Origin: a virus
Virus record (IMG/VR): IMGVR_UViG_3300044692_000050
Coordinates: 38,341 to 102,340 of that record
Length of the DNA stretch: 64,000 nucleotides
Reading direction: 5' to 3' (one strand)
Shown: positions 1-64,000 of the stretch, piece by piece
Position numbering within the stretch: the stretch's first letter is position 1
How the letters are laid out: each line of letters opens with the position of its first letter
The notes under the pieces: generated by a model
Database searches by the model: none
Seen by the model: the letters and a program-made list of their open reading frames with translations, nothing else
What the model was told of the DNA's origin: nothing
Made by a program: the position numbers and the translations under genes

Positions 1-458
1 TCATCTCATACTCGGGCGTGCCGTAGGGGCCGAGAAACTCCTCGGACATACCGAGGCCGAGGAGTGCGGCGCGGACTACCTCGTCGTCGCAGCCGCCATG
101 GCAGCAGAACACGACGGGGATCGCGTCGCCGGGCGCGATGGCGAATGACCGGCGCCGGTCGGCGTGCCCCGGAACGGGGCAGCGGGCGTAGTACTGGCCA
201 GGCTTAGAGCCGGGAATAGCGCTCGGCAGGTAGCGCAGCACTTCGCTTGCGAACCACTGCGGGACAGCAACCACACACTCTCCGTCCTATCGGGTGAGAA
301 CGGAGAAAAACGTCCCGAAATGTTCCCGCGCGCCCTTGAAGCGGGCCGGCCTTGCGCGGGTACACTATGGGTGGCTGAATGTTCTTCAACGTTCTCGCGA
401 TGGCCCGGCGCCTATGAACGCCGGGCCTCGCTGCTGTAAAGGGTAATGCGCCCCTGCC

Positions 459-659
459 CTACTCGGGCAGGTCGAACTCGCCGCGCTTGGCGCCCGCGAG
501 GAAGCACTCCCACTCGTGCCGGGTGAACACGTGCGGGGCCTTGCTGCGGTCCTTGGTGTCGCGGACGCCTACCTCGTCGCCGCGGAACGCCACCTCGACG
601 CAGCCGATGTCGTTGCTGCTGTCGCTCTTGAACCAGTGCGCGTCGTTCCAGTCGTTCAT
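459..659 (-). CDS. DUF397-family protein
   Basis: WFKSDSSNDIGCVEVA...VGVRDTKD...FTRHEWECFLAGAKRGEFD is the DUF397 signature; ATG at 659 overlaps the upstream stop (ATGA). Confidence 0.9.
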   Translation of the reverse strand: MNDWNDAHWFKSDSSNDIGCVEVAFRGDEVGVRDTKDRSKAPHVFTRHEWECFLAGAKRGEFDLPE

Positions 660-1219
660 GCCGCGTGCTCCCTCTCGGTGATGTTGTTTGCTGCCACGTA
701 CTCGGCCAAAGGTGCCGCGAGCCTGAGTGCGTCGTCGCGCTCCGCGCAGAACCATGCCAACTCGCGTTCATTACGGGTCATCTCGACTCGCACCACTTCC
801 CCGCCGTCGTAGACGAGGATGGCCGCGAGGTCGTCATCGAACAGCCAGTAGTCGTAGGACGCGAGCCATTCCTCGTACGCCCTCTCACGACCTAGGACGC
901 GTACGTCCTCACCCGCCTCCACCGAGGCCGGGGAAGCGTGCAGCAGGGAGAACCGGACATAGTTCGTGACCGGCTCTGTCACGACCTTGACCCGCTGCAT
1001 GGTGCGGCCGGATGCGCGGACCTCGCGGACGAGCTTCTTCCACGGCTCGCGCCATGCCGGGTCCACTGGCTGCCCGGCGAGGAACTGCGCGAAGGGCACC
1101 GTCTCGTTGTCGGCGGCGTAGTAGTCCAGCGTCTCTATGCGGAAGACGCGCCGCTTGAACAGGCCGGTGAACTCCTGTCCTAGCTGTTCAAGCGTGGTCA
1201 CGTTGTTCAGAGTGCTCAC
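656..1219 (-). CDS. DUF6879-like protein
   Basis: FRIETLDYY...MQRVKVVTEPVTNYVRF...GEDVRVL...DYWLFDDD pattern; leaderless TAGCCT-N6-GTG start. Confidence 0.75.
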   Translation of the reverse strand: MSTLNNVTTLEQLGQEFTGLFKRRVFRIETLDYYAADNETVPFAQFLAGQPVDPAWREPWKKLVREVRASGRTMQRVKVVTEPVTNYVRFSLLHASPASVEAGEDVRVLGRERAYEEWLASYDYWLFDDDLAAILVYDGGEVVRVEMTRNERELAWFCAERDDALRLAAPLAEYVAANNITEREHAA

Positions 1220-1298
1220 ATCACTAGGCTAGCCCCTGACTTTCATTGAGGCCAGCCTTACACTGACTTAAATGACTTAACCCTTTGGGAGCGCGAGC
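1220..1298. promoter_or_regulatory. Divergent promoter region with TGACTT(A) repeats
   Basis: CTGACTT 1236-1242, CTGACTTA 1263-1270, ATGACTTA 1272-1279; minus-strand -10 TAGCCT 1226-1231. Confidence 0.6.
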
Positions 1299-2138
1299 AT
1301 GAGCCACCCGCCGTCACCGTCACAGCAGCGGCTTACCTCCATCCTCAGGGGCCTGCGCGAACGCTCCGGGTTGAGCACCTACGCCCTCGGGAGTGCGCTC
1401 GGGTGGAGTCAATCCAGGGTGAGCCGCATTGAACGCGGTGAGGGCAAGGCGGCCAGCGTCGAGGAGGTCCAGGCGTGGGCCGATGCGACCAGCGCCGACA
1501 CTGCGACCCATGCTGAGCTGGCCGCGCTCGCGGAGCAGGCATGGGACGAGACCCGGTCGTGGCGCGCTTCGCACCGCGGCGGTCTCGCTGCCCGGCAGCG
1601 CGAGATGGGCGAGTACGAGCAGCAAGCTACCGAGATCCTCCAGTTCACCCCCGCCACCATCCCCGGCCTGCTTCAGTCCCCCGCCTATGCCCGGTCGGTC
1701 ATGACCTTCGGGGATGTCACCAGTCAGGGCGGCATAGACGAGGCCGTAGCGGCGCGCATGAGGCGCCAGGGCGTGCTCCGCGACGAGGGCCGCAGGTTCG
1801 AGTACCTGCTGACCGAGGGCGCGCTCCGCTGGAATCCAGGGCCGCCCGAGGTCGCTGCCGAGCAACTCGCGCACCTTCTCGCCGCCGCGAAGCTCCCCGC
1901 CGTCTCGCTGTCGGTCATCCCGTTCAGCCGCCGCCCGGCCGGCGTGTACCTGCACCCCTTCACGATCTACCGCATCCCTGACGCCCCGGCTGTGCTGGTG
2001 GAGAACTACCACGCTGAGAGCTTCATCGCGGAACCCGGCAGTCTTGCCATCTACGAGCGGACGTTCGCCATGCTGCTCGCTTCCGCCGTGACCGGTGATG
2101 AGGCGGCCGAGTTCATGCGGGCCGTTCTTCTCGGTTAG
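1299..2138 (+). CDS. XRE-family HTH regulator with DUF5753-like C-terminal domain (putative repressor)
   Basis: LRGLRERSGLS...GWSQSRVSRIERG HTH; IPGLLQSPAYARSV and VAARMRRQ motifs. Confidence 0.9.
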   Translation: MSHPPSPSQQRLTSILRGLRERSGLSTYALGSALGWSQSRVSRIERGEGKAASVEEVQAWADATSADTATHAELAALAEQAWDETRSWRASHRGGLAARQREMGEYEQQATEILQFTPATIPGLLQSPAYARSVMTFGDVTSQGGIDEAVAARMRRQGVLRDEGRRFEYLLTEGALRWNPGPPEVAAEQLAHLLAAAKLPAVSLSVIPFSRRPAGVYLHPFTIYRIPDAPAVLVENYHAESFIAEPGSLAIYERTFAMLLASAVTGDEAAEFMRAVLLG

Positions 2139-2144
2139 TTCCTG

Positions 2145-2173
2145 TTGACCCTGACTCAAGTCTGACTTACGCT
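2145..2173 (+). promoter_or_regulatory. Housekeeping-sigma promoter with operator-like repeats in the spacer
   Basis: TTGACC(2145-2150)-17 nt-TACGCT(2168-2173); spacer holds CTGACTCA and CTGACTTA. Confidence 0.7.
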
Positions 2174-2219
2174 TGCATCAGGTGGGCATCGTGCTCACCG
2201 GAGACCAAGTGGAGCCGAC

Positions 2220-2513
2220 ATGACGACCGGGCTACGCCCAGCCGCACCGAGCGCAGTCAGCCGCAAGAAGGACACGCGCCTGTTCGTCCCGGTGCGCGAA
2301 GCCGCCGACGCGCTCGGCGTATCGCGGTCGACCGTCATGCGGGCCAACGCGAAGGGCCAGTTCCCGCTCGTCAAGATCCTCGGCACATGGCGCACGCCAC
2401 GCCGCTTCATCGATGACTTCCACCGCGCAGCCCTGCACAGCAAGGTCATCGTGCTGGAGGAGTACGCGGCCGAGTGGATGGAGCGCAACCCGGTCGCTGA
2501 GGCAGTGGCGTAG
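2220..2513 (+). CDS. Excisionase/Cro-like HTH DNA-binding protein
   Basis: VPVREAADALGVSRSTVMR...FPLVKILGTWR (HTH_17/Xis-like); GGAG SD. Confidence 0.7.
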   Translation: MTTGLRPAAPSAVSRKKDTRLFVPVREAADALGVSRSTVMRANAKGQFPLVKILGTWRTPRRFIDDFHRAALHSKVIVLEEYAAEWMERNPVAEAVA

Positions 2514-2762
2514 ATGCCCGCGCAGACCCCCGCAAACGACTTCGGCCCCGGTGCTGTGAACACCGGAGCCGAGATGAGCCGTACCCGCCAATCCGCATCA
2601 GCAAGGAGCGAACTCAATGGGGACGATAACACACCTCGCCGACTATCAGGCTCAGCGCCACACCCCGATCCCTTCATGGGTAACCGGTCCCCTGACTCCC
2701 GCTCAGCTCCTGTTCATCCAGCTGGGCAACGAGCAGTACGCGATGCAGCAGGCGGCGACGTC

Positions 2763-3329
2763 ATGACCCCCGAGCCCTGGCTGGCCGCCAGCCTCGCCCG
2801 CATGGCCTCCCTGGATCTGTCCCCCCGGCACATCCTCGGCGAGATCCGCCTCCGCGAGGAGATGCAGCGCACCGCCACCGAGCCGGGTCTCGCTGAGCGC
2901 ATCCTCGCCCGTTCCCCGCTCGCTCCTGGCGCGTCTCCCGCACCGAACCCCCGCCGTGACGGCGGACGTGCCATGGAGCGAGCGCTGAAGGACGAGGGGC
3001 GCGCCAACCCTGCAGGCGCGCCCCTCCCCGAGCCTGACGTAGCCGCCCGCCTCGACGCCCAGTCCGTAGCCGAGCTTGAGGCTGTCGAGGTGGACGCGGA
3101 GAACGCCGAGTGCGAGCACCGCTCCCTCATCGCCCTGGCGAACACCCTCGCTGAACTAGCTGGGTGCGTCATCGACATCGCCACCGGGGACCTGGACACG
3201 GCCCGCGAGTTCCACCTCGAAGCCTCCATGGCGTCCGTGGACGCGGCTCCGCCCGGCACCCGTGAGGGCGAGGCGCTGGCCACCCTGCTGGACTTCGCCG
3301 GCAACGAGATCACCCGGAGGGCCGCCTGA
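2763..3329 (+). CDS. Hypothetical protein
   Basis: GC3-biased ORF coupled to the next gene; start uncertain. Confidence 0.5.
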   Translation: MTPEPWLAASLARMASLDLSPRHILGEIRLREEMQRTATEPGLAERILARSPLAPGASPAPNPRRDGGRAMERALKDEGRANPAGAPLPEPDVAARLDAQSVAELEAVEVDAENAECEHRSLIALANTLAELAGCVIDIATGDLDTAREFHLEASMASVDAAPPGTREGEALATLLDFAGNEITRRAA

Positions 3330-3457
3330 TGGCCCGCAACGCCTTCAGCGCCTCCGACGCCAAGCAACTCACCTTCCAGCAGGTCGTGAAGCTCGGCCTC
3401 GCCCAGAAGGACGACGCCCAGCGTGACAGCGACGACGAGGAATGGGAGGACGAGTGA
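3329..3457 (+). CDS. Small acidic hypothetical protein
   Basis: MARNAFSASDAKQLTFQQVVKLGLAQKDDAQRDSDDEEWEDE; TGATG coupling at both ends. Confidence 0.5.
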   Translation: MARNAFSASDAKQLTFQQVVKLGLAQKDDAQRDSDDEEWEDE

Positions 3458-3645
3458 TGGCCCGCGACCCGCTCCTCAAGGCCCTGCGCGGAATCAAGCG
3501 CGACGCGAATCGTGACATCCAGCTCGGCCGGGACAACGACGGCGACGAGGCGAACCAGCGCTGGCACCTCGCCGACGACGGCCTGCGCGCCGCGCGTCCC
3601 CGCCGCTGCCCCTCCTGGGTCTGCGGCCAGGGACGGAAGTCATGA
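3457..3645 (+). CDS. Small hypothetical protein
   Basis: MARDPLLKALRG...; translationally coupled, GGAGGA SD. Confidence 0.45.
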   Translation: MARDPLLKALRGIKRDANRDIQLGRDNDGDEANQRWHLADDGLRAARPRRCPSWVCGQGRKS

Positions 3646-3751
3646 AGCCCCGCCCCATCCAGGACCGGACCTGGGTTACCGAGGCGGACCCGGCCCTGTC
3701 CCGCGAGGACGGCCCGCTGCAGGTGCTGAGCACCAAGAAGGGCGGCACGTC

Positions 3752-4369
3752 ATGAGCCGCATGAGCCGCGCCGACCGCGCCGCATGGAGGTCGGCGCGGA
3801 CCCTGGCCGATCTCGGCCGCCTCGGCGCGCAGTGGCTGGAAGGCGACCTCGCCATGCAGCCCGCCTGGCGCGCAGGTCCCGACGAGGAGACGCAGCCGCT
3901 GATCCCGGCGCTCGCCGCGCTCAACCGGGCCGGGTTCTACACGACCGCCAGTTCACCCGGCGACGACGGCACGTGCTCCGGCAACGTGCACTGGCGGCAG
4001 CGGGCGGCTGTCGAGGGCTTCGCCGACGCTGACCTCGCGGGGCGCCTGTACCTGGCGGCCCATGAAGCGGGCCTCATCACCGTCACCCATGACCCGGCCA
4101 CGCTGCCCCGCAAGCACTGGGACAAGGCCCTGGAGATTGCGGTGACCGAGCGGGACGGCAGCCCCTACACCTGGTTCGGCCAGCAGTGGTCCCGCCGCGA
4201 GATCCGTTCACGCCGGCACTGGGGCACCTGCCGCCGCGCCGCGCAGGACGCCCTGTGCTCAGCGTGGCAGGTAACCATCGTGGACCCGGAGTGGGTCCGC
4301 GAAGACCTGCTATGGGACGTCCTGGCCCAGGTCGCTGACGCACGCACCCCGGCCGAGGTGGTGCCGTGA
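3752..4369 (+). CDS. DUF6919-like protein (actinomycete mobile elements)
   Basis: MSRADRAAWRSARTLADLG...WLEG...LAALNRAGFYT...WRQRAAVEGF...AWQVTIVDPEW. Confidence 0.65.
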   Translation: MSRMSRADRAAWRSARTLADLGRLGAQWLEGDLAMQPAWRAGPDEETQPLIPALAALNRAGFYTTASSPGDDGTCSGNVHWRQRAAVEGFADADLAGRLYLAAHEAGLITVTHDPATLPRKHWDKALEIAVTERDGSPYTWFGQQWSRREIRSRRHWGTCRRAAQDALCSAWQVTIVDPEWVREDLLWDVLAQVADARTPAEVVP

Positions 4370-4575
4370 ATCTCCGCGTCGTCCTGTCCGCGGTCCTGTC
4401 CGGCGTGCTGATGACCGCCCTGGGCCACCCGGCCCCCAGCCCGGACCCGGCCACCGTCCTGCCCGTCCTGACCGCCGCCGCAGCCGTGGCGCTCGCCTGC
4501 GCCGTCCTGGCCTGGGCCGCGACCAGGGTCATCCACCGCTACTGCACGCGCCGGTACCTGCCGGCCATCACCTGA
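4366..4575 (+). CDS. Small membrane protein
   Basis: Two hydrophobic segments; overlaps the upstream stop. Confidence 0.5.
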   Translation: MNLRVVLSAVLSGVLMTALGHPAPSPDPATVLPVLTAAAAVALACAVLAWAATRVIHRYCTRRYLPAIT

Positions 4576-4587
4576 GAGGACACCGAC

Positions 4588-4800
4588 ATGGGCCTGTTCG
4601 GCAACAGGAACGCCAACCCCAAGTACAGCCGCATCGACTCATCGACCGGCCGCAACAAGCGGGACAAGAGCCCCCGCCGCGAGACCAGGGTGAACCCGCC
4701 GCCCCGCCAGATGGGCACTGCCAAAGTCGTGGACCGCGCCGCGTGGCGGCGCAGTCAGAGGACCGGCCGGCCGATCCAGCGCAAGACCTGGGGATGGTAG
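4588..4800 (+). CDS. Small basic hypothetical protein
   Basis: GAGGA SD plus ATG; Arg-rich. Confidence 0.5.
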   Translation: MGLFGNRNANPKYSRIDSSTGRNKRDKSPRRETRVNPPPRQMGTAKVVDRAAWRRSQRTGRPIQRKTWGW

Positions 4801-4836
4801 TCCCCCGGCACCCGACATCCCTGACTGGAGAATGAA

Positions 4837-7254
4837 GTGAGCGAGCAGGAACGCCCGGACGTGCCGGACTGGGCAGAAGCCGGGGAAGATGAGGCGCTTG
4901 AGGGTGTCGTCGTCCCGCTGCGCCCCGGCGCGCCCGAGCACGCTCTCGCCCCGTCGCCACGCCACTCCGCACCCGGCCAGCCAGGCGAGCTCCGGCAGAT
5001 CATCCCCGGCCAGTTCCGCTCCTGGGACGCGTTCCGCAAGCACTACGGCTGGCACCTGCACCGCGCCGGGCATCACGCCGCCTACCACCTGTTCCCGTCA
5101 CGGGCGATAACCCGGCTCGTCAACACCCTGCGGTATGCGGCAGTCGGCATCGGGAAGTTGCTGGTCGCGCTGATCGCCTGGTGGCACGTCGCCGAGCAGG
5201 CCTACCTGCGCAACGAGGCGGTCGCCGCGAACGACCCCCGGACTTACCTGCAACTGCAGAAAAACGGCAAGGAATCCCGCCTGACCCGCGGACTGGTCCT
5301 GCTCGCCTGCCTCGCCGCCGCGGTCCTCGCCGGCGCGCTGATCACCGTTCACGTCCCGCTGGCGTGGATCCCGATCGGCTGCGTCGCCGTCCCGCTGCTG
5401 GCCTGGGCCGGGCGTCCCGCCGACAAGCCCATCCTCGACTCTGCTGTCACCCCGGTCCACCTCGAGCCGCTGTCCCGCGAGGTAATCGTCCGTGCACTGA
5501 GCACCCTGGGCATCGGCGAGCTCACCAAGGCCATCGGCAGGGATCCCGAGCGCGCCGTGGTCCTAGTCGACCCGATCGTCCGCGACGGGCCCGGCTGGCT
5601 GGCCCGCCTCGACCTGCCGCACGGCGTCACCGCGTCGGCGGTCATGGACAAGCGCGAAGAACTCGCCTCCGGGCTGCGCCGCTCCATCGGCTGCGTGTGG
5701 CCCGAGAACGAGCGCAGGCGCCACCCCGGCGCCCTGAGCCTGTACGTGAGCCACGAGGACATGTCGCAGGCCTCTCAGCCGTCCTGGCCGCTGGCCAGGC
5801 GCGGCGCGGTGGACATGTTCCGGCCGGTCCAGTTCGCCACCGACCAGCGCGGCAAGCCGATCACGATCACGCTCATGTTCGTGTCCATCATCATCGGGAG
5901 CGTCCCGAGGATGGGCAAGACGTTCCTGCTGCGCCTGCTGCTGCTGATCGCCGCCCTCGATGTCCGCGCCGAGCTCCACGTCTACGACTTCAAGGGGACT
6001 GGTGACCTGGCAGCCCTGCGCGCGGTGGCGCACCGTTACCGGGTCGGCGACGACGAGGACGACATCGAGTACTTCGTCGCCGACATGCGCGCCCTGCGCG
6101 AGGAGCTGCGGCGGCGGACCAAGGTGATCCGCGAGATCGCCGAGAAGCAGCCGGCGCTGTGCCCGGAGAACAAGGTGACCCCGGAACTGGCCAGCCGTAA
6201 GGATCTCGGCCTGCACCCCATCGTGATCGCCGCCGACGAGTGCCAGGTGCCGTTCACGCACCCCGGTTACGGCAAGGAACTGGTGGAGATCGCCACCGAC
6301 CTCGCCAAGCGCGGCCCGGCTCTGGGCATGATCGAGGAACTGGCGACCCAGCGCCCGGACGCCAAGGCCATCCCGCGTGACATCAGCGCCAACGCCGTCC
6401 TGCGGATGTGCCTGAAGGTCATGGGTCACATCGAGAACGACATGATCCTCGGCCAGTCGGCACACAAGAACGGCTACAAGGCCACCATGTTCGACTTCGA
6501 TGACAAGGGCATCTTCTACTTCTCCGGCGAGGGCAGCGCGCCGCGGATCTGCCGCAGCTTCGAGATCGACGGCCCGGCCGCCACGAAGATCGCCGCCCGC
6601 GCCCGCGCCATGCGGGAGCAGGCCGGCCGGCTGACCGGCTACGCGCTCGGCCAGGATCAGGCCGAAGAGGTCCGCTCGTTCCTCGCTGACGTGCTGGACG
6701 TGTTCGGCGCTGACGCCAAGCTGTGGCTGACGACGATCGCCGACCGGCTGCACGGCCACGTCTCGGGCGCCTACCCGGACATCACCCCGGAGGCGGTGGC
6801 GAGCCAGCTCCGCGCCCTGAACGTGACCGTGAAGGACGTGCGGGAGCCGGGCCAGGCGGTGCGCAAGGGCTGCGAGTGTACGGGCGTGCTCGCGGCGATG
6901 GGTGATGCGGTCCCGTCCGACCCGCCGCCTGCGCCCCGCCCGGTGCCGCAGCGAGCGCGCGCCGATGCCGTGCCGGATCCCGAAGCGCCCGCGCCGGCGG
7001 ATGACTGGCCGCACGACTTCCAGGATCTGCTCCTCCATGCCGCCGAGCTCATCATCACCACCCAGCACGGCTCAAAGCAGATGCTGCAGCGCAAGCTCCG
7101 GGTCGGGTTCGACCTCGTGGCCCGGATCATGGCCGAGCTCCAGGCCGCGAGGATCGTCGGACCGGAGAACGGCACGCCGGCGCGGGATGTCCTGAAGCGT
7201 CCGGAGGAGCTTGAGGTGACTCTTGAGATGTTGCGGGGAGCGGTCCATGCCTAG
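4837..7254 (+). CDS. TraB-like FtsK/SpoIIIE DNA translocase with extra C-terminal FtsK gamma domain
   Basis: N-terminal TM segments, Walker A GSVPRMGKT, Walker B IAADECQ, ATQRP motif, wHTH-like segment, then LLHAAELIITTQHGSKQMLQRKLRVGF (FtsK gamma). Confidence 0.88.
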   Translation: MSEQERPDVPDWAEAGEDEALEGVVVPLRPGAPEHALAPSPRHSAPGQPGELRQIIPGQFRSWDAFRKHYGWHLHRAGHHAAYHLFPSRAITRLVNTLRYAAVGIGKLLVALIAWWHVAEQAYLRNEAVAANDPRTYLQLQKNGKESRLTRGLVLLACLAAAVLAGALITVHVPLAWIPIGCVAVPLLAWAGRPADKPILDSAVTPVHLEPLSREVIVRALSTLGIGELTKAIGRDPERAVVLVDPIVRDGPGWLARLDLPHGVTASAVMDKREELASGLRRSIGCVWPENERRRHPGALSLYVSHEDMSQASQPSWPLARRGAVDMFRPVQFATDQRGKPITITLMFVSIIIGSVPRMGKTFLLRLLLLIAALDVRAELHVYDFKGTGDLAALRAVAHRYRVGDDEDDIEYFVADMRALREELRRRTKVIREIAEKQPALCPENKVTPELASRKDLGLHPIVIAADECQVPFTHPGYGKELVEIATDLAKRGPALGMIEELATQRPDAKAIPRDISANAVLRMCLKVMGHIENDMILGQSAHKNGYKATMFDFDDKGIFYFSGEGSAPRICRSFEIDGPAATKIAARARAMREQAGRLTGYALGQDQAEEVRSFLADVLDVFGADAKLWLTTIADRLHGHVSGAYPDITPEAVASQLRALNVTVKDVREPGQAVRKGCECTGVLAAMGDAVPSDPPPAPRPVPQRARADAVPDPEAPAPADDWPHDFQDLLLHAAELIITTQHGSKQMLQRKLRVGFDLVARIMAELQAARIVGPENGTPARDVLKRPEELEVTLEMLRGAVHA

Positions 7255-7456
7255 CCTCGTCCCCGTTTTGTGTCGCGGGACCGCAACAGCCCTGCTACCT
7301 GCAGAAATGCTGATCTGCGCGACGGTGCGCAACGCCCCTCCGCACAGACGGGCCGCCCTGACCTGCGTTGTCGCGGAGCCTGGCGCCGCAACACGGAAGC
7401 CCCTCCCGGCCGCCTACATGGGGGTCTCGACCGATGGCGCTGATGCCGCGGCTACA
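7229..7456. repeat. CCGC(A/G)ACA-like 8-mer cluster downstream of the translocase (clt candidate)
   Basis: Copies at 7229(rc), 7271(rc), 7281, 7327, 7369(rc), 7386, 7411, 7449. Confidence 0.55.
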
Positions 7457-7841
7457 CATCACCTGCTCCCGGTGCGGCAAGCCCCGCGAAGGCATCGTCC
7501 ACGTCTGCCGGTCGAACTCCAAGCGCAAGGCCACCGTCAAGCCGGTCATCTCGTTCGGCAAGTGCTCGTGCGGGAAGCCGATCGGGAACCCGCTGACTCA
7601 CGTCTGCCGCAAGAAGTCCGACTTCAAGCGCCGCAAGTCCAAGGCCGAGAAGGCTGCCAGGGCCGCGGCACGCAAGAAGCGGCAGGCCGAGAAGCACGAC
7701 TACCAGGCCTGCGCGGACAAGGACTGCAAGAAGTCGCTGTGCGTGGCCTACAAGACGGGCCGCAAAGACGGCTACGACGAGGGGTTCGAGGAAGGCTACG
7801 GGGCTGGGTTCGCCGCGGGCTCGGCGTCCGGTGCCGCGTGA
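7434..7841 (+). CDS. Cys-rich basic (Zn-finger-like) protein
   Basis: CSRCGK...HVC...CSCGK...HVC; GYDEGFEEGY tail; start inferred at MALMPR. Confidence 0.55.
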   Translation: MALMPRLHITCSRCGKPREGIVHVCRSNSKRKATVKPVISFGKCSCGKPIGNPLTHVCRKKSDFKRRKSKAEKAARAAARKKRQAEKHDYQACADKDCKKSLCVAYKTGRKDGYDEGFEEGYGAGFAAGSASGAA

Positions 7842-7851
7842 GGAGGCTGCC

Positions 7852-8097
7852 GTGCTGAACCTGATCTTGTTCCTGCTCGCCGTCGTCGTCGTTTACGGCC
7901 TGTTCGTGCTGGTCAAGGCGGACAGGCAGTGCGGAACGTGCGGCGGCTGGGGCAACCGGAAGAAGCGCCGCCGCAACAAAGCCTGCTCCCGGTGCCACGG
8001 CACGGGACGCACGTTCTGGCCTGGCGCTCGGCTCGTCCACAAGGGCGCGGCGCTCGGATTGCGGCAGTTGCGCGAGCGATCGGAGCGTGAGTCATGA
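7852..8097 (+). CDS. Membrane-anchored DnaJ-type Zn-finger small protein
   Basis: TM helix then CGTCGGWG...CSRCHGTG; GAGGAGG SD. Confidence 0.6.
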   Translation: MLNLILFLLAVVVVYGLFVLVKADRQCGTCGGWGNRKKRRRNKACSRCHGTGRTFWPGARLVHKGAALGLRQLRERSERES

Positions 8098-8633
8098 CAC
8101 GCGGAACGTGGCAGGGGTCAGGGACCTGGCAGACCAGCAGCCTGAGCCTCGGCGACCTGGTGAAACCGGCCGCCCTGCTGGCCGTCGCCCTTGCCGTCAT
8201 GGCCCTGGTTGCGCAGGTCATCGTCTGGCTGGCTGTCATCCTCGGCGCCTTTCTCGCAGCAGGTACCGCCGCCGTGGTCGTCGTGTGGCGCCTGACTCGC
8301 CGCCGCGAGGCCCGTCACGCCGCCGAGCGTCCGTTCCTGGTCGCCCGCCCGGCTCCCGACGCCCTGACCACGACGGCGATCCCGCAGGTCACGGCGCCTG
8401 CAGTGCAGGTTGTCGAGCACCATCACTACGTACACCAGGTCATCACTGCCCCGGACCCGGCATTCGCCGTCGTCCGGGCCGCGATCACCGGATCAGCAGC
8501 GGAGGGAGGTGAGCAACATGGGCAAGGACGACGCGAACAACAACGACCAGGCACTGAGCGACAAAGAACGCGCAGGGCTGGACGTCGTGCTGACTGCCGG
8601 ACGGTATTTCGGCAGCAAGGACAACCCGAATAA
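8094..8633 (+). CDS. Membrane protein (Spd-like)
   Basis: Two TM segments, EHHHYVH motif, conjugation-block context. Confidence 0.5.
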   Translation: MTRGTWQGSGTWQTSSLSLGDLVKPAALLAVALAVMALVAQVIVWLAVILGAFLAAGTAAVVVVWRLTRRREARHAAERPFLVARPAPDALTTTAIPQVTAPAVQVVEHHHYVHQVITAPDPAFAVVRAAITGSAAEGGEQHGQGRREQQRPGTERQRTRRAGRRADCRTVFRQQGQPE

Positions 8634-8794
8634 CCAGGCGAAAGGCAAGTAGCCGGGGCGGCCTGCCCGCCGTCCGGGCCAGCCTCGCCCCGGCCTGACC
8701 CCACCAGTCCCGCCGGCCGCACACGCCACCGCTGTGCGGCCGGCGGGATCACGACACCGCAAACCTGCCGACACGACGACGACCAGGGGACACG

Positions 8795-9898
8795 ATGAAG
8801 GTCATGGGAAAGCACTCGACGCCGCTCGACGGCGTGACGCTGGCGAACGGCCACGCGCTGGCACCGTTCACCATCCCGGCACCGCTTCAGGTCACCCCGC
8901 GCGGCCCGGCAGCCACCTGGCCGCAAGCTGTCGACGACGACGCGCCAGGTCACTTGCAGCGGTGGCGCGAAGCCGTGACTTCGCACCGCGGCTGGCTCGC
9001 CGCCGTCCCGATCATCCTCGTCAACTCCGTCGCGTTCTGCGGCCAGCTGGCATTCCTGCGCGGTCACCTGCCGTGGATCCTGCCCGGCCAGGTGCTCGTC
9101 GCGGCCACCCTGGAGTCAGTCGCGGTCTACCTGGCATGGCAAGCGCACCTCGCTCTCGCCGCCGATGACTCGGCGCTGCGGCTGCGACTGGCTGCTTACT
9201 CGTTCGCCGCGGTCATCGGCGTCATGAACTATTCGCATTACATGGCGCCGCACTGGCGGCCGACGTTCGCCGCGGTCACCTTCGGCCTGATGTCGCTGTC
9301 GTCGCCGTGGCTATGGTCGGTGCACTCCCGCCGCGCCAGCCGTGACGCGCTGAAGGCAGCCGGGCTGATCGAGGCGCACGCCGTCCGGCTCGGCATGAAC
9401 CGCTGGATGTGGCACCCGGTCAGGTCGTGGCGGGTCATGTTCCGCGCCACCTGGGAAGGCGAGACCGATCCGGCCCGCGCCATCGCCCTGATCGCGCCGC
9501 AAGTCGGCGACCTGGACCGGTTCCAGGTCGCCCCGGAAACCACGCCCGCCGCCGACCCGGAAGTCACCGCTGAGCAGGCCGTCCAGGTCACCCCGGGGCC
9601 GCCCTCGGGTGCCGACCTGGAGCCCGCGCCGGCGGCGGTTCCAAGTCAGCCGCCCCGCCGCCCTGGAGCCGCCGCCAAAGCCGGCCGCAAGTCGGCGCCG
9701 CGATCCGGCAAGCCGGCCGCCCCGGCGCGCATTTCTGACGCCGACCTGCTCGGCCAGATCCGCGGCGTGCTCGCTGACAAGCCGGACGCCAACATCACCG
9801 ACGTGGCGAAGGAGCTAGGCCGCGGCCGGGACCGGATCCGGCCGCTGCTCGAGCAGGCTCGCGCCGCCGCACCCGAGGGACAGGACCCCCGGCCGTGA
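8795..9898 (+). CDS. DUF2637/Spd-like multi-TM protein with Pro-rich linker and C-terminal HTH
   Basis: Four TM helices, low-complexity linker, ITDVAKELGRGRDRIRPLL HTH. Confidence 0.7.
   Translation: MKVMGKHSTPLDGVTLANGHALAPFTIPAPLQVTPRGPAATWPQAVDDDAPGHLQRWREAVTSHRGWLAAVPIILVNSVAFCGQLAFLRGHLPWILPGQVLVAATLESVAVYLAWQAHLALAADDSALRLRLAAYSFAAVIGVMNYSHYMAPHWRPTFAAVTFGLMSLSSPWLWSVHSRRASRDALKAAGLIEAHAVRLGMNRWMWHPVRSWRVMFRATWEGETDPARAIALIAPQVGDLDRFQVAPETTPAADPEVTAEQAVQVTPGPPSGADLEPAPAAVPSQPPRRPGAAAKAGRKSAPRSGKPAAPARISDADLLGQIRGVLADKPDANITDVAKELGRGRDRIRPLLEQARAAAPEGQDPRP
9509..9667. repeat. GACC(C/T)GGA 8-mer cluster (TraB-recognition-sequence-like)
   Basis: GACCTGGA 9509, rc 9522, GCCCCGGA 9530, GACCCGGA 9554, rc 9582, GACCTGGA 9614, rc GACTTGGA 9640, GCCCTGGA 9660. 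Confidence 0.55.
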
Positions 9899-10182
9899 CC
9901 GAACCCCACCCTCCCCACACCGCCGCCGCGATCGACGCCATCGAAGCGGCCATCGACACGGAGACAGACCTCGGCGGCTGGCTGTCCGCCGTCCTGGTCT
10001 ACGCCGCTGCCCGCAAAGGCACCCTGGACGCCCTCACCGCCGGCCGTCCCGGCTCGTGGGAAGCGGCCCATGTCGACCGCCTCGCCCGCGGCCTGGCCTT
10101 CGACGACGACGGGCTGCAGTGGTACCGCGAGGACGACCGGGCGCGGCGTGAGGCCGGGAAGGCGGCACGCAATGACGGCTGA
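9895..10182 (+). CDS. Hypothetical protein
   Basis: Coupled to the upstream gene; ALTAGRPGSWEA. Confidence 0.6.
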   Translation: MTEPHPPHTAAAIDAIEAAIDTETDLGGWLSAVLVYAAARKGTLDALTAGRPGSWEAAHVDRLARGLAFDDDGLQWYREDDRARREAGKAARNDG

Positions 10183-10550
10183 GCATGCCCGATGTGCTCG
10201 CACGACTGGTGATCCACTAGACTGATACCCAGCGTTCCGGTCCGTGACCAGCAGAAACGCTCCGTCCTTTGCTGATCTCCGACCCTGAATGGTGCCCTCC
10301 TCGTGTCCGCCTGGCTCCCGTGGCTCGTCGCTGCCGCGATCCTCCTCGTCGTGCCCGTCGTCCTAGGCCTGTTCGTCACCGACGAGCCCGACAATGCGAT
10401 ACGCCACGAGTCCAGCGATGACCACCAGGAGGACGCAAGAGACCCGGCGCCCGGCCTCCGACTCGCCGCGTGAGCGCACCATTACCCTCACCCGCCCCTG
10501 TGTGCGCATACTGTGCGTAACACCGCAGTACACGCGAGGGGGAACGCCCG

Positions 10551-11309
10551 TTGAGCAGCGACAACGTGCCCGTGGCCACTGAGGCATCATGCCCCGGCAG
10601 TTGCAACGACCCGTACCGCAAGGCCGTAGCCGCCTACAAGCAGGCACTCGCCGACTACGATCCCCTTGACCCCGAGCAGTCCCGGCCCGAACCCCCCGAG
10701 ATCCGGCCGTGGCCCGGCAACCCGTGGTGCGGACGGTGCAGGTCCCGGATCCGCGAGCAGCTCGCCGAGCTCGACGACCTCGCTGCCCTCCTAGGGGCCG
10801 CTGCCGACGGCCACCGCGCCTCACCAGGCGGCGAGCGGGTCTCCGGGTCCGCCGAGCCGCCATCCCCGTCCCGCGCCGGCGATGACCTCGATGAGCTCAC
10901 GGTCATGCTCTCCGGCTGGGAAGGCGCCTACCGGGACCTGCGGGAGTGGCCGGCGCTCACCCGCCGCGGGAACCTAGCCTCGGTCCTCACCACGTGCGTC
11001 GCGTGGCTGACCCTCCACCTGGACGAGATCTTGCTGGCCCCATTCGCGGCCGATTTCGGCACCGAGGTGATGCAGTGGCATCGCGAGCTCACCGCTAAGT
11101 CCAAGGCCGGGGCGCGGACGCTGCGCAAGCCGCTGCGCTGCCCTCGCTGCCGCCTGCTGCTGCTGACGTGGACCGAAGGCGACGCTGACGTCCGGTGCGG
11201 CAACCCGTCGTGCCACGCGGTGATCCCGCTCGCGGAGTACGAGAACGAGACCGAGCGGGTCGCCGCCGCCCTGGAACGCGGCGAGGCCGACGCGACCGAG
11301 GCGGCCTGA
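10551..11309 (+). CDS. Zn-binding phage protein, candidate late regulator/antiterminator
   Basis: CPGSCN, WCGRC, CPRC...CGNPSC; immediately upstream of a promoter-terminator unit. Confidence 0.55.
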   Translation: MSSDNVPVATEASCPGSCNDPYRKAVAAYKQALADYDPLDPEQSRPEPPEIRPWPGNPWCGRCRSRIREQLAELDDLAALLGAAADGHRASPGGERVSGSAEPPSPSRAGDDLDELTVMLSGWEGAYRDLREWPALTRRGNLASVLTTCVAWLTLHLDEILLAPFAADFGTEVMQWHRELTAKSKAGARTLRKPLRCPRCRLLLLTWTEGDADVRCGNPSCHAVIPLAEYENETERVAAALERGEADATEAA

Positions 11310-11330
11310 CCTGCCAGGACGCCGCGCCGG

Positions 11331-11366
11331 GTGTTTGACAAACCGGCATGCCCACCTGTGTACTAT
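11331..11366 (+). promoter_or_regulatory. Putative late promoter
   Basis: GTGTTTGACA then TGTGTACTAT (extended -10; 20-nt spacer is atypical). Confidence 0.45.
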
Positions 11367-11392
11367 CTCTAACGGATCACTGTGCCCTTATG

Positions 11393-11418
11393 CCCCTGGT
11401 GTCTCACCAGGGGTTTTT
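11393..11418 (+). terminator. Intrinsic terminator
   Basis: CCCCTGGTG-tct-CACCAGGGG followed by TTTTT. Confidence 0.75.
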
Positions 11419-11438
11419 CGCGTATCTAGGGGGTCCGT

Positions 11439-11690
11439 GTGGCTGGCGACCTTGACGTGAACGCCCTGCTGTCCGGTGCCGACGCGGCCCGGTATGCAGG
11501 GGTGAGCGTACGCGTGATCGTGAACTGGCGGAACCGCGGCCACCTCCCCGTCGCTACCGACGAGCGCGGCAACGAGATCCGCGACAGCCGGGGCCGGCCG
11601 AAGTACCGGCTCCTCGACGTGGCCAAGGCCGAGAACGCGACACGGCAGCGGGCCGAGCAGATGGCCAGCCAGTTGCGCCGCGCCGCCTGA
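11439..11690 (+). CDS. HTH DNA-binding protein
   Basis: GADAARYAGVSVRVIVNWRNRGHL...GRPKYRLLDVAKAE. Confidence 0.75.
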   Translation: MAGDLDVNALLSGADAARYAGVSVRVIVNWRNRGHLPVATDERGNEIRDSRGRPKYRLLDVAKAENATRQRAEQMASQLRRAA

Positions 11691-11729
11691 CGGCCCGGCA
11701 ATACCGCTCTGACCTGGTATTATGGGGGC

Positions 11730-11933
11730 ATGGCCATGCAGGAGTTCCGCGACGGGCACTGGCAGGCCTCGATCCCGCTGCCGTTCTACGGGCTGTTCCA
11801 CGTCCGCTGCGACTGCGGGCGCAAGTTCTGGGGCCTCAATGACCGGCGCACAGGAGCGCGTTACCGCGAGCACTACGAACGGGCACACGTCCGGCTCAAG
11901 GCGTTCCTGGGTACCGGCCGGCCATCAGCGTGA
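11730..11933 (+). CDS. Small Zn-finger-like protein (leaderless)
   Basis: TATTAT-N6-ATG; CDCG...HYERAH. Confidence 0.55.
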   Translation: MAMQEFRDGHWQASIPLPFYGLFHVRCDCGRKFWGLNDRRTGARYREHYERAHVRLKAFLGTGRPSA

Positions 11934-11951
11934 CCAGTTCCGGGGGGAACC

Positions 11952-12149
11952 ATGACCATCACCACCGGCCAGGCCCTCCCGGGTGACGTCATCCTTGACG
12001 GCGACGGCACCTGCTGGCAGCGGGGAGACGAGTTCTACAACTGGGCCACGTTCTCCGGCCCCGTGCTCCACTTCGGCCCGTGGGAAGCCTCGTACGGTCC
12101 TCAGGGTGAGCTGACCCTCCTGGTGAGGGAGGGGAAGCCGGTCCGCTAG
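11952..12149 (+). CDS. Hypothetical protein
   Basis: GGGGGAA SD, GC3 bias. Confidence 0.55.
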   Translation: MTITTGQALPGDVILDGDGTCWQRGDEFYNWATFSGPVLHFGPWEASYGPQGELTLLVREGKPVR

Positions 12150-12152
12150 GCG

Positions 12153-12425
12153 TCAGTCGTCACATTCCCCGATCCACAGGTCCACGATCTCGTGCTCGTT
12201 GATGGCCGCGATCAGCTCACGTGCGCCCTCGGCTACTTCACCGCTGCTGCCGTCCGCCAGCCCTTCCAGGTACGGGATGTGCGCCTTCGTGACGAGCATC
12301 TCTCCGCGCAGCGTCCCGTCGTGATCGAAATACCTGCGCGCCAGCGGGTACTTCAGCGCCACCGGCAGATCGCGTGCAGGCGGGACCTCTTTCGGGACCG
12401 GCCGCCAGTACAGCCCGAAGCTCAT
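12153..12425 (-). CDS. Hypothetical protein
   Basis: GGAGG SD; last gene of a minus-strand operon. Confidence 0.6.
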   Translation of the reverse strand: MSFGLYWRPVPKEVPPARDLPVALKYPLARRYFDHDGTLRGEMLVTKAHIPYLEGLADGSSGEVAEGARELIAAINEHEIVDLWIGECDD

Positions 12426-12495
12426 TTCGTTCCCCTCCTGCGGCGCAACGCCGCCATGATGTCCGACGCGCTCTCAGGCTCACGCTGCGCGGATG

Positions 12496-12660
12496 TCACG
12501 CGGGCGTGCACCAGCTGTCCCAGGAACCGCCATCGGGCGGCGGGTCAGCCATGGGCGCTGGCTTGTCGACAACCTCTCCCGCTCCCTCGCATACCGGGCA
12601 CGGGTTGCGGTTGACGCTGGAGTCGGTGCCGCTTCCATAGCAGCGCGGGCAGATCTTCAT
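12496..12660 (-). CDS. Small DnaJ-type Zn-finger protein
   Basis: MKICPRCYGSG...CPVCEGAG; ATG overlaps the upstream stop. Confidence 0.55.
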   Translation of the reverse strand: MKICPRCYGSGTDSSVNRNPCPVCEGAGEVVDKPAPMADPPPDGGSWDSWCTPA

Positions 12661-12950
12661 TGCTGGCCTTCTTTCTGCAGCTTGCAGATCCCGCACTTGC
12701 ACGTGAGAGCATGACGGGTCCTGCGGGGTTCGTCCTCAACGACGGGAAGGGCCGGGACCGGGTGCTTGGCACCGGAGCGCTTAGCGCGTAGCAGCCGCAG
12801 CCCTTCGGTGAGAAGCGCGCTCTTGACGCCGCGCCCGCCGCCGAGCCGCTCCACTTCGGCTTCCAGCCATGCCACGTCCTCGGCTGGCGCGTTCCAGCCG
12901 AGGAACGGGTTGTTATGGACCCCGTGGCGGCTGCCGGTCCTGCCAGCCAT
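12657..12950 (-). CDS. Ribbon-helix-helix-like regulator
   Basis: FLGWNAPAEDVAWLEAEVERLG...KSALLTEGLRLL; C-terminal HxxxCxCxxC. Confidence 0.5.
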   Translation of the reverse strand: MAGRTGSRHGVHNNPFLGWNAPAEDVAWLEAEVERLGGGRGVKSALLTEGLRLLRAKRSGAKHPVPALPVVEDEPRRTRHALTCKCGICKLQKEGQQ

Positions 12951-13487
12951 CTAGTGGCCGCCCTCGATGATCCGCCTGACGGTCGCTTCACGCTGGGCCG
13001 CAGCCTTCCGGGCAGTCTCGGGATGCGCGGCGTCGAATGCCGCCAGCGCCTCGGCTGCCTCGATGATCCGCTGCTGGTCCTCGTCGGCCTCCGGCCCGCC
13101 GAATGGGTTGGCGTAGTCCTTGTCGAACCGCTCAGCGGCGTTGATGCCGGAGCCCTGCTCGGCGTAGTCCAGGGCGGTGACGAGCCGCTCGCGCTCGCCG
13201 TCAAGGTCGGGCGGGATGGCGGCTGAGACCTCGCGGTAGACCTGCTCGATCTGCGCGGCCTCATCGGCAGTGAGAAGCATCGGGCCGATGGCCGCGACAT
13301 ATTCGGGGCCGGCCTTGGCGAGGGCGGCCTTCGGGGCGGCGTGGTGCGCGCCGAGGTGCCGGGTGATCTCCTTGCCCTCGATGTACAGCGTGGTCGACGG
13401 CTGGTGCAGGTGATCGACCGGCTTGATGGTGACGACGGCAGTGCGCCCGTCGCGGAGTGTCTTGGTAAGGGCCGTCCGCTGGGTCAT
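12951..13487 (-). CDS. Hypothetical protein
   Basis: GGAAGGGAAG SD; first gene after a strong promoter. Confidence 0.65.
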   Translation of the reverse strand: MTQRTALTKTLRDGRTAVVTIKPVDHLHQPSTTLYIEGKEITRHLGAHHAAPKAALAKAGPEYVAAIGPMLLTADEAAQIEQVYREVSAAIPPDLDGERERLVTALDYAEQGSGINAAERFDKDYANPFGGPEADEDQQRIIEAAEALAAFDAAHPETARKAAAQREATVRRIIEGGH

Positions 13488-13504
13488 CTCGCTTCCCTTC
13501 CTTC

Positions 13505-13546
13505 GGTGCTAAGCACCACTCTACCCATGATGCAAAGCACCGTCAA
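13505..13546 (-). promoter_or_regulatory. Promoter with palindromic operator
   Basis: Minus strand TTGACG-17-TAGAGT; GGTGCT-A-AGCACC palindrome 13505-13517 and a second half-site 13535-13541. Confidence 0.75.
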
Positions 13547-13653
13547 GTGCCAGGTCGGCCCCGATCCCCGCGCCGGGCAGGGCCTCACCGCCGCCGCGCC
13601 CGGCGCGGGCCACCTACCCGGGACGCGCTCCGCGCAACCACGAGAGAAGGTCT

Positions 13654-13848
13654 GTGAGACTCCGCCAGTCGCTCACCACCCGCCAGGGCCGCAAAGTCCC
13701 CCGCATGCTGTACCAGCAGCAAGGACCCGAACCGGCCGACGACGATCCGATCATCGGACTCGTGGACACACCGGAGTTGGCCGCGCTGATCGTCGCCGCC
13801 GTCAACGCCTACGAGGCCCGCGCGCAAGACGGCCCTCCAGGCACCTGA
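13654..13848 (+). CDS. Hypothetical protein
   Basis: RQGRKVPRMLY...IGLVDTPELAALIVAAVN. Confidence 0.55.
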   Translation: MRLRQSLTTRQGRKVPRMLYQQQGPEPADDDPIIGLVDTPELAALIVAAVNAYEARAQDGPPGT

Positions 13849-13860
13849 GCAGGTGATCCG

Positions 13861-14181
13861 GTGAGCGGATGGACAGGATCCACGAGGCGCCAGCGGCTCC
13901 CCGCCAACTGGCAGGCACTCCGCCGCCAGATCCTCGAGCGCGACGGCTGGCAGTGCACCGAGATCCTCCCGTCCGGCGCCCGCTGCCCCGCCGCCGCAAC
14001 TGACGTGGACCACGACCGGGCCATGACGGATGACCACTCACCCGAGCGGCTGTCGTCCAAGTGCCGCCGTCACCACGCCATCAAGAGCGCCGCCGAGGGC
14101 GGCCGTGCGTCGGGCGCGCGAGCCAAGGCCCGCGCCGCAGCCAGGTACCGGCCCGCTGAACGGCATCCCGGTTTGCTCTGA
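13861..14181 (+). CDS. Packaging-associated HNH endonuclease
   Basis: RLPANWQALRRQILERDGWQC...CPAAATDVDH...DDHS...CRRHHAIKS. Confidence 0.85.
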   Translation: MSGWTGSTRRQRLPANWQALRRQILERDGWQCTEILPSGARCPAAATDVDHDRAMTDDHSPERLSSKCRRHHAIKSAAEGGRASGARAKARAAARYRPAERHPGLL

Positions 14182-14191
14182 AGGAGGGCTG

Positions 14192-14476
14192 ATGGCCAGC
14201 CGCAAGAACGAGCCCGAGCAGGAAAGCCCCGAGGAAACGCCCGCTCCCGAACCGCAGCCCGAACCCGAGACCGCTGAGCCCGAGACCGGCTTCCCCTGCC
14301 CCTGCGGCTCCCGCCACGAGCTCGACCCGGACATCGCCCGCCTGGCCTCCGCTGACCCGATCACCATCGTCCACGCCGCTGAGGGCACATGGCGCATCCC
14401 CCGCGTCTTCCTCGCCGCCCACGACGCCAGCCAGCTCGCGGAGGCCGCCGCCCAGTACGGATTCGAGGAGGCCTAG
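14192..14476 (+). CDS. Hypothetical protein
   Basis: AAGGAGG SD; PE-rich N-terminus. Confidence 0.55.
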   Translation: MASRKNEPEQESPEETPAPEPQPEPETAEPETGFPCPCGSRHELDPDIARLASADPITIVHAAEGTWRIPRVFLAAHDASQLAEAAAQYGFEEA

Positions 14477-14641
14477 ATGCCGACCCCGCCTTCGCTGTTC
14501 CAGCGGATCTGCTTCCTCGTCGCGTTCCTCCTGTTCGCCGTCGCCGCTATCCAGTCCGCAGCCGCGAATATCCCCGTGACGCCGTGGCTCATCCCCGGCG
14601 GTCTCGCCGCGGTAGCTCTCGGCCTGTTCCTGCCCTGGTAG
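14477..14641 (+). CDS. Small two-TM membrane protein
   Basis: MPTPPSLFQRICFLVAFLLFAVAA...GGLAAVALGLFLPW; GAGGAGG SD. Confidence 0.55.
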   Translation: MPTPPSLFQRICFLVAFLLFAVAAIQSAAANIPVTPWLIPGGLAAVALGLFLPW

Positions 14642-14685
14642 CGCGCCAACCCGGCAATAGGCCGCTGACCTGGTAATATAGGGTC

Positions 14686-14847
14686 ATGGCAGACGAACCG
14701 CAGGACCCGATGACCTCGCTGGCCGAAGGCGCGGCGCAAGTGCACGAGCTGTTCACTGCCTACCAGGAATCCGGCTTCTCGCGACCCGAGGCGCTCCAGA
14801 TCGTGATCGGCATCATCACCGCCTACATCGGCAAGGGCGGTCAGTGA
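14686..14847 (+). CDS. Small hypothetical protein (leaderless)
   Basis: TAATAT-N6-ATG; AAQVHELFTAYQESGFSRPEALQI. Confidence 0.6.
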   Translation: MADEPQDPMTSLAEGAAQVHELFTAYQESGFSRPEALQIVIGIITAYIGKGGQ

Positions 14848-15091
14848 GCCCGCGTGTCACCTGGAGACTCTGGCGGCTGATCCGCTACCACTACCCGTAC
14901 ACGACGGCCGCCGTCCTGCTCGTGGCAGCCTCGGTGACGATGCTGTTCTTTACGCCGACCCGCAAAGCCGGCCTCATCCTGCTGACTGTCCTCGCCGTCA
15001 GCGCCCTGTCTACCGCGCAGAAGCGGTACAGCAACCGCGCTTAACCCCGGCCCACTCCGCGGCCCGTGCCGCACCCGACACAGGAGGCACC

Positions 15092-15436
15092 ATGGCCCGC
15101 ACCCCGCTCACGTCCCACAACCTGGCCGACGGCTCCGCTCCGGGCGCCGTCCTCGCCGACCCTGCCGGCGACCCGGCCGATGCGGTCAACGGCAACAGCT
15201 ACCCCAACACCGGCCTCACCGGCCTCCGGGTGAAGAACACCGACACCAACCCCCACACGATCACCCTGATCACGCCCGGCGCGGTCGACGGCACCCTCGC
15301 CATCGCGGACGACCCGCGCACCATCCCGGCGTCGAGCACCAAGTGGATCGGCCGCCTCCCCGTCGCCGTGTACGGAGCGACCGTCCAGTTCACCGCGGAC
15401 AGCGCCCTGCTCAACGTGACCGTCCTCGAGCCCTGA
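15092..15436 (+). CDS. Small beta-rich, possibly virion protein
   Basis: AGGAGG SD; Thr/Ala/Val-rich; NGNSYPNTG...LRVKN. Confidence 0.6.
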   Translation: MARTPLTSHNLADGSAPGAVLADPAGDPADAVNGNSYPNTGLTGLRVKNTDTNPHTITLITPGAVDGTLAIADDPRTIPASSTKWIGRLPVAVYGATVQFTADSALLNVTVLEP

Positions 15437-15454
15437 CCGCGTTACCGTTCAAAC

Positions 15455-15760
15455 GTGGGCGCACTCGTCATCGACATCAGCCGCACCGTCCAGCCATCCG
15501 GCGAGGTCCGCGTCATGGCCGGCGACTTCACTGTCGGCAACCTTAACGGCGACTGCGACATCAAGCTCGACGACGAGTACGTCTCCAACCGCCACGCCCG
15601 CTTCTACCAGCAAGCCGGCGCGTGGCTGGCGGAAGACCTCGGCTCCACGAACGGGGTCTTCACGGTGCCCGGCATCCAGCGCGAATGGTCACCGATCCCG
15701 CTGCGGCAAGGCAGCAAGATACGGGTCGGCCATACGATCCTGACGGTCGTGCCAACGTGA
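15455..15760 (+). CDS. FHA domain protein
   Basis: CDIKLDDEYVSNRHARF...EDLGSTNGVF...LRQGSKIRVGHT; leaderless TACCGT-N6-GTG. Confidence 0.85.
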   Translation: MGALVIDISRTVQPSGEVRVMAGDFTVGNLNGDCDIKLDDEYVSNRHARFYQQAGAWLAEDLGSTNGVFTVPGIQREWSPIPLRQGSKIRVGHTILTVVPT

Positions 15761-15928
15761 CCGTCTTCAAGCCCTAGAGGCCCGTGATCTCCACGCACTG
15801 AACGCCGCGGAACTCCGTCAGCCGGTCCTCGATCCCGTCGACTACGGCCCAGTCTGCTGTTGAGAACACGTCCAGGCCCTGCCACTCTTCAGGCAGCGCC
15901 GCCAGTGCGGCAGCCAGCTCGCGAACTG

Positions 15929-16261
15929 TCACGTCCCGTCCTCCATCTCAGCCCACCTGCGGCGCAGTGCCCCACCGAGATCCAGGTCATCCTCTGCCGC
16001 AGCCAGAGACGCTGCGTGACCCAGGCCCATCAGGTGAAGCTGCCCTGCATAGCCCGACGCTGCGGACAGGATGTCACCGATCCCCGTAAAGCCGCCCTCT
16101 GCCGACGCTACCTGCGGGCAGGTGTTCCGCTCCGGAATGGCGTCCACGTAGCCGTCCCCGTCATCGGCGTACCGCATCTCGTTGCAGCACGCTTCCATGC
16201 ACAGGCAGTTCCCTGCGGCGTCCCTCGGGTGCGGCTGGTAGTGCTCATCGTCGCTGCTCAT
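15929..16261 (-). CDS. Hypothetical protein
   Basis: Acidic Cys-containing ORF; start uncertain. Confidence 0.4.
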   Translation of the reverse strand: MSSDDEHYQPHPRDAAGNCLCMEACCNEMRYADDGDGYVDAIPERNTCPQVASAEGGFTGIGDILSAASGYAGQLHLMGLGHAASLAAAEDDLDLGGALRRRWAEMEDGT

Positions 16262-16937
16262 GCCAACCATGATGCGTCACCCAGGTTGCAAACAGAGGGC
16301 CACCACGCAGCACCACGGCAGCGGCCGGATAGGAACCCCCCGCCAAGACGGGTCCTCCAGGCCAGCCATAGCAGCGCCACCACGACAGGGACACGGCAGC
16401 ACCCGGCCAGCTGCACGCATCAGCCCCGGCAGTGCGGCACTCCAGCCCGCGACATGGATCCCTCCCGCACGCACAGACACCCCACGTCCCATGCACAAGG
16501 CACCCCCGCTTAACCAGAACCCCTAGCCCCGGTCACCATCCCGGGGACTCCGGTCACGCACGCGAGACACGGGCGCACGCAGGGGCGAGGCAGGCAGGCC
16601 GCGGGTACGAGCGGCACGCACGCGGGACATGAGCGGTGCGGCGAGCGTGGCGATCGGCAGCAGCACTAGCGGTGTGACAAAAGTGGACAGACCCCACCCT
16701 ATTGACCCCATTCGACCCTCCCGGCCTAGACCGCTTCGTGTTAGCGCCTGCCAGGCCGCCCAACTGTAGGGGTCGATCAGATGCCCCGCAAAGATGGGGT
16801 CGGCCCGAAAATTGCGAAGTGTCGCGGCGAAGCCGCAGAAATGACGTTTTCGCAGGTAGAATAGGGGTTGTAAGGCCCCGGAGGGTGCCGGAAACACCCC
16901 CCGGTGGCGTGCCGAACCTGACTCAGACAGGCGCGAC

Positions 16938-17927
16938 ATGATCGATCGTACATGCCCGCATTGCGGCAACCCAGTGACGCGTGGCCCGCTGGCGGTTTAC
17001 TGCTCTCCGCAGTGCAAATATGCGGCAGCCCATGACCGGGCCGACCTGAACGGGAGCGCGCGAGCCCGAGAGGCGGCACGGCAGGCGCGCAAGGCTGCCG
17101 AGCGGGATGCGAATCGCAAGCCGTGCCCGTATTGCGGCACATCGATGGACGGCTGGCGCATGCAGTGCGGTGCCGCCGAGTGTAAGCGGCGGCTCGTCAG
17201 CGAGCGCAACGCGGCCCGGCAGCGCGAGTACCGTGAGCGCACAGGGAAGTGGCCGAGCCAGCGTTACCGCACTCCCCGCGAGCACGTCTGTGAGGCGTGC
17301 GGCGAGCCGTTCACTTCGCCGGACAAGGCGACCCGGTTCTGCTCGGGCGCGTGCGCGAACAGCGTGCGGCGGTGGACGCGGACGTGCGGCATGTGCGGCG
17401 GTCAGTGGGAGGCGAAGGCCCCGACGGACCTGTTCTGTTCAGCGACCTGCCGCGAGGTGGCCGGCCGAGCGCACCGGGCGCAGGTCATGGTCCGGCCGGG
17501 GTTCCGTGAGCGCCGCTGGATGGCGCTGGCAGTTGTCCGGTCGCTGCGGAAGCGCTGGTATGCGGGTCAGTGCGTGCGGTGCGGCGAGTGGTTCGTTCAC
17601 GATCAGCCGCACACCAGGACATGCTCACGGCGATGCGCGGGGAAGCTCTCGAAGGCGCGGCGCCGGGCTGTCGAGCTGGAGGCGTTCGTTGAGGACGTGG
17701 CCCGCTGGAAGATCTTTGAGCGGGACGGATGGCGTTGCCAGTTGTGCCGTAAGCCAGTCGCGCGCACCAAAAGCGTGCCACACCCGAAGGCACCTGTGCT
17801 CGACCACATCATCCCGCTGGCTGCTGGCGGGACGCATGAGCCGTCCAACGTCCAGTGCGCCCACTTCCTGTGCAACTGCCTGAAAGGCGACCGGGGCGGC
17901 GGCGAGCAGTTGCTGCTGATCGGCTGA
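16938..17927 (+). CDS. Free-standing HNH endonuclease with multiple Zn fingers
   Basis: Repeated CxxCG..F....C S..C; IFERDGWRCQLC...LDHIIPLAAGGTHEPSNVQCAHFLCN. Confidence 0.9.
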   Translation: MIDRTCPHCGNPVTRGPLAVYCSPQCKYAAAHDRADLNGSARAREAARQARKAAERDANRKPCPYCGTSMDGWRMQCGAAECKRRLVSERNAARQREYRERTGKWPSQRYRTPREHVCEACGEPFTSPDKATRFCSGACANSVRRWTRTCGMCGGQWEAKAPTDLFCSATCREVAGRAHRAQVMVRPGFRERRWMALAVVRSLRKRWYAGQCVRCGEWFVHDQPHTRTCSRRCAGKLSKARRRAVELEAFVEDVARWKIFERDGWRCQLCRKPVARTKSVPHPKAPVLDHIIPLAAGGTHEPSNVQCAHFLCNCLKGDRGGGEQLLLIG

Positions 17928-17943
17928 CGATAAGGAGGACGCG

Positions 17944-18114
17944 ATGACTGAGCCGAAGGCCAAGACGGAGAAGCCCGCTGAGCCGGCGACGGTCCGGCGG
18001 CCGGGCGACCAGCCCGATAAGGCCATCTCGGAGGGCGTCATTCTCCCCGAGGAGATGCGGGAGAAGGAAACGGACCCGAAGAAGGTCGAGATCAACAAGA
18101 ACGTCACTAGTTAG
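17944..18114 (+). CDS. Small charged hypothetical protein
   Basis: TAAGGAGG SD; MTEPKAKTEKPAEP... Confidence 0.5.
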   Translation: MTEPKAKTEKPAEPATVRRPGDQPDKAISEGVILPEEMREKETDPKKVEINKNVTS

Positions 18115-18204
18115 CTGCTCTGGCGGCTGCCTGCGTGGCGTCCGCGCTTCCTGTCGCCGGAACGGCAACAGGAGGCTTCCCGGAACGGGAAAGGATGCGA
18201 GGGC

Positions 18205-18642
18205 ATGGGAGTTAAAGGGGCGGTCCCGAAGCGGACCGACCAGCTGCACGGCCACCGGAAGCCCCCGGCGACAGATAAGGCCCCGACTCCGCCCGGGGCG
18301 GCGTCGTACCGGCGCCCGGCGGCTGACAGCACGTGGCATCCGCTGGCGAAACGCTGGTGGAACGCCCTGAGCAAGTCGGGGCAGTCCACGTGGTACCAGC
18401 CGTCTGACTGGGAGCACGCCTACATCTGGGCGGAGATGCTGTCGCGGCAGCTGTTCTCAGCCAAGCCGTCTTCGATGATGCTGGCAGCATGGGATGCGGC
18501 ATCGGTCCGGCTGCTGGTGACCGAGGGAGACCGTCGCAGGATGCGCATCGAGCTCGACAAGGGCGGCGAGGTCGATGCGGATAAGGAAGCCGCTGTAGCG
18601 AGCATGCAGGCGTGGCGTGCCAACCGCGCTAGCGGTTCCTGA
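18205..18642 (+). CDS. Terminase small subunit
   Basis: GAVPKR...WHPLAKRWW...SGQS.WYQPSDW...LLVTEGDRRRMRIEL; overlaps TerL. Confidence 0.85.
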   Translation: MGVKGAVPKRTDQLHGHRKPPATDKAPTPPGAASYRRPAADSTWHPLAKRWWNALSKSGQSTWYQPSDWEHAYIWAEMLSRQLFSAKPSSMMLAAWDAASVRLLVTEGDRRRMRIELDKGGEVDADKEAAVASMQAWRANRASGS

Positions 18643-20365
18643 CCGCCGCCTTCCTGCGCCGGCTGACCGGCTGATCACGCTCCCCGCGGGCGAACCTGAG
18701 CTGACGCTCGGCTGGCATGCGATCGTGTGGGCCGGGACGTACCTGAAGCACCCGAACGGGATCCGGGCGGGGCTGCCGTGGAAGTACACCGACAGCCAGC
18801 GCGCTTTCGTTCTGTGGTGGTACGCGATCCACCCGGACGGCCGGTGGGTCTACCAGCACGGAGTGCGCCGCCGCAGCAAGGGCACTGGCAAGAGCCCGGG
18901 TGCGGCGACTCTGTCGCTGACGGAGCTGCTGGCGCCTGTCCGGTTCGCGGGGCTGGCCGATACGGACGTGCCGTACCTGGAGGGGAACGGCAGGAACGGC
19001 CTCCCCGCCGGGTGGGTGCAGATCGGCCGGGTGATCGGCAAGCCGGTGGCGATGCCGCTAGTGCAGATCGCGGGTGTGTCCGAGGCCGCGACGGCGAACA
19101 CGATGCGTCACGTCCGGGCGATGACGGCGAAGAACTCCAAGGTCGTCCAGGCGTACCACCTTGATCCGGGCAAGACGGTGATCTACACGCCGTCAGGCGG
19201 CCAGCTCGAGGTGATCACGTCGTCGGCGGCTTCGGCTGAGGGGGCCGAGGTGACCGCGGCGTTCCTCGACGAGCCGGAGCACTGGACGCCCGCGTCAGGC
19301 GGGGTTGAGCTCGCCGCGACGATCGACCGCAACCTGGCCAAGTCGGGGTCCCGGGCGATCGAGACGGCGAACGCGTGGGAGCCGGGCGCGGGGTCGGTGG
19401 CTGAGGCGACGTTCGAGGCGTGGTGCGCGCAGGAAGAAGGCCGCACGAAGTCAGGCGCGCTGATCCTGTACGACGCCGTGGTCGCGCCCCCGGACACGGA
19501 CCTGGCCGACGAGGAGTCGCTGCGCAAGGGGATCGCGTTCGCCTATGACGACTCGGACTGGGTTGACCAGCAGGTCATCATGGACCGCATCCTGTCGCTG
19601 CGGACCAAGCCGGACGAGGCGCGGCGGTTCTACCTCAACCAGCCGGTGGCCAGCGCCGATTCGTGGGTGACGCCGCAGGAATGGGCGGTCCTCGCCGATC
19701 CGACACAGGTCATCTGCGATGGCGATGAGATCGTAGCGTTCTTCGACGGCTCATCCAGCCGGGACGCGACGGCCTTGATTGCCTGCCATGTCGAGACGGG
19801 CTATGTGTTCACGGTCGACATATGGGAGCCGGAGCCGGGCCCGTCGCATTCTCCGGGAGCGGCCCGCATCCCGGTCGCCGAGGTCGACGCTGCGGTTGAG
19901 CGGATGTTCGACCGGTGGCAGGTCTGCGCGTTCTTCGCTGACGTGAAGGAATGGGAGTCCTTCGTCAAGGTGACCTGGCCGGAGCGGTACGCGGAGCAGC
20001 TAGAGCTCCACTCGGTGCCGTCGGGCAAGGACCCGCAGGCCATCGCCTGGGACATGCGGACGCACACCTACGAATTCACGCTGGCCGCCGAGCTCACCTT
20101 GACGGAGATCACGGGCGACACCGGGCCCGCGTTCCGTCATGACGGGGATTCGCGGCTAGGTCGGCATGTGGTCAACGCCCGGCGGCATCCGAATCGGTGG
20201 GGCGTCTCGATCGCCAAGGAATCGAAGGATTCGCCAAAGAAGATCGACGCGGCTGTCTGCATGATCGGGGCGCGGCTAGCACGCAGGCTGCTGCTGGCCG
20301 AGCGCGCTAAGCAGCAGCAGAAGGCGAAGAAGCCCAGGTCAGGTAGGGTTCACGGCTTCGCTTAG
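18617..20365 (+). CDS. Terminase large subunit
   Basis: Walker A RSKGTGKS, Walker B FLDEPEHW, nuclease FFDGSSSRDAT and KKIDAAV. Confidence 0.95.
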   Translation: MPTALAVPDRRLPAPADRLITLPAGEPELTLGWHAIVWAGTYLKHPNGIRAGLPWKYTDSQRAFVLWWYAIHPDGRWVYQHGVRRRSKGTGKSPGAATLSLTELLAPVRFAGLADTDVPYLEGNGRNGLPAGWVQIGRVIGKPVAMPLVQIAGVSEAATANTMRHVRAMTAKNSKVVQAYHLDPGKTVIYTPSGGQLEVITSSAASAEGAEVTAAFLDEPEHWTPASGGVELAATIDRNLAKSGSRAIETANAWEPGAGSVAEATFEAWCAQEEGRTKSGALILYDAVVAPPDTDLADEESLRKGIAFAYDDSDWVDQQVIMDRILSLRTKPDEARRFYLNQPVASADSWVTPQEWAVLADPTQVICDGDEIVAFFDGSSSRDATALIACHVETGYVFTVDIWEPEPGPSHSPGAARIPVAEVDAAVERMFDRWQVCAFFADVKEWESFVKVTWPERYAEQLELHSVPSGKDPQAIAWDMRTHTYEFTLAAELTLTEITGDTGPAFRHDGDSRLGRHVVNARRHPNRWGVSIAKESKDSPKKIDAAVCMIGARLARRLLLAERAKQQQKAKKPRSGRVHGFA

Positions 20366-20665
20366 CTGCGGGATCTGGTAGTCCAGCGCTGCTTTCGCCG
20401 AGTCGCTCGCCAGGAAGTCCCAGAAGACGTCGTTAGCCGACGCGGGATCCAGCGTGAGGTTGACGGACGCGATGCGGATGACCCGGCCGAACAGCGCGAA
20501 CCGGTGCACATAGTAGGTGCCGGTCTGCGCCTCAGGTAGCTCCTGGTCGCTGGACCACACGGCGGTCAGGTTGATCTCGGGCATTTTCATGTACGGAGCC
20601 GTCGGACCTTTGATGTCCCATATCTCGCCGCGCCGAGGTCCATCGATAAGCAGAGTTTTTGCCAT
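20339..20665 (-). CDS. Antisense leaderless accessory protein
   Basis: TATGCT-N6-ATG; MAKTLLIDGPRRGE... Confidence 0.6.
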   Translation of the reverse strand: MAKTLLIDGPRRGEIWDIKGPTAPYMKMPEINLTAVWSSDQELPEAQTGTYYVHRFALFGRVIRIASVNLTLDPASANDVFWDFLASDSAKAALDYQIPQLSEAVNPT

Positions 20666-20693
20666 CTGACCAGCATAAACGGACGGGGGTCTG

Positions 20694-22211
20694 ATGGCGC
20701 TCTCCCCCGACCAGGTGCCGGACGTGGCGACCCGCGTCCTCGCGATGCGGGAACGGGAGCAGTACCGCCTCCGTCGCATCAGTGACTACATGCGCGGCAA
20801 GCACGCGTCCGTTTACGTCCCCAACGGGGCCCGGTCGGAGTACAGGTGGCTCCTCGAACGGTCCGTGGTCAACTTCCTGCCCCTGGTCGTCAGCGTCATC
20901 AGCCAGAATCTCCACGTAGACGGGTATCTCCCCGTCCACGTAGACGGAGACGCCGCCGATTCAACGACGACAGGATCCAGCTCCCCTGAGAAGGATCCCG
21001 CCAACCCGTGGTCGATCTGGCTGGCCAACCGGATGAACGCCCGCCAGCACGGGTTGCACCGCGCGGTCGTCAAATACGGCGTGGCCTACACAGTGGTGCT
21101 GCCGGGCGACCCGCAGCCGGTGATGCGGCCGGTGTCCCCGCGACGCATGACCGCGCTGTACGCCGACGACGTAGATGATGAATGGCCCGTGTACGCCGTC
21201 GAAGAACGCGTGATCCGCAACGACAAGGGCGCGATCAGGCAGATCTGGTTCTACGACGACAACTGCCGGTACACCCTCGTCGGCAAGGAGAATGACCCGC
21301 GCCTTTACTGGCCGGATGACAGCAGTCTCCTCGGTTCCGGATGGGAGGGCGTCCCGTCCGGGGAACCGATGATCGAGGAACACGGCCTCGGCGTGTGCCC
21401 GGTCGTGCGCTTTCTCCATGACGTGGACCTTGACGGCGAGATGGACGTCTCCGGCGAGGTCGAGCCCCTGATTCCTTTGCAGGATCAGGTAAATACAACC
21501 ACTTTTAATACCCTGATGGCGCAACAATATGCGGCATTCAGGCAGCGGTGGGTCACCGGAATGGTCCCGGATGATGAGGACGGCCGACCCCGCGAGCCGT
21601 TCCGCGCGGGGGTTGACAGGCTATTCGTCGCGGAAGACACGGACACTAAATTCGGTGAATTCGGCGAGACCAGCCTTAACCCTTTCCTGGACGCGCGGGA
21701 AGCGTCGATAAGGCACATGTCAACCGTCGCGCAGGTGCCCCCTTATCATCTTTTGGGACAAATGATAAACTTGAGCGCCGAAGCGCTCGCTGCTAGTAAA
21801 GACGGAATGGACCGGAAATGTCAGGAGCTTGAGTCCGTCCTTTCTGAGCCCCATAAGCAGAATCTTCGCCTAGGTGGACTGGCGGCCGGCAACAAAGCGG
21901 CGTGGGAGGACACCACCTCCACCATCGCCTGGCGCGACACTTCTGCTCGCGCGTTCGCCGCGACCGCCGACGCCCTCGGCAAGGTCGCCCAGATGCTAGG
22001 CGTGCCGGCTACGGAACTCTGGTCGCGCATCCCTGGCGTCAGCGCCGAGGAGGTCGCGCGCTGGAAAGAAGTCGCCTCCAGGCAGGGCCCGCTTAACGAA
22101 CTCAACCGGCTCCTTGAGGCCCAGATGACGCACGGAGTGCAGACTCAGGGGCCGCCGACAGAGGCTGAACCATTCCAGGCTCCCGCTTTGGGGAGGACCA
22201 AGGGGGTCTAA
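20694..22211 (+). CDS. Portal protein (SPP1 gp6-like)
   Basis: Follows TerL; VVNFLPLVV, HGLGVCPVVRF, YAAFRQRWVTG, NLSAEAL. Confidence 0.93.
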   Translation: MALSPDQVPDVATRVLAMREREQYRLRRISDYMRGKHASVYVPNGARSEYRWLLERSVVNFLPLVVSVISQNLHVDGYLPVHVDGDAADSTTTGSSSPEKDPANPWSIWLANRMNARQHGLHRAVVKYGVAYTVVLPGDPQPVMRPVSPRRMTALYADDVDDEWPVYAVEERVIRNDKGAIRQIWFYDDNCRYTLVGKENDPRLYWPDDSSLLGSGWEGVPSGEPMIEEHGLGVCPVVRFLHDVDLDGEMDVSGEVEPLIPLQDQVNTTTFNTLMAQQYAAFRQRWVTGMVPDDEDGRPREPFRAGVDRLFVAEDTDTKFGEFGETSLNPFLDAREASIRHMSTVAQVPPYHLLGQMINLSAEALAASKDGMDRKCQELESVLSEPHKQNLRLGGLAAGNKAAWEDTTSTIAWRDTSARAFAATADALGKVAQMLGVPATELWSRIPGVSAEEVARWKEVASRQGPLNELNRLLEAQMTHGVQTQGPPTEAEPFQAPALGRTKGV

Positions 22212-22466
22212 ATGGCCGGTGGAGAAATTGCGCATCCAGAGGCCACCGAGAGGCTGATGCGGTATTGGTCGACGGGGCCTGGCGGGGCAAAAATTGGCTG
22301 GAATCGGCCGGGTGATTTCGAGACCTGCAAAATTGAACTCGGGAAATATGTTCCTGAGCATATGCTAGACGGACTCTGCGCCCGGCTGCACCACAGGGCT
22401 ACGGGTGCGTGGCCAGGCCACGCCGCAGGCGAGCAGGCCGCCCACGAGGCCGAGAAGAAGGGCTAG
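22212..22466 (+). CDS. Small head-module protein
   Basis: RYWSTGPGGAKIGWNRPGDFETC...GLCARLHHRATGAWPG. Confidence 0.7.
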   Translation: MAGGEIAHPEATERLMRYWSTGPGGAKIGWNRPGDFETCKIELGKYVPEHMLDGLCARLHHRATGAWPGHAAGEQAAHEAEKKG

Positions 22467-22780
22467 AGGTCTGCCGGATAGATAGGAACCCGAACGCCGA
22501 TCGTCTCGTTGATCAGACGCGGCGGCCCTTCCTTCTCCGTGACGGTGATCTTCCGGCCGAGCATCATGTCATCGGGGTCCGGGGTCCACTTCGACTCATC
22601 ACGAGCCTCGTCGTCGGCGTCTGGCGGCAGGCATGCACGGCGCAGCGCCTTGTACCAGTCCGGACCCATGAGCCAGCGTGTTGAGCCGAGGCTCCGGATG
22701 AACGGGTCGGCCGCGTAATCCGCTTCGACGAACGCCCCGTAGACCTCCATGGGGCTCAGTTCGTCCACGTGTTCACTCAT
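22463..22780 (-). CDS. Antisense leaderless accessory protein
   Basis: TACGCT-N6-ATG. Confidence 0.55.
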   Translation of the reverse strand: MSEHVDELSPMEVYGAFVEADYAADPFIRSLGSTRWLMGPDWYKALRRACLPPDADDEARDESKWTPDPDDMMLGRKITVTEKEGPPRLINETIGVRVPIYPADL

Positions 22781-22809
22781 CTGACCAGCGTAAACGAGCA
22801 GGGGGCGCA

Positions 22810-23667
22810 ATGGGGCAGCCCACGCCGCCACCCAGCACGCCGCAGCCGGTAGTGACGGGCGGCGCGATCGTCGCCGGCGGTTCCCTGGCTCTCACAACGT
22901 CGGCCACCCTGGCCGCTCAGGCCGCCCTGGCGGCGTCCTTCTACCAGTCCCAGGCGTTCCTCGCCGCGATGGCCACGAGGGACATCCTGACCGTCTGGCG
23001 GCAACTGAACCTGCGTGACGTCCGGTCGTCGTGGCCCGCGCTGCGCACCGCCCTGGCCGCGCTGATCCGTGACCGGTACTCGCAGGCGTCGGCGCTCGGG
23101 CAGGCGTACTACGGGCAGGCGAGGCAGGCCGCGGGGGTTCCGGGCGAGCCGCCGAGGGTGCATGTCCCGCCGCCGCCCGAGCCGCAGATCACAGCCACCC
23201 TGGACTCAACGGGCCCGTGGAACCTGCTCGGGAAAATCAAGCAGGGCCAGCAGCTAGCCACGGCGAACGAGAACACGGCGGTACAGCTGGCCGGGTCGGC
23301 GCAGCGGCTGATCACGAACGGTGCCCGTCAGGCGGTCATGCGATCGGTGGCGGCCGATGACAAGGCCGTGGCCTGGGCTCGTGTCACGTCGGCGAACCCG
23401 TGCGCGTTCTGTGCCCTTCTGGCAGGGCGCGGCGCTGTGTACAGGTCGGAGAAATCAGCCAGTTTCGACGCCCACAACCACGACCAGTGTGTAGCCATGC
23501 CCCTGTTCTCGCATGAAGAGGCGCAGGCCACCAAGGACAACCCGCTGTATGACCAGTGGAAGCGGGTCACCAAGGGTCATGGCGGCGCTGAGGCACTGAA
23601 GGTGTGGCGGCGTCACTGGGACGCGCAGCAGAACCGCGACGGCGTGAAGGTTCTGCCAGCCGCCTAG
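22810..23667 (+). CDS. MuF-like minor head protein
   Basis: AWARVTSANPCAFCALLAGRGAVY...AHNHDQC. Confidence 0.8.
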   Translation: MGQPTPPPSTPQPVVTGGAIVAGGSLALTTSATLAAQAALAASFYQSQAFLAAMATRDILTVWRQLNLRDVRSSWPALRTALAALIRDRYSQASALGQAYYGQARQAAGVPGEPPRVHVPPPPEPQITATLDSTGPWNLLGKIKQGQQLATANENTAVQLAGSAQRLITNGARQAVMRSVAADDKAVAWARVTSANPCAFCALLAGRGAVYRSEKSASFDAHNHDQCVAMPLFSHEEAQATKDNPLYDQWKRVTKGHGGAEALKVWRRHWDAQQNRDGVKVLPAA

Positions 23668-23963
23668 ACGAGTAGCCAGATCACCGCCGCGGTCAGTGCA
23701 ACGAGGCTGATCCCGAAGGCCCTGGCCAGCCAGAGCCGGAGACGCCACCGCCTCTCTTTGGCTGGTGCTTGCAGCGCTGAGAGCTCGGCGCATGTGGCGC
23801 ACATGCCGCCGCCCGGCTGGACTGTCTGGTCGGGCGTGCCGCATTCCGAGCAGGTCCGTATCCGGAGCTCGTCTTCAAGAGGAACCCATCTCGCCGGGTG
23901 GTCGGGGTCACCGCTGCAGGCGTGAGGTTCCGCTGGTTGCCCGCACACGCACATATCAGCCAC
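23664..23963 (-). CDS. Antisense Zn-finger membrane protein
   Basis: CVCG, CSECG, CATC plus C-terminal TM. Confidence 0.5.
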   Translation of the reverse strand: MADMCVCGQPAEPHACSGDPDHPARWVPLEDELRIRTCSECGTPDQTVQPGGGMCATCAELSALQAPAKERRWRLRLWLARAFGISLVALTAAVIWLLV

Positions 23964-24129
23964 GGCCGACCGCGATCTTGCAGGTGCGGATGAACGGGCA
24001 GGTCTCGTCCATGACGCAGGTGTCGGCGGCGTAGCAGTCGCTGGCTTCGGCGCGGGCTAGTTCGCTGCCGAAGTAGGCATCGAGTTCGGCTTCCATGCGC
24101 GCGAACGCGTCTTCGCCCGTTTCGTCCAT
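23956..24129 (-). CDS. Antisense small protein (leaderless)
   Basis: TAAGCT-N5-ATG; MDETGEDAFARMEAELDAYF... Confidence 0.5.
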   Translation of the reverse strand: MDETGEDAFARMEAELDAYFGSELARAEASDCYAADTCVMDETCPFIRTCKIAVGRG

Positions 24130-24235
24130 AACCCCAGCTTAAGGCGGGTGTGGCGCGGTGGCCGGTTACGGCTCGTCCATCCAGCGCTCACCCGGTACCG
24201 ACCCGCTTGTCCCGCAGCCTATGAAGGGGGCCAGG

Positions 24236-24529
24236 ATGGCACAGCCCGACGCGGCGACGATGCGGAAGCTCCAGGCGCAGGGCAAGGCCATGCGGAACGC
24301 CAACGGTGACCCGAGCTACCAGATCCGCAACGCCGACGACCTGGACAACGCGATCCGCGCTGTCGGCCGGGTGAAGCCGCGTCCGGGTGAGACCAAGGAA
24401 GAGGCCATGGCTCGTGTCAGGCGCTGGATCATGTCCCGCGCCAAGGCGATTGGCCTGTCCAGCCGCATCCCTGACACCTGGGATTCGTCGGGGAACCTCA
24501 AGGACGACAACGACGGCGACGAGAACTAA
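24236..24529 (+). CDS. Small head-module protein (DUF6582-like)
   Basis: SYQIRNADDLDNAIRAVGR...RRWIMSRAKAIG...IPDTW. Confidence 0.65.
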   Translation: MAQPDAATMRKLQAQGKAMRNANGDPSYQIRNADDLDNAIRAVGRVKPRPGETKEEAMARVRRWIMSRAKAIGLSSRIPDTWDSSGNLKDDNDGDEN

Positions 24530-24607
24530 CCGCAGTACAGCACCACCCCACTAAGGCGCCAGCCGGAACGGCAGGCGCCTTTTCCATGTCCCGGAACGGG
24601 AGAACCC

Positions 24608-25309
24608 ATGTCAGAAGACGCCGCGGGAGCACAGGACGCCGGAACGGCCCCTGAGACCGCACAGCAGACCCAGCAGGACGGCAACCCGCTGTTCCGCACC
24701 ACGGAGACCGTTAAGGGCCGCACGGGGGCGCAGAACGGCGCTCAGGGCGACGACAAGGACGCGGCGGCCGTGCTCGCCGACGCCACGGCCGACGGCCAGG
24801 ACGAGGATCCGCTCGCCAAGGCCCAGGCCGAGATCGCCCGGTGGAAGCAGCAGGCCCGCGAGAACGAGCGCCGCGCCAAGGCCAACGCCGACAAGGCCAA
24901 GCAGTTCGACGCGTACGAAGAGAGCCAGAAGACCGAGCAGCAGAAGCTCGCCGACCAGCTCGCCGCCGCCCAGGAAGAGGCGCGCAAGGAGCGGGGCTCG
25001 AGGCTCAGGCTGCTCGCCGCCGCCCAGTACGACCTCGACCCGAGTCTTATCGACTACCTCGGCGACGGCGACGAAGACGCCATCAACGAGCGTGCCGAGG
25101 CATTCGCGCGGGCCATCAACGAGAAGGCCGCCGTCCTCGCCGCCGCTCAGGTCCAGGCCGCCCAGCAGGCCGCCGCGGCACAACAGCAGCCCCGCGCCAA
25201 CGGCTTCGGCCGGCCCGTAGAGGCCCTCCGCCCCGGCGCCCTGCCCGCCACGGACAACCGCACCAACGACCCCAACGCCTGGATCCGCCAGGCCCTCGGC
25301 CGCAAGTAA
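24608..25309 (+). CDS. Capsid scaffolding protein
   Basis: Coiled coil, WKQQARENERRAKANA...SQKTEQQK, RPVEALRPG. Confidence 0.85.
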   Translation: MSEDAAGAQDAGTAPETAQQTQQDGNPLFRTTETVKGRTGAQNGAQGDDKDAAAVLADATADGQDEDPLAKAQAEIARWKQQARENERRAKANADKAKQFDAYEESQKTEQQKLADQLAAAQEEARKERGSRLRLLAAAQYDLDPSLIDYLGDGDEDAINERAEAFARAINEKAAVLAAAQVQAAQQAAAAQQQPRANGFGRPVEALRPGALPATDNRTNDPNAWIRQALGRK

Positions 25310-25366
25310 CACCCCAACCAGCAGCGGACCTGTAGTCCGGCTGCCCCCGTTTGAAAGGACGGATAC

Positions 25367-26362
25367 ATGCCCGACTACACCGACATGATCGCCCGCAACA
25401 GCGGCGGGACTGACGCCCTCGTCCCCGAACCGCTCGCGCTGGAGATCATCCAGGAGCTGCCCAAGAAGTCCGCTGCGCTGTCCCTCATGAAGCGCGTCAA
25501 CATGTCCACCAAGACCGAGCGCATGCCGGTCCTGGACGTGCTGCCGCTGGCCTACTTCGTCAACGGCGACACCGGCCTCAAGCAGACGACCACGCAGGCG
25601 TGGAAGAACGTCACGCTCGTCGTGGAAGAAATTGCAACAATTGTTCCAGTGCCCGAAAGTTACCTCGCGGACGCCGGCGTGCCGATCTGGAGCGAAGTCC
25701 AGCCGCGCATGGTGGAGGCGCTCGGCGCCCTCGTGGACTCCGCCGTCCTGTTCGGCGTCAACAAGCCGGCCACCTGGGGTACCGACATCTACACCGCGGC
25801 CCACGCCAGCGGGAACATCGTGCAGGACGGCTACACCGACGACGGCACGACGGCCGCGGATGACTTCGGCGTCACCGTGACCGCGCTCGGCGACCTGATG
25901 GCCAACACTGGCTACAACGTCAACGGGTTCGCCGGGCGGCCTGGCCTGAACTGGAAGCTGATGGGCCTGCGGTCCTCGGGGTCCGGCGTCCCGATCTTCA
26001 TGCCTAACGCCAACCTGAGCGAAGGGCCGGGCGCGGGCAACCCCACCCTGTACGGCTACCCGATCGCCATGATCGAGAACGGCTCGTGGGACGCCACCAA
26101 GGCGCAGGTCTTGGCCGGCGACTGGACCAAGGCCATCATCGGGGTGCGGCAGGACATCACTTTCAAGCTGTTCACCGAGGGCGTCATCTCGGACGGCAAC
26201 GGGGTAGTCCAGCTAAACTTGATGCAACAGGACGCTGTTGCAATGCGACTCGTTTTCCGCATGGCTTATGCGACGGTTAACCCAGTCACGCTTATCCAGC
26301 GCAATAAGTCAATTACCCAGCGGTTCCCGTTCGGCGTCATCACCACCCACGGCGTCTCCTGA
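25367..26362 (+). CDS. Major capsid protein (HK97 fold)
   Basis: LVPEPLALEIIQ, MPVLDVLPLAYFV, EEIATIVPVPE, GDWTKAIIGVRQDITFK; GAAAGGA SD. Confidence 0.93.
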   Translation: MPDYTDMIARNSGGTDALVPEPLALEIIQELPKKSAALSLMKRVNMSTKTERMPVLDVLPLAYFVNGDTGLKQTTTQAWKNVTLVVEEIATIVPVPESYLADAGVPIWSEVQPRMVEALGALVDSAVLFGVNKPATWGTDIYTAAHASGNIVQDGYTDDGTTAADDFGVTVTALGDLMANTGYNVNGFAGRPGLNWKLMGLRSSGSGVPIFMPNANLSEGPGAGNPTLYGYPIAMIENGSWDATKAQVLAGDWTKAIIGVRQDITFKLFTEGVISDGNGVVQLNLMQQDAVAMRLVFRMAYATVNPVTLIQRNKSITQRFPFGVITTHGVS

Positions 26363-26423
26363 CCCGTTCCCGGCCCTGAACTCACAACTCACGGCCGCGT
26401 GAGCGGCAAGGAAGGAACACGTC

Positions 26424-26756
26424 ATGGGCGCTCCCATCGCGTACCAGTACAACGGCCAGCCCGGCACGTCCAACGCGACGCTGATCTCGGCGCCGTCGGC
26501 CGGGAACACGAAGGCGTTCGCGAACCTCGTGGCCGTCAACACCACGGGTGGCGCGGTCACCCTGTCGCTGAAGGTGGTCCGCTCCATCTCCGGGGTGACG
26601 GAGACGATCTGCAGCGCGCTGTCGCTCCCGGCCAACTCTGCCGTGTCGCTGCTCGATGACCCGCGGCTCGCGCTCGAAGAGGTCGTGCTGGACGCGGGCG
26701 ACACCCTCCAGGGGTCGGCCAGCGCGGGCACGTCAATCACGGTGACCGCGTTCTGA
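26424..26756 (+). CDS. Putative capsid-decoration/virion protein (paralog 1)
   Basis: Beta-rich 110 aa directly after the capsid gene. Confidence 0.65.
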   Translation: MGAPIAYQYNGQPGTSNATLISAPSAGNTKAFANLVAVNTTGGAVTLSLKVVRSISGVTETICSALSLPANSAVSLLDDPRLALEEVVLDAGDTLQGSASAGTSITVTAF

Positions 26757-27406
26757 TGGGCGTTCCGGTCGCATACCTGTACTGCGGGCAGCCGGCATCA
26801 TCCGACGCGGCGCTGTACACGGCCAGCGGCGTCAAGGTGTTCCCCAGCCTGGTCGCCGTCAACCCGACCGTCAGCGCGGTCACGCTGTCCCTGTCAGTGG
26901 TCCGGTCGATCTCCGGGGTGACGGAGACGATCTGCTCGGGCCTGTCGGTCCCGGCGTTCTCTGCGGTGTCGCTGCTGGATGATCCCCGGCTGGCGATGGA
27001 GGAGGTTCTCCTCGATCCGGGGGACGCGCTTCACGGGTCGGTGTCGGGCACCGCTCCGGCGCCCCCGGTGCCGACCAAGACCAACACGGGCGGCACGGTC
27101 CTGACCGGGACGTACGGCGTCAAGGTCACCTATGTGAGCGCGTCCGGGGAGACGCTCGCGTCGGCTGCGGGGACGGTGACGACGGTGGCGGACACGTCCA
27201 CGATCACGATCCCGTCCCCGGCTCCCATCACGGGGGCTACGGGCTGGTATGCCTACGTCACCCAGGTCGGCGGGTCCACCTACACCCGGCAGCAGACGGC
27301 GGGGAGCCCGACGGCGATCGGGACGGGACTGACGCTGACCGCGCCGCCGACCAGCAGCGGGGCGCAGGCTCCGACGACGGCCGGGTGCACGATCACGGCG
27401 TTCTAG
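26756..27406 (+). CDS. Putative virion protein (paralog 2 with inserted domain)
   Basis: Shares VVRSISGVTETIC...SAVSLLDDPRLA.EEV.LD.GD.L.GS with paralog 1; about 100 aa insert before ITAF. Confidence 0.7.
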   Translation: MGVPVAYLYCGQPASSDAALYTASGVKVFPSLVAVNPTVSAVTLSLSVVRSISGVTETICSGLSVPAFSAVSLLDDPRLAMEEVLLDPGDALHGSVSGTAPAPPVPTKTNTGGTVLTGTYGVKVTYVSASGETLASAAGTVTTVADTSTITIPSPAPITGATGWYAYVTQVGGSTYTRQQTAGSPTAIGTGLTLTAPPTSSGAQAPTTAGCTITAF

Positions 27407-27421
27407 CGGGAAGGGGCCGAG

Positions 27422-27598
27422 ATGTCCGTGGACAGTTGCCGCGCGCCGACCGACTGGAGCTTTCGTCGCTGGCTTCGGGAAAGCCGGTCCTACACGCGAC
27501 CGATGGCGTGGTGGCGGTTCTACCCGATGGCGGTCCGCAAGTGGTTCTGGTTCGACCGTCAGCAGCGGCGAGACAACGCCGCGATGCAGGCACGATAG
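27422..27598 (+). CDS. Small Trp/Arg-rich protein
   Basis: MSVDSCRAPTDWSFRRWLRESRSYTRPMAWWRFYPMAVRKWFWFDRQQRRDNAAMQAR fills the gap. Confidence 0.4.
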   Translation: MSVDSCRAPTDWSFRRWLRESRSYTRPMAWWRFYPMAVRKWFWFDRQQRRDNAAMQAR

Positions 27599-27616
27599 GC
27601 CGAGAGGGGGACGCCG

Positions 27617-28246
27617 ATGCCCGCGCTTCCCCCTCTCGCCACGCCCGACGACGTGGCCGCGCGTCTCGGCCGGGACCTGACCGAGACCGAGGCGATCCGC
27701 CTAGAACCGCTCCTGGCGGACGCCTCGGCTCAGATCCGTCGCTACTGCCGCCGCGACTTCCTCATGCACACGGCCGAGACGCAAGTCCTGTACGGGCACG
27801 ACTCGGAGATCACCCTTCCCGGCCGGCCCGTCCAGTCGGTGCAGTCGGTGGTCCTCGACGGCGGGGGGACGCTCCCGGACATCCCGATCCCCTGGTTCCA
27901 GTTCGACGGGGTGCAGACGATCCGGATCGGCTCCGGTATCGGCATCATCAACCTGCCTGAAGCGTGGGCGGAGGCGGGCGAGTACCCGGGAACGTACAAG
28001 GTGACGTACACGTTCGGGTACTCCGAGGTTCCCGACGACGTGAATATGGTGTGCGCCAACGCGGCCCTGTCGGTGCTGACCGCGCCTACCGCCGCGGCGG
28101 GTGTGGTGGGTGAGTCGATTGGTCCGTATTCGTACCGTTTGGAGCGTTCTGGCGGCGGTGTCGCGGTAGCGCTGAATGCGGCCGACCTCGCGGTCCTCAA
28201 GGACTACAGGGGTGGCGTGCGGACGCTGCAGGCGAGGCTCCGCTGA
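27617..28246 (+). CDS. Head-to-tail adaptor
   Basis: LATPDDVAARLGRDLT..E...LLADASAQIR; ESIGPYSY. Confidence 0.85.
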   Translation: MPALPPLATPDDVAARLGRDLTETEAIRLEPLLADASAQIRRYCRRDFLMHTAETQVLYGHDSEITLPGRPVQSVQSVVLDGGGTLPDIPIPWFQFDGVQTIRIGSGIGIINLPEAWAEAGEYPGTYKVTYTFGYSEVPDDVNMVCANAALSVLTAPTAAAGVVGESIGPYSYRLERSGGGVAVALNAADLAVLKDYRGGVRTLQARLR

Positions 28247-28614
28247 TGCCTCCTGCGCCCCCTGTCGGCCCGATCCTGGGCGGCTTCACCGTCACCCTGA
28301 TCTCATCGCAGGTGACCGGCCGGGACGGCTATGGCAACGATGTCAGGACCGCTGTCAGGCGCGACATCCCCGGCTGCGCCGTGGCTCCCGGCTCCACGTC
28401 AGAGAACCTTGACAATACCGTCCAGGTCACCGAAGACCTCGAGGTCTACATGCCCGCCGGGACCGTGGTCACCCCGGAGGATTCGGTGGAGTACCAGGGG
28501 ATCACGTACCGGGTGATGGGCCAGCCGGAGTCGTGGCAGTCGCCGTTCACGGGCACTGCCGGGCCGGTCAGGTTGCGGCTGAGGCTCGTTACCGGCGCGT
28601 CCGGGCGCACCTGA
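28246..28614 (+). CDS. Head-to-tail stopper
   Basis: RDGYGND...GCAVAPG...YRVMGQPESWQSPFTG. Confidence 0.8.
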   Translation: MPPAPPVGPILGGFTVTLISSQVTGRDGYGNDVRTAVRRDIPGCAVAPGSTSENLDNTVQVTEDLEVYMPAGTVVTPEDSVEYQGITYRVMGQPESWQSPFTGTAGPVRLRLRLVTGASGRT

Positions 28615-28624
28615 GGGGGATCCC

Positions 28625-28987
28625 ATGCCACGTTCCAAGCTGAGCCTCGACTACGACGCGATCGGAAGCGAAATCCTCCGCGCCCCGTGGATGGTTGAGC
28701 ACATGCGTTCCAGGGCCAACCGCATTATGGAGGACGCGCAGGGACGCGCCCCCGTCTACGAAGGTCCCGGCAGGGATGAGCACCGGGGGCGGTACAAGGA
28801 ATCGTTCCGGGTCGAGACAACCAGCCACGGCGGCGACCGGGGCAACCGCGCCGAGGCCAAAGTGATCAACGACAGCCCCGAAGCCATCTTCGTAGAGGCC
28901 GGCGCGAGGGCCTACGGGAAGATCCCAGCCCGGCCCGGACAGCACATCATGGCTGCCGCCATGATGGCCGCCGCCGGAGACGAGTAG
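28625..28987 (+). CDS. Neck/tail-completion protein (HK97 gp10-like)
   Basis: RAPV...GRYKESF...NDSPEAIFVEAG. Confidence 0.75.
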   Translation: MPRSKLSLDYDAIGSEILRAPWMVEHMRSRANRIMEDAQGRAPVYEGPGRDEHRGRYKESFRVETTSHGGDRGNRAEAKVINDSPEAIFVEAGARAYGKIPARPGQHIMAAAMMAAAGDE

Positions 28988-29012
28988 GCACCGACGCTAG
29001 CCAGGGGGTGCG

Positions 29013-30851
29013 GTGACTACCTGGCGGCTTCAGGACGGGCTGAGCGGACGCCCCGGAAACGGCCCATCCTCCCCGGCCAGCTACTCCGGCCCGTTCCTCG
29101 CCGGGACGCTGATCAGCGTCACCGGGGGCGTGAAGTGGCTTGAGGGTTACTGGTGGTGGGTGTGCCCGTCCGGGCAGTCCACCGCGCCGCAGAAGTTCGC
29201 CCTGTGGAACCGCTACGGCACCGGATCCAGCCAGTCCGTGGTGCCCGGCTCCGTGGTCACCTCGGGGACCCTGACCGCCGGGCAGTGGAACTTCATCCCC
29301 CTGCCCAGCCCGGCCCCGCTGGCGCCTGGAGGCCTCTACGTCCCGGCCACCGGCTGGGACACCACCGGGACCACCGGCTTCCCGGTCGTCAACAACCAGT
29401 TCGGCGCGGCCCAGCCGTACGCGGCGGGGATCACCAACGGGCCGCTGACGGCCTGGTCGGACCTCGGCGCCTCGAATCTGTGGCCCGGCGGGTCGTCCGC
29501 TAACTACGGACTGGACCAGGGCCTGTTCGGCGTCGGCGGCACCGACCCGGCGGCAATCATGCCAGCCGGCGGGTCGAACTCGGCGAACTTTCTCGTAGAC
29601 GTCCAGGTCACCGACGTCCCCCCGTCGGGCACCTCGTACCGGCTGTGGCCGAACATGGCCGACGCCGGGAACTCGTCCCTGGACACGGCGACGAACTTCA
29701 CGCTGGGCGTCGAGTTCTCCCTGTCGCAAGCCTGCACCCTGGACGCGATCTGGTTCTACAGCCCGCCGGGCGTGACCCAACTGCCGACCGAGTGCGCCGT
29801 CTACGACGTGACCTCACAGGCGATCGTGACCGGCACCGACAACGTGTCGCCAGCGTGGACGCTGCCGGGAGGAGGCGCGGCCTCAGCCGGGGCCGGGTGG
29901 GTGTACGCGCCGATGCCCGGCGCGGTCAGCCTGCCCGCGGGCGACTACAAGGCGGCCGTCTGCAACGGGGCGGCCAGCCCCGCCGTCTGGAATGTGCAGA
30001 TGGCGGGCTACTGGTCGACCGGGTTCGGCGCGAACGGCCTCACGTCAGGGCCGATCACCGCCCCGGGCAACGCCACCGCGGCCAGCCCCGGCCAGTCCAC
30101 CTACCATGCCGGCGCGGCGATCCACTGGCCGGACACCTCCACCGGGGGCGGCCACAACTACTGGGTTGACGTCGAGGTAACCCCGGTCACCTCAGTCCCG
30201 GTCAGCGAATCCGACTCGGGCGCCGGGATCGACACGGCGTCGGTAGGGGCAGCTGCGGCCACTGCGGACACGGGATCAGGCGCCGACGCCGTGACCCTCG
30301 CCGCCGCCGTCACCTCGGCGGAATCAGCCACGGGAAGTGCGGCGCTCACCGCCGCGGCGTCTCTGAGCTTCGCTGACCCCGGCGGCGGAGCGGACGCGCT
30401 GAGCCTCCCCGGCAGTACCCAGGCCGGGCTGTACGACGCAGGCGAGACCGACGACACGGCGTTCGGCCACCGGGAGTCGTCCGCGTTCCCCGACGTCGAA
30501 CTGTTCCTGGTGTCGTGGCTGCAGGGCCAGTTTCCGGCCCTCCGCTGGTGCACGATCCTCCCGGCGTCCATCACCGAAACGACCGTGCACGTTGTGCGGA
30601 TCTCGGGTGCCAACCGGTCCCTGCGGGTGGACCGGCCGATCGTGGACATCGACGTGTTCGCCTACGACCACGCCACGTCCGTCCAGGTGGCGCTCGGCGT
30701 CCAGGCGCTGCTGAAGATCGCCAGGAACGTGGTCACCCCGGCCGGGGTGCTGCAGTCGGTGAACACGGTGAACGGCCCCCGCTGGCTGCCCGAGATCAAC
30801 CCGGACCTGTTCCGCCGGTCCGCCACGTACGAGCTCTACCTCCACGCATAA
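29013..30851 (+). CDS. Tail terminator fused to N-terminal DUF4082-like domains and DSGxGxD repeats
   Basis: FTLGVEF...NYWVDVEV (DUF4082-like); C-terminal FPDVELFLVSWL...VVRISG...DRPIVDIDVFA...GPRWLP...ATYEL. Confidence 0.7.
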   Translation: MTTWRLQDGLSGRPGNGPSSPASYSGPFLAGTLISVTGGVKWLEGYWWWVCPSGQSTAPQKFALWNRYGTGSSQSVVPGSVVTSGTLTAGQWNFIPLPSPAPLAPGGLYVPATGWDTTGTTGFPVVNNQFGAAQPYAAGITNGPLTAWSDLGASNLWPGGSSANYGLDQGLFGVGGTDPAAIMPAGGSNSANFLVDVQVTDVPPSGTSYRLWPNMADAGNSSLDTATNFTLGVEFSLSQACTLDAIWFYSPPGVTQLPTECAVYDVTSQAIVTGTDNVSPAWTLPGGGAASAGAGWVYAPMPGAVSLPAGDYKAAVCNGAASPAVWNVQMAGYWSTGFGANGLTSGPITAPGNATAASPGQSTYHAGAAIHWPDTSTGGGHNYWVDVEVTPVTSVPVSESDSGAGIDTASVGAAAATADTGSGADAVTLAAAVTSAESATGSAALTAAASLSFADPGGGADALSLPGSTQAGLYDAGETDDTAFGHRESSAFPDVELFLVSWLQGQFPALRWCTILPASITETTVHVVRISGANRSLRVDRPIVDIDVFAYDHATSVQVALGVQALLKIARNVVTPAGVLQSVNTVNGPRWLPEINPDLFRRSATYELYLHA

Positions 30852-30899
30852 GTCCCCCGGCGGGGCCAACACCCGCCTCAAATAGGAGGAAATCGGCCC

Positions 30900-31490
30900 A
30901 TGTCGGACACTAGGAACGAAACTCTGACCCTGGCCGCCGGCGATGTCGTGGCGTACGCCGCGGTCCTCGGCACGACCGCGCCGACGGCGTTCGAGACGCT
31001 GGCCAGCCCGTGGATCTGCCTTGGCTGGATCGAGACGTCCGGGTACATGTTCAAGTTGGATCAGGCGTTGAAGGAAGTCGACGCCGCCGGGACCCTGGAC
31101 CCGATCCGGACCGTCATGGGGAAGGCCGGGAAGTCTTTCCAGGCGACGTTCCTCGAGGCGCTGAACCCGATGGTGCAGGCGCTGTGGGATGACGTGCCGC
31201 TGGCGACGACCCTGCCGACCTCGGGCACGATCGCGAGTTACACCTACCCGGCGACGCCGACGGACAACCGGTACTGCTTCGTTTTCGACACGTTCGACGG
31301 GGACGCCAAGCTCAGGTTCTTCGCGCCGAACGGGAAGGTCACCGCCCGCGGGGACTTCCAGCCGCAGCAGGGCGACGTGACGCCGCTGCAGATGACCGTC
31401 ACTTTGTACCCCGACCAGATCGGCAGCGCGAGGTCGGCGCTGAAGAAGTACGTGGATTACGGCAGCCGTGTCCTCACGGCCTTCGAGTAA
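30900..31490 (+). CDS. Major tail protein
   Basis: YAAVLGTTAPT...WICLGWI...FQATFLE...FVFDTFDG; AGGAGG SD. Confidence 0.88.
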   Translation: MSDTRNETLTLAAGDVVAYAAVLGTTAPTAFETLASPWICLGWIETSGYMFKLDQALKEVDAAGTLDPIRTVMGKAGKSFQATFLEALNPMVQALWDDVPLATTLPTSGTIASYTYPATPTDNRYCFVFDTFDGDAKLRFFAPNGKVTARGDFQPQQGDVTPLQMTVTLYPDQIGSARSALKKYVDYGSRVLTAFE

Positions 31491-31503
31491 CGGGGGGTTA
31501 TGC

Positions 31504-31872
31504 ATGGGCGAGGTAGCGAAGCTGCCCGAGGCGGAAGACGAGGATTTCGTCGACCTTGACCTCGACGCTGATGACCAGCTACTGCGCGAGGCTGTCGGCC
31601 AGCCGATCCGGGTGAAGGTCGGCGGCCAGGTCATCGAAGTCCCGCACCCGCAGGACTGGCCGCACACTGCGAACACTGCGGCGTCGAATGCCGAGTTCGG
31701 CGCGTGGGCGGCTCAGGTGCTGTCGGACGAGGACTACAAGGTGTTCCAGGGTGCCAACCTGAGGAACTACCAGGTCAACGCCCTGTTCGAGCACGTCAAT
31801 AAGCGGGCGGGTGTCAGCCCGGGAAAATCGCCGAGCTCCGCGCGCTCATCCAGGAGCAAGCCCCGGCGCTAG
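31504..31872 (+). CDS. Tail assembly chaperone (gpG-like)
   Basis: After major tail; ends near slippery G GGA AAA. Confidence 0.85.
   Translation: MGEVAKLPEAEDEDFVDLDLDADDQLLREAVGQPIRVKVGGQVIEVPHPQDWPHTANTAASNAEFGAWAAQVLSDEDYKVFQGANLRNYQVNALFEHVNKRAGVSPGKSPSSARSSRSKPRR
31821..31827 (+). other. Programmed -1 frameshift site
   Basis: G GGA AAA in correct phase; the -1 frame reads IAELRALIQEQAPALEADLHRYYHVDLLDLYR and stays open to 32321. Confidence 0.85.
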
Positions 31873-32321
31873 AAGCCGACCTTCACCGGTATTACCACGT
31901 CGATCTGCTCGACCTGTACCGGCCCGGCTGCCCGCACTGCCACGGAGGCCGGCTGTCGTGGCGGAAACTCGGCGTGCTGGTGGACTACCTGCCGCCCGAG
32001 TCCGCGACGATCGCCGCGGTCCGGGCGGGCCTGCCGGATGAGGATCTCGAGGAGCGCTCCGAGTCCAGCGACCCGGAGGCCGGCCGGTGGTCGGTGGCGG
32101 AGATGCTGCTTGCGTCGGTGGTGGACGAACTCCGCCGGTTCGAGCACATCTACGTGTCCGCGCACGTGAAGCAGGGGCAGGCGGGGCTGATGCCCGAGCC
32201 GATCCCCCGGCCGGGGATGACGCGGGCGGCCAAGAAGGTCCGCCGGTCCCGGCTGACGGACGAACAGCGGGCCATCCTGGACCCCCGGCTGAGGCTAGTG
32301 CAGGACGACGAGGCGGGCTAA
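31827..32321 (+). CDS. Tail assembly chaperone frameshift extension (gpGT-like)
   Basis: EADLHRYY...LSWRKLGVLVDYLPPESAT...WSVAEMLLASVVD...PEPIPRPG. Confidence 0.8.
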   Translation: MAELRALIQEQAPALEADLHRYYHVDLLDLYRPGCPHCHGGRLSWRKLGVLVDYLPPESATIAAVRAGLPDEDLEERSESSDPEAGRWSVAEMLLASVVDELRRFEHIYVSAHVKQGQAGLMPEPIPRPGMTRAAKKVRRSRLTDEQRAILDPRLRLVQDDEAG

Positions 32322-32479
32322 TTATAGCGGAGTTCCTGCGTGATCTCGTCCATGGGCACGACCGCGATGTCCCCGTTGTCGGCGTAGCGGACGGTCATCG
32401 TCCCGTCGTCGTTATCCATGCCGTACGGGGCGATCTCGCGGCCTTGGTGCAGAAGCCGGATCGGTGCTAGCCCGCTCAC
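32318..32479 (-). CDS. Antisense small protein, copy A
   Basis: LAPIRLLHQGREIAPYGMDNDDG...QELRYN; GGAAGG SD; paralog at 42764. Confidence 0.65.
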   Translation of the reverse strand: MSGLAPIRLLHQGREIAPYGMDNDDGTMTVRYADNGDIAVVPMDEITQELRYN

Positions 32480-32582
32480 GCCATTGCCTTCCGTCGCGGC
32501 CATACAGGGCGGCTGAGCTCAACCCACCGGGCCGGTTCCCACTGCCGGTCGTTCCGGTGGCTTAGGGAGGGGGTGGTGCGAG

Positions 32583-35500
32583 ATGGCAGGCATAAGTATT
32601 GGGTCTGTCAGTTTAAAGCGTCTCAGTAGTCCCGAGCGCTGAGAATTTTGGAGAGAAGCTTCGCGCGGCCACCCTGCCGCAGGCCGACGCCATTGGCGTT
32701 GAGCTCGGCCGGAAGATCGCGGACGGGATCAACGCGTCCCTGCGGAACATCACCGTCAAGGCGACCGTCGACCTGAACACCGAGGCGGCCCGTGCCGCCC
32801 TCGATGATCTCGGCAGCAAGTCCGTCACGCCCACGGTCGGCCTGGATGACACCCGGATCGTCGCCGGCCTGGATGACATCAAGGTCAAGCTGGACCGGCT
32901 CACCGACCAGGTGTACGACGTGGAACTCGAGCTGAACGCCGGTAACGCCGTAACCCGGCTGGATGAGATCTCCGAGAAGCTCGACCGGGTAGGCTCGCGG
33001 ACCGCCACGCCGCGTCTCGACCTGGACGATTCCGCGTTCAACCGGAAGATCGACGCCGCCCAGGCAAAGCTGGCGGCGCTGGCGTCACCGGGCGGGTTCC
33101 TCGGTGCGGCCATCCTCGGCGGCGCGGCCCTGACCCCTGCCGTCGGCGGGGTGGCGGCAGGTCTCGGGGCGTCCGTCGGCGGCCTCGGGCTGGCATACGC
33201 GGGGATCTCCGGGGCGCTCAAGGACTACACGGCGGCGCAGAACGCGGCCGACACGGCTACGAAAGCGTCGGGCAAGTCGGCGATCTCCACGGCCTCGCAG
33301 ATTCACTCCGCCCAGGTTGCCGTGTCGAACGCGGCCACCGCCGAAGCTCACGACGAGATCACCTCCGCTGAGGCGATCCGGAACGCGAAGCAGGCCGTCG
33401 CGCAGGCCACCCAGCAGGCCGCCAACTCGCGGATCTCCGCCGAGGAAGGCGTCGCCCGCGCTGAGGAGCAGCTCCAGAACGCCCAGTACGCGGAGCGGCA
33501 GGCCCAGATCGCCCTGACGGACGCCCGGCAGCAGGCCATCCTGACCCTGCAGCAACTCCACGACGCGGAAGCGGACGCGTCCCTGTCTGCCGAGCAGGCG
33601 CAACTGGACCTGGAACAGGCCCGGCTGAACGCCGCGAACGTCGACAAGTCCGCGACGGCGACCGCGCTGCAGAAGGCGCAGGCCGACCTGAGCGTCCGCG
33701 AGGCGGAACAGCGCCTCAAGGAAGCTCTGGAGGCGAAGAAGAACAGCGCCGACGCCGCGAACAAGGCCGACCGGGAGGGCGTCAACGGCCTGCCGTCCGT
33801 GGTGAACGCGGCGCATGCCGTGAAGCAGGCACAGCAGGGCGTGGCGGACGCGCACCGGGGCGTGGCGGATGCGCAGCGGAACCTCGTCACCGCCGAGCGG
33901 CAGGGCGCGGACGCGATAGCGAAGGCCCAGCAGTCCCTCGCGGACGCGGTGCGGAACGCGTCGTGGCAGCAGCAGGCCGACGCGCAGCGGGTTTCCGACG
34001 CCCAGTACAGCCTCCACGCCGCCTACGCCGCGGCGGCTGCAGGGTCGACGTCGGCCGGGAGTGCGGCCACGAAATACCAGCAGGCGCTCGCCAAGCTGTC
34101 CCCGGCCGGCAGGGAACTCGTCAAAGATTTCATCGCGCTGCACGACCTCCTGAAGCCCCTTGAGGGTGCCGCCGAGAAGGCTCTTGCGCCGGGCGTGACG
34201 GCGCTCACGAAGGGGATCAAGTCGCTGGCCCCCACGCTGGCGACCGAGGTCACCCAGATGGACACGATCCTCGGCGGGTTCGCGACCCGGCTGGGGCATG
34301 TGATGGAAACCTCCGGGTTCCACGACACCCTGACGAAGCTGTTCGCCGAGGCCAACCAGTTCCTCACGATCGTCACCCCGGCGGTCGGGAAGATGCTCGG
34401 GGACATCTTCACCGCCGGGGCGAACTCCCCGCAGGCGGTGAAGGGCCTGGCGGATGGCATCGCGGCGATCGCGAAGGGCTTCGGGGACCTGGCGCGGAAC
34501 CTGGCTCCGGCCGCCCCGGCGCTCGGCTCGGCGCTGGCGAACATCGGCAAGCTCCTCGGCGGCCTGACCGGCGCGGCCGGGGGTGTGCTGGCGGACGAGC
34601 TGAAGGTGCTGTCCGGGTTCCTCGGGTTCGTCGCGGGCTTGCCGAAATCGGTGCAGTCCACGCTCACCGAGCTCGCGGCGTGGTTCCTCGTCCTGAAGAA
34701 GACCGGGGTGCTGTCCGTAGGGGTCAAGCTGATCGGCGGCGCGGCGACATTGCTCGGCAAGCTGTTCGGCGCTGGCGGCAGCGCCGCTGGCGGCGCTGAG
34801 GTCGAGGTCGGCGCAGCCGGGATGCAGCGAGCGGCTGACACGATGGTGACTGCGGCGGCGGCGATGCAGCGGGCCGCTGACACGATGGTCGGTGCTGACG
34901 TCGGCCGGCCGGGCGCACCGGGCAAGGGCAGCATCCCCGGGGGTCCCGCAACGGGCGAAACGGCCGGCGGCGGCATCCTGTCCACCCTGATGGCAGGGAT
35001 CAGCAAGGGCGGCCTCATCGTGGCCGGCGCGGCTATCGCCGGGGGGATCGTCCTCAAGGTCCGCGAGGACATCAAGTCCGGGTTCCAGGGCATCATCCGG
35101 GACATCCCGAAGTGGTTCAACTTCGGCACCCTCGGGTTCATCGCCCAGTCCGCGCAGGGGTGGGCCGACCTGATCGTCTCCAAGGTCCGCCATTCCCTCA
35201 TGTCGTGGGAAGACGACGTACGCCACTACATCGCCTCGTCTTTCGACCTCATCCGGCACGAGGCCGCGACCGAATGGGACGGGATAGCCGGCGACCTCGC
35301 GGGCTACTGGGACAAGCTGCGCCACAATGCGTCAGCGGCGTTCGACGGGATCCGGCACTTCATCTCCTCGTCATGGGACCAGACCAGGCACGACGCGGCG
35401 ACCGCATGGAACGGGATCATCACCTTCCTCACCGGGTCCTGGAACAAGCTCACCGCTGACGCGAAGGCGTCCTGGGGCACGCTAGAGAACACGTTCAGTA

Positions 35501-37140
35501 CCGGGTGGAAGTGGATCACGTCCAACGTGTTCGACCCGATGAAGAACTTCCTCACCTCCACCCTGCCGTCCTGGTTCAGCACGGCCGTGTCAGGTGTCGC
35601 CAGCGTATGGAACAAGCTCGAGAACGTCGTGAAGGCCCCGGTCAGCTGGATTATCAACAAGGTCTATGACCAGGGCCTCGTGCCGGTCATACATGCTGTC
35701 GGCGGCCTGATCGGGCTGGACCTGAAGCCGATCGCGTTCGCGGAAGGCGGGAAGGTCACTCAGGGCACCACCGAGAAGGCCGATGATGTCCTGGCTCGGA
35801 TCTCCAGGAACGAGACCGTCGTCTCCGCGGAGCACTCCCGGATACTTGCCCCCGCGTTTGCAGCGATTGGGGTCCCTGGCTACAAAACCGGCGGGGTCCC
35901 GAATCCTATCGGATTCGTCCAGCATGAGGCGTCGAGCCTGTGGAAGCAGGCGATCGGCGGCCTGAAAGATCTCACGGGGGACGCGCTCGCCCTCGCTGCG
36001 CATCACATCCTGGACCCGCTGCTAGCCGCGATGCCGGGCGCGGGGACGATCCTCGGCGCGGACCTGAAGAAGATTCCCGTCAAGATGGTCGACGCCGTGA
36101 TCAACGCGATCAAGGGTGCCACTGCGGGCGTATCCGGATCGGTCGGGTCCGGGTCGGGTGCGGACGTCGCCAAGTACGCAGCCAGTTTCGGCACCGGGAA
36201 GGGTCACCCGTACGTCTGGGGCGGTTCTGTCCCTTCTGGGTGGGATTGTTCCGGTTTCTCGGCTTTTGTATACGAACACTTCGGCTATTTCCCCGAGAAG
36301 CAGGGCGCACGCCACGGCACCAGCGAATCCCAGTTCGTAGACCCGCTCCTGCAGTCCTCCGGGGCTGTGCCCGGCGCGCTGGTGTTCCTGCAGGGCAGCG
36401 GCGGCCCGCCTCCCGGTCACGTCGGCGTCGTCCTGAACGGCAAGTCGTACGTGAGCGCCTACGACACCGCCGAGGGAACGGTTGTCAAACCGCTCAGCGG
36501 GGCAATGGGATACCGCATCCCGAAGGGCGGATTCCAAGCGGGCGGCACGTCCGGCAAGGATCCCGCGTCGGCCAAGGCGTACGCCAAGGCTCACCTGTCC
36601 AAATACGGGTGGGCGGCTAGCCAGTTCTCCCCCCTGGACTCGCTATGGACTCACGAGTCGGGCTGGCGCTATAACGCACAGAACCCCAACTCCCCCGCGT
36701 ACGGCATCCCGCAAGCTGATCCGGGCTCCAAGATGGCGAGCGCGGGGGCGGACTGGCGCACGAATCCAGCCACCCAGATGAACTGGGGCCTGCCATATAT
36801 CAAGTCCACCTACGGTACCCCTGCGCATGCGTGGGCACTCTGGCAGCAAAGGTCGCCTCACTGGTATGACGCGGGCGGCTGGATGCCCCCTGGCCTGTCG
36901 CTGACGATGAACGGGACCGGACGGCCCGAGCCGGTGTTCAGCCCGAAGCAGTGGGACATGCTGTCGTCCGCGATCGGCCCGCACGGGTCGGTACTGCCGC
37001 ACAAGCACACCCTGAAGCGGCTCGACCGGATGATCGAGCTGCTCGAGCGGGCCCCGGCGGCCACCGCTGCGGGTTTCGGGGGACAGATCAACGGCGCGGC
37101 CCGTGCCGCTGTCACCCGCGGCCAGTTCCGCACCCGCTGA
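32583..37140 (+). CDS. Tape measure protein with NlpC/P60 and lytic-transglycosylase domains; start disrupted by a frameshift at about 32612
   Basis: Ala/Gln-rich helices, W-periodic repeats, PYVWGG..GWDCSG..GHVG, LWTHESGWRYNAQNP.S.AYGIPQA; MAGISIGSV is out of frame with SVSVVPSAENF by 7 nt. Confidence 0.9.
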
Positions 37141-37144
37141 TCTC

Positions 37145-37903
37145 TCAAGAACGACCTGGAGCCACCTTCCAGGTCGCATGCCGAACAACCGAGCTTATGA
37201 CCGGCTGACTCACGCCGAACGCAGCTGCCAGTTCGTACTGATTCTCGCCAGCGGCATAGCGTTTGCGGATCTCGTCAACCTTCGGCCATGTGAGTTTGGC
37301 CTGGGTGTGAGCTTCGCCAGTAAGCCATGTCCGCGGGCGGACCTGTTCTTCGGGGGCGACTAGATGCGCCCAGTTCTTGCCGTTGATCGCTTCGCAGACA
37401 GTCGCTTGATGCACTCCGACCTCACGAGCGAGGGCAGTCTGAGTCTCTCCGGCCGCATAGCGGCGCTTGCACTCAGCGATGACTTCCGCAGTGAGCTTCG
37501 CGAAGGGCAGTTGCTCGCCTCGCAGATCCGATCCGTCACGAATGCGGTCAGCCGCATTCTGTGTCGGCGTTCCGTAACTAAGGTTCGCAAGACGATTGTC
37601 AAACGCACCGCCGGGGCCGTGCAGGGAAAGCATCCCCGAAGGTCGCGGGCCAACGAAAGCCTCAAGCACTAGTTGATGGACGAGCCTGGTCTTCTTCTTG
37701 CGGTCCCTGTAGAGAACTACACACAGGCGCGGACTCGCTCCGCCCGTAGGTGCCGGTGTTAGCAAGTCCCCTCGCAGGCGCGGCTTACGGCTCTTGTGCA
37801 GGCTGCGTACGTTGCCGAGGTCGCTGACCTCATAAAGCCCTTCCCAGCCCACGACGGGCAGCCAGCGCTCGGGCTCATCGCACGGCATGGCAGAATCGGT
37901 CAC
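37145..37903 (-). CDS. NUMOD4-HNH homing endonuclease
   Basis: ERWLPVVGWEGLYEVSDLGNVRS; VHQLVLEAFVGPRP...DNRLANLSYGT..N; repeated AKLT HTHs. Confidence 0.92.
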   Translation of the reverse strand: MTDSAMPCDEPERWLPVVGWEGLYEVSDLGNVRSLHKSRKPRLRGDLLTPAPTGGASPRLCVVLYRDRKKKTRLVHQLVLEAFVGPRPSGMLSLHGPGGAFDNRLANLSYGTPTQNAADRIRDGSDLRGEQLPFAKLTAEVIAECKRRYAAGETQTALAREVGVHQATVCEAINGKNWAHLVAPEEQVRPRTWLTGEAHTQAKLTWPKVDEIRKRYAAGENQYELAAAFGVSQPVISSVVRHATWKVAPGRS

Positions 37904-38011
37904 AGCCGGAACCTCGTTTCCGGTCAGGCCCCGGCCGGTGCTACCAACACCGCGATTCCGGGGCCGTTTTCATTGACGCCTCAATTCTACCTGAGTTAGG
38001 GGGAATTGAGG

Positions 38012-41000
38012 GTGGCCGAGTCGCTCGTAATAGCAAATAATTTTGAATTGCTCGGCCCAGACGGTGGAACCCCGTCGACCATCCCGCAGTGCGCGGGGGC
38101 TATCTTCCGGCTAGGCGACGGATGGGACCGCGGGACACCGCAGCCCGTGGTCGATATTCTCGGCCAGCTCATCCTGGACGGCTCGAGGCCTTTCGGCCGC
38201 CGCGCTGAGAACCGCACGATCAAGCTTCCGGTTGTCATTGAGGTCCCCGCCTCAGCAGGGGTAGACGATCCCAGGGGAACCCTCGCGGCGGCGCGCGAGG
38301 TGCTGCTCAGCGCGATCGACCAGCAGGTGTGGACGCTTACGTGGACCCGTGACGGCGGCCTGCCGATGGTCCTGGACTGCTTCCGCGCACAGCCCACGGT
38401 GGTCACCTACGACCTCGCCGACGAAGTAAGCCTGATCTCCGAGCTCGAGCTGAACTTCCAGGCGCTCCCCTACGGCCGGTCGGACCAGCAGACCCTCGTC
38501 GCGTTCCCGGTCCCCGTGCCCGGCACGTCACCGCCCCCGCCGCCGAGTCCCGTGGTCCTGGACAACTTCGCGTCCATCACAGGCCAGCAGTGGGCGCAGA
38601 GCTCGAAATGCATCATTGGCCCGTTCACCGCCTACTGGGATCCGGGCGCGTTCCCGGCGTTCCGGCCGGACGGCGCGGGAACACCGCTGGTCTATACCTC
38701 GCCGCCGTTCGCCGCGCCGGTCAACCTGACCGGGCTGACGGCGCTGTCGGTATGGGTGGGCCTCGGGTCGCTGCCGTTCCACTACTGCAACCTTGAATGG
38801 CGCGGCCGGACCCGCTGCTACGTGTCGTTCGTCCTGACAGACGCGAATGGCTCCCAGCTTTCGTTCCAGGCCACCAGGCGCGTCCCCTCGTCCCCGGACG
38901 TCTACAGCCCGGCCTGGACGTACGTCACTGCCGCGATCCCGCAGGGCCAGTCCTGGTTCGATTACACGCGGGTCACCCGGTACCAGGTCACGATCACCAA
39001 CCGGAACGGTGAGCTCCGGTGGGTGCACTGCTACCTGGACGCGCTGACCGCGCAGCCCCCGTCGGCGCAGGTCGGCCCGGTCAGCAACCGGGGTACCGTG
39101 TACCGGCTCGCGGGGATCCAGGGCACGTCTCACGCCCCCGTCAGCCTGACGTTCCAACAGCCTCCGACGGCGGGGACTCCTGCCACGCTGACCGGCACCG
39201 GGACGTACACGGTCCCGCCCGGCACCGTGTCGCTCAAGGTTGAGGCGTGGGGCGCGGGCGGCGCGGGAGCGTCGATGACCATCGCCGGGGTCGGCGGAGG
39301 CGGAGGCGGCGCGGAATACGCCCGCGAGGATGCCATCTCCGTCAGTCCAGGCCAGGTCATCCAGTACCAGTGCGGCATCGCCGGCGCCTCCGGGGCTTCG
39401 CCCGTCAACGGGGGGGACACGACGTTCGGCGGCGGTGCGGGGCAGACCGCCGTCACCGCGCACGGCGGCAAGAGCGCGGCGCAGAACTCCAGCACCGGAG
39501 GCGCGGGCGGCACTGGCAGTACCAACAGCGTCCATTACCCGGGCGGCCAGGGGCGCACCGCGTCCGGGTCCGTCGGCGGAGGCGGCGGCTCGAGCGCGGG
39601 CACCTCGAGCGCGGGCCTGACCCCGACCGGGACCGCGGCGACCGCGTTCACCACTCCCGGCACGGCCACATGGACCTGCCCGGCAGGTGTGACGAGCGTC
39701 CTGGCTGAATGCTGGGGCGCAGGCGGCGGCGGCGGCGCGGCCAGCAACGCCTACTACGGGGCCGGCGCGGGCGGTGGCGGGGAATACTCCGCCCAGACCG
39801 TCGCTGTGACTCCAGGGCACGTCTATAGCTACACAGTCGGCGCGGGCGGCAACGGCGGACCGGCGTCCTCGGGCGGCAACAACGGGAACAACGGGGGGAA
39901 CTCGGCGTTCACCGGGGACGCTGGCGTCACGGTCACCGCGCACGGCGGTACTGGCGGCGGCGTCAACACGTTCAACCAGGGCGGCCCCGCTGGCCCTGGC
40001 GGAACCGGCAGTAGTGCCGCCGTCCACTTCGATGGCGGTTCGGGCGGCCAGGGCTACCCGTACTCCGGCGGCGGCGGCTCGTCCGCGGGTCCCGGCAGCG
40101 CGGGTAACAGCGGCGACGGGTACGGCGACCCCGGTCCGGCACCGTCGGGCGGCGGTTCGGGCGGCCAGGGGCGCACCGGCAACGGCGCAGGCTCGGCAGG
40201 CTCGGCGCCCGGCGGCGGGGGTGGGGCGAGCTACAACCCCGGCTACGCGGGCGGCGCGGGTGCTGCGGGGCAGGTGCGGATCTCCTACCCCGGCGGGGGT
40301 GCGCCGACCAACAACGGCGCCGCGGCGGTAGCGGGCGGGGGCGCAGGCGGCAACGGAGGCCCGTCGGCCAACACTCCCGGCTCCGCGGGGTCGGCTCCGG
40401 GCGGAGGCGGCGGCGGTGCGGATTCCACGGGCACGGCGGAGGCGGGCGGCGCGGGAGGCGCGGGACGGATCGTCGTCACCCCGTTCTCCAGTCAGCCGTT
40501 CAAGACCTTGATCGCCCATCGGCCCGGTCCGGACGCTCCGGCCTCACTGAATCCGCTGGTGCCGGTCGGGAACGGGGCGGATGCGCCCGATGGCACGCAC
40601 CAGTACCCGGTTCCGTCGCTGGTCACCGGGGTCAATGCGCGGTTCCGGGGCACTTACACGGTGATGCTGGTGGCGTTCACCTGGAACAACCCCACCACGC
40701 CGCGGACCATCACCGTCACCGTCACGCAAAGCGAGTATCCGGGCGGCCCTACCTACACCGCGCCGGTCTCCACGACCGTCACCCCGTCCAGCGGAGTCCT
40801 CAACGGGATCGTCTCAGTCGGCGAGCTTACCCTGCCGTATAAGGACATCGCGCCTGACAACCAGAATGCCGTCTTCACGGTATCGGTCACTGACACGAAC
40901 ACGAGCGACCGCTTCTTGGATTGTCTGTTCATCGATACCACCGGGCAGCTGATCCAGTGCAGTCAGCCGACCACCGGGTACGTGACGATGTACTCAGACG

Positions 41001-41242
41001 AACCCGACCCGGACGCCGAACTCGGCAGGCTCCTCGGCTCCCAGTTCGGCCGCCCATCGGCTATATCTCTCATGGACGGGAACGCTGCGTCACCTAACGG
41101 ACCGCTGCCCGTCTTCATGTCCGGCGGACCGCTGACCGTCGACCCGGCCCAGTCGGCGGCAATCCTTCTGGTGTACTCCGTCGAAGGGTCGCCGGCGGTC
41201 GCTATGTCCTACTTTGCCCGTTACTGGATCGACCGGGTTTAA
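38012..41242 (+). CDS. Minor tail (distal-tail-like) protein with Gly-rich domains
   Basis: Follows TMP; duplicated YTVPPG/WTCPAGV..E.WGAGG Gly-rich modules. Confidence 0.8.
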   Translation: MAESLVIANNFELLGPDGGTPSTIPQCAGAIFRLGDGWDRGTPQPVVDILGQLILDGSRPFGRRAENRTIKLPVVIEVPASAGVDDPRGTLAAAREVLLSAIDQQVWTLTWTRDGGLPMVLDCFRAQPTVVTYDLADEVSLISELELNFQALPYGRSDQQTLVAFPVPVPGTSPPPPPSPVVLDNFASITGQQWAQSSKCIIGPFTAYWDPGAFPAFRPDGAGTPLVYTSPPFAAPVNLTGLTALSVWVGLGSLPFHYCNLEWRGRTRCYVSFVLTDANGSQLSFQATRRVPSSPDVYSPAWTYVTAAIPQGQSWFDYTRVTRYQVTITNRNGELRWVHCYLDALTAQPPSAQVGPVSNRGTVYRLAGIQGTSHAPVSLTFQQPPTAGTPATLTGTGTYTVPPGTVSLKVEAWGAGGAGASMTIAGVGGGGGGAEYAREDAISVSPGQVIQYQCGIAGASGASPVNGGDTTFGGGAGQTAVTAHGGKSAAQNSSTGGAGGTGSTNSVHYPGGQGRTASGSVGGGGGSSAGTSSAGLTPTGTAATAFTTPGTATWTCPAGVTSVLAECWGAGGGGGAASNAYYGAGAGGGGEYSAQTVAVTPGHVYSYTVGAGGNGGPASSGGNNGNNGGNSAFTGDAGVTVTAHGGTGGGVNTFNQGGPAGPGGTGSSAAVHFDGGSGGQGYPYSGGGGSSAGPGSAGNSGDGYGDPGPAPSGGGSGGQGRTGNGAGSAGSAPGGGGGASYNPGYAGGAGAAGQVRISYPGGGAPTNNGAAAVAGGGAGGNGGPSANTPGSAGSAPGGGGGGADSTGTAEAGGAGGAGRIVVTPFSSQPFKTLIAHRPGPDAPASLNPLVPVGNGADAPDGTHQYPVPSLVTGVNARFRGTYTVMLVAFTWNNPTTPRTITVTVTQSEYPGGPTYTAPVSTTVTPSSGVLNGIVSVGELTLPYKDIAPDNQNAVFTVSVTDTNTSDRFLDCLFIDTTGQLIQCSQPTTGYVTMYSDEPDPDAELGRLLGSQFGRPSAISLMDGNAASPNGPLPVFMSGGPLTVDPAQSAAILLVYSVEGSPAVAMSYFARYWIDRV

Positions 41243-41252
41243 GGGGGCATCG

Positions 41253-41642
41253 ATGTCCGCCACCCACTCCAAGGCCGTCAGCACCGAGAACCGGCTCAAC
41301 AACCTCGTTGGCTCCGTGTCGACCACCAACGCCAACGTCGCCACCATCACGAGCCAGCAGGGCACCTTCGCCGGGTTCTCCGGGGCGAACCAGTCCCAGT
41401 CGATGCCCGGCGGCCTTGGCATCACCTACAACCCGAGTAACAGCACTAACGAGGGCGGCACCAACAGCCAGACCTCCGGGCAGATCGGCGGGGCGGCGGC
41501 GCATAACCACTCGATGACTCACTACCACACCGAGAGCGTTGACCTGCAGAACAAGTTCAACCTCCTGCAGTCCTCGTTCGCGGACATCTGCGGCAGGCTG
41601 AACACTCTCTACGCCAAGCTCCAGGCCGCGAAAATCCTCTGA
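41253..41642 (+). CDS. Minor tail protein
   Basis: AHNHSMTHYH fibre-like motif and C-terminal helix. Confidence 0.6.
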   Translation: MSATHSKAVSTENRLNNLVGSVSTTNANVATITSQQGTFAGFSGANQSQSMPGGLGITYNPSNSTNEGGTNSQTSGQIGGAAAHNHSMTHYHTESVDLQNKFNLLQSSFADICGRLNTLYAKLQAAKIL

Positions 41643-41648
41643 CGGGCG

Positions 41649-42767
41649 ATGGACAGGCCAGGGCTTTCCACTGTCGTCACGATGAACCCCAACGGGTCAG
41701 ACGTGCGCTGGCTCGGCAGCATCGGCGCGGTAACCGGCCTCAAGTACGCGTACACGCTGCCGGGCGGGGCGAGCTCCATGTCCTGCCAGCTCCTGACCGA
41801 GCCGAACCAGCGGCCCAGTGCGATCAACGTGGCCCGCAAGGTGAGGGTGTACCGGGGCGGCTCCTGCGTGTGGGAGGGGAAGCTCGCCGAGCCGCAGCAG
41901 TCGGCGTCCGGGTGGTCTATCAGCGCCGTCGGGATCGGGGCGCTCGGCGCGAACTTCCAGGCCCATTACACGACCTGGAACGCGGACGACCCGATCAACC
42001 AGGCCATCAGCCGGGGGCTGCCGTGGATCAACCCCGGCATGTCCGGGATCTCCGGGCTGTGGCTCAGCCAGAAGGAAGACGACGCTTCCCAGAAGATCAG
42101 CGACTTCCTCGGCCTGCTGTGCACCAATGGCGCGCTGACCTGGTACGTCGACCAGTCCCGGACGCTGCGCATCATCCCGATCCCCACCGCCCCGACCCGC
42201 ATCCTGGTCGCGACCGACCCGGCGCCGAGGACAGTCGCCGCCGACGTGAACGCGCTCTACGTGCGCTACCAGGCCACGGCCGACAACACGTCCTCATCGT
42301 CCCCGTCGACTGCGGCAGCGACGTACGGGACGGTGCTGGCCGTCAACCAGGCGAGCATCGACGCGCACGGGGAGATGGAGGACTACGCCGACCTGTCCTC
42401 GGCCGGGGTGATGTCCTCCGCCGCCGCGCAAGCTGCCGGGCAGTCGGCGCTGTCCAAGTACGTCCGTGCCACCTACTCGGGGCCGTTCACGATCCGGCAG
42501 GGCCAGTGGCTGACGCTGGGCGGCTCCCCGATCGACATCGGGGCCGAGCGGGGCATCCCGCAGGTCGTCCAGCTGCAGCTGATCCAAGCCGGTTACGGCG
42601 GCGAGGTTGTTCCGGGACCTATCACGTTCCCGGTCGGCTCATGGGAGTACGACGACACGGCGCAGACGGCGACCGTCTCGCCGCTGCAGTCCATCGCGAG
42701 CGATCTCAGTTCCCTGCTGGCGGCGATGTTCCCGGCCAAGCCCGCCACGGACAGTAGCGGCGGCTAG
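41649..42767 (+). CDS. Minor tail/hub protein
   Basis: YTLPGGASSMSC...VRVYRGGSCVWEGKL. Confidence 0.75.
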   Translation: MDRPGLSTVVTMNPNGSDVRWLGSIGAVTGLKYAYTLPGGASSMSCQLLTEPNQRPSAINVARKVRVYRGGSCVWEGKLAEPQQSASGWSISAVGIGALGANFQAHYTTWNADDPINQAISRGLPWINPGMSGISGLWLSQKEDDASQKISDFLGLLCTNGALTWYVDQSRTLRIIPIPTAPTRILVATDPAPRTVAADVNALYVRYQATADNTSSSSPSTAAATYGTVLAVNQASIDAHGEMEDYADLSSAGVMSSAAAQAAGQSALSKYVRATYSGPFTIRQGQWLTLGGSPIDIGAERGIPQVVQLQLIQAGYGGEVVPGPITFPVGSWEYDDTAQTATVSPLQSIASDLSSLLAAMFPAKPATDSSGG

Positions 42768-42925
42768 TTGTTGCGGAGTTCCTGGGCGATTTCGTCTAGG
42801 GGCACGACGGCGATGTCTCCGTTGTCGGCGTAGCAGATGGTCATGTAGCCATCGTCAGTGTCCATCGCATACGGGGCGATCTCGCGCCCTTGATGCAAGA
42901 GGCGGATCGGGGCTAGGTCACTCAA
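42764..42925 (-). CDS. Antisense small protein, copy B
   Basis: LAPIRLLHQGREIAPYAMDTDDG...QELRNN; TTG overlaps the upstream stop. Confidence 0.65.
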   Translation of the reverse strand: MSDLAPIRLLHQGREIAPYAMDTDDGYMTICYADNGDIAVVPLDEIAQELRNN

Positions 42926-43458
42926 TCTGGCACCTTCCATTCGGCGCGGTAATCCGGGTGGTCGCTGTAGACGGCGGCGAGGGCGAGCAGCGTAGAACAT
43001 GGGTAAGCGGGTCCAACCCAAATGTTGTCGTCGCGGACGATCCGGCAGCGACCGCACCAGTAGCGTTCACGCTCGTCGGGCCGGTGCCCGGCCAGTATCA
43101 CCCTCTTCGCTTCGACCTCGCGGAGCACGCGAGCCGGGTCATGCCGGGCGATGTGGCGGGCGTCCTGCGGCCTGACCTCTTCGGCGTCAATTACCAGATG
43201 GGGTAGAGGTCCAAAGGAGCCCGCTGGGTACTCTTCGACGCTGCGGAGTCCCACGCGGAAGTGCTCGCCGTGCTCTAGGTGCTCGTCACCGCTGGCTATG
43301 GCGAGGTCCGGATCCAGCGGCCCGTCATCCTCGCTGCATTCCCAGTGCCACCGCTCCGGCTCGCTAGCCGGGTGGTCATCTCGTCCGCTTGCCGCCCTGG
43401 CTATGCGCTCGTCTTCTTCGAGCCGGGCGCGCAGGAAAACCAGCAGGTCATCGGTCAT
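42922..43458 (-). CDS. DUF6221-like protein
   Basis: DLLVFLRARLEEDE...HIARHDPARVLREVEAKR...TLLALAAVYSDHPDYRAEW; TAGAGT-N5-ATG. Confidence 0.85.
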   Translation of the reverse strand: MTDDLLVFLRARLEEDERIARAASGRDDHPASEPERWHWECSEDDGPLDPDLAIASGDEHLEHGEHFRVGLRSVEEYPAGSFGPLPHLVIDAEEVRPQDARHIARHDPARVLREVEAKRVILAGHRPDERERYWCGRCRIVRDDNIWVGPAYPCSTLLALAAVYSDHPDYRAEWKVPD

Positions 43459-43645
43459 ATCTCACTCTAACCGGCCGCCCGTTGCAGGCGGCCTTTCCTA
43501 TGCCCGCGACACGGAGGCCAGCCATGCCCGAGACCCCCGAACAGCCGGACCCGCCCCACAACGAGGCCGGACAAGCCGCCGAGCACTTCGGCATCACCAA
43601 GACCCAGGCCACCGAACCGGCCGAGGAATCCAACGAGGAGGACCA

Positions 43646-44254
43646 GTGAGCGGAACTGTGGACGGCGGCCGGGGCACCACGCTCTGGAAGGTGGAGCGGT
43701 GGGACGCCGAGATGGCCGCGTGGGCGCAGAAGCGCCGTGAGCGGCACCTGCCCGAGCGGGTCCTGCTCGCCCGGCCCGAGCCGGTGCAGCGGGACTTCCA
43801 CGCGCTGCGCATCCGGCCCTACTCGGTGACCCACACGCTCGGCAACGTCATCACCAACGCCGGGTGGCAGGCTCTCCTCAAGGCGGCTACGTCGGGCGCT
43901 TCCGGGCCGCTGGTGTTCTCGAGCTCGGTGGGGCGCATCGGCGTCGGCGACACGGCCGGCACGCCCGCCGCCGCTGACACGGACCTCGCCGCCTCCGCCG
44001 GATCGACGCACCGGCTCTTTAAGTTCATGGCCGCTGCGCCGACCGTGGGGACTGGTACCAACCGGACGTGGACGTTCGTGGCGACGTTCGGCTCGTCGGA
44101 CTTCAATCAGGCCTGGCAGGAGTTCGGGATCGACTCCGGGACGGCCGACGGGACAACCGTGGTCGCCCCCTTCCTGAACCACGCGAACAGCAACCAGGGT
44201 ACGAAGACTTCGGGGCAAGTCTGGACAAGTACCGCAGTCCTGAGCTTCACTTAG
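43646..44254 (+). CDS. Tail/baseplate-associated protein
   Basis: NVITNAG...IGVGD...AAADTDL...AWQEFGI...GTKTSGQVW. Confidence 0.7.
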   Translation: MSGTVDGGRGTTLWKVERWDAEMAAWAQKRRERHLPERVLLARPEPVQRDFHALRIRPYSVTHTLGNVITNAGWQALLKAATSGASGPLVFSSSVGRIGVGDTAGTPAAADTDLAASAGSTHRLFKFMAAAPTVGTGTNRTWTFVATFGSSDFNQAWQEFGIDSGTADGTTVVAPFLNHANSNQGTKTSGQVWTSTAVLSFT

Positions 44255-44372
44255 TTTTACCTAAACAGCCATTCAGTACATAGACTGAGCTGGCCTTTTC
44301 TTCGGCAAGGCCAGAGCGGGTCGGCTGGCGTGTCCCGTGCCAACCTTCGTTTCTTTCACGTAAACTAGACCT

Positions 44373-44942
44373 GTGAAGCGAAGTGACAAGTTCCCGGAAC
44401 TACTCGACGAGACATGGCTTCGGGATCAGTACGAGACACTAGGCAAGAGCTGTCCGCAGATCGCTACCGAACTGGGTTGCACATCGCATCTGGTGGCATA
44501 CCGCGCCAACCAGTTCGGCATCAAGCTACGAGGTCGGCACGGCGGCCGGTGGGAGCCGATACCGTGCGAGCGTTGCGGGGAGGACTTTACTCCGTCCAGC
44601 AGCACCGCACGGTTCTGCTCCAAGGAATGCCGTCTCGGCACGATTCCTTGCGAGCAGTGCGGGCACCAGTTTGCCGCGAGGTTGCCGAAGAAGTGGCAGG
44701 ATAAGTCGGGCAACCAGCGCGTCTATCACAGCCGGTTCTGCTCTTCCGAGTGCCATAAAGAGTGGCTCGTGGAGAATTCCGCTTACCAGTATGTGAACGC
44801 TCAGGGCTACGTCGTGCTCACCACGCCCACCGCACGCCCGGTCGCGCATCTGATAGCAGAGGCGCTGGAAATCCTCAAGGCGTACGCTCCTGAGCATCTC
44901 GCCAACGAGCCTGATGAGGGGGATGCCGTAACCCTGTTCTGA
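44373..44942 (+). pseudogene. HNH-endonuclease-derived protein lacking the HNH core
   Basis: HTH, Zn fingers and NAQGYV run straight into the C-terminal EILKAYAP helix; no HNH motif. Confidence 0.55.
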
Positions 44943-44990
44943 CGTTCGCCCGCTCACCGCCGCAACCTCTAGCCGGAAGGCGGTGGGCGA

Positions 44991-45308
44991 GTGAGCATCA
45001 CCTTCACGGACCCGGACGCCTACATCGGCGACGACTCCCAGTTCACTGCCGGCCTGCTTGCCCAGGACTCCGGCACCGGGTCGGACACGCTCGCTCACGG
45101 CCCGGTCATCGGCGACTCAGGCGGCGGCTCGGAGGCGGTCACGGTGGCCGTGGCGGTCCCGCTGCAGGAGACGGCCACCGCCGATGACCTGCCGTGGCAG
45201 TACATCTCCCAGGGGCTCCCCGCGTTCCCGTACTACGCCGACCTGCCTCAGGCGGCGCTGCAGCGGGTCAAGGTAGGCGACCAGTTCCTCTGGTACGCGG
45301 GGACCTGA
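44991..45308 (+). CDS. Small DSGxGxD-repeat virion protein
   Basis: DSGTGSD, DSGGGSE repeats as in the next gene. Confidence 0.6.
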   Translation: MSITFTDPDAYIGDDSQFTAGLLAQDSGTGSDTLAHGPVIGDSGGGSEAVTVAVAVPLQETATADDLPWQYISQGLPAFPYYADLPQAALQRVKVGDQFLWYAGT

Positions 45309-45311
45309 CGG

Positions 45312-48300
45312 ATGAGTAGTCAGACATTTTCCGCCTCAGGCACGTGGACCGCCCCGTCTGACATCTCCGGCTCCCCGAAAGTGGAAGCGTGGGGCGAGGG
45401 CGGTACCGGCGGCACGTCCAGTCACGGCTCCTTCTCCGGCGGCGGCGGAGGCGGCGGGGCGTACGCCGCTGAGACCACCCTCGGCGGGGTTAGCGCCGGG
45501 ACGGTCCTGACGATCACCATCGGAACCGGCGGGACCGGGACCGCGACGACGGTGACCGGGGGAAGCGTCACCGTCACCGCGAACGCGGGCGGCAACGGGT
45601 CCGGCAGCAGCCAGGGGGCCGGCGGGTCGGCGGGAAGCAACTCCGTCGCGTTCGCCGGCGGTGCGGGCGGCCACGGCGGCGGGGCGTCCAGTTCAGGCGG
45701 CGGCGGAGGCGGTGCCGCAGGGAGTTCCGGCGGCGGCGGTGCGGGTTCTTCGTCGCTGTCGGGCGGCGGAGGCGGTACTGCCGGGACCGGAGGCGGGACG
45801 GGCGGCGCGGGCGGAACCTCGCTCAACGCCGGGAACGCCGGCAGCGCTCCCGGGGGCGGTGGCGGTGGCGGCGGTTCCGGCGGCACCATCAACCACTTCG
45901 GCGGTTCCGGTGCCGCTGGCCAGGTGGTCATTACCTGGTCGACGGCCACGCAGATCAGCCTCACTGAGTCCGGATCGGGCAGCGACTCCTCGTCCGTGGC
46001 GGTAGCGGTCCCCTTCGCGGAGGCTGGCACCGGGACGCAGGGCTTCACGGTCGCCGTGGCGGTCTCGGGGACAGCGGACAGCGGCTCCGGTGACGGAACG
46101 CTCGCGGCGGTCAACGTCGTCTCTTATGCCGATGCAGGCGCAGACTCCGACGTGCTGCAGGGCCCTGCGGTTGCGGTACCTCTCGCCCAGTCCGGGGCGG
46201 GGTCGGATTCTGTCTTGATCGCGTCGGCGCTGAGCGTCGCGGACAACGGGTCCGGCAGCGAGGCGATCGGGTTCCTCGTCGCGTCGGTCGACACCGGGGG
46301 CGACACCGGGGCCGGCTCGGACACCCTCGGCATCGCGATCGTCGTGCCGGACAGCGGCACCGGGTCGGATGCCTTCAGCGCGCATGTCACCGGGACCACG
46401 CTGATCCAGCTGACGACGTTCACCGTCACGGCGGTCACGGATACGGACCCGGCGGACGGGATCATCGAGATCACGTTCAGCCCGTTCGCGCTGGCACCGA
46501 TTCCGGCGGGCAGCGTGGCGGTCCAGGTCGTGCCGACTATCGCCGTGCAGGTGGCATTCCCGGCTGAGACCGGCACGGGAGACGACTCGGGGTTCTCCGC
46601 TCCGGTCGGGGTGTCCCCGGCGGATTCCGGGCACGGGACGGATCTCGCGGACCCTGGCTACTCGGCGACGTTCACGGCCGGATATGACGGCGTGGGGGCG
46701 CTCACCGTCGCCGCGGCGGTTCCTGAGCCGTCCTCGGGCACCGGGTCGGAGGCGCTATCCGCTGCCGTAGCGGTACCGCTGGCGGAATCGGGCGCGGGGT
46801 CGGACGTGCTTCCGGGCGTCGGGGTAACGCTCGGCATCGACACGGGGACGGCTGCGGACAGCCTCACGGTGGCAGACACCCCGCAGCCTGTGGACACCGG
46901 GGCCGGGTCGGATGTGCTGCAGGGTCCCGCAGTCGGGGTGCCGCTAGCCGAGGCTGGAGCTTGCGCGGATCCGCTGGCGGTCGCCGCCGCGATCTCCGGT
47001 GCCGACTCGGGTGCCGGGTCGGATGCGTTCGCCGTGACCGCCGCACCGAGCCTGCCCGATTCCGGGCAAGGGGCCGATTCGCTGGTGCCGCCTGCGGTTT
47101 CGGTTGAACTGGACGAGGCCGGGACCGGGACTGACGCGGGTCCGGCGATCGGCCTGGCGCTCGCTGACTCCGGATCGGGCGCGGATACTCTCGCGGTCAC
47201 CGACTCCCCCGCGCTCGCCGACGCTGGTACTGGGGCTGACGCGCTCACAGTCGCTGCTGCGGCGTCCCTTGCTGACACCGGGTCGGCGGCCGATGCGGTC
47301 ACGCTGCAGGCTGCCGTGAGCCTCGCCGAAGCGGGGACCGGGACTGACGCGCTCACTCTGGCGGTGGCTGTACCTGCCGCCGACGCGGGATCGGGCAGCG
47401 ACGCGGCTGCCATAGCCGCCGCCCTGTCCGCGAGTGACGCGGGTTCGGGGTCGGATGACTTCAGCCGGGCCGTGGCCATCTCCCAGGCTGACGACGGGGC
47501 CGGGGATGACGCGCTGACTGCCGCTCCGGGCATCCCCTTCGCTGAGGCCGGGTCGGCGGCGGACTTGCTCTCCGTGCCGGCTGTGTCCGTGTTCCCCGCC
47601 GACGCCGGACGGGGCACGGACCTGCGGGATCCGGGGTATACGGCGACGTTCGGCTCTGCGTACGGCTCCGAGGTGGCGTTCGACGTCGCGGCGGCGCTCG
47701 GCCTCCAGGATTCCGGGTCCGGGGTGGACGGCTTCACGGCTGCCGGTTCCATTGCCCTGGCCGACTCGGGTGCAGGTAGCGACACCGCGGCTGTTACCGT
47801 CACGCTTCCGCTCGCTGAGACCGGCGCGGGCAGTGAGGCGCTGACTCTCGCGCCGTCGGTTCCCCTTACCCAGCCGGGCACCGGGGCCGACGTGCTCACC
47901 CTCGCCGCGGCTGTAGCCGTCCAGGAGGCGGCCTCGGCCACGGACGTGCTGAACGTCACGGACGCCCCGTCTTTGGCCGACAGCGGCACGGGGACGGACG
48001 CCGGGACGGCGGCAGCCGGGGTGCCGCTCCCCGAGGCCGGGGCGGGAGCTGAGAGCGCAACCCTCGCGGTCGCCGTGCCGTTCGTGCAGGCCAGCGCCTG
48101 TGCTGACGCGATCAGCGCCGCCGTGGCCTTGACCGCACAGGACTCCGGGTCCGGGACTGACGCGCTGGCCCTGGCCGCTGCCGTGGCGCTCGCGGACTCC
48201 GGGGCCGGGGATGAGCAGGTCGTCATCGGCCAGTCCAGGACGTGGGCTGACGGGGGGTCCGGGGCCGACGCGGGCTCTGCGGCTGCGGCTGTCCCGCTCG

Positions 48301-48932
48301 CTGACGCCGGGACCAGTGCGGTTACGTTCGCCGTCGCCGTCATGGCTCCTGCAGCCGACGCGGGTTCCGGGGCTGACGCCCTCCCGCCTGTTCCTGCGGC
48401 TGTGACCGTTCCTGAGGCCGGGTCCGGGTCTGCCGTGCTCGCCGTCGCCGCTGCGGTCTTCGCAGGCGACCAGGGGGCCGCTGGCGACGCTGAGACGGTC
48501 GCAGCGGCCATCAGCGGCGCTGACACCGGGACTGCCCAGGACCCGGCCAGGGTAGCCGTGGCGGTCACTGAGACGCCGGACACGGGGGCGGGTGCGGACA
48601 GCCTTCGGGTTGCCGTCTCCGTGTCCGGGGCTGAGACAGGCGCGGGTTCTGACGCGCTCACCGCCGTGACTGCTGCGGTGCCGGACGGGGAGGCGGGATC
48701 GAGCACGGCCGTGCTGACCGTCGCCGCTGCTGACACCCTCGCTGAGGCCGCGCACAGTGACGCCGTGCTGCGGCTCACTGCCGTCCTCGCGTCCGCTGAC
48801 AGCGGGACCGGGGACGGGACGCTGCGGGCAGTGAACCGCATCCAGGGACTGTCGGCACGGGTCCGGGTCCGCACCCTCGGCGCGACAGTACGGGTCCGCG
48901 AGCCATCAGCCAGGGTTCTCACTGAAGCCTAG
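45312..48932 (+). CDS. Large Gly-rich and DSGxGxD-repeat virion fibre/adhesin
   Basis: Gly-rich N-domain then dozens of roughly 17-20 aa (D/E)(S/T/A)G(S/A/T)G(S/T/A)D repeats. Confidence 0.8.
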   Translation: MSSQTFSASGTWTAPSDISGSPKVEAWGEGGTGGTSSHGSFSGGGGGGGAYAAETTLGGVSAGTVLTITIGTGGTGTATTVTGGSVTVTANAGGNGSGSSQGAGGSAGSNSVAFAGGAGGHGGGASSSGGGGGGAAGSSGGGGAGSSSLSGGGGGTAGTGGGTGGAGGTSLNAGNAGSAPGGGGGGGGSGGTINHFGGSGAAGQVVITWSTATQISLTESGSGSDSSSVAVAVPFAEAGTGTQGFTVAVAVSGTADSGSGDGTLAAVNVVSYADAGADSDVLQGPAVAVPLAQSGAGSDSVLIASALSVADNGSGSEAIGFLVASVDTGGDTGAGSDTLGIAIVVPDSGTGSDAFSAHVTGTTLIQLTTFTVTAVTDTDPADGIIEITFSPFALAPIPAGSVAVQVVPTIAVQVAFPAETGTGDDSGFSAPVGVSPADSGHGTDLADPGYSATFTAGYDGVGALTVAAAVPEPSSGTGSEALSAAVAVPLAESGAGSDVLPGVGVTLGIDTGTAADSLTVADTPQPVDTGAGSDVLQGPAVGVPLAEAGACADPLAVAAAISGADSGAGSDAFAVTAAPSLPDSGQGADSLVPPAVSVELDEAGTGTDAGPAIGLALADSGSGADTLAVTDSPALADAGTGADALTVAAAASLADTGSAADAVTLQAAVSLAEAGTGTDALTLAVAVPAADAGSGSDAAAIAAALSASDAGSGSDDFSRAVAISQADDGAGDDALTAAPGIPFAEAGSAADLLSVPAVSVFPADAGRGTDLRDPGYTATFGSAYGSEVAFDVAAALGLQDSGSGVDGFTAAGSIALADSGAGSDTAAVTVTLPLAETGAGSEALTLAPSVPLTQPGTGADVLTLAAAVAVQEAASATDVLNVTDAPSLADSGTGTDAGTAAAGVPLPEAGAGAESATLAVAVPFVQASACADAISAAVALTAQDSGSGTDALALAAAVALADSGAGDEQVVIGQSRTWADGGSGADAGSAAAAVPLADAGTSAVTFAVAVMAPAADAGSGADALPPVPAAVTVPEAGSGSAVLAVAAAVFAGDQGAAGDAETVAAAISGADTGTAQDPARVAVAVTETPDTGAGADSLRVAVSVSGAETGAGSDALTAVTAAVPDGEAGSSTAVLTVAAADTLAEAAHSDAVLRLTAVLASADSGTGDGTLRAVNRIQGLSARVRVRTLGATVRVREPSARVLTEA

Positions 48933-49237
48933 GTTGCTACGGATGCAGCCCGGCCGTACATGTCCGGCCGGCGCTCCTCTTCGGTCAGCAACTCGTCGGG
49001 CACCGGATGGTCAGTCCGCGCATGCCACCGTTCATGCGCCCAGGTGAGGTCACCATAACCGGGCTTCTTCTCGGCCACGACCATCGCGAAGCACACAGGG
49101 CAGGAGGCGTAAGCCAGCCAGCCGTCATCGCGGGCACCGAACCCCTCTCCCTTGATGGCGGACAGCATCCAGCCGGCCATGTGAAGCTGGCCGGCATGCT
49201 CGCCGCTCGGGATGCGGAACCACTCGCCCATACTCAT
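48929..49237 (-). CDS. Antisense Zn-finger hypothetical protein
   Basis: CPVCFAMV...AHERWH. Confidence 0.55.
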   Translation of the reverse strand: MSMGEWFRIPSGEHAGQLHMAGWMLSAIKGEGFGARDDGWLAYASCPVCFAMVVAEKKPGYGDLTWAHERWHARTDHPVPDELLTEEERRPDMYGRAASVAT

Positions 49238-49357
49238 CGGGTTAAGCCTCACTCTCGGCCATGTGGCCGTCATAGTTGACGCACCGCAACTCGCTGCGCC
49301 CGTCGTCGGTGATGACGACGTGAAACCGCTCGCTGCCGCAGTGCAGGCACTGGATGC

Positions 49358-49564
49358 TCATGAGGCTTCCCTCCGGTTACGCCGGTCCCGCTCGGCCTCC
49401 CATGCGGCGACCTCGGCCGGGTGGCAGGTCTGCGACTCCGGCCAGAAGCAGCAGTGACCGGGATGCCGGTTGGTGATGTAGGCGAACGAGGTATGACACT
49501 CGCACGGGCCGGGAACCTCGGGCCACTGGTCGAAGAACTCGACCATTTCGTCGGTCTCGGTCAT
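49358..49564 (-). CDS. Antisense Cys/His-rich small protein
   Basis: CECH..HPGHCCF..CH; coupled to neighbours. Confidence 0.5.
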   Translation of the reverse strand: MTETDEMVEFFDQWPEVPGPCECHTSFAYITNRHPGHCCFWPESQTCHPAEVAAWEAERDRRNRREAS

Positions 49565-49812
49565 GATGCCTCCCCTGTCTCGATCGGGCGCGGGATCGCG
49601 AACGCCGCAGCGTCGGCCTTCAGCCATGCCAGCAGTGTCACGAGCCCGTCAGCATCAGGCTTCTGCCCGCCCGCTAGGCGCGTGAGACTGGACGGGCTCA
49701 GGCCGGTCTCTGCCGCCACGACGCGCATCGAGATACCCCGGTGCCGGGCCACCAGCGCGATGGCGTCAGCAAGGGCCCTGACGTTCAGCACCTGCTTTGA
49801 GGTGTCGCTCAT
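49561..49812 (-). CDS. XRE-like HTH regulator
   Basis: RGISMRVVAAETGLSPSSLTRL..GQKPDADG; TAGAAT-N6-ATG. Confidence 0.8.
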   Translation of the reverse strand: MSDTSKQVLNVRALADAIALVARHRGISMRVVAAETGLSPSSLTRLAGGQKPDADGLVTLLAWLKADAAAFAIPRPIETGEAS

Positions 49813-49897
49813 ACGATCATTCTAGCATCGCAACGCTGCGGCGGAAGCGCAACACGCCCGGCTGTCCTCACCGAAGCCTGACAAGGAAAGGACCGCC

Positions 49898-52345
49898 GTG
49901 CCGACCATTCCTCCTGACACCAGGCTCCCCGGGGATAGCGGTCACGTCACCGACCACAACGCGATCAGCGACGTCCTCACCGCGCACGCCACGGCGATCG
50001 CCGCCGTCACCCTCACCCCGACGGCCGTCAAGACGTCCGCGTACACCGCCGCGCCCAGCGACCTCGTGCCGGTCGACACCACCTCGGGCAACGTCACCAT
50101 CACCCTGCCATCCGCCCCGGCCGACAAGACCCTCGTCGCCGTCAAGCAGGTCACCCAGGGCACCGGCAAGACCGCCACCGTCGCATGCGGCGGCACCGAC
50201 GTCTTCAACAAGACAGGCGGCGGGACGTCCCTCACGCTGTCCCTGACCGCACAAGGCGCCATCTTCCAGTACCAGGCATCCGGCGGGATCTGGTTCATCA
50301 CGTCCGACGACCTGCCCCTGTCCCAGCTCGACACGCGGTACACCAGCGTCTACAACGTCAAGAGCCCCCTCTACGGCGCCAAGGGCGACGGCACCACCGA
50401 CGACACCGCCGCCATCCAGGCCGCCATCAACGCGATCACCGGAACCGCGGCCCCCGCGTCGAACACGCGGCTCGCCAAAGGCGTCCTGTATTTTCCAGCC
50501 GGAACCTACAAGGTCACCTCCGACCTGGTGATCCGGTCCGTGCAGGACTTCGTCCTCGTCGGCGACGGGCCCGGACAGGTGCAGATCATGCCGTCCGGGA
50601 CCGGGTTCACCACCGCCGTCCTGCTGATCGACGGCTCCCTTGACGGCATCTTCGGCGGGTTCGCCATCCAGGGCGACGGCACCGAGCAGGTCACCGACGC
50701 CATCCGGCTCGACTGGACCACCGCCGCGTTCCGCTCCACCACCGGCAACACCTTCCGTGACATCCGGATCAAGTCCACCAAGTTCGTGACCGGGATCAGC
50801 CTCGAGTCCAACGCGACCCGGCAGCTTGACGGGACCACGCTGCGGAATGTCGTCGTCTACGGCGGGCAGACCGCCGGATCGTGGTCTTCGTCAGGCAATT
50901 GGCAGAAGGCCGTCGCCTACGGCTCCGGCAGTTTCGGCAACATCTACGACCAGCAGCTTTTGGGTGTGGACACCGGCCAGTGCTATTACGGGCATTACTG
51001 CAACGCGTCAGGGTTCGCGCTGTACGGAGGCCAGTGCCTCGGCAACGCGGTCGACTTCTTCATCATCCCCGCCGCGCAGACCACGATCAGCAACGTCCAG
51101 TCGCAGAACAGCGGCCAGTTCATCGTCCAGACCAGCGCGTTCTCCCCGTACCCGGTGACGGTGAACAGTGCCCTGTTCGTCACCAGCTACCTCGACTCGA
51201 GCAACAACGTCGTGGACATCTACGGCGGCGTGTGGCACATCTCCAATCTTGACGTCTCCAAGACCCAGCGCTCAGGGTCCTACGTCGGCGCCGTCATCAA
51301 CATCCGCGGTGCGGGGGCTAACCGCCCTGGGGTCGTGCTCCTCGACAACGTGTCCTCCAAGAGCGCTGTCGGTTCCGGCATCGCGGTCACCGCGTCCGAA
51401 GCCAGCGTCGTGGCCCGGAACTACAGCCAGTACGACCCGTCGACCGGGAACTACACGGTCACCACGAGCCAGTTCTACAACGGGACATCCTGGATCACGC
51501 CGGGATCCACGACCGCGCCGGACATCCAGTACTTCACCACCGTGGGTACAGCGACGTGGACAAAGCCGTCAGGGGCGGTCACTACTGACGTGATACTCAT
51601 GTCCGGCGGCGCGGGCGGCGGCTCCGGGCGGCGAGGAGCTGCCGGGACCGTCCGGTGCGGTGGCGGCGGCGGCGCCGGCGCGACGCTCGTGCAGCGCAGG
51701 TTCGCGTCCGCTGACCTTGCGTCGTCTGTCACCGTGACCGTCGGGGACGGGGGCGCCGGCGGGGCGGCGGTCACTGCCGACTCCACGAACGGTAACGCCG
51801 GGTCGCTCAGCGGGAGCAGCTCGTTCGGCACGTACCTTGCCGGGCCCCTCAGCACCGGAGGCGCGGGCGGCACAGCCTCTGCCGGGACCGGCGGCAGCGG
51901 GTCGCTCGGCGGTGCGGGCACGGGCGGGGCGGGCGCGAACGCCAGCACCACCGGGGGTGCCGGGGTCAGCGTCAACCCGGGGATCCTAGGGGCAACCGGC
52001 GGCCCGTCTGGGGGCGGCATCACCTCCGGGGACGTTGCCGGGGCCGGGGCGGTCGGTGCATACAGCTACATGGGCGGCACGTCATCCAGCACGTTCGGGG
52101 CGGCCGGGGCGGTCGACTCGACCTCCCCGACGTCGGGCACGTCCTCCGGGGTGAAGGGCACGCCGGGCGGCAGCCCGGGATCTGGCGCGGCGTCCATCAC
52201 GACTGCGGCGCAGGCCGGGGCGAGCGCCTATGCCAACTCCGGTGCGGGGGGTGCCGGGGGCGGCGCGTCGCTGAACGGCAACAACTCCGGCGCGGGCGGT
52301 AAGGGCGGGTCCGGGTTCGTGCTAGTGGTGACATTCTTCCAGTGA
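49898..52345 (+). CDS. Tailspike / pectate-lyase-like beta-helix receptor-binding protein
   Basis: YNVKSPLYGAKGDGTTDDTAAIQAAINA...LYFPAGTYKV; C-terminal Gly-rich domain. Confidence 0.85.
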   Translation: MPTIPPDTRLPGDSGHVTDHNAISDVLTAHATAIAAVTLTPTAVKTSAYTAAPSDLVPVDTTSGNVTITLPSAPADKTLVAVKQVTQGTGKTATVACGGTDVFNKTGGGTSLTLSLTAQGAIFQYQASGGIWFITSDDLPLSQLDTRYTSVYNVKSPLYGAKGDGTTDDTAAIQAAINAITGTAAPASNTRLAKGVLYFPAGTYKVTSDLVIRSVQDFVLVGDGPGQVQIMPSGTGFTTAVLLIDGSLDGIFGGFAIQGDGTEQVTDAIRLDWTTAAFRSTTGNTFRDIRIKSTKFVTGISLESNATRQLDGTTLRNVVVYGGQTAGSWSSSGNWQKAVAYGSGSFGNIYDQQLLGVDTGQCYYGHYCNASGFALYGGQCLGNAVDFFIIPAAQTTISNVQSQNSGQFIVQTSAFSPYPVTVNSALFVTSYLDSSNNVVDIYGGVWHISNLDVSKTQRSGSYVGAVINIRGAGANRPGVVLLDNVSSKSAVGSGIAVTASEASVVARNYSQYDPSTGNYTVTTSQFYNGTSWITPGSTTAPDIQYFTTVGTATWTKPSGAVTTDVILMSGGAGGGSGRRGAAGTVRCGGGGGAGATLVQRRFASADLASSVTVTVGDGGAGGAAVTADSTNGNAGSLSGSSSFGTYLAGPLSTGGAGGTASAGTGGSGSLGGAGTGGAGANASTTGGAGVSVNPGILGATGGPSGGGITSGDVAGAGAVGAYSYMGGTSSSTFGAAGAVDSTSPTSGTSSGVKGTPGGSPGSGAASITTAAQAGASAYANSGAGGAGGGASLNGNNSGAGGKGGSGFVLVVTFFQ

Positions 52346-53605
52346 CATAGGGGAACCCGGCGGGCCAGCCAGCAGGACCCCCAGGATCAGCCATGTCAGC
52401 GTCCCGCCCCGGATGGACGTCAGTGAGGGGAATCCCGCCGCAGCAACGCAGACAAGGGCGAGCACGCCCCCGGCCAGCATCCGTTCCGGCGCGGCCATCC
52501 GGGCACGCAGCGAAACCCACCTGACTGCCACGGCGATCACCGCCACAGCGGCCATGGCCAGGCCGATGACCCCGGCTACGGCGAGGATCTCCAGCCACTG
52601 CGAGTCGTACGCCACCCCGAGCCCCCGCAGCCCGAACCCGCCCCACGGGGACGCGCGGAGCACATCTGCGGCGACCGGACCGAGAGTCCCCCCGCCCGCG
52701 CCGTACCGGCCTGCCGTGTAGGAGCCGGCGGCGGGATGGACCAGGGCGGCCAGCGCCACGCGACCCGGGCCCCAGGCGGGCAGCCACCCGGCACTCCACG
52801 CCAGGACCGCAGTCCCCGCCGCCGCGACGGCCGGAGGCAGGAAGCGCCGCCACGCGTCACGGCCCGCCATGACGGTGACCGCGGCAAGCGGGAGCGCGCC
52901 GAGCAGGAACACCTTCGACACGCACAGGACGCCACCGCAGCACACCAGCGCGCCCGAGATGGCGGTCAGCGACTGCCGCTGGCCCCGTCGCGCGAGGTAG
53001 ACCACGCACAGCAGGGCAAGCCCATACACTAGGCCCGCCTCGGCGGGCTGGTCGAAGATGCCCGTGTACCGGCCGTTCTGCACGGCGCGCAGCGCCACGC
53101 TGGCACGGTCCTCCGGGGAGGCGTCCCAGAACCGGGGCAGCAGGCCGGCGAGGGCCGCGCTTCCCGTCGCGAGCTGGGTTGCCGCCAGAGCGCCCGATAT
53201 TGCCGCACAGGCGGCGATCGTCCGGGTGACGGCGGTGATGAGCCGGGCCACGGGGGTGCGCTGAGCCCAGTACCAGGTGACAACCAGGACCATCGGCGGC
53301 GTCAGCAGCCACCACAGGGCATGCAGCGCGGACTGTGGCCCGTAGAACCCCGGGTCGAACGGGCGCTTCCAGGTGCCGATGAGCGCGACGGCGACGATCC
53401 CCGCCCACGGGATGGCCATGAGCGCCGGGGCGGCTGGCGCGCGGACCAGGACCGGCCAGCCGGCGATGAAGGTGAACGCGGCGCAGGTGAGGACCGCGGC
53501 CTGCCCGGTGGTCATCCCGTGCACGTAGGGGCCGAAAGCGGACGCGGTGACGAGGACCGCGCAGAGCACCGCCCCCCGCCCCCCTGACGGGTAGTCACGA
53601 CTCAT
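52322..53605 (-). CDS. O-antigen ligase/polymerase-like (WaaL/Wzy) membrane protein
   Basis: About 10 TM helices; GRYTGIFDQPAEAG and SPWGGFG...DSQWLEILAVAGVIGL; TAACTT-N7-ATG. Confidence 0.7.
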   Translation of the reverse strand: MSRDYPSGGRGAVLCAVLVTASAFGPYVHGMTTGQAAVLTCAAFTFIAGWPVLVRAPAAPALMAIPWAGIVAVALIGTWKRPFDPGFYGPQSALHALWWLLTPPMVLVVTWYWAQRTPVARLITAVTRTIAACAAISGALAATQLATGSAALAGLLPRFWDASPEDRASVALRAVQNGRYTGIFDQPAEAGLVYGLALLCVVYLARRGQRQSLTAISGALVCCGGVLCVSKVFLLGALPLAAVTVMAGRDAWRRFLPPAVAAAGTAVLAWSAGWLPAWGPGRVALAALVHPAAGSYTAGRYGAGGGTLGPVAADVLRASPWGGFGLRGLGVAYDSQWLEILAVAGVIGLAMAAVAVIAVAVRWVSLRARMAAPERMLAGGVLALVCVAAAGFPSLTSIRGGTLTWLILGVLLAGPPGSPMSLEECHH

Positions 53606-53635
53606 GCACGGAAAGTTACACACCGGAGGGTGCCG

Positions 53636-53995
53636 ATGGCTACCGCCGCGCAGGTCCGGGCTGAAGAAGGCGAGCCAGTCACCATCGAACTGGATCCCGT
53701 ATGGCTCGGGAACCGGGCCTATGACCTGACCGGCGCAACCCTCACCGCGTACGTCAAGCCGGACAAGACGACCCCGGACACCGACCCGTCCGTGACCGTG
53801 ATCACCCAGGCCCCCACTGCGGCGGGCCTGATCACGGTGACCGACGCAGTGCACGGGCTGGCCACGCTCGTCATTAACGGGTCCGTCATCCCTGATGCTG
53901 GCACGTTCTACTGGCGGATAGATGTCACCGACCAGGCGGGGTCTGTCGGAACCATCGCCGCCGGCCCGCTGTACGTCGAGCCGACCGGGCTCTAG
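53636..53995 (+). CDS. BppU-like baseplate upper protein domain
   Basis: YDLTGATL...ITVTDAVHG...GTFYWRIDVT. Confidence 0.65.
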   Translation: MATAAQVRAEEGEPVTIELDPVWLGNRAYDLTGATLTAYVKPDKTTPDTDPSVTVITQAPTAAGLITVTDAVHGLATLVINGSVIPDAGTFYWRIDVTDQAGSVGTIAAGPLYVEPTGL

Positions 53996-54049
53996 GAGGG
54001 AATGCGGTGACGCCGCACCGACAAGGCAGGCAACCTAGGGGGGAAGCTC

Positions 54050-54520
54050 TTGCCGTGGTGGACACAGCTAGCCGCACATCCCGGAATCTCTTACCTGCTC
54101 ACTGAGGGCCCGTCGTCGTCGGCCGACAGCGCGGGCAGCCTCACCGCGCCGATCCTGTCCACGGGGCTCGTCGGCCTGTTCCTCGTCATCCTCGGCTGGC
54201 TGTACTTCCGCGGCTGGCGGCTCATCTCCCCCGCGGCCGAGAAGGAACTCCGCGAGAAGACCCGCGCCGAGGCCAGGGGGGACCTCGAAGCCGAGAACGC
54301 CCGGCTCCGCGAGGACCACCGGCAGGCGGAGGAACGGTGGGAGAACGAACGGCGCCAGCTCGAGCAGCAGCGCGACGAGGCGCTCAGGTTCCTCACCTCG
54401 AGCCTGGTGCCTTTGATCACGAATTTCACGAGCGCGACACAGAACCTCCTGCCGATCCTGCAGAGGCTCGTGACCGACCTCAGCATCGGCGGCAGCCGCA
54501 GATCCAGGCAGGGCCCGTGA
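54050..54520 (+). CDS. Membrane/coiled-coil protein (lysis region)
   Basis: TM helix then coiled coil. Confidence 0.6.
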   Translation: MPWWTQLAAHPGISYLLTEGPSSSADSAGSLTAPILSTGLVGLFLVILGWLYFRGWRLISPAAEKELREKTRAEARGDLEAENARLREDHRQAEERWENERRQLEQQRDEALRFLTSSLVPLITNFTSATQNLLPILQRLVTDLSIGGSRRSRQGP

Positions 54521-54551
54521 GCCCGCGAGCACCAGGAGGGCGGCGAACGCG

Positions 54552-54815
54552 GTGGCATCCGGGTCCGTTGACGGCGACGGCATCACCGAGGAGACGCGCA
54601 TGCTAGCCGCCAGCGTGCGAGCGAAGGCGGCACAGGTGCCCACTGCCGAGCAGATCCGCGAGCTCGCCGGCTACGCGCTCAGCGACACGGCTGACGCGGA
54701 GAAGCGCAGCCGGGTACGCGCCCTGTTCGCTGAGGCCATCGAGACGTCCGGCAGGGTCAACGTCCTGCTGGCGGAACTGGCCGCGCTGCTGGATGACGAC
54801 CCGGGGGGGCCTTGA
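54552..54815 (+). CDS. Hypothetical protein
   Basis: AGGAGG SD; stop codon supplied by the IS right end. Confidence 0.6.
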   Translation: MASGSVDGDGITEETRMLAASVRAKAAQVPTAEQIRELAGYALSDTADAEKRSRVRALFAEAIETSGRVNVLLAELAALLDDDPGGP

Positions 54816-56129
54816 CTACTCTCCATCCCGAAGGGCAGAGATCCCGGACGTCACCGTCCAGGGTTCCTGTTTCGCCGGCAACTGCGTCCGGGTTGCCCCG
54901 GCCCGTCTTACATCGCCTCCGCAGGCAGTAACCGCCAGCCCGGCGGCCAGGATGTTCTTCGCGGCGTTGACGTCCCGGTCATGCCGGGTGCCGCAACCGG
55001 GGCACGTCCAGTGGCGCGTCCCGAGGCTCAGTGAGGCGAGCAGGTGCCCGCACGCGGAGCAGGTCTTGGAAGACGGATACCAGCGATCTATGGCGACGAC
55101 TGTCCGGCCATAGCGCTGAGCCTTGTATTCGAGCATGGACCGGAACTCAGCCCATCCGGTACAAGAGATAGCGCGGGCCACTTTCCGGTTGCGGACCATG
55201 CCGGATACATTCAGGTCTTCGATGGCGATCACGTCGAACCGGCGAACGAGATCTGTGCTGGCTTTGTTTAGATAGTCGCGCCGGGCGTCGGCGACCTGCG
55301 CGTGAGCCCGCGCGACCTTGACCTTGGCTTTCCGCCGGTTGGCCGAGCCTTTCCGGCAACGCGCGAGCCTGCGCTGATAGCGCTTGAGTCGCTGCTGGTG
55401 ACGCTCCCAGTCCTTTGGGTGGGCGATTTTTTCGCCGGTTGACAGGACTGCGAGATCTTTCAGGCCGACGTCCACGCCGACGCTCTCGCCGGTTCCGGGC
55501 AGTGGCTCGGCATCGGCCTCGTCCACCTGGAAGGTCACGAACCAGCGTCCGGCCGCATCGCGAGCAATGGTTACTGTCGTCGGATTCAGCGTGGCTATGT
55601 CGATCTCAAGCCACGTCCACACGAATCGCAGTGGCGCAGTCGCCTTTGCGAGCCAGAGTGCGCCAGACTTCATCCGGAAACCCGCTCGGCTGTAAGTCGC
55701 GGACTGACGGGAGTGCCTGGACTTGAAGCGGGGATAGCGGGAGCGTCCCACAAAGAACGCCTCAAATGCCTTGTGCTGGTGCCGCAACGTCTGCTGGAGA
55801 GGAACCGCGGCGACCTCATTAAGAAACGCCATCTCCGGCTCACGCTTCATGGCGGTCAGCGCGATGTCGGTCGCGGCGTACGACATGCGTTTGCCCTCGG
55901 CCTGATAACGAGCGTGCTGTGCGGCGAGGGTCCGGTTCCAGACCACGCGGACGCAGCCGAACGTGCGGGACAGCATCTGCTGCTGCACCTCGTCGGGATA
56001 TGCCCGGCACCGGTATGCCGACCTCACCTTTACAGGATACCAGTCATGACTGTAAGGAGAGTTGCCATGCTCCGCGCGGCATCAGATTCCCCGACCTTCA
56101 GGCCGGGTCTTTCTCCGGGGGGCTAAGGC
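54812..56129 (-). mobile_element. Non-autonomous IS200/IS605-family (tnpB-only) element
   Basis: Right end ...GGAGAGTAGTCAA (TCAA ends at 54812); left-end AAAG plus hairpin near 56088-56113; candidate TAM TTAT at 56130-56133. Confidence 0.8.
54816..56027 (-). CDS. tnpB: RNA-guided endonuclease TnpB
   Basis: RTFGCVRVVWN; RuvC D (GVDVG), E (IEDL), D (DRDVNAA); Zn finger CSACG...CPGCG. Confidence 0.95.
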   Translation of the reverse strand: MRSAYRCRAYPDEVQQQMLSRTFGCVRVVWNRTLAAQHARYQAEGKRMSYAATDIALTAMKREPEMAFLNEVAAVPLQQTLRHQHKAFEAFFVGRSRYPRFKSRHSRQSATYSRAGFRMKSGALWLAKATAPLRFVWTWLEIDIATLNPTTVTIARDAAGRWFVTFQVDEADAEPLPGTGESVGVDVGLKDLAVLSTGEKIAHPKDWERHQQRLKRYQRRLARCRKGSANRRKAKVKVARAHAQVADARRDYLNKASTDLVRRFDVIAIEDLNVSGMVRNRKVARAISCTGWAEFRSMLEYKAQRYGRTVVAIDRWYPSSKTCSACGHLLASLSLGTRHWTCPGCGTRHDRDVNAAKNILAAGLAVTACGGDVRRAGATRTQLPAKQEPWTVTSGISALRDGE

Positions 56130-56133
56130 ATAA

Positions 56134-56262
56134 ATGGGCAAGGACGAGGAGATCAGGGCGGTCATCGCCGAGCTCGACGGGCTGCTCGCCGGGCTGCGGC
56201 AGAACGTGAGCGCTATCAACGAGATCCTGACGGGCGAGGAACAGGCCGAGGGGGTGGCGTAA
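56134..56262 (+). CDS. Small hypothetical protein
   Basis: MGKDEEIRAVIAELDGLLAGLRQNVSAINEIL...; abuts the next ATG. Confidence 0.55.
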   Translation: MGKDEEIRAVIAELDGLLAGLRQNVSAINEILTGEEQAEGVA

Positions 56263-56745
56263 ATGACCCTGCCGCCGGAACCGCAGGACCGTATCACGAT
56301 CATCCAGGCGGCGACTGAAGCACTCGGCACCGTCTCAGAGAAGCTGGATGCCGTTACCGCGCGCCTGGACGAAGTGCGCAGCGACAGCGAGGCGCGGGAC
56401 GCCGTGCTCGAGCACCGCGGGATCGTCAACCGGCGCCTCATCGTCGTCACCATCGCGTCGCTGCTGCTGGACGTGATCCTCACCGCCGTGATCGCCCTGG
56501 TCGCGCTGCAGGCCCACCACGCCGACCAGCGCGCGTCATCAGCCGCCGCCAGCCAGATGGCCCTGTGCGAGAGCGGGAACGTGGCCAGGAAGCAGCAGAT
56601 CGACCTGTGGAATTTCGTGATCGACCTGTCCAGCAAGTCGAGGCCGCAAACCCCGCAGCAACGCGAGAACGCCGTCAAGTTCGAGAAGTATCTGCACCGG
56701 GTGTTCGCAAGCCGCGATTGCGCGCACCTGGTGAAGCAGAAGTAG
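56263..56745 (+). CDS. Membrane protein (lysis region)
   Basis: Coiled coil, TM, CESGN...RDC. Confidence 0.65.
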   Translation: MTLPPEPQDRITIIQAATEALGTVSEKLDAVTARLDEVRSDSEARDAVLEHRGIVNRRLIVVTIASLLLDVILTAVIALVALQAHHADQRASSAAASQMALCESGNVARKQQIDLWNFVIDLSSKSRPQTPQQRENAVKFEKYLHRVFASRDCAHLVKQK

Positions 56746-56751
56746 CAGGAC

Positions 56752-57096
56752 ATGCACTGGCTGGCGCACTGGCTCGGGCTCGACAACGCCGCAGGTCCCG
56801 TCTACCTGTTTTTCTCGGGCAGCGGCAGCGATCTTGGCCTGTACGCCAGCGCCATCGCGATCGCCTTCCACGCGGTCGCCAGCTACCGGCACAAGAACTG
56901 TCACGTTCACCGATGCCCGCGGCTCGGGCGCTTCCCCGTCGAGGGGACGGCGTGGTCCGTCTGCCGCAGGCACCATCCGAGCGGCGCCCCGACATATGAG
57001 CAGGTGATCGCGGCACACAAGACCGCCCGGCGCGTCCCGGCGGCCGAGCGCACACCAGGAACCGACTGGCGGCCGATCCGCCGCCAGGAGCAGTAA
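56752..57096 (+). CDS. Membrane-anchored Zn-finger protein
   Basis: YLFFSGSGSD, NCHVHRCPRLG...VCRRHHP. Confidence 0.6.
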   Translation: MHWLAHWLGLDNAAGPVYLFFSGSGSDLGLYASAIAIAFHAVASYRHKNCHVHRCPRLGRFPVEGTAWSVCRRHHPSGAPTYEQVIAAHKTARRVPAAERTPGTDWRPIRRQEQ

Positions 57097-57137
57097 CCAG
57101 CAGGAACCGCCCGGATCCCGGGCGGGAGGGGGGACCC

Positions 57138-58130
57138 ATGGCAACACTGACCGTACCGGGCCGCTGCCACTTCGACAGTGACGGATGGCTCCGGGGCCCG
57201 ATCAACATCACGCACGTACTGACGCCTAACCACGGGACCGGGTTCGGAAACGGACAAGGGGTCGTTTTCCATACCGAAGCGGGCTTCGAGGCCGGCACGG
57301 TGGCCACCTTCCTGAACCCGGCGAACCAAGTCTCGGCTTTCTTCAGCATCGGCCGTGACGGTGCCGTCCACCAGTACGTCCCGGTAGGCAAGGGCTTTTA
57401 CGCGTGGAGCCAGGCCGGTGGAAACAGGACATTCCGAGGCGTCGAGACGGAGGACCGGACAGACCCGTCGACGCCCTTGACCGCCGCGCAGGTAACGGCG
57501 TTCGCGCAGATCTTCGAGGCGTGCTCCGCATTCGACGGGTTCCCTCTCCAGATCACCGATAGCCCGTCCGGCCGGGGACTCATCCTCCACTCGGACGGGG
57601 GGCAAGACTGGGGCGGTCACCTCAGTTGCCCCGGCCATGTACGCGCCGCCCAGAGGCCGGCGATCGTGGCGCTCGCGAAGGCCATCCGCACCGGGGGCAA
57701 CCCTGCTCCGCAGCCTGCTCTCAAGACGTGGGTGAGCCAGGGTCAGATGACGCTCCACGACCTGGCCGCGCAGGAGCTTCACGAGGACGTTTCCACGGTC
57801 CTCCGGGTGACCGTCGAGAACTCGCCCGGCCGTGTCTTCGCCGCCGGCCTCGCCGCTTACGTCAACGCGGTGTTCGCCGCGGACACGCTGCCGTGCCCGG
57901 CCGGCGTGACCTGGTTCTACCCGGGCGGCGAATGGCTCACGCAGGGGCAGCTGCCGCTCGCCGCTCTCGCCCAGGCCCATCTCGGGGTGCCGCCCGCCGT
58001 GGTGCTGCAGCTCACCGCCGAACGAGGGCCGCAGGGCCAGTTCGCCCCGCCCGCCGCGGCGTACATCAACGCCGTGTTCGCCCGGTCGCCGGTCAAGGTG
58101 ACTCCCGGCACGAAGCTCCTGTACGGATGA
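57138..58130 (+). CDS. Endolysin, N-acetylmuramoyl-L-alanine amidase
   Basis: VVFHTEAG...VSAFFSIGRDGAVHQYV...GVETE...HLSCPG; duplicated C-terminal module. Confidence 0.85.
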   Translation: MATLTVPGRCHFDSDGWLRGPINITHVLTPNHGTGFGNGQGVVFHTEAGFEAGTVATFLNPANQVSAFFSIGRDGAVHQYVPVGKGFYAWSQAGGNRTFRGVETEDRTDPSTPLTAAQVTAFAQIFEACSAFDGFPLQITDSPSGRGLILHSDGGQDWGGHLSCPGHVRAAQRPAIVALAKAIRTGGNPAPQPALKTWVSQGQMTLHDLAAQELHEDVSTVLRVTVENSPGRVFAAGLAAYVNAVFAADTLPCPAGVTWFYPGGEWLTQGQLPLAALAQAHLGVPPAVVLQLTAERGPQGQFAPPAAAYINAVFARSPVKVTPGTKLLYG

Positions 58131-58321
58131 GCGCCGTAGTCCGCCACTCGAAGTGGCTGGTCGTCGGGATCTGCTGCTACGAGATCACCTCGATCACGTC
58201 CGGGAAGATGCCCCCGATCACGACCATCTGCGAACGGCACCCGTGGCTGGCTCCGGTCACGATCGGGGCACTCGCCTTGCATCTTTACTGGCGCCCGGCG
58301 AACCCGAGGAGGTTCGCGTGA
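58127..58321 (+). CDS. Small membrane protein (holin candidate)
   Basis: Two hydrophobic segments, coupled to both neighbours. Confidence 0.5.
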   Translation: MSAVVRHSKWLVVGICCYEITSITSGKMPPITTICERHPWLAPVTIGALALHLYWRPANPRRFA

Positions 58322-58878
58322 CCAACAGGCTTCTCATCGTCAAGCCCGGTCCGAAACGCCTCGCCGCGGCCCTGAAGTACGCCGGCTTCAGCGAGACGAA
58401 AATCCTCGCTCCCGTCACCGACGCGTGCGGCGTGACGTGGGACAAGCCTTCCGAGCTCCAGATCGCCCTGGCCCTGTGCGGCGGGGAGTCGAGCGGTGCC
58501 GCTGACGCCTTTCACCAGAACCTTGACGGCAGCGTGGACTTCGGGATCCTCCAGATCAACGACAAGGCTCATAACGGCTGGTTCACGCCTCAGACGGTCG
58601 TGCAGGGCTGGCTGTGGCTGGACTATCTCTCGAACGCTGAGGCAGCGTACGAGATCTACGTGCAGGCCGGGCGGCAGTTCAGCCCGTGGAAGGCGTACGC
58701 AGGCGGGGGGTATCTGGCGGAACGGTGGGGCGGCCGGTCGTGGATGGACTGGGCGAGCTTCGGCATCTCCCAGGCACTGCCTGCCGTGGCCGCCCTGACC
58801 GCACAGGGGAAGACTCAGGCGGCTGCGCTGGCCATGGTGGCGTCGGTATCGGATGACCCGCTGGCGTACTGGTCCTAG
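58318..58878 (+). CDS. Lysozyme-like/transglycosylase protein
   Basis: AGF...ALALCGGESSG...DFGILQIND...NAEAAYEIY...FSPW. Confidence 0.8.
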   Translation: MTNRLLIVKPGPKRLAAALKYAGFSETKILAPVTDACGVTWDKPSELQIALALCGGESSGAADAFHQNLDGSVDFGILQINDKAHNGWFTPQTVVQGWLWLDYLSNAEAAYEIYVQAGRQFSPWKAYAGGGYLAERWGGRSWMDWASFGISQALPAVAALTAQGKTQAAALAMVASVSDDPLAYWS

Positions 58879-58909
58879 CCGCAATCCGTCTCCACCCGAG
58901 GGGGGACCT

Positions 58910-59734
58910 TTGACCGCTCGCACGTTCGACGCACGGTCAACGCTGTTCGGCCGCTACGCCGTCGCCGAGCCGATGCGTTTCGACGTGGTTCACTTCGACA
59001 CGGGCGGGCCGCTCAAGACCGTCGACCACGAGCCGCCCGTGCCCGTGCTTGACCAGGAGGACCTGTTCAAGCAGGGCATCGACACCAGCGAGCTCGTCAA
59101 GGGAGCGCATAGGGTCGACGCGCTCGGCTCCTGCACCGCGAACGCCACGGCGGTCAGCCTCGGCCAGGTACTCAAGGACGCCGGGCACTCGCTGCCCTCC
59201 GGCCTGTCGGCCTCGGACCCGGTAGCCAGCGAGGAATGGGCGATCAGGTTCTACAACGCCTGCACCGACCAGACCGGCGACCCGTCCCAGGAGTGGCCGC
59301 CCACCGACTGCGGGTCAACGGGCCTGTACTGCTGCCACGAGCTCATCAAGCAGAAGCTCATCAGCACCTACAAGACCGCCAGCGGCGCGCAGAACATCGC
59401 CTCGCTGCTCCAGGGCGGCACCGTCATCCAGGGCACGCCGTGGTTCAACGCCTGGTTCGATCCCGACTCCAGCGGCTTCATCGACGGCAACGGCAGCCAT
59501 GCCGCGTTCGAGCGGGCCGTCGGATCGGGTGTCGCCGGCGGTCACGAGACGTGCATCACGGCGATCGAGAAGCTCACTCTGTCGGCTACCGGCAAGGTCG
59601 AGGCAGCCAAGACCGTGCTCCGCGTCCGCAACAGCTGGTCGGCCGCCTTCGCCGATCACGGCTCGTTCCGCATCCACCTGTCCACGCTGGTGGCGCTCGG
59701 CAACCAGGCTGACTTCAAGCAGTTCGCCGCCTAG
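58910..59734 (+). CDS. Papain-like (C1) cysteine peptidase
   Basis: Triad motifs LGSCTANA, GGHETCI, RNSW. Confidence 0.8.
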   Translation: MTARTFDARSTLFGRYAVAEPMRFDVVHFDTGGPLKTVDHEPPVPVLDQEDLFKQGIDTSELVKGAHRVDALGSCTANATAVSLGQVLKDAGHSLPSGLSASDPVASEEWAIRFYNACTDQTGDPSQEWPPTDCGSTGLYCCHELIKQKLISTYKTASGAQNIASLLQGGTVIQGTPWFNAWFDPDSSGFIDGNGSHAAFERAVGSGVAGGHETCITAIEKLTLSATGKVEAAKTVLRVRNSWSAAFADHGSFRIHLSTLVALGNQADFKQFAA

Positions 59735-59759
59735 TCCAACGCTAACCCGAGGGGGAACC

Positions 59760-60065
59760 ATGTCCACTATTCACGACAAGATCACCGCCATCGAAGCCGG
59801 GGTGAGGCAGTTCATCCACGACCTCGACGGCGAAGCCAAGGCCGAGCTCGAACGCCTCCTGGCCGACGCCCGCGCTGAGGCCGCCAAGGTCGAGCAGGAC
59901 GTCAAGGACGAGTTCAGGACCCAGGTCGTCCCCGTCGTCGCCGAGCTCAAGGCCGACGCCGAGCAGGCTCTCGCCGACGCGATCCCTGTCGTGGAGTCTG
60001 CGGTGAACGATGCCATCGGGAAGGCTGTGGCCGCGCTGGGCCGGATCGTCGGGGAGGAGCTGTGA
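59760..60065 (+). CDS. Helical hypothetical protein
   Basis: GAGGGGG SD; Ala/Glu-rich. Confidence 0.6.
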   Translation: MSTIHDKITAIEAGVRQFIHDLDGEAKAELERLLADARAEAAKVEQDVKDEFRTQVVPVVAELKADAEQALADAIPVVESAVNDAIGKAVAALGRIVGEEL

Positions 60066-60099
60066 TGGGCGGCGACGACTAACCACACCGGGAGGCACC

Positions 60100-60441
60100 A
60101 TGTGCCGCTTTCCCTGGTGCCGTCCCATCCGGTCGGCACTCCGCCAGATCAACGACAAGCTCAGCACCATCGAACAGAAAGAGGACTCCATCATGTCCGG
60201 TCTCGACGACCTGAACACCGCCGTCGCCGCCCTGCAGCAGAACGTCTCCGCGCTGCAGACCGAGCAGGCCCAGTTCATCGTGGACATCCAGCAGGCTCTC
60301 GCGGCCAACGCCGGCGACTCGGACGCCGCGGTCGAGGCGGTCGCCCAGCTGGTGGCCACCCAGGCGCAGAACGTGGCGTCGCTGACCTCGGAGCAGCAGG
60401 CCGCCGACCCGGCGCAGCCTCCCGCGCCCCCGGCCGCTTAG
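60100..60441 (+). CDS. Coiled-coil hypothetical protein
   Basis: GGAGG SD; MSGLDDLNTAVAAL internal segment. Confidence 0.6.
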   Translation: MCRFPWCRPIRSALRQINDKLSTIEQKEDSIMSGLDDLNTAVAALQQNVSALQTEQAQFIVDIQQALAANAGDSDAAVEAVAQLVATQAQNVASLTSEQQAADPAQPPAPPAA

Positions 60442-60494
60442 CTTCCCCGTCTCCCGGCCTGCCGCTGCCCCCGTTCGGCGGGCCAGGGACCACT

Positions 60495-60538
60495 GAGGGC
60501 CGGCTGCTTCCCTGTGCGGGAGGCGGTCGGCCCTCTTT
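60495..60538. terminator. Terminator hairpin between convergent operons
   Basis: GAGGGCCGG...TCGGCCCTC-TTT long stem. Confidence 0.65.
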
Positions 60539-60556
60539 GGCGTGCACGGGGGAGCG

Positions 60557-62200
60557 TCAGGCGGCAGCCCAAGGCCACGCGCCGTCACGTCCCGACTCAA
60601 GGGCCGGGATCATGCGGAACGCGTGGTCGGTCAGCCCTCCGAACGTGTGCCGGTTGCTGCTACCGGACGGCAGCGCGCCGTGCTTGTACCCGCCGATGTT
60701 CCACACGTACACGGGCACCGAGCGCGGGATCAGGTCATCGATCCGGGTCGGGGGCATGGCGTCGCCGAACTGGCGGTAGACGTTTGACGGCAGCATGCTC
60801 GGCTCGCTCTGCTCGTCGGTGACGATGACCACCCGCGAGTGATCCGGACGCAGGTACTCGCGGACGGCGCGGGGAATGTCCGTCCCGGTCCCCACGGGAC
60901 CGTTGTAGTCGTCGCCGACGTGGAACCGCTCGATCACCTTGAGCACGGACTCACTCTTGCCGAACGTCACGACCGCGCCCCTGCTCGCGAACTCCACGAG
61001 ATCGGCCCGCTCGGCACGCGAGGCCACCGCCGCGCCGAAGACAGCCGCAGCGTCGGCCCACAGCATCTCTGACTTGCCGCTCATCTTCGCATGCCACATC
61101 GACAGGGAACGGTCCACCAGGATCAGCGTACGGCCCTTCAGTGCGGGCACGTTGGCCAGCGACAGGTTCAGCGCCCGCTCCAGCGGATACGACCACCGCA
61201 GTGACGGTGCGGCGCGGTAGGCGGCGAGGAACCGGAACGGGAACTGTCGCGACTTCGCCACCTGCTCCGGGTCGGTCAGCCGGGCGATGATGTCTCCCGC
61301 CACCTCGTCCGGCACGCCAGCGTCGTCGAAGTTGCGGAGGTTCCGCAGCTGGGCCATGAAGCCCATCGACGGGATCAGCGCGGCCCACAGATCGGCCTTG
61401 CTGACCTTGTTCCCGGCCAGCGACAGGGCGTCCTCCCACGTCATGCCCGCGACCTTGAGCGCCGCGGCGTCGAGCAGGGCGGCGGGGTCCTCGGCGGCCC
61501 GCTTGCGGAGCGCGATGTTCGCCCGGACCATGGCCAGTTCCTCCGGGACGGGGTTGTCCCGGCCGTGGCGCCGGTCGATCGCATGCTCGTACAGCGCGCC
61601 CTTCCAGGTGCCCTTGACTTCCGGGTGCTCTCCGGTGACGTGGACGCGCTCGATCACGTCGCCGAAGCGGTAGCCGTGCGAGTCCGTGTCGTACCGCAGC
61701 AGGGCGAACTCGGTGTAGAGGCGGACGATCGCGTCGGCTATGCCCCGCTTCAGCGGCTTAGGCTCGTTCCGGCCGTACAGGGAATGCCAGTAGGCGAGCA
61801 GTTCGCCGGGCTCGTCGGCGCGCTGGAGGGCAGCGGAGACGAGACGGCGGCCGCCGGGCAGGCCGACGTCAAGCCGGGCCTTCAGTGCCTCAGCGGCGGC
61901 CACGAGGGATGCCGTGCGCATGTTCGCGTCGTTCCGCAGCCACGGGATGAAGCCGTCCATCCACGCCGGGTCCTCGACGGCCACCTTGCGGACGAGATCG
62001 GCGAACCGGGTGTCCCGCTGCTTGCCGGTCTCATAGAACGACCCGTCGCCCATGTGTGAGACGGCGAGCAGGAACAGTTCACCCTGCGGCGAGCGAGTGT
62101 AGCCTGGCGCACCCTCGTAGGTCAGGCCGGACGGGATGGCCTCGGAGACGACCGGGCTGCGCGTGACGGTCCGGGCGGCCGGGGTGTTGAAGCGGGACAT
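60557..62200 (-). CDS. rsr: Ro60/TROVE-domain RNA-binding protein (Rsr)
   Basis: TYEGAPGY..ELFLLAV, RADEPGELLAYW, MGFMAQLRNLRNFD, SRQFPFRFLAAY, vWA MIDAS LVDRSLSM...IVTDEQ. Confidence 0.95.
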   Translation of the reverse strand: MSRFNTPAARTVTRSPVVSEAIPSGLTYEGAPGYTRSPQGELFLLAVSHMGDGSFYETGKQRDTRFADLVRKVAVEDPAWMDGFIPWLRNDANMRTASLVAAAEALKARLDVGLPGGRRLVSAALQRADEPGELLAYWHSLYGRNEPKPLKRGIADAIVRLYTEFALLRYDTDSHGYRFGDVIERVHVTGEHPEVKGTWKGALYEHAIDRRHGRDNPVPEELAMVRANIALRKRAAEDPAALLDAAALKVAGMTWEDALSLAGNKVSKADLWAALIPSMGFMAQLRNLRNFDDAGVPDEVAGDIIARLTDPEQVAKSRQFPFRFLAAYRAAPSLRWSYPLERALNLSLANVPALKGRTLILVDRSLSMWHAKMSGKSEMLWADAAAVFGAAVASRAERADLVEFASRGAVVTFGKSESVLKVIERFHVGDDYNGPVGTGTDIPRAVREYLRPDHSRVVIVTDEQSEPSMLPSNVYRQFGDAMPPTRIDDLIPRSVPVYVWNIGGYKHGALPSGSSNRHTFGGLTDHAFRMIPALESGRDGAWPWAAA

Positions 62201-62249
62201 GCAAAAGGCTCCTCTCGCACTGTGGCGGAAGGAGCCCTTGCCCAGTCGC

Positions 62250-62358
62250 GCCCGAGATCAAGTCGGCGAAGGTACAGACCTGGGCCCACCCATCGGCGGA
62301 ATCGAACCGCCATGGCCTCGTTAGCAGCGAGGAAGTAACCCGCACCTGCGCACCGGGC
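62250..62358 (-). ncRNA. Y RNA 3 (anticodon-arm plus T-arm variant)
   Basis: CCCGGUGCGCAGG...UACUUC 5' strand and GAUCUCGGG 3' strand; CCUCG-CUGCUAA-CGAGG then GGCGG-UUCGAUU-CCGCC. Confidence 0.8.
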
Positions 62359-62377
62359 ACGCCTTATGACGTGCGCT

Positions 62378-62517
62378 CCTCCCGAGATCAAGGTCGGCAA
62401 CGGCCCTTTTGACTGATGCTCTGCCATTGAGCTACCGGACGGCTATGCCGACCGGGCGGGACTCGAACCCGCAACACCCAGTTCCGATGAAGTATCCGTC
62501 GCCTGCGCACCGGGAGG
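62378..62517 (-). ncRNA. yrlA: Y RNA 2, YrlA-type tRNA mimic
   Basis: Same terminal stem; T arm GCGGG-UUCGAGU-CCCGC, closed acceptor-like stem, D arm UAGCUCAAUGGCAGAGC in permuted order. Confidence 0.88.
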
Positions 62518-62538
62518 TGCGAAGCATTCAGTTGTAAT

Positions 62539-62615
62539 CCTCCCCGAGATCGAGTCGGTCGCGGTACGGATCGCATCCCAAATGTGAAGTAGCCGCAGCC
62601 TGCGCACCGGGGAGG
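62539..62615 (-). ncRNA. Y RNA 1 (minimal, no tRNA-like domain)
   Basis: CCCCGGUGCGCAGGCUGCGGCUACUUC...CCGACUCGAUCUCGGGG. Confidence 0.75.
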
Positions 62616-62664
62616 GTGACGCGTTGTGGGTCACGGTACAAGATCCCCGCTTCCCATTGCCATC

Positions 62665-62692
62665 AGTTTACACGCCGACATGGTGTTGTCAA
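62665..62692 (-). promoter_or_regulatory. Promoter of the Y RNA-rsr operon
   Basis: TTGACA-16 nt-TAAACT on the minus strand; GTGTT-N4-AACAC inverted repeat over the -35. Confidence 0.7.
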
Positions 62693-62716
62693 ACACTGTC
62701 CGCTACACTAGTGGAC

Positions 62717-62920
62717 ATGAATGCCGCAAGACGGACTCCCTTTGTGTCCGTGAACCTCACGCCCGAAGCGCGGGACGACCTAAGGCGTGCCGTCCTGGAG
62801 TTGACAACGCCAGTCGGCCGACGCCTCTCGATGTCCGCCGTGCTCATCGGGTCGGTACGCGTCGCCATGCAGCATCGAGACGAGCTGGTCTCCGAACTGG
62901 CAGCCGGGCGTCCTTCGTGA
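62717..62920 (+). CDS. Ribbon-helix-helix-like small regulator
   Basis: FVSVNLTPEARDDLRR...RRLSMSAVL; TACACT-N7-ATG. Confidence 0.6.
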   Translation: MNAARRTPFVSVNLTPEARDDLRRAVLELTTPVGRRLSMSAVLIGSVRVAMQHRDELVSELAAGRPS

Positions 62921-63384
62921 CGACCCCTGTGCGGTACGGCGAGCACGTCAACGCCGAACTGGGCGCACCCTGCCAACTCTGCGACGAACCTAGCTTTCCG
63001 CCGAGAACGGACCACTGCCACGCGCACGGGTGGGTGCGCGGCGTCCTCTGCTCCCGATGCAACACCCTCATGGCGTTTATCGATCGCCGGGCGGCACTCA
63101 GGGAAGAGACCGTCGCCGAACCGCTCACGCTTGCCGCCCTCGTCGCGCATGCCGGCCGCTGCCCTGACTGTGAACCACTCACCGTTGCCGACCTCGGGCC
63201 GACGCGTGGACTGGCGACCAGGATTCCGCTGAAGACGGTCACCTTCTCGCCACGCGTCGACCCGCCGCTGAAAGCTCGCCTTGTCAGGTATGCCGGCGAC
63301 CGCGGACTTAACCTCAACGCAGCGGTGATCACGCTGCTCGACCAGGCCCTAGCGGCAGTGGAAGCGCGCGACAAAGAGGACTAG
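62917..63384 (+). CDS. Endonuclease VII-domain protein with C-terminal Arc-like RHH
   Basis: CQLC...DHCHAHGWVRGVLCSRCN; FSPRVDPPLKARL..YAGDRGLNLNAAVITLLDQAL. Confidence 0.7.
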   Translation: MTTPVRYGEHVNAELGAPCQLCDEPSFPPRTDHCHAHGWVRGVLCSRCNTLMAFIDRRAALREETVAEPLTLAALVAHAGRCPDCEPLTVADLGPTRGLATRIPLKTVTFSPRVDPPLKARLVRYAGDRGLNLNAAVITLLDQALAAVEARDKED

Positions 63385-63590
63385 GCGACCTTGCGCGGCT
63401 GCTCGACCGTGCCCGTCAGGAGTGCCCGCACCTCGGACTCCCGGTAACGTCTATGTCCGCCTAGCGTGCGGATGCTCGTCAGCTTCCCCTGTTGGGCCCA
63501 CCGGGTGACGGTCTTCGGATCGACCCGGAACATGGTGGCCACCTCGGCGGGCGTCAGCAGCGGCTCCGGTTCTGGCATGCGCGTCGTCAT
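63381..63590 (-). CDS. bldC: BldC-family transcriptional regulator
   Basis: EPLLTPAEVATMFRVDPKTVTRWAQQGKLTSIRTLGGHRRYRESEVRALL, near-identical to the Streptomyces BldC core. Confidence 0.9.
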   Translation of the reverse strand: MTTRMPEPEPLLTPAEVATMFRVDPKTVTRWAQQGKLTSIRTLGGHRRYRESEVRALLTGTVEQPRKVA

Positions 63591-63704
63591 AGTTATACCC
63601 TCCCTGTAGACGGTCCATGCCGTCTGACCTGCGGTTATGTAGTTAAATCGGTTTCTGCCCGTCCTTCCTGGGATGTCCTCGCATCCTGGGAAGGGCGGGC
63701 CTTT

Positions 63705-63950
63705 TCACGTTCTCGCCCCGGCCGACGCCGCCTCCAGCACAGACCGGAGGTTCATGCCGTAAAGCCGGGCAACGCCGTCCAGTACCTCAACGGAAGGGTT
63801 ACGCTCCCCCCGCTCGTACATGCCGAGCGCCGGAGCGGAGAACCTCCCGCGCGACGATCCCGCCGCCTGGGCGAGCGACAGGCCGCGGGACTCCCGCAGC
63901 TGCCGGAGCGTCGCGCCGACAGCACGGGCGAACTGGTCTCCGTCGATCAC
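63705..63950 (-). CDS. XRE-family HTH regulator
   Basis: VGATLRQLRESRGLSL...LGMYERGERNPSVEVL. Confidence 0.85.
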   Translation of the reverse strand: MIDGDQFARAVGATLRQLRESRGLSLAQAAGSSRGRFSAPALGMYERGERNPSVEVLDGVARLYGMNLRSVLEAASAGART

Positions 63951-64000
63951 GGATCCCCCCTTCCTGCGGGGTGCGGGCCGGGCAGCGGTGGATGCCCGGC

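What the first reader, a model, noticed from the sequence alone, without database searches (positions are those of the whole stretch)
2145..10182. Conjugative TraB/Spd (AICE-like) module contiguous with a complete siphovirus morphogenesis region
Seen: a co-directional run of coupled genes with an Xis-like HTH, a membrane-anchored FtsK/SpoIIIE ATPase, several small TM proteins and a DUF2637/Spd-like protein, leading without an obvious boundary into late control and virion genes. Established: mycelial actinomycete plasmids and AICEs transfer dsDNA with a single TraB plus clt and spread via Spd proteins. Inference: a phage-AICE hybrid with two transmission routes (virion and hypha-to-hypha conjugation).
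Basis: partly seen in the sequence, partly recalled or inferred. Interest (0 to 1): 0.85.

Follow-up and report, generated by a model that had tools for sequence, protein, structure and literature searches.

The report
Temperate phage carrying TraB conjugation cassette
A roughly 100-kb integrase-bearing tailed phage of a soil actinomycete carries, as a native part of its genome, the one-protein DNA pump (TraB) and docking site (clt) that Streptomyces plasmids use for mating, so it may also spread without virus particles; similar hybrids are already known and turn out to be fairly common.

Summary
Window 3.7-10.2 kb encodes an intact TraB-type FtsK-like dsDNA translocase (4837-7254) with conserved partner genes. 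Directly after its stop lies a clt-like site built on the same plan as the experimentally defined clt of plasmid pSVH1.

The cassette sits between early genes and a complete siphovirus late region, on a single 102-kb IMG/VR virus record (CheckV 98%). That record has one tyrosine integrase. It has no second recombinase, no internal att-like repeats and no compositional break, so this is one replicon and not two tandem elements.

It is not a whole AICE. AICE-type Rep (prim-pol, RepAM), a GntR Kor regulator and Nudix Pif are absent, and homology to Spd proteins is not demonstrable.

The design is recurrent. 18 of 26 TraB-bearing IMG/VR records also carry capsid, portal or TerL genes, including DTR-bounded genomes. 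The circular replicon pPaSha2 has the same combination. Plasmid-phages pZL12 and pFP4 are published precedents. This scan has already noted about 50 similar cases on other DNA.

Actual virion-independent transfer is inferred and was not tested. Features specific to this case are the predicted integrative lifestyle, an extra FtsK-gamma domain on TraB, and a second 8-mer array (GACCYGGA) inside the DUF2637-like gene.

The parts
2220..2513 (+). 97-aa HTH_17/excisionase-family DNA-binding protein (weak match); regulator or RDF candidate; not conserved with TraB in relatives
   Evidence: absent from the synteny tables
2514..3329 (+). 271-aa protein of unknown function, no family match
3749..4369 (+). 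DUF6919 protein (the ORF is open from 3512; the domain starts near the internal ATG); conserved upstream of TraB in relatives L011, L039, L040, L042, L059
   Evidence: Pfam E 1.7e-45; synteny
4366..4575 (+). 69-aa protein with two hydrophobic segments; start overlaps the preceding stop; homologue in L042
4588..4800 (+). 70-aa basic protein, unknown function
4837..7254 (+). TraB-type FtsK-like dsDNA translocase: N-terminal membrane helices, RecA-like motor, winged-helix domain 1 (aa 615-688), Pro-rich linker, appended FtsK-gamma winged helix (aa 728-790)
7255..7433 (.). clt-like cis site: inverted pair TGTCGCGG..CCGCAACA, degenerate box (CTGCTACCTGCAG), direct words GCGCGAC/GCGCAAC/CCGCACA, exact box CTGACCTGCG at 7358, second inverted pair, then the ribosome-binding region of the next gene
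7434..7841 (+). Cys-rich (zinc-binding-like) protein (longest ORF from 7368); co-conserved directly after TraB in 36 loci
7831..8097 (+). 88-aa protein with one TM segment and a CxxCxGxG zinc motif; co-conserved in 27 loci
8094..8633 (+). 179-aa single-TM protein, no family match
8795..9898 (+). DUF2637-like polytopic membrane protein with a long linker and a conserved C-terminal HTH-like domain
9506..9667 (.). Second word array: GACCTGGA x4 plus GACCCGGA x1 in alternating orientation, plus two one-mismatch copies; lies in the linker-coding part of the DUF2637-like gene; candidate protein-binding site
9895..10182 (+). 95-aa protein; start overlaps the preceding stop; homologue near TraB in L053
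10303..10473 (+). 56-aa single-TM protein
10551..11309 (+). 252-aa phage-type DNA-binding protein with a zinc ribbon (phrog_1568); a CTGACCTGC copy lies at its 3' end (11306)
11439..11690 (+). 83-aa HTH_17/MerR-like DNA-binding protein
16938..20365 (+). Packaging genes: HNH endonuclease (16938-17927), TerS (18205-18642), TerL (18617-20365)
20694..37140 (+). Head and tail genes: SPP1-type portal, MuF/VG15-like, scaffold, HK97-type capsid, tail genes, tape measure with NlpC/P60 domain
57138..58878 (+). Lysis enzymes: N-acetylmuramoyl-L-alanine amidase and lysozyme-like (SLT_3) protein
63381..63590 (-). 69-aa strong HTH_17/MerR (excisionase-family) protein; homologues lie near TraB in 13 other loci; about 3 kb from the integrase if the contig is circularised; best RDF/regulator candidate

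Best explanation
The stretch is a genuine TraB-clt double-stranded-DNA transfer cassette that is an integral, inherited part of a temperate siphovirus genome. The integrase lies on the same contig, outside the window, at C1:2792-4192.

Shown:
- An intact TraB homologue with a membrane anchor, a conserved ATPase motor and winged-helix DNA readers.
- A cognate repeat site directly 3' of traB, built like the pSVH1 clt.
- A conserved set of small membrane and zinc-binding partner genes.
- No internal element boundary.

Inferred mechanism: when the phage genome is excised or replicating as a circle, membrane-anchored TraB hexamers load on the clt words (CCGCAACA/GCGCRAC). Using ATP, they pump the unprocessed dsDNA replicon through the envelope into a neighbouring hypha, or across septal cross-walls, helped by the co-encoded membrane proteins. 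The integrase then establishes the element in the recipient. Virion production remains the second, long-range route.
For: TraB identity:
- BLASTP E 7e-34 to the experimentally characterised pSVH1 TraB.
- Best database hits are small actinomycete plasmids and AICE-like elements at 42-47% identity, and a MAG element at 66%.
- FtsK motor fold.
- Invariant P-loop and Walker B across 24 relatives.

clt:
- In pSVH1 the GACCCGGA array is followed by CTGACCTGCG right after traB.
- The same box lies within 250 nt of the TraB stop in 39 of 102 loci, against about 2% expected, and at +104 nt in this phage.
- Close relatives keep the plan 'inverted word, box, 3-5 direct words, box, inverted word' while the word itself changes between elements.
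- Here, 3 of the 9 CCGCAACA copies in the contig lie within 165 bp at 7229-7393.

Conserved synteny: DUF6919, TM protein, TraB, Cys-rich protein, TM/CxxC protein.

One replicon:
- A single integrase, with no serine recombinase or resolvase.
- No att-like repeats and no tRNA.
- The tetranucleotide signature of the module chunks (r 0.92 and 0.89) falls within the contig's own range of 0.78-0.93.

Recurrence:
- 18 of 26 TraB-bearing IMG/VR records carry capsid, portal or TerL genes, including all nine records that are at least 90% complete and the DTR-bounded G015 and G020.
- The circular replicon pPaSha2 has DUF2637-FtsK plus a full virion gene set.

Precedent:
- pZL12 transfer needs a major tra gene plus two adjacent genes (PMC3583192).
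Against: - No functional data exist. Transfer, pock formation and inclusion of the module in packaged DNA of this particular phage are all untested.
- The record is a 'linear' IMG/VR contig without defined ends, and its host is unknown.
- The usual Kil-Kor control of traB (a GntR repressor) is absent, so regulation is unexplained.
- Accessory proteins show no significant similarity to pSVH1 Spd proteins.
- The clt words here are fewer and less regular than in many relatives.
- FtsK-like genes are also common in virulent actinophages, where a conjugative role is implausible. Those are, however, a different and more distant family.
Confidence: 0.6

Rival explanations
1. The TraB-like pump serves a phage function other than horizontal transfer. 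Examples: pumping or segregating the prophage or replicating genome into spore compartments, clearing DNA from closing septa, or excluding or interfering with incoming plasmids and phages. In that reading the site after traB is simply its loading or regulatory site.
For: - The protein carries an extra chromosomal-type FtsK-gamma domain (Pfam E 6.8e-14; PDB gamma domains; separate winged helix in the model), which is typical of segregation translocases.
- The contig has no ParA, so another segregation device would be useful if the element replicates extrachromosomally.
- FtsK-like genes are widespread in actinophages, virulent ones included.
- Thoma et al. proposed only intramycelial spreading of phage DNA for phage SpdB2 homologues (PMC4447253).
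Against: - The closest relatives of the motor are the transfer genes of AICE-like plasmids, not chromosomal FtsK.
- The cis site has the architecture of a proven clt.
- Most relatives lack the gamma domain, so gamma is an add-on and not the core function.
Confidence: 0.2
2. Two separate elements lie side by side or nested: an AICE-like conjugative element inserted into, or next to, a prophage. On this reading the contiguity is accidental and the cassette is not packaged.
For: - Tandem accretion of integrative elements is common.
- Minus-strand blocks and a 667-nt gap lie between the cassette and the packaging genes.
- In one relative (G005) int, DUF2637 and TraB are contiguous and lie 22 kb from the capsid genes.
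Against: - There is only one integrase on 102 kb, 39 kb away and separated from the cassette by phage-type genes. There is no serine recombinase.
- No AICE Rep, Kor or Pif genes.
- No direct repeats of 19 nt or more around the module, and no tRNA.
- Uniform composition.
- The same combination occurs within DTR-bounded 38-43 kb records and in a circular 42-kb replicon.
Confidence: 0.07
3. The cassette is an inactive remnant of a past recombination with a plasmid or AICE and has no present function.
For: - The clt words are few and one of the two boxes is degenerate.
- No Kor-type repressor is present.
Against: - An 805-codon ORF is intact with all catalytic motifs.
- GC3 of 0.91 is typical of expressed genes in this genome.
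- Partner genes are intact and syntenic in dozens of relatives.
Confidence: 0.08
4. The contig is an assembly chimera that joins a conjugative element to a phage.
For: - It is a metagenome-type record without terminal repeats, and its first bases are a poly-G run.
Against: - No compositional break.
- Phage-type genes lie on both sides of the cassette.
- Independent records show the same linkage.
Confidence: 0.03

Closest known systems
traB-clt-spd transfer region of Streptomyces venezuelae plasmid pSVH1 (NC_007431.1)
   Same: - Homologous TraB (29% identity over 407 aa, E 7e-34).
- The cis site lies directly after the traB stop, with repeated 8-bp words followed by the box CTGACCTGCG.
- A co-directional operon of small membrane proteins with overlapping starts and stops (PMC4447253).
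   Different: - The word is CCGCAACA/GCGCRAC here, not GACCCGGA.
- There is no GntR TraR repressor.
- The accessory proteins are not detectably homologous to SpdB2, SpdB3, Spd79 or SpdA, and the sps palindrome is absent.
- TraB carries an extra FtsK-gamma domain.
- The carrier is a 102-kb phage, not a 12.6-kb rolling-circle plasmid.
Streptomyces plasmid-phages pZL12/phiZL12 (Zhong et al. 2010) and pFP4 (Chen et al. 2012)
   Same: One replicon that encodes both a virion gene set and a tra locus. They are described as able to conjugate as episomal DNA and also to produce infective particles (PMC4170104; PMC3583192).
   Different: - Those are autonomously replicating plasmid-prophages with ParAB (PMC4487206).
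- This contig has a tyrosine integrase and no ParA, so it is predicted to integrate.
- I could not compare sequences directly, because the pZL12 paper (PMC2897331) is not held.
- A pZL12-sized Streptomyces phage-plasmid that I could inspect (NZ_CP108705.1) shares only structural genes and has no TraB homologue.
Actinomycete integrative and conjugative elements (pSAM2, SLP1, pMEA300 type); nearest sequenced example NZ_CP107792.1 (18 kb)
   Same: - A tyrosine integrase plus a TraB-type single-protein dsDNA transfer system.
- NZ_CP107792.1 has the closest plasmid TraB (47% identity), next to a DUF2637 gene.
   Different: - It fails the Int+Rep+Tra definition of Ghinet et al. (PMC3218068): no prim-pol or RepAM.
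- No GntR Kor or Nudix Pif.
- About 100 kb with a complete virion and lysis gene set, compared with the 11-18 kb AICEs cited here.
Other TraB-bearing phage-like replicons in public data: Pseudonocardia alni pPaSha2 (CP052773.1) and IMG/VR records such as IMGVR_UViG_3300046689_000435 (DTR, 38 kb) and IMGVR_UViG_3300046524_000291 (DTR, 43 kb)
   Same: TraB homologue (42-46% identity), usually with DUF2637 and an integrase, on the same replicon as capsid, portal or terminase genes. TraB often lies a few kb upstream of TerL.
   Different: - They are smaller (38-43 kb).
- Their TraB lacks the gamma domain.
- Their structural modules belong to other lineages.
- None has been described functionally, as far as the held literature shows.
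Streptomyces phage Hiyaa gp98 (membrane protein) with gp102 (annotated FtsK DNA translocase); SpdB2-like genes of phiC31 and VWB
   Same: - An isolated, virion-sequenced Streptomyces phage carries a homologue of the DUF2637-like protein (E 5e-20) 2 kb from a roughly 700-aa translocase.
[quoted passage not shown]
   Different: Hiyaa's translocase is only remotely similar to this TraB, with only the P-loop region aligning (E 0.31). No clt analysis was done for Hiyaa.

Membership tests
TraB (Streptomyces-type conjugative dsDNA translocase) | FtsK/SpoIIIE-type hexameric motor with intact Walker A and Walker B | tested here: met
   PDB FtsK motor E 4e-6; Foldseek 6t8o E 5e-10; GSxPRMGKT and DE invariant in 24 relatives. 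The Pfam FtsK_SpoIIIE match alone is below the cut-off.
TraB (Streptomyces-type conjugative dsDNA translocase) | Sequence homology to an experimentally characterised TraB | tested here: met
   BLASTP to pSVH1 TraB: 29% identity over 407 aa, E 7e-34
TraB (Streptomyces-type conjugative dsDNA translocase) | N-terminal membrane anchor | tested here: met
   Hydrophobic segments at aa 101-119 and 153-171; long helices 87-192 in the model. This is a prediction only.
TraB (Streptomyces-type conjugative dsDNA translocase) | C-terminal winged-helix domain that reads the clt repeats | tested here: inconclusive
   The AlphaFold model shows a helix-strand-helix-helix-hairpin unit at aa 615-688 with conserved residues. 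DNA binding was not tested, and the domain was not fold-searched on its own.
TraB (Streptomyces-type conjugative dsDNA translocase) | Cognate clt: clustered 8-bp repeats adjacent to traB | tested here: met
   Words plus the CTGACCTGCG box at 7255-7433, the same plan as pSVH1 and relatives. Function was not tested.
TraB (Streptomyces-type conjugative dsDNA translocase) | Mediates conjugal transfer and pock formation | not testable with these tools
   Needs mating assays
AICE (Int + Rep + Tra, Ghinet et al. 2011) | Integrase of the element | tested here: met
   One tyrosine integrase at C1:2792-4192. It lies 39 kb from traB.
AICE (Int + Rep + Tra, Ghinet et al. 2011) | AICE-type replication gene (prim-pol, RepAM/DUF3631, RepSA) | tested here: not met
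   No PF09250 and no PF12307 match in the contig. The PF12307 control rang nowhere, so that negative is weak. RepSA could not be tested because no model was available.
AICE (Int + Rep + Tra, Ghinet et al. 2011) | Kor-type GntR repressor and Nudix Pif (typical but not universal) | tested here: not met
   No PF00392 and no PF00293 match in the contig
Spd spreading proteins (SpdB2, SpdB3, Spd79, SpdA) | Detectable homology to a characterised Spd protein | tested here: not met
   BLASTP of all module proteins against all pSVH1 ORFs gives nothing below E 0.03. Profile of the DUF2637-like family against SpdB2: hhalign probability 7%. The sps palindrome is absent. Spd proteins are known to be highly variable, so an analogous function is not excluded.
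DUF2637 (PF10935) | Match to the Pfam model above the gathering score | tested here: inconclusive
   19.4 bits against a cut-off of 22.8, E 0.001. hhalign to a bona fide DUF2637 protein: probability 43%, E 2.5e-4. One family member carries PF10935 in precomputed annotation.
Plasmid-phage of the pZL12 type | Virion gene set and tra locus on one replicon | tested here: met
Plasmid-phage of the pZL12 type | Autonomous plasmid maintenance (ParA/ParB partition) | tested here: not met
   No ParA-type AAA_31 match. ParB and RepA were not searched.
Temperate tailed phage (siphovirus-type Caudoviricetes) | TerS/TerL, portal, HK97-type capsid, tape measure, lysin, integrase | tested here: met
   CheckV completeness 98% as given by the tool

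The most novel reading that the evidence does not exclude
An integrating tailed phage is truly self-transmissible by TraB-clt conjugation or hyphal spreading, so that lysogeny can spread through a mycelium or to new strains without lysis or receptors. In addition, its TraB has evolved two DNA-reading heads: the TraB winged helix for the clt words, and an appended FtsK-gamma domain for a second motif, possibly the GACCYGGA array or chromosomal motifs. That could also let the phage mobilise host DNA.
Probability: 0.3. Interest if true: 0.75.

Novelty: new variant of a known kind. Interest (0 to 1): 0.5.

Why it matters
If the cassette works, this phage and its many relatives have a virion-independent route for spreading. 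That route would bypass receptor-based host range and resistance, would let a prophage colonise a whole mycelium from one infected compartment, and would blur the line between temperate phages and AICEs in filamentous actinomycetes.

For gene-flow studies, prophages of antibiotic producers could then count as conjugative elements too. TraB is known to mobilise chromosomal markers through clt-like sequences (PMC4170104).

A practical by-product is the conserved post-traB architecture: element-specific words framed by the CTGACCTGCG box. It allows clt sites to be predicted from sequence in uncharacterised TraB elements.

Tried and rejected
- Megablast of the module against phage and plasmid collections found no match.
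- A single-protein scan of viral contigs found nothing. Only the alignment-based scan worked.
The metagenome scan returned mainly short contigs for them.
- The pZL12 paper PMC2897331 is not held. A literature search on 'Hiyaa' returned only irrelevant papers.
- Searches of the held library for a systematic description of TraB in integrating phages found none.
- SpdB2 and SpdA homology, and the sps palindrome, were tested and not found.
- An internal att site or second recombinase was looked for and not found.
- The idea that the post-TraB palindromes are SpdA-type sps sites was rejected, because pSVH1's sps is a different word (CGTCAC-T-GTGACG).
- The idea that GACCYGGA behaves like a polar KOPS-type motif was rejected: 11 plus-strand against 9 minus-strand copies, with no skew.
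- The L050 'second array' could be explained by a shared VQVTP-like peptide, so it does not confirm a DNA-level signal.

Full report
**Context.** The window is the last 64 kb of a single 102,340-bp contig. The tools identify it as an IMG/VR virus record classed 'linear', with CheckV completeness 98%. It has no terminal repeats, and it begins with a poly-G run that is probably a sequencing artefact. GC is 63-75% throughout, so I called genes by third-position GC.

**What the window encodes.**
- Early part of the window:
  - 656-1219 (−): DUF6879 protein.
  - 1299-2138: HTH_31+DUF5753 regulator.
  - 2220-2513: weak HTH_17/excisionase-family protein.
  - 2514-3329: 271-aa protein of unknown function.
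  - 3749-4369: DUF6919 protein.
  - 4366-4575: 69-aa protein with two TM segments.
  - 4588-4800: 70-aa basic protein.
  - 4837-7254: 805-aa FtsK-like protein.
  - about 7434-7841: Cys-rich protein.
  - 7831-8097: TM/CxxC protein.
  - 8094-8633: single-TM protein.
  - 8795-9898: DUF2637-like protein.
  - 9895-10182: 95-aa protein.
- Several of these starts overlap the preceding stop codon.
- Downstream come a small TM protein, a phage-type DNA-binding protein (phrog_1568), a second HTH_17 gene, two short minus-strand blocks and an FHA-domain gene.
- After a 667-nt gap come HNH, TerS, TerL, an SPP1-type portal, a MuF-like protein, scaffold, an HK97-type capsid, a tape measure with an NlpC/P60 domain, Gly-rich fibres, a pectate-lyase-like spike, amidase and a lysozyme-like protein.
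- The left 38 kb of the contig holds one tyrosine integrase (C1:2792-4192), endonuclease VII, DNA methylases, DUF5131, a PDDEXK exonuclease and several HTH regulators.
The run to the virion genes is not strictly co-directional, and the 'Xis-like' and 'DUF2637' labels rest on sub-threshold matches.

**The translocase is a TraB.**
- Its body (aa 34-660) finds no close relative in about 50,000 phage records, where only the C-terminal gamma domain matches.
- It matches small actinomycete plasmids strongly. The best hit (47% identity) is an 18-kb Streptomyces plasmid with classical AICE content: GntR, Nudix, DUF2637, FtsK, prim-pol, HTH and Int.
- It aligns with the experimentally characterised TraB of pSVH1 at E 7e-34.
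- The P-loop (GSxPRMGKT) and Walker B (DE) are invariant in 24 relatives.
- An AlphaFold model (mean pLDDT 69) shows membrane helices, a RecA-like motor, a winged-helix unit at aa 615-688, a disordered linker and a second winged helix at aa 728-790.
- Foldseek ranks FtsK motor structures first, then the conjugative coupling protein TcpA, then EssC/EccC.
- In the 5.8-billion-protein database the family has two forms: about 685 aa, and about 800 aa with the extra Pfam FtsK_gamma domain. This protein belongs to the second, rarer form.

**The cis site.**
- In pSVH1, five of the seven GACCCGGA copies lie at 8158-8256, directly after the traB stop, and CTGACCTGCG follows at 8288.
- An unbiased 8-mer cluster scan of TraB-bearing loci shows element-specific word arrays abutting TraB in many of them.
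- The box [CT]TG[AG]CCTGC lies on the TraB strand within 250 nt of the stop in 39 of 102 loci, against a background of 0.02 per 250 nt, and at recurring offsets.
- In the closest, gamma-bearing relatives, the 150-180 nt between TraB and the Cys-rich gene always reads: inverted pair of a word, box, three to five direct words, box, inverted word, CCCATGGGG. The word itself changes between elements: CGCAAC, CGCGAC, CGCTAC, CGGAAC, CGAAAC or CGTAAC.
- This phage has the same plan at 7255-7433, with words TGTCGCGG/CCGCAACA, GCGCGAC, GCGCAAC and CCGCACA, one degenerate box and one exact box at 7358. Three of the nine CCGCAACA copies in the contig lie within 165 bp here.
- A conserved architecture with changing words is what one expects of a protein-DNA recognition pair that co-evolves. 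I take this region as the clt.

**A second array.**
- GACCTGGA x4 plus GACCCGGA x1 in alternating orientation lie at 9509-9621, with two one-mismatch copies extending the array to 9667. This is the tightest four-copy 8-mer cluster in the whole contig, and none of 60 order-2 Markov simulations matched it.
- The array lies in the linker-coding part of the DUF2637-like gene, whose family has a conserved HTH-like C-terminus.
- A relative (L050) has a similar word cluster at the same place, but it overlaps a shared peptide motif, so DNA-level conservation is not established.
- I regard this as a candidate binding site, for that protein or for the gamma domain, at roughly one chance in three.

**One replicon or two?**
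- The contig has one tyrosine integrase. It has no large serine recombinase, no resolvase and no ParA.
- It has no prim-pol, RepAM, GntR or Nudix.
- There are no tRNA genes.
- No exact direct repeat longer than 18 nt involves the module region.
- The tetranucleotide signature of the two 6.7-kb chunks that cover the module (r 0.92 and 0.89 to the rest) lies within the contig's own range of 0.78-0.93.
- The cassette is the transfer part of an AICE-like element only. Integration, and presumably replication, are the phage's.

**Recurrence.**
- An alignment-based scan of IMG/VR gave 26 records with a TraB relative.
- 14 of these encode an HK97-type capsid, three more an SPP1-type portal and one more a TerL, giving 18 of 26. 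That includes all nine records that are at least 90% complete and two DTR-bounded records of 38 and 43 kb.
- In several, TerL lies 2-3 kb downstream of TraB. 14 of the 26 carry an integrase and 8 carry DUF2637.
- Pseudonocardia alni pPaSha2, a circular 42-kb 'plasmid' of a cultured strain, has DUF2637-FtsK (42% identity) plus terminase, portal, protease, capsid, holin, Bet and an integrase.
- The isolated Streptomyces phage Hiyaa has a homologue of the DUF2637-like protein 2 kb from an annotated FtsK translocase of a distant type.
- Conversely, the closest genomic relative (66% identity, in a MAG) sits in an element with an integrase 8 kb away, in a genome with no capsid match.
- The metagenome scan shows that the core DUF6919, TM, TraB, Cys-rich, TM/CxxC order is conserved in dozens of short contigs.
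- The family therefore moves between AICE-like and phage backbones.

**Literature.**
- TraB binds 8-bp repeats in clt and pumps unprocessed dsDNA. spd genes form translationally coupled operons. [quoted passage not shown] - pZL12-type plasmids carry ParAB (PMC4487206).
- FtsK-like genes are repeatedly noted in Streptomyces phages without a functional proposal.
- I found no paper in the held library that describes TraB-clt cassettes in integrase-bearing phages. This is absence from the library, not proof of absence.
- This scan has about 50 earlier notes, from at least 45 genomes, describing the same kind of hybrid. They agree with what I found independently.

**Verdict.**
- The structural claim, an intact TraB-clt cassette native to a temperate siphovirus genome, is well supported (about 0.85).
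- The functional claim, virion-independent cell-to-cell movement of the phage replicon, is a reasonable inference from homology, anatomy and the plasmid-phage precedent (about 0.5-0.6 taken alone).
- It is a variant of a known kind (plasmid-phages and AICEs), distinguished by the predicted integrative lifestyle, the size, the gamma-bearing TraB and the second array.
- Interest is moderate: a good, testable example, but neither unique nor unprecedented.

Noticed in passing
window 7358, 11306, 63624; pSVH1 L038:8288; 39 of 102 TraB loci: A conserved box, CTGACCTGC(G), follows traB from pSVH1 through to phage-borne TraBs. The two other copies in this contig lie just upstream of the two HTH_17 genes (11439-11690 and 63381-63590). 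Its role (loading site, operator or promoter element) is unknown, and I did not find it named in the papers I read.
   Followed up: partly
window 63381-63590 (-): A 69-aa strong HTH_17/MerR excisionase-family protein (E 1e-13) has homologues within a few kb of TraB in 13 other loci. It is a better Xis/RDF or tra-regulator candidate than the weak HTH at 2220-2513.
   Followed up: partly
window 656-2138: A divergent pair, DUF6879 (−) and HTH_31+DUF5753 (+), lies just upstream of the module. Homologous pairs lie near TraB in L022, L071, L112 and L115.
   Followed up: no
window 54816-56027 (-): An IS605-type OrfB/TnpB gene (HTH_OrfB, OrfB_IS605, Cas12f1-like TNB) sits between the tail-fibre genes and the lysis genes.
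   Followed up: no
window 60557-62200 (-): A TROVE/Ro60 homologue lies at the right end of the phage genome. First-reader notes on the same window mention adjacent Y-RNA-like units.
   Followed up: no
window 15455-15760 (+): A small FHA-domain protein lies in the block between the transfer cassette and the HNH/terminase genes.
   Followed up: no
L004/L005 (CP052773.1, Pseudonocardia alni pPaSha2): This record, deposited as a plasmid, is a complete phage-like replicon (terminase, portal, protease, capsid, holin, Bet, integrase) that also carries DUF2637-FtsK. It is a cultured-strain candidate for testing TraB function in a phage.
   Followed up: partly
L008/L009 (NZ_CP108705.1, Streptomyces sp. 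NBC_01005, 88 kb): A ParAB phage-plasmid whose terminase and tail genes are related to this phage, but which has no TraB homologue. Related virion modules therefore occur with and without the cassette.
   Followed up: partly
L037 (Streptomyces phage Hiyaa, MK279841.1) genes 98 and 102: An isolated phage carries a DUF2637-like membrane protein next to a roughly 700-aa FtsK-type translocase of a distant family. This may be an independent version of the same pairing.
   Followed up: partly
contig C1:1-40 (outside the window): The contig begins with a run of G and GC-only sequence, probably a sequencing or assembly artefact at the contig end.
   Followed up: no

What the first reader, a model, noticed from the sequence alone, without database searches (positions are those of the whole stretch)
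62295..62332. Y RNA displaying a canonical tRNA-Ser(GCU) anticodon arm: candidate decoy for anticodon nucleases
Seen: on the minus strand, 5-bp stem CCUCG/CGAGG with 7-nt loop CU-GCU-AA, a 4-nt linker, then a perfect T arm GGCGG-UUCGAUU-CCGCC. This is the anticodon arm plus T arm of a tRNA grafted onto a Ro-binding stem, with no D arm or CCA. Established: classical YrlA mimics D/T/acceptor arms and lacks an anticodon loop; host defence and TA nucleases (PrrC, RloC, VapC, PARIS) cut tRNA anticodon loops. Inference: a Ro60-stabilised decoy or sponge that counters tRNA-cleaving anti-phage defences. I do not know of this Y RNA class being described.
Basis: partly seen in the sequence, partly recalled or inferred. 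Interest (0 to 1): 0.9.

Follow-up and report, generated by a model that had tools for sequence, protein, structure and literature searches.

The report
Y RNA carrying an anticodon-arm mimic
A phage Ro60 operon encodes a small partner RNA that displays a faithful copy of a tRNA anticodon arm; the same design turns up in over half of the related actinobacterial and phage loci examined, often mislabelled as a tRNA gene, and its purpose is untested.

Summary
On the minus strand at 62332-62295 lie a 5-bp stem, the 7-nt loop CUGCUAA, a 4-nt linker and a perfect T arm. They sit inside the third of three Y-RNA modules upstream of a phage Ro60 gene.

The feature is not a one-off. Among 185 non-redundant Ro60-linked modules, 74 have a 5-bp stem with exactly a 7-nt loop placed 4-5 nt before the T arm (4.6 expected by chance). 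The loop keeps Y32, U33, R37 and A38 at about 90% each, while the triplet varies (32 kinds). G37 occurs almost only after G36, as in real tRNAs.

The hairpin corresponds to the "V" stem-loop that Chen et al. (2014) called less conserved. I found no paper that reads it as an anticodon mimic. GenBank annotates three such modules as tRNAs.

The Ser-specific reading is not supported. The triplet drifts at about the synonymous rate of Ro60, close relatives carry GAU or GUU, and no tRNA-Ser identity feature is present. The decoy idea remains untested.

This window's module is a rare trimmed form without a D arm. The scan has noted other Y-RNA designs on other DNA, but not this one.

The parts
62665..62692 (-). 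Promoter-like site TTGACA-16-TAAACT in front of the Y-RNA array and Ro60
   Evidence: This is the only sigma-70-like match in 60300-63000, at 10 of 12 positions; shuffles give 0.2. The same hexamers appear in relatives L004, L039 and L050.
62539..62615 (-). Y-RNA module 1: shared stem with a short insert and no T arm
   Evidence: Fold energy is -35.1 kcal/mol, z -2.05. It shares the CCCGGUGCGCAGG / GAUCUCGGG frame and the YUAC-UU motif.
62375..62520 (-). Y-RNA module 2: classical YrlA-type mimic with T arm, closed acceptor-like stem-loop and D arm. Its V region is the GGAAC type, not anticodon-like.
   Evidence: Rfam YrlA RF02553 matches 62502-62394 over the full model at 45.6 bits, E 9.4e-09, below the gathering score of 69. 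Fold.
62247..62361 (-). Y-RNA module 3 (the finding): shared stem, UUACUU, anticodon-arm mimic, 4-nt linker, T arm, small hairpin, then the stem's 3' strand
   Evidence: Consensus structure of four homologues has 32 pairs, 4 of them with compensatory changes. Fold.
62316..62332 (-). Anticodon-arm mimic: 5-bp stem CCUCG/CGAGG with loop CUGCUAA (triplet GCU at 62325-62323)
   Evidence: The design recurs in 74 of 185 modules with a conserved loop frame.
62312..62315 (-). 4-nt linker CCAU in the position of a class I variable loop
   Evidence: Homologous modules have 4-5 nt here, mostly UGGUY or AGGUY.
62295..62311 (-). T arm GGCGG-UUCGAUU-CCGCC
   Evidence: one compensatory pair, G-C to A-U, in L017.
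62277..62291 (-). Small hairpin after the T arm, in place of the acceptor-like stem-loop and D arm of full YrlA
   Evidence: RNAalifold pairs columns 70-85; one pair changes on both sides. This is weakly supported, from 4 sequences only.
62207..62236 (-). Hairpin GGCUCCU...AGGAGCC that encloses the Shine-Dalgarno sequence of Ro60
   Evidence: Read directly from the sequence. The same stem with a variable loop is present in L002-L004, L017, L039-L044 and L050.
60557..62200 (-). Ro60 (TROVE domain) gene, 547 aa
   Evidence: Pfam TROVE E 5e-19. Relatives are annotated 'Ro-like RNA binding protein' in Streptomyces and Gordonia phages.

Best explanation
Module 3 is one of three Y RNAs made from a single promoter together with the phage's Ro60 protein. 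It is a trimmed member of the actinobacterial/actinophage YrlA lineage. In that lineage the hairpin between the conserved YUAC-UU motif and the T arm is a copy of a tRNA anticodon stem-loop, followed by a class I variable loop and a T arm (tRNA positions 27-65). The published literature calls this hairpin the 'V' stem-loop. In module 3 the D arm and the acceptor-like stem-loop have been lost, so only the anticodon-arm mimic and the T arm remain on the shared stem. That stem is inferred, not shown, to be the Ro60 handle. My best guess at function is that the Ro60-held RNA offers a generic, tRNA-faithful anticodon loop as bait for proteins that recognise anticodon loops. The likeliest clients are tRNA-directed nucleases, or else anticodon-loop modification enzymes. 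The RNA would either soak them up or bring them to Ro60 and its partner nucleases. The triplet itself is not the selected feature; the loop architecture is. What is shown: the structure, its conservation, its loop statistics and its linkage to Ro60. What is inferred: Ro60 binding, expression and any client protein. The confidence given is for the functional reading; the structural identity alone I put at about 0.9.
For: - **Structure and homologues.** The hairpins are in the sequence and fold as described. Three M3-type homologues keep them with compensatory pairs.
- **Family-wide loop length.** 74 of 185 non-redundant modules have a 5-bp stem and a 7-nt loop, against at most 8 for any other loop length and 4.6 in shuffles.
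- **Check without selecting on pairing.** Of 59 modules chosen only because ACUUC lies 24 nt before the T stem, 38 form all five pairs.
- **Stem covariation.** The two inner stem pairs covary: GC/CG/UA/AU, 33 compensatory cells.
- **Loop frame.** C/U32 90%, U33 91%, R37 90%, A38 92%, with almost no information at 34-36.
- **36/37 rule.** G37 follows G36 in 17 of 19 modules and follows a non-G36 in 2 of 55 (Fisher 1e-12). On distinct loops the counts are 13/2/2/25, p 4e-7. This is the rule of natural bacterial tRNAs (established knowledge).
- **Independent detection.** ARAGORN such modules as tRNAs.
- **Retention in reduced modules.** The anticodon arm and T arm are what is kept when the module is trimmed (window, L004, L048, L017, L038, L046). 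This argues that the arm matters in its own right.
- **Arrays with two such modules.** They always carry two different triplets (8 of 8).
- **Link to RNA repair.** A phage RNA ligase gene lies between the array and Ro60 in Streptomyces phage JustBecause. The Salmonella rsr-yrlBA-rtcBA operon responds to cleaved tRNAs (PMC7790460, abstract).
- **Precedent for tRNA-targeting defences.** Phages are known to counter such defences with their own tRNAs (PMC10264068, PMC11555353).
Against: - No expression, binding or cleavage data exist for this RNA.
- The triplet diverges at 0.49 per site, against 0.52 at four-fold synonymous sites of the adjacent Ro60 gene. This fits a lack of constraint and gives no sign of an arms race.
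- A bait for one specific nuclease should keep its triplet. It does not.
- The same design occurs in 14 actinobacterial genome records whose sampled neighbours are not phage-like. A phage-only counter-defence role is therefore unlikely to be the whole story.
- In four closely related Streptosporangium genomes (synonymous divergence about 0.1) the loop frame itself changes: A33, G38 and a 6-nt loop.
- About 60% of modules lack the arm and carry other inserts, such as a GGGAAC-type loop.
Confidence: 0.35

Rival explanations
1. Structural relic. The arm was inherited from the tRNA ancestor of YrlA and is kept only because a U-turn 7-nt loop folds well and helps the RNP architecture or nuclease resistance. 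Nothing reads it, and the triplet is free.
For: The triplet evolves at about the synonymous rate. Chen et al. 2014 proposed that the stable tRNA fold protects Y RNAs from nucleases (PMC4201824, section 10). Many modules do without the arm. The frame shows slippage in Streptosporangium.
Against: Four loop positions stay about 90% conserved across lineages whose synonymous sites are saturated. The G36-G37 dependency has no obvious folding reason but matches tRNA biology. Module 3 lacks the D arm, so it cannot form the stable L-shaped fold, yet it keeps a canonical arm.
Confidence: 0.3
2. tRNA surveillance or repair adaptor. The tRNA-like end recruits tRNA-handling enzymes (RNase P, CCA-adding enzyme, RNA ligase or RtcB, modification enzymes) to Ro60. 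Alternatively it guides Ro60 and an exonuclease to damaged tRNAs. The arm simply completes the mimicry.
For: M. smegmatis YrlA is bound by Rsr, cut by RNase P and receives CCA. S. Typhimurium YrlA is modified by TruB and DusA (PMC4201824, sections 6 and 8). RNA ligase lies next to Ro60 in phage JustBecause. D-arm-bearing modules with the arm contain every tRNA element, permuted at positions 26/27.
Against: Module 3 has no acceptor-like stem or D arm, so RNase P or CCA-enzyme recognition is unlikely. No RNA repair gene was found beside Ro60 in this window.
Confidence: 0.15
3. One reading: a decoy specific for tRNA-Ser(GCU)-cleaving nucleases.
For: The loop CUGCUAA is the commonest among the arms (8 of 74). 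It recurs in L004, L056, L062, L099, L113, L138 and Streptomyces phage Alone3.
Against: The closest M3-type relatives have UUGAUAC (L048) and CUGUUAA (L017). There are 32 different triplets in the family, diverging at about the neutral rate. No tRNA-Ser-specific feature is present: the linker is 4 nt, not a long variable arm.
Confidence: 0.07
4. A real or decaying tRNA gene that happens to lie in the array.
For: ARAGORN calls the L004 homologue tRNA-Ser(gct). GenBank annotates equivalent modules as tRNA-Arg, tRNA-Cys and tRNA-Ser.
Against: There is no acceptor stem, no D arm and no 3' end. The 'acceptor' and 'D arm' in those calls are the Y stem. Neither ARAGORN nor Rfam tRNA scores the window copy. 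The flanks are the conserved Y-module frame. A 74-nt bacterial tRNA-Ser would lack its long variable arm.
Confidence: 0.03

Closest known systems
YrlA (Y RNA-like A; Rfam RF02553; Chen et al. 2014, PMC4201824; structure in Wang et al. 2018, bioRxiv 312249)
   Same: It is encoded just upstream of Ro60 on the same strand, with several Y RNAs in one precursor. It has the conserved YUAY motif, a stem-loop ('V') between that motif and the T arm, and a T arm with GUUCRANYC. Module 2 of this window matches the model end to end.
   Different: Module 3 has no D arm and no acceptor-like stem-loop, and gives no RF02553 hit even at E up to 10. The literature treats the V stem-loop as a poorly conserved variable arm and states that YrlA lacks an anticodon loop. 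Here it is a 5-bp/7-nt arm with the anticodon-loop frame, followed by a class I variable loop.
Deinococcus radiodurans Yrn1
   Same: Chen et al. 2014 (section 6) model it with a T arm and a potential 'anticodon arm' with a 5-bp stem.
   Different: That loop has 6 nt, and the arm lies between the T and D-like elements. The authors consider Yrn1 an independent lineage. No comparative support for an anticodon-loop frame was reported.
Phage-encoded tRNAs that overcome tRNA-cleaving defences (C1 mycobacteriophage tRNAs, PMC10264068; SP15/T5 tRNA-Tyr against retron-Eco7 and tRNA-Lys against PARIS, PMC11555353)
   Same: They are phage-borne RNAs with anticodon loops, often in or beside tRNA arrays, proposed or shown to blunt anticodon nucleases.
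   Different: Those are complete, decoding tRNAs that replace the cleaved host tRNA. In the SP15 case, activity needed the anticodon and the stems. Module 3 cannot be charged or decode. Any effect would have to be by titration or signalling, which has not been shown for any Y RNA.
tRNA-shaped Y RNAs with the Ro60 handle in place of the anticodon loop
   Same: They are Ro60-linked tRNA/Y-RNA chimeras in phages and bacteria.
   Different: The wiring is opposite. There the anticodon loop is replaced by the handle. Here the handle joins at the 26/27 junction and the anticodon arm is kept.

Membership tests
YrlA (RF02553) | Encoded next to Ro60/Rsr on the same strand | tested here: met
   Module 3 ends 47 nt before the Ro60 start codon, on the same strand.
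YrlA (RF02553) | Covariance-model match at or above the gathering score | tested here: not met
   Module 3 gives no hit at E up to 10. Only module 2 matches, at 45.6 bits against a gathering score of 69.
YrlA (RF02553) | Conserved T arm | tested here: met
   GGCGG-UUCGAUU-CCGCC, kept in L004, L048 and L017.
YrlA (RF02553) | Conserved D arm and closed acceptor-like stem-loop | tested here: not met
   Only a 15-nt hairpin follows the T arm, and there is no GCUCA...GAGC element.
YrlA (RF02553) | YUAY motif followed by a 'V' stem-loop upstream of the T arm (Chen et al. 2014) | tested here: met
   UUAC at 62338-62335 is followed by the hairpin at 62332-62316. The layout matches the other 73 five-base-pair modules collected and is seen directly in the 43 aligned in A4.
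Y RNA (Ro60 ligand) | Physical binding to Ro60 through the conserved stem | not testable with these tools
   All three modules share the stem CCCGGUGCGCAGG / GAUCUCGGG. Binding is inferred from this and from linkage only.
tRNA | Detected by tRNA finders | tested here: not met
   ARAGORN finds 0 genes in the window. RF00005 finds 0 in the whole 102-kb record.
tRNA | 5-bp anticodon stem and 7-nt loop with Y32, U33, R37 | tested here: met
   CCUCG-CUGCUAA-CGAGG.
tRNA | Acceptor stem with a free 3' end, and a D arm | tested here: not met
   Both are absent. The ends of the element run into the Y stem.
tRNA-Ser (bacterial) | Long variable arm (class II) | tested here: not met
   There is a 4-nt linker, CCAU, between the anticodon stem and the T stem.
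Anti-defence decoy for anticodon nucleases | Is bound or cut by, or protects against, a tRNA-cleaving defence | not testable with these tools
No RNA data set holds the locus.

The most novel reading that the evidence does not exclude
Ro60-bound Y RNAs of actinobacteria and their phages present faithful anticodon stem-loops, often several different ones per array. These would act as baits that sense or neutralise anticodon-directed nucleases. That would be an RNA-decoy layer of the tRNA-centred conflict between phages and hosts, and the first assigned job for the tRNA-like end of bacterial Y RNAs.
Probability: 0.2. Interest if true: 0.85.

Novelty: new variant of a known kind. Interest (0 to 1): 0.65.

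Why it matters
The role of the tRNA-like domain of bacterial Y RNAs has been open since 2014. Published structures and reviews describe it as a tRNA without an anticodon loop.

Many actinobacterial and actinophage Y RNAs do carry an anticodon-arm copy. It has the conserved U-turn frame and follows the natural 36/37 rule. This narrows the candidate partners to proteins that read anticodon loops, and it gives simple handles for experiments: loop-frame mutants and triplet swaps in cultured Streptomyces and Gordonia phages.

There is also a practical consequence. These modules are being deposited as tRNA genes, for example tRNA-Arg(tct) in Gordonia phage VanLee, tRNA-Cys in Streptomyces phage JustBecause, and a 74-nt tRNA-Ser(gct) in Streptomyces phage Alone3. 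That contaminates surveys of phage tRNA content.

Tried and rejected
- **Rfam and tRNA finders.** Rfam at gathering threshold found nothing in the window. ARAGORN and RF00005 found no tRNA in the window or the whole record.
- **Sequencing runs.** No RNA holder is listed for the locus; only two soil DNA runs, which may be the source. I therefore did not lay reads.
- **Literature gaps.** The supplementary alignments of Chen et al. 2014 are not held, and the 2020 Annual Review on bacterial Ro60 is not held. I could not check the published M. smegmatis or phage ET08 sequences, or whether the review mentions anticodon-like loops.
- **Mycobacteriophages.** A tblastn of Ro60 against the phage collection showed none among the 40 records listed (23 more were not shown).
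- **Alternative pairings, both rejected.** CCACU/GGUGG with an 8-nt loop exists only in one subfamily and is broken in L098, L021, L095, L086 and L113. A GGGU/ACCU stem next to the D arm is absent in L062, L087 and L096. Both were judged by inspection.
- **Alignment register.** MAFFT alignment A2, which mixes 4- and 5-nt linkers, was out of register and was replaced by the gapless A4.
- **Diversifying selection.** The triplet is not faster than synonymous sites of Ro60.
- **Streptosporangium.** Triplet conservation there is uninformative because those genomes are too close.
- **Neighbouring genes.** Pfam and PHROGs scans of the genes beside Ro60 in the window gave no RNA-repair or defence function. 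Pfam scans of flanks in genome loci could not settle whether those are prophages.

Full report
**What is in the window.** The window is the right-hand 64 kb of a 102,340-bp IMG/VR virus record judged 98% complete. It carries tail-fibre-like genes, a lysin amidase and an endonuclease VII gene, so a phage origin is reasonable. On the minus strand a 547-aa TROVE/Ro60 gene runs from 62200 to 60557. Upstream lies the only sigma-70-like promoter match in the region, TTGACA-16-TAAACT at 62692-62665. Between the promoter and the gene are three modules, each framed by CCCGGUGCGCAGG ... GAUCUCGGG and each carrying a YUAC-UU motif after the 5' strand.
- Module 1 (62615-62539) has a short insert.
- Module 2 (62520-62375) matches Rfam YrlA over the whole model at 45.6 bits, E 9e-9, below the gathering score of 69. 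It has the T arm, closed acceptor-like stem-loop and D arm.
- Module 3 (62361-62247) holds the finding.

**The observation.** Both hairpins are the minimum-energy fold. A single 38-nt sequence folding like this is not remarkable: z is -1.41, and 22 of 200 shuffles fold as well. The case therefore rests on comparison.

**Homologues of module 3.** Ro60 relatives were collected from three sources:
- viral contigs (L002-L038);
- metagenome contigs (L039-L118);
- named actinobacterial genomes (L119-L146).

Three loci have the same D-arm-less module: L004 (loop CUGCUAA), L048 (UUGAUAC) and L017 (CUGUUAA). RNAalifold on the four gives the Y stem, the anticodon-like arm, the T arm and a small hairpin. 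Compensatory changes occur at two pairs of the anticodon-like stem and one pair of the T stem.

**The wider family.**
- *First sign.* ARAGORN run on all loci called a pseudo-tRNA about 80-115 nt upstream of Ro60 in many of them. Each call is the 5' part of the last Y module.
- *Layout.* The order is Y stem, UUAC-UU, a 5-bp stem with a 7-nt loop, 4-5 nt (mostly UGGUY or AGGUY), T arm, acceptor-like hairpin, D arm, and back to the Y stem. This is a tRNA permuted at positions 26/27. It differs from the Salmonella YrlA, which is opened in the anticodon loop.
- *Loop length.* I collected 185 non-redundant modules that have a T arm and the Y motifs. With a 5-bp stem and a 4-5-nt linker, the loop is 7 nt in 74 of them. 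Any other length from 3 to 11 occurs at most 8 times, and shuffled sequence gives 4.6.
- *Check without selecting on pairing.* Of 59 modules chosen only because ACUUC sits 24 nt before the T stem, 38 form all five pairs.
- *Covariation.* In a gapless alignment of 43 modules the outer three pairs use the invariant UUC of the motif. The inner two covary (GC 27, CG 8, UA 6; AU 25, CG 16), giving 33 compensatory cells. That alignment was selected for pairing, so only the covariation counts as evidence, not the 100% paired.
- *Spread.* Sixty-six of 113 loci have at least one such module: 13 of 21 viral, 38 of 66 metagenomic, 14 of 25 genomic, plus the window.

**The loop behaves like an anticodon loop.**
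- Position 32 is C or U in 90%, 33 is U in 91%, 37 is a purine in 90% and 38 is A in 92%. Positions 34-36 carry almost no information.
- There are 42 distinct loops and 32 triplets among the 74.
- G37 follows G36 in 17 of 19 cases and follows anything else in 2 of 55 (Fisher 1e-12). On distinct loops only, the counts are 13/2/2/25 with p 4e-7.
- The two G36-A37 exceptions are ACG and GCG. In natural bacterial tRNAs G37 is likewise confined to G36 anticodons, and Arg(ACG) keeps A37 (established knowledge; E. coli detail from memory).
- Loops with G37 also tend to have U or A at 32. The real phage tRNAs found in the same loci likewise show U32 with G37.
- The 5-nt linker AGGUC/UGGUY is the usual class I variable loop. 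This favours reading the hairpin as positions 27-43 rather than as a class II variable arm, whose loops are shorter and which abuts the T stem (established knowledge).

**How fast the triplet changes.** Among 36 module pairs differing at no more than 4 of the 44 other positions, the triplet differs at 0.49 per site. The rest of the module differs at 0.07, and four-fold synonymous sites of the adjacent Ro60 genes differ at 0.52. The triplet therefore drifts at about the neutral rate while the frame is held. This gives no evidence for diversifying selection and none for conservation of a particular triplet. Relatives with roughly 60-90% Ro60 identity to the window carry GCU, GAU, GUU, UGU, UGG and UAU (identities). 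Arrays with two such modules always carry two different triplets (8 of 8).

**What is in print.**
- Chen et al. [quoted passage not shown] They equate it with the tRNA variable arm and note that a conserved YUAY begins the V loop. That is this hairpin's position.
- They mention an "anticodon arm" only for D. radiodurans Yrn1, with a 6-nt loop.
- Wang et al. 2018 (bioRxiv 312249) state that YrlA "lacks the anticodon loop".
- Of the 37 papers that contain the word YrlA, none of those that concern Y RNAs and that I read describes an anticodon-like V loop. A 2026 preprint on tRNA mimics does not either.
- The 2020 Annual Review is not held, so I cannot exclude a mention there.
- GenBank records annotate these modules as tRNAs: tRNA-Arg(tct) in Gordonia phage VanLee, tRNA-Cys in Streptomyces phage JustBecause, and a 74-nt tRNA-Ser(gct) in Streptomyces phage Alone3.

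**Function.** Nothing here tests function directly.
- *For a read-out of the loop.* The frame is conserved across saturated divergence. The loops follow the 36/37 rule. The arm and T arm are the parts retained in the six reduced modules, which cannot form an L-shaped tRNA fold.
- *Context linking Ro60 systems to tRNA damage.* An RNA ligase gene lies beside Ro60 in phage JustBecause. A HicA-like toxin and its partner lie just upstream of the array in VanLee. The Salmonella rsr-yrlBA-rtcBA operon is induced by cleaved tRNAs (PMC7790460). Phages are known to fight tRNA-cleaving defences with tRNAs (PMC10264068, PMC11555353).
- *Against a phage-specific, Ser-specific decoy.* The triplet drifts. 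No tRNA-Ser features are present. The design also occurs in bacterial genome records with non-phage neighbours. The frame slips in Streptosporangium.
- *Ranking.* I therefore rank a generic anticodon-loop bait on a Ro60 handle first (0.35), a structural relic second (0.30), a tRNA surveillance or repair adaptor third (0.15), the Ser-specific decoy fourth (0.07), and a real or decaying tRNA last (0.03).

**Verdict.** The structural interpretation is right. The claim that it is undescribed is half right, since the hairpin was seen but read as a variable arm. The proposed mechanism is plausible but unproven, and its Ser-specific form is unlikely. This is a new variant of a known kind, YrlA-type Y RNAs. 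The window's own copy is a rare trimmed form, one of 6 among the 74.

Noticed in passing
window 62207-62236 (minus strand): A 7-bp hairpin, GGCUCCU...AGGAGCC, encloses the Shine-Dalgarno sequence of Ro60, 7 nt before the ATG. The stem is conserved and the loop varies in L002-L004, L017, L039-L044 and L050. It may control Ro60 translation or mark a processing site.
   Followed up: partly
window 62521-62538, and the spacers between modules in related loci: The spacers between Y modules share a motif like ACAACUGAAU (window, L002-L004, L039-L044; a related AACUUCA-type in Streptomyces phage BRock). It is a candidate processing site for cutting the array into single Y RNAs.
   Followed up: no
L002:2020-2165: One module of a related 210-kb viral contig holds a D arm, an anticodon-like arm and a T arm in normal tRNA order inside a Y stem. 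This is a third wiring of tRNA parts on the same handle.
   Followed up: no
L147:1788-1859 (Gordonia phage VanLee), L148:378-448 (Streptomyces phage JustBecause), L150:1274-1347 (Streptomyces phage Alone3): GenBank tRNA features (tRNA-Arg(tct), tRNA-Cys, tRNA-Ser(gct)) that are in fact the 5' parts of Y-RNA modules next to Ro60. In VanLee it is the only tRNA feature listed in the 5.7-kb stretch fetched (locus tag QEH49_gt001).
   Followed up: yes
window 62539-62615 (module 1): The short insert of module 1 contains UUUGGGA, the same 7-mer as the Pro(UGG)-type loops of other modules and of real tRNA-Pro. Here it is closed by only 2-4 pairs. The insert is identical in L004 and L050 but not in L002.
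   Followed up: no
window 54816-56027 (minus strand): An IS605 OrfB/TnpB-type gene (OrfB_IS605, Cas12f1-like TNB and HTH domains) lies inside the phage genome, about 4.5 kb downstream of Ro60.
   Followed up: no
L048:157-969: In the relative whose Ro60 is about 89% identical, roughly 800 nt of Cys-rich coding-looking sequence separates the module-3 homologue from the Ro60 start. This looks like an insertion, perhaps a homing-type gene.
   Followed up: no
whole record G000 (102,340 bp): The phage has no tRNA gene at all, yet it keeps two tRNA-like Y modules. One has the T/acceptor/D parts and the other has the anticodon/T parts.
   Followed up: partly
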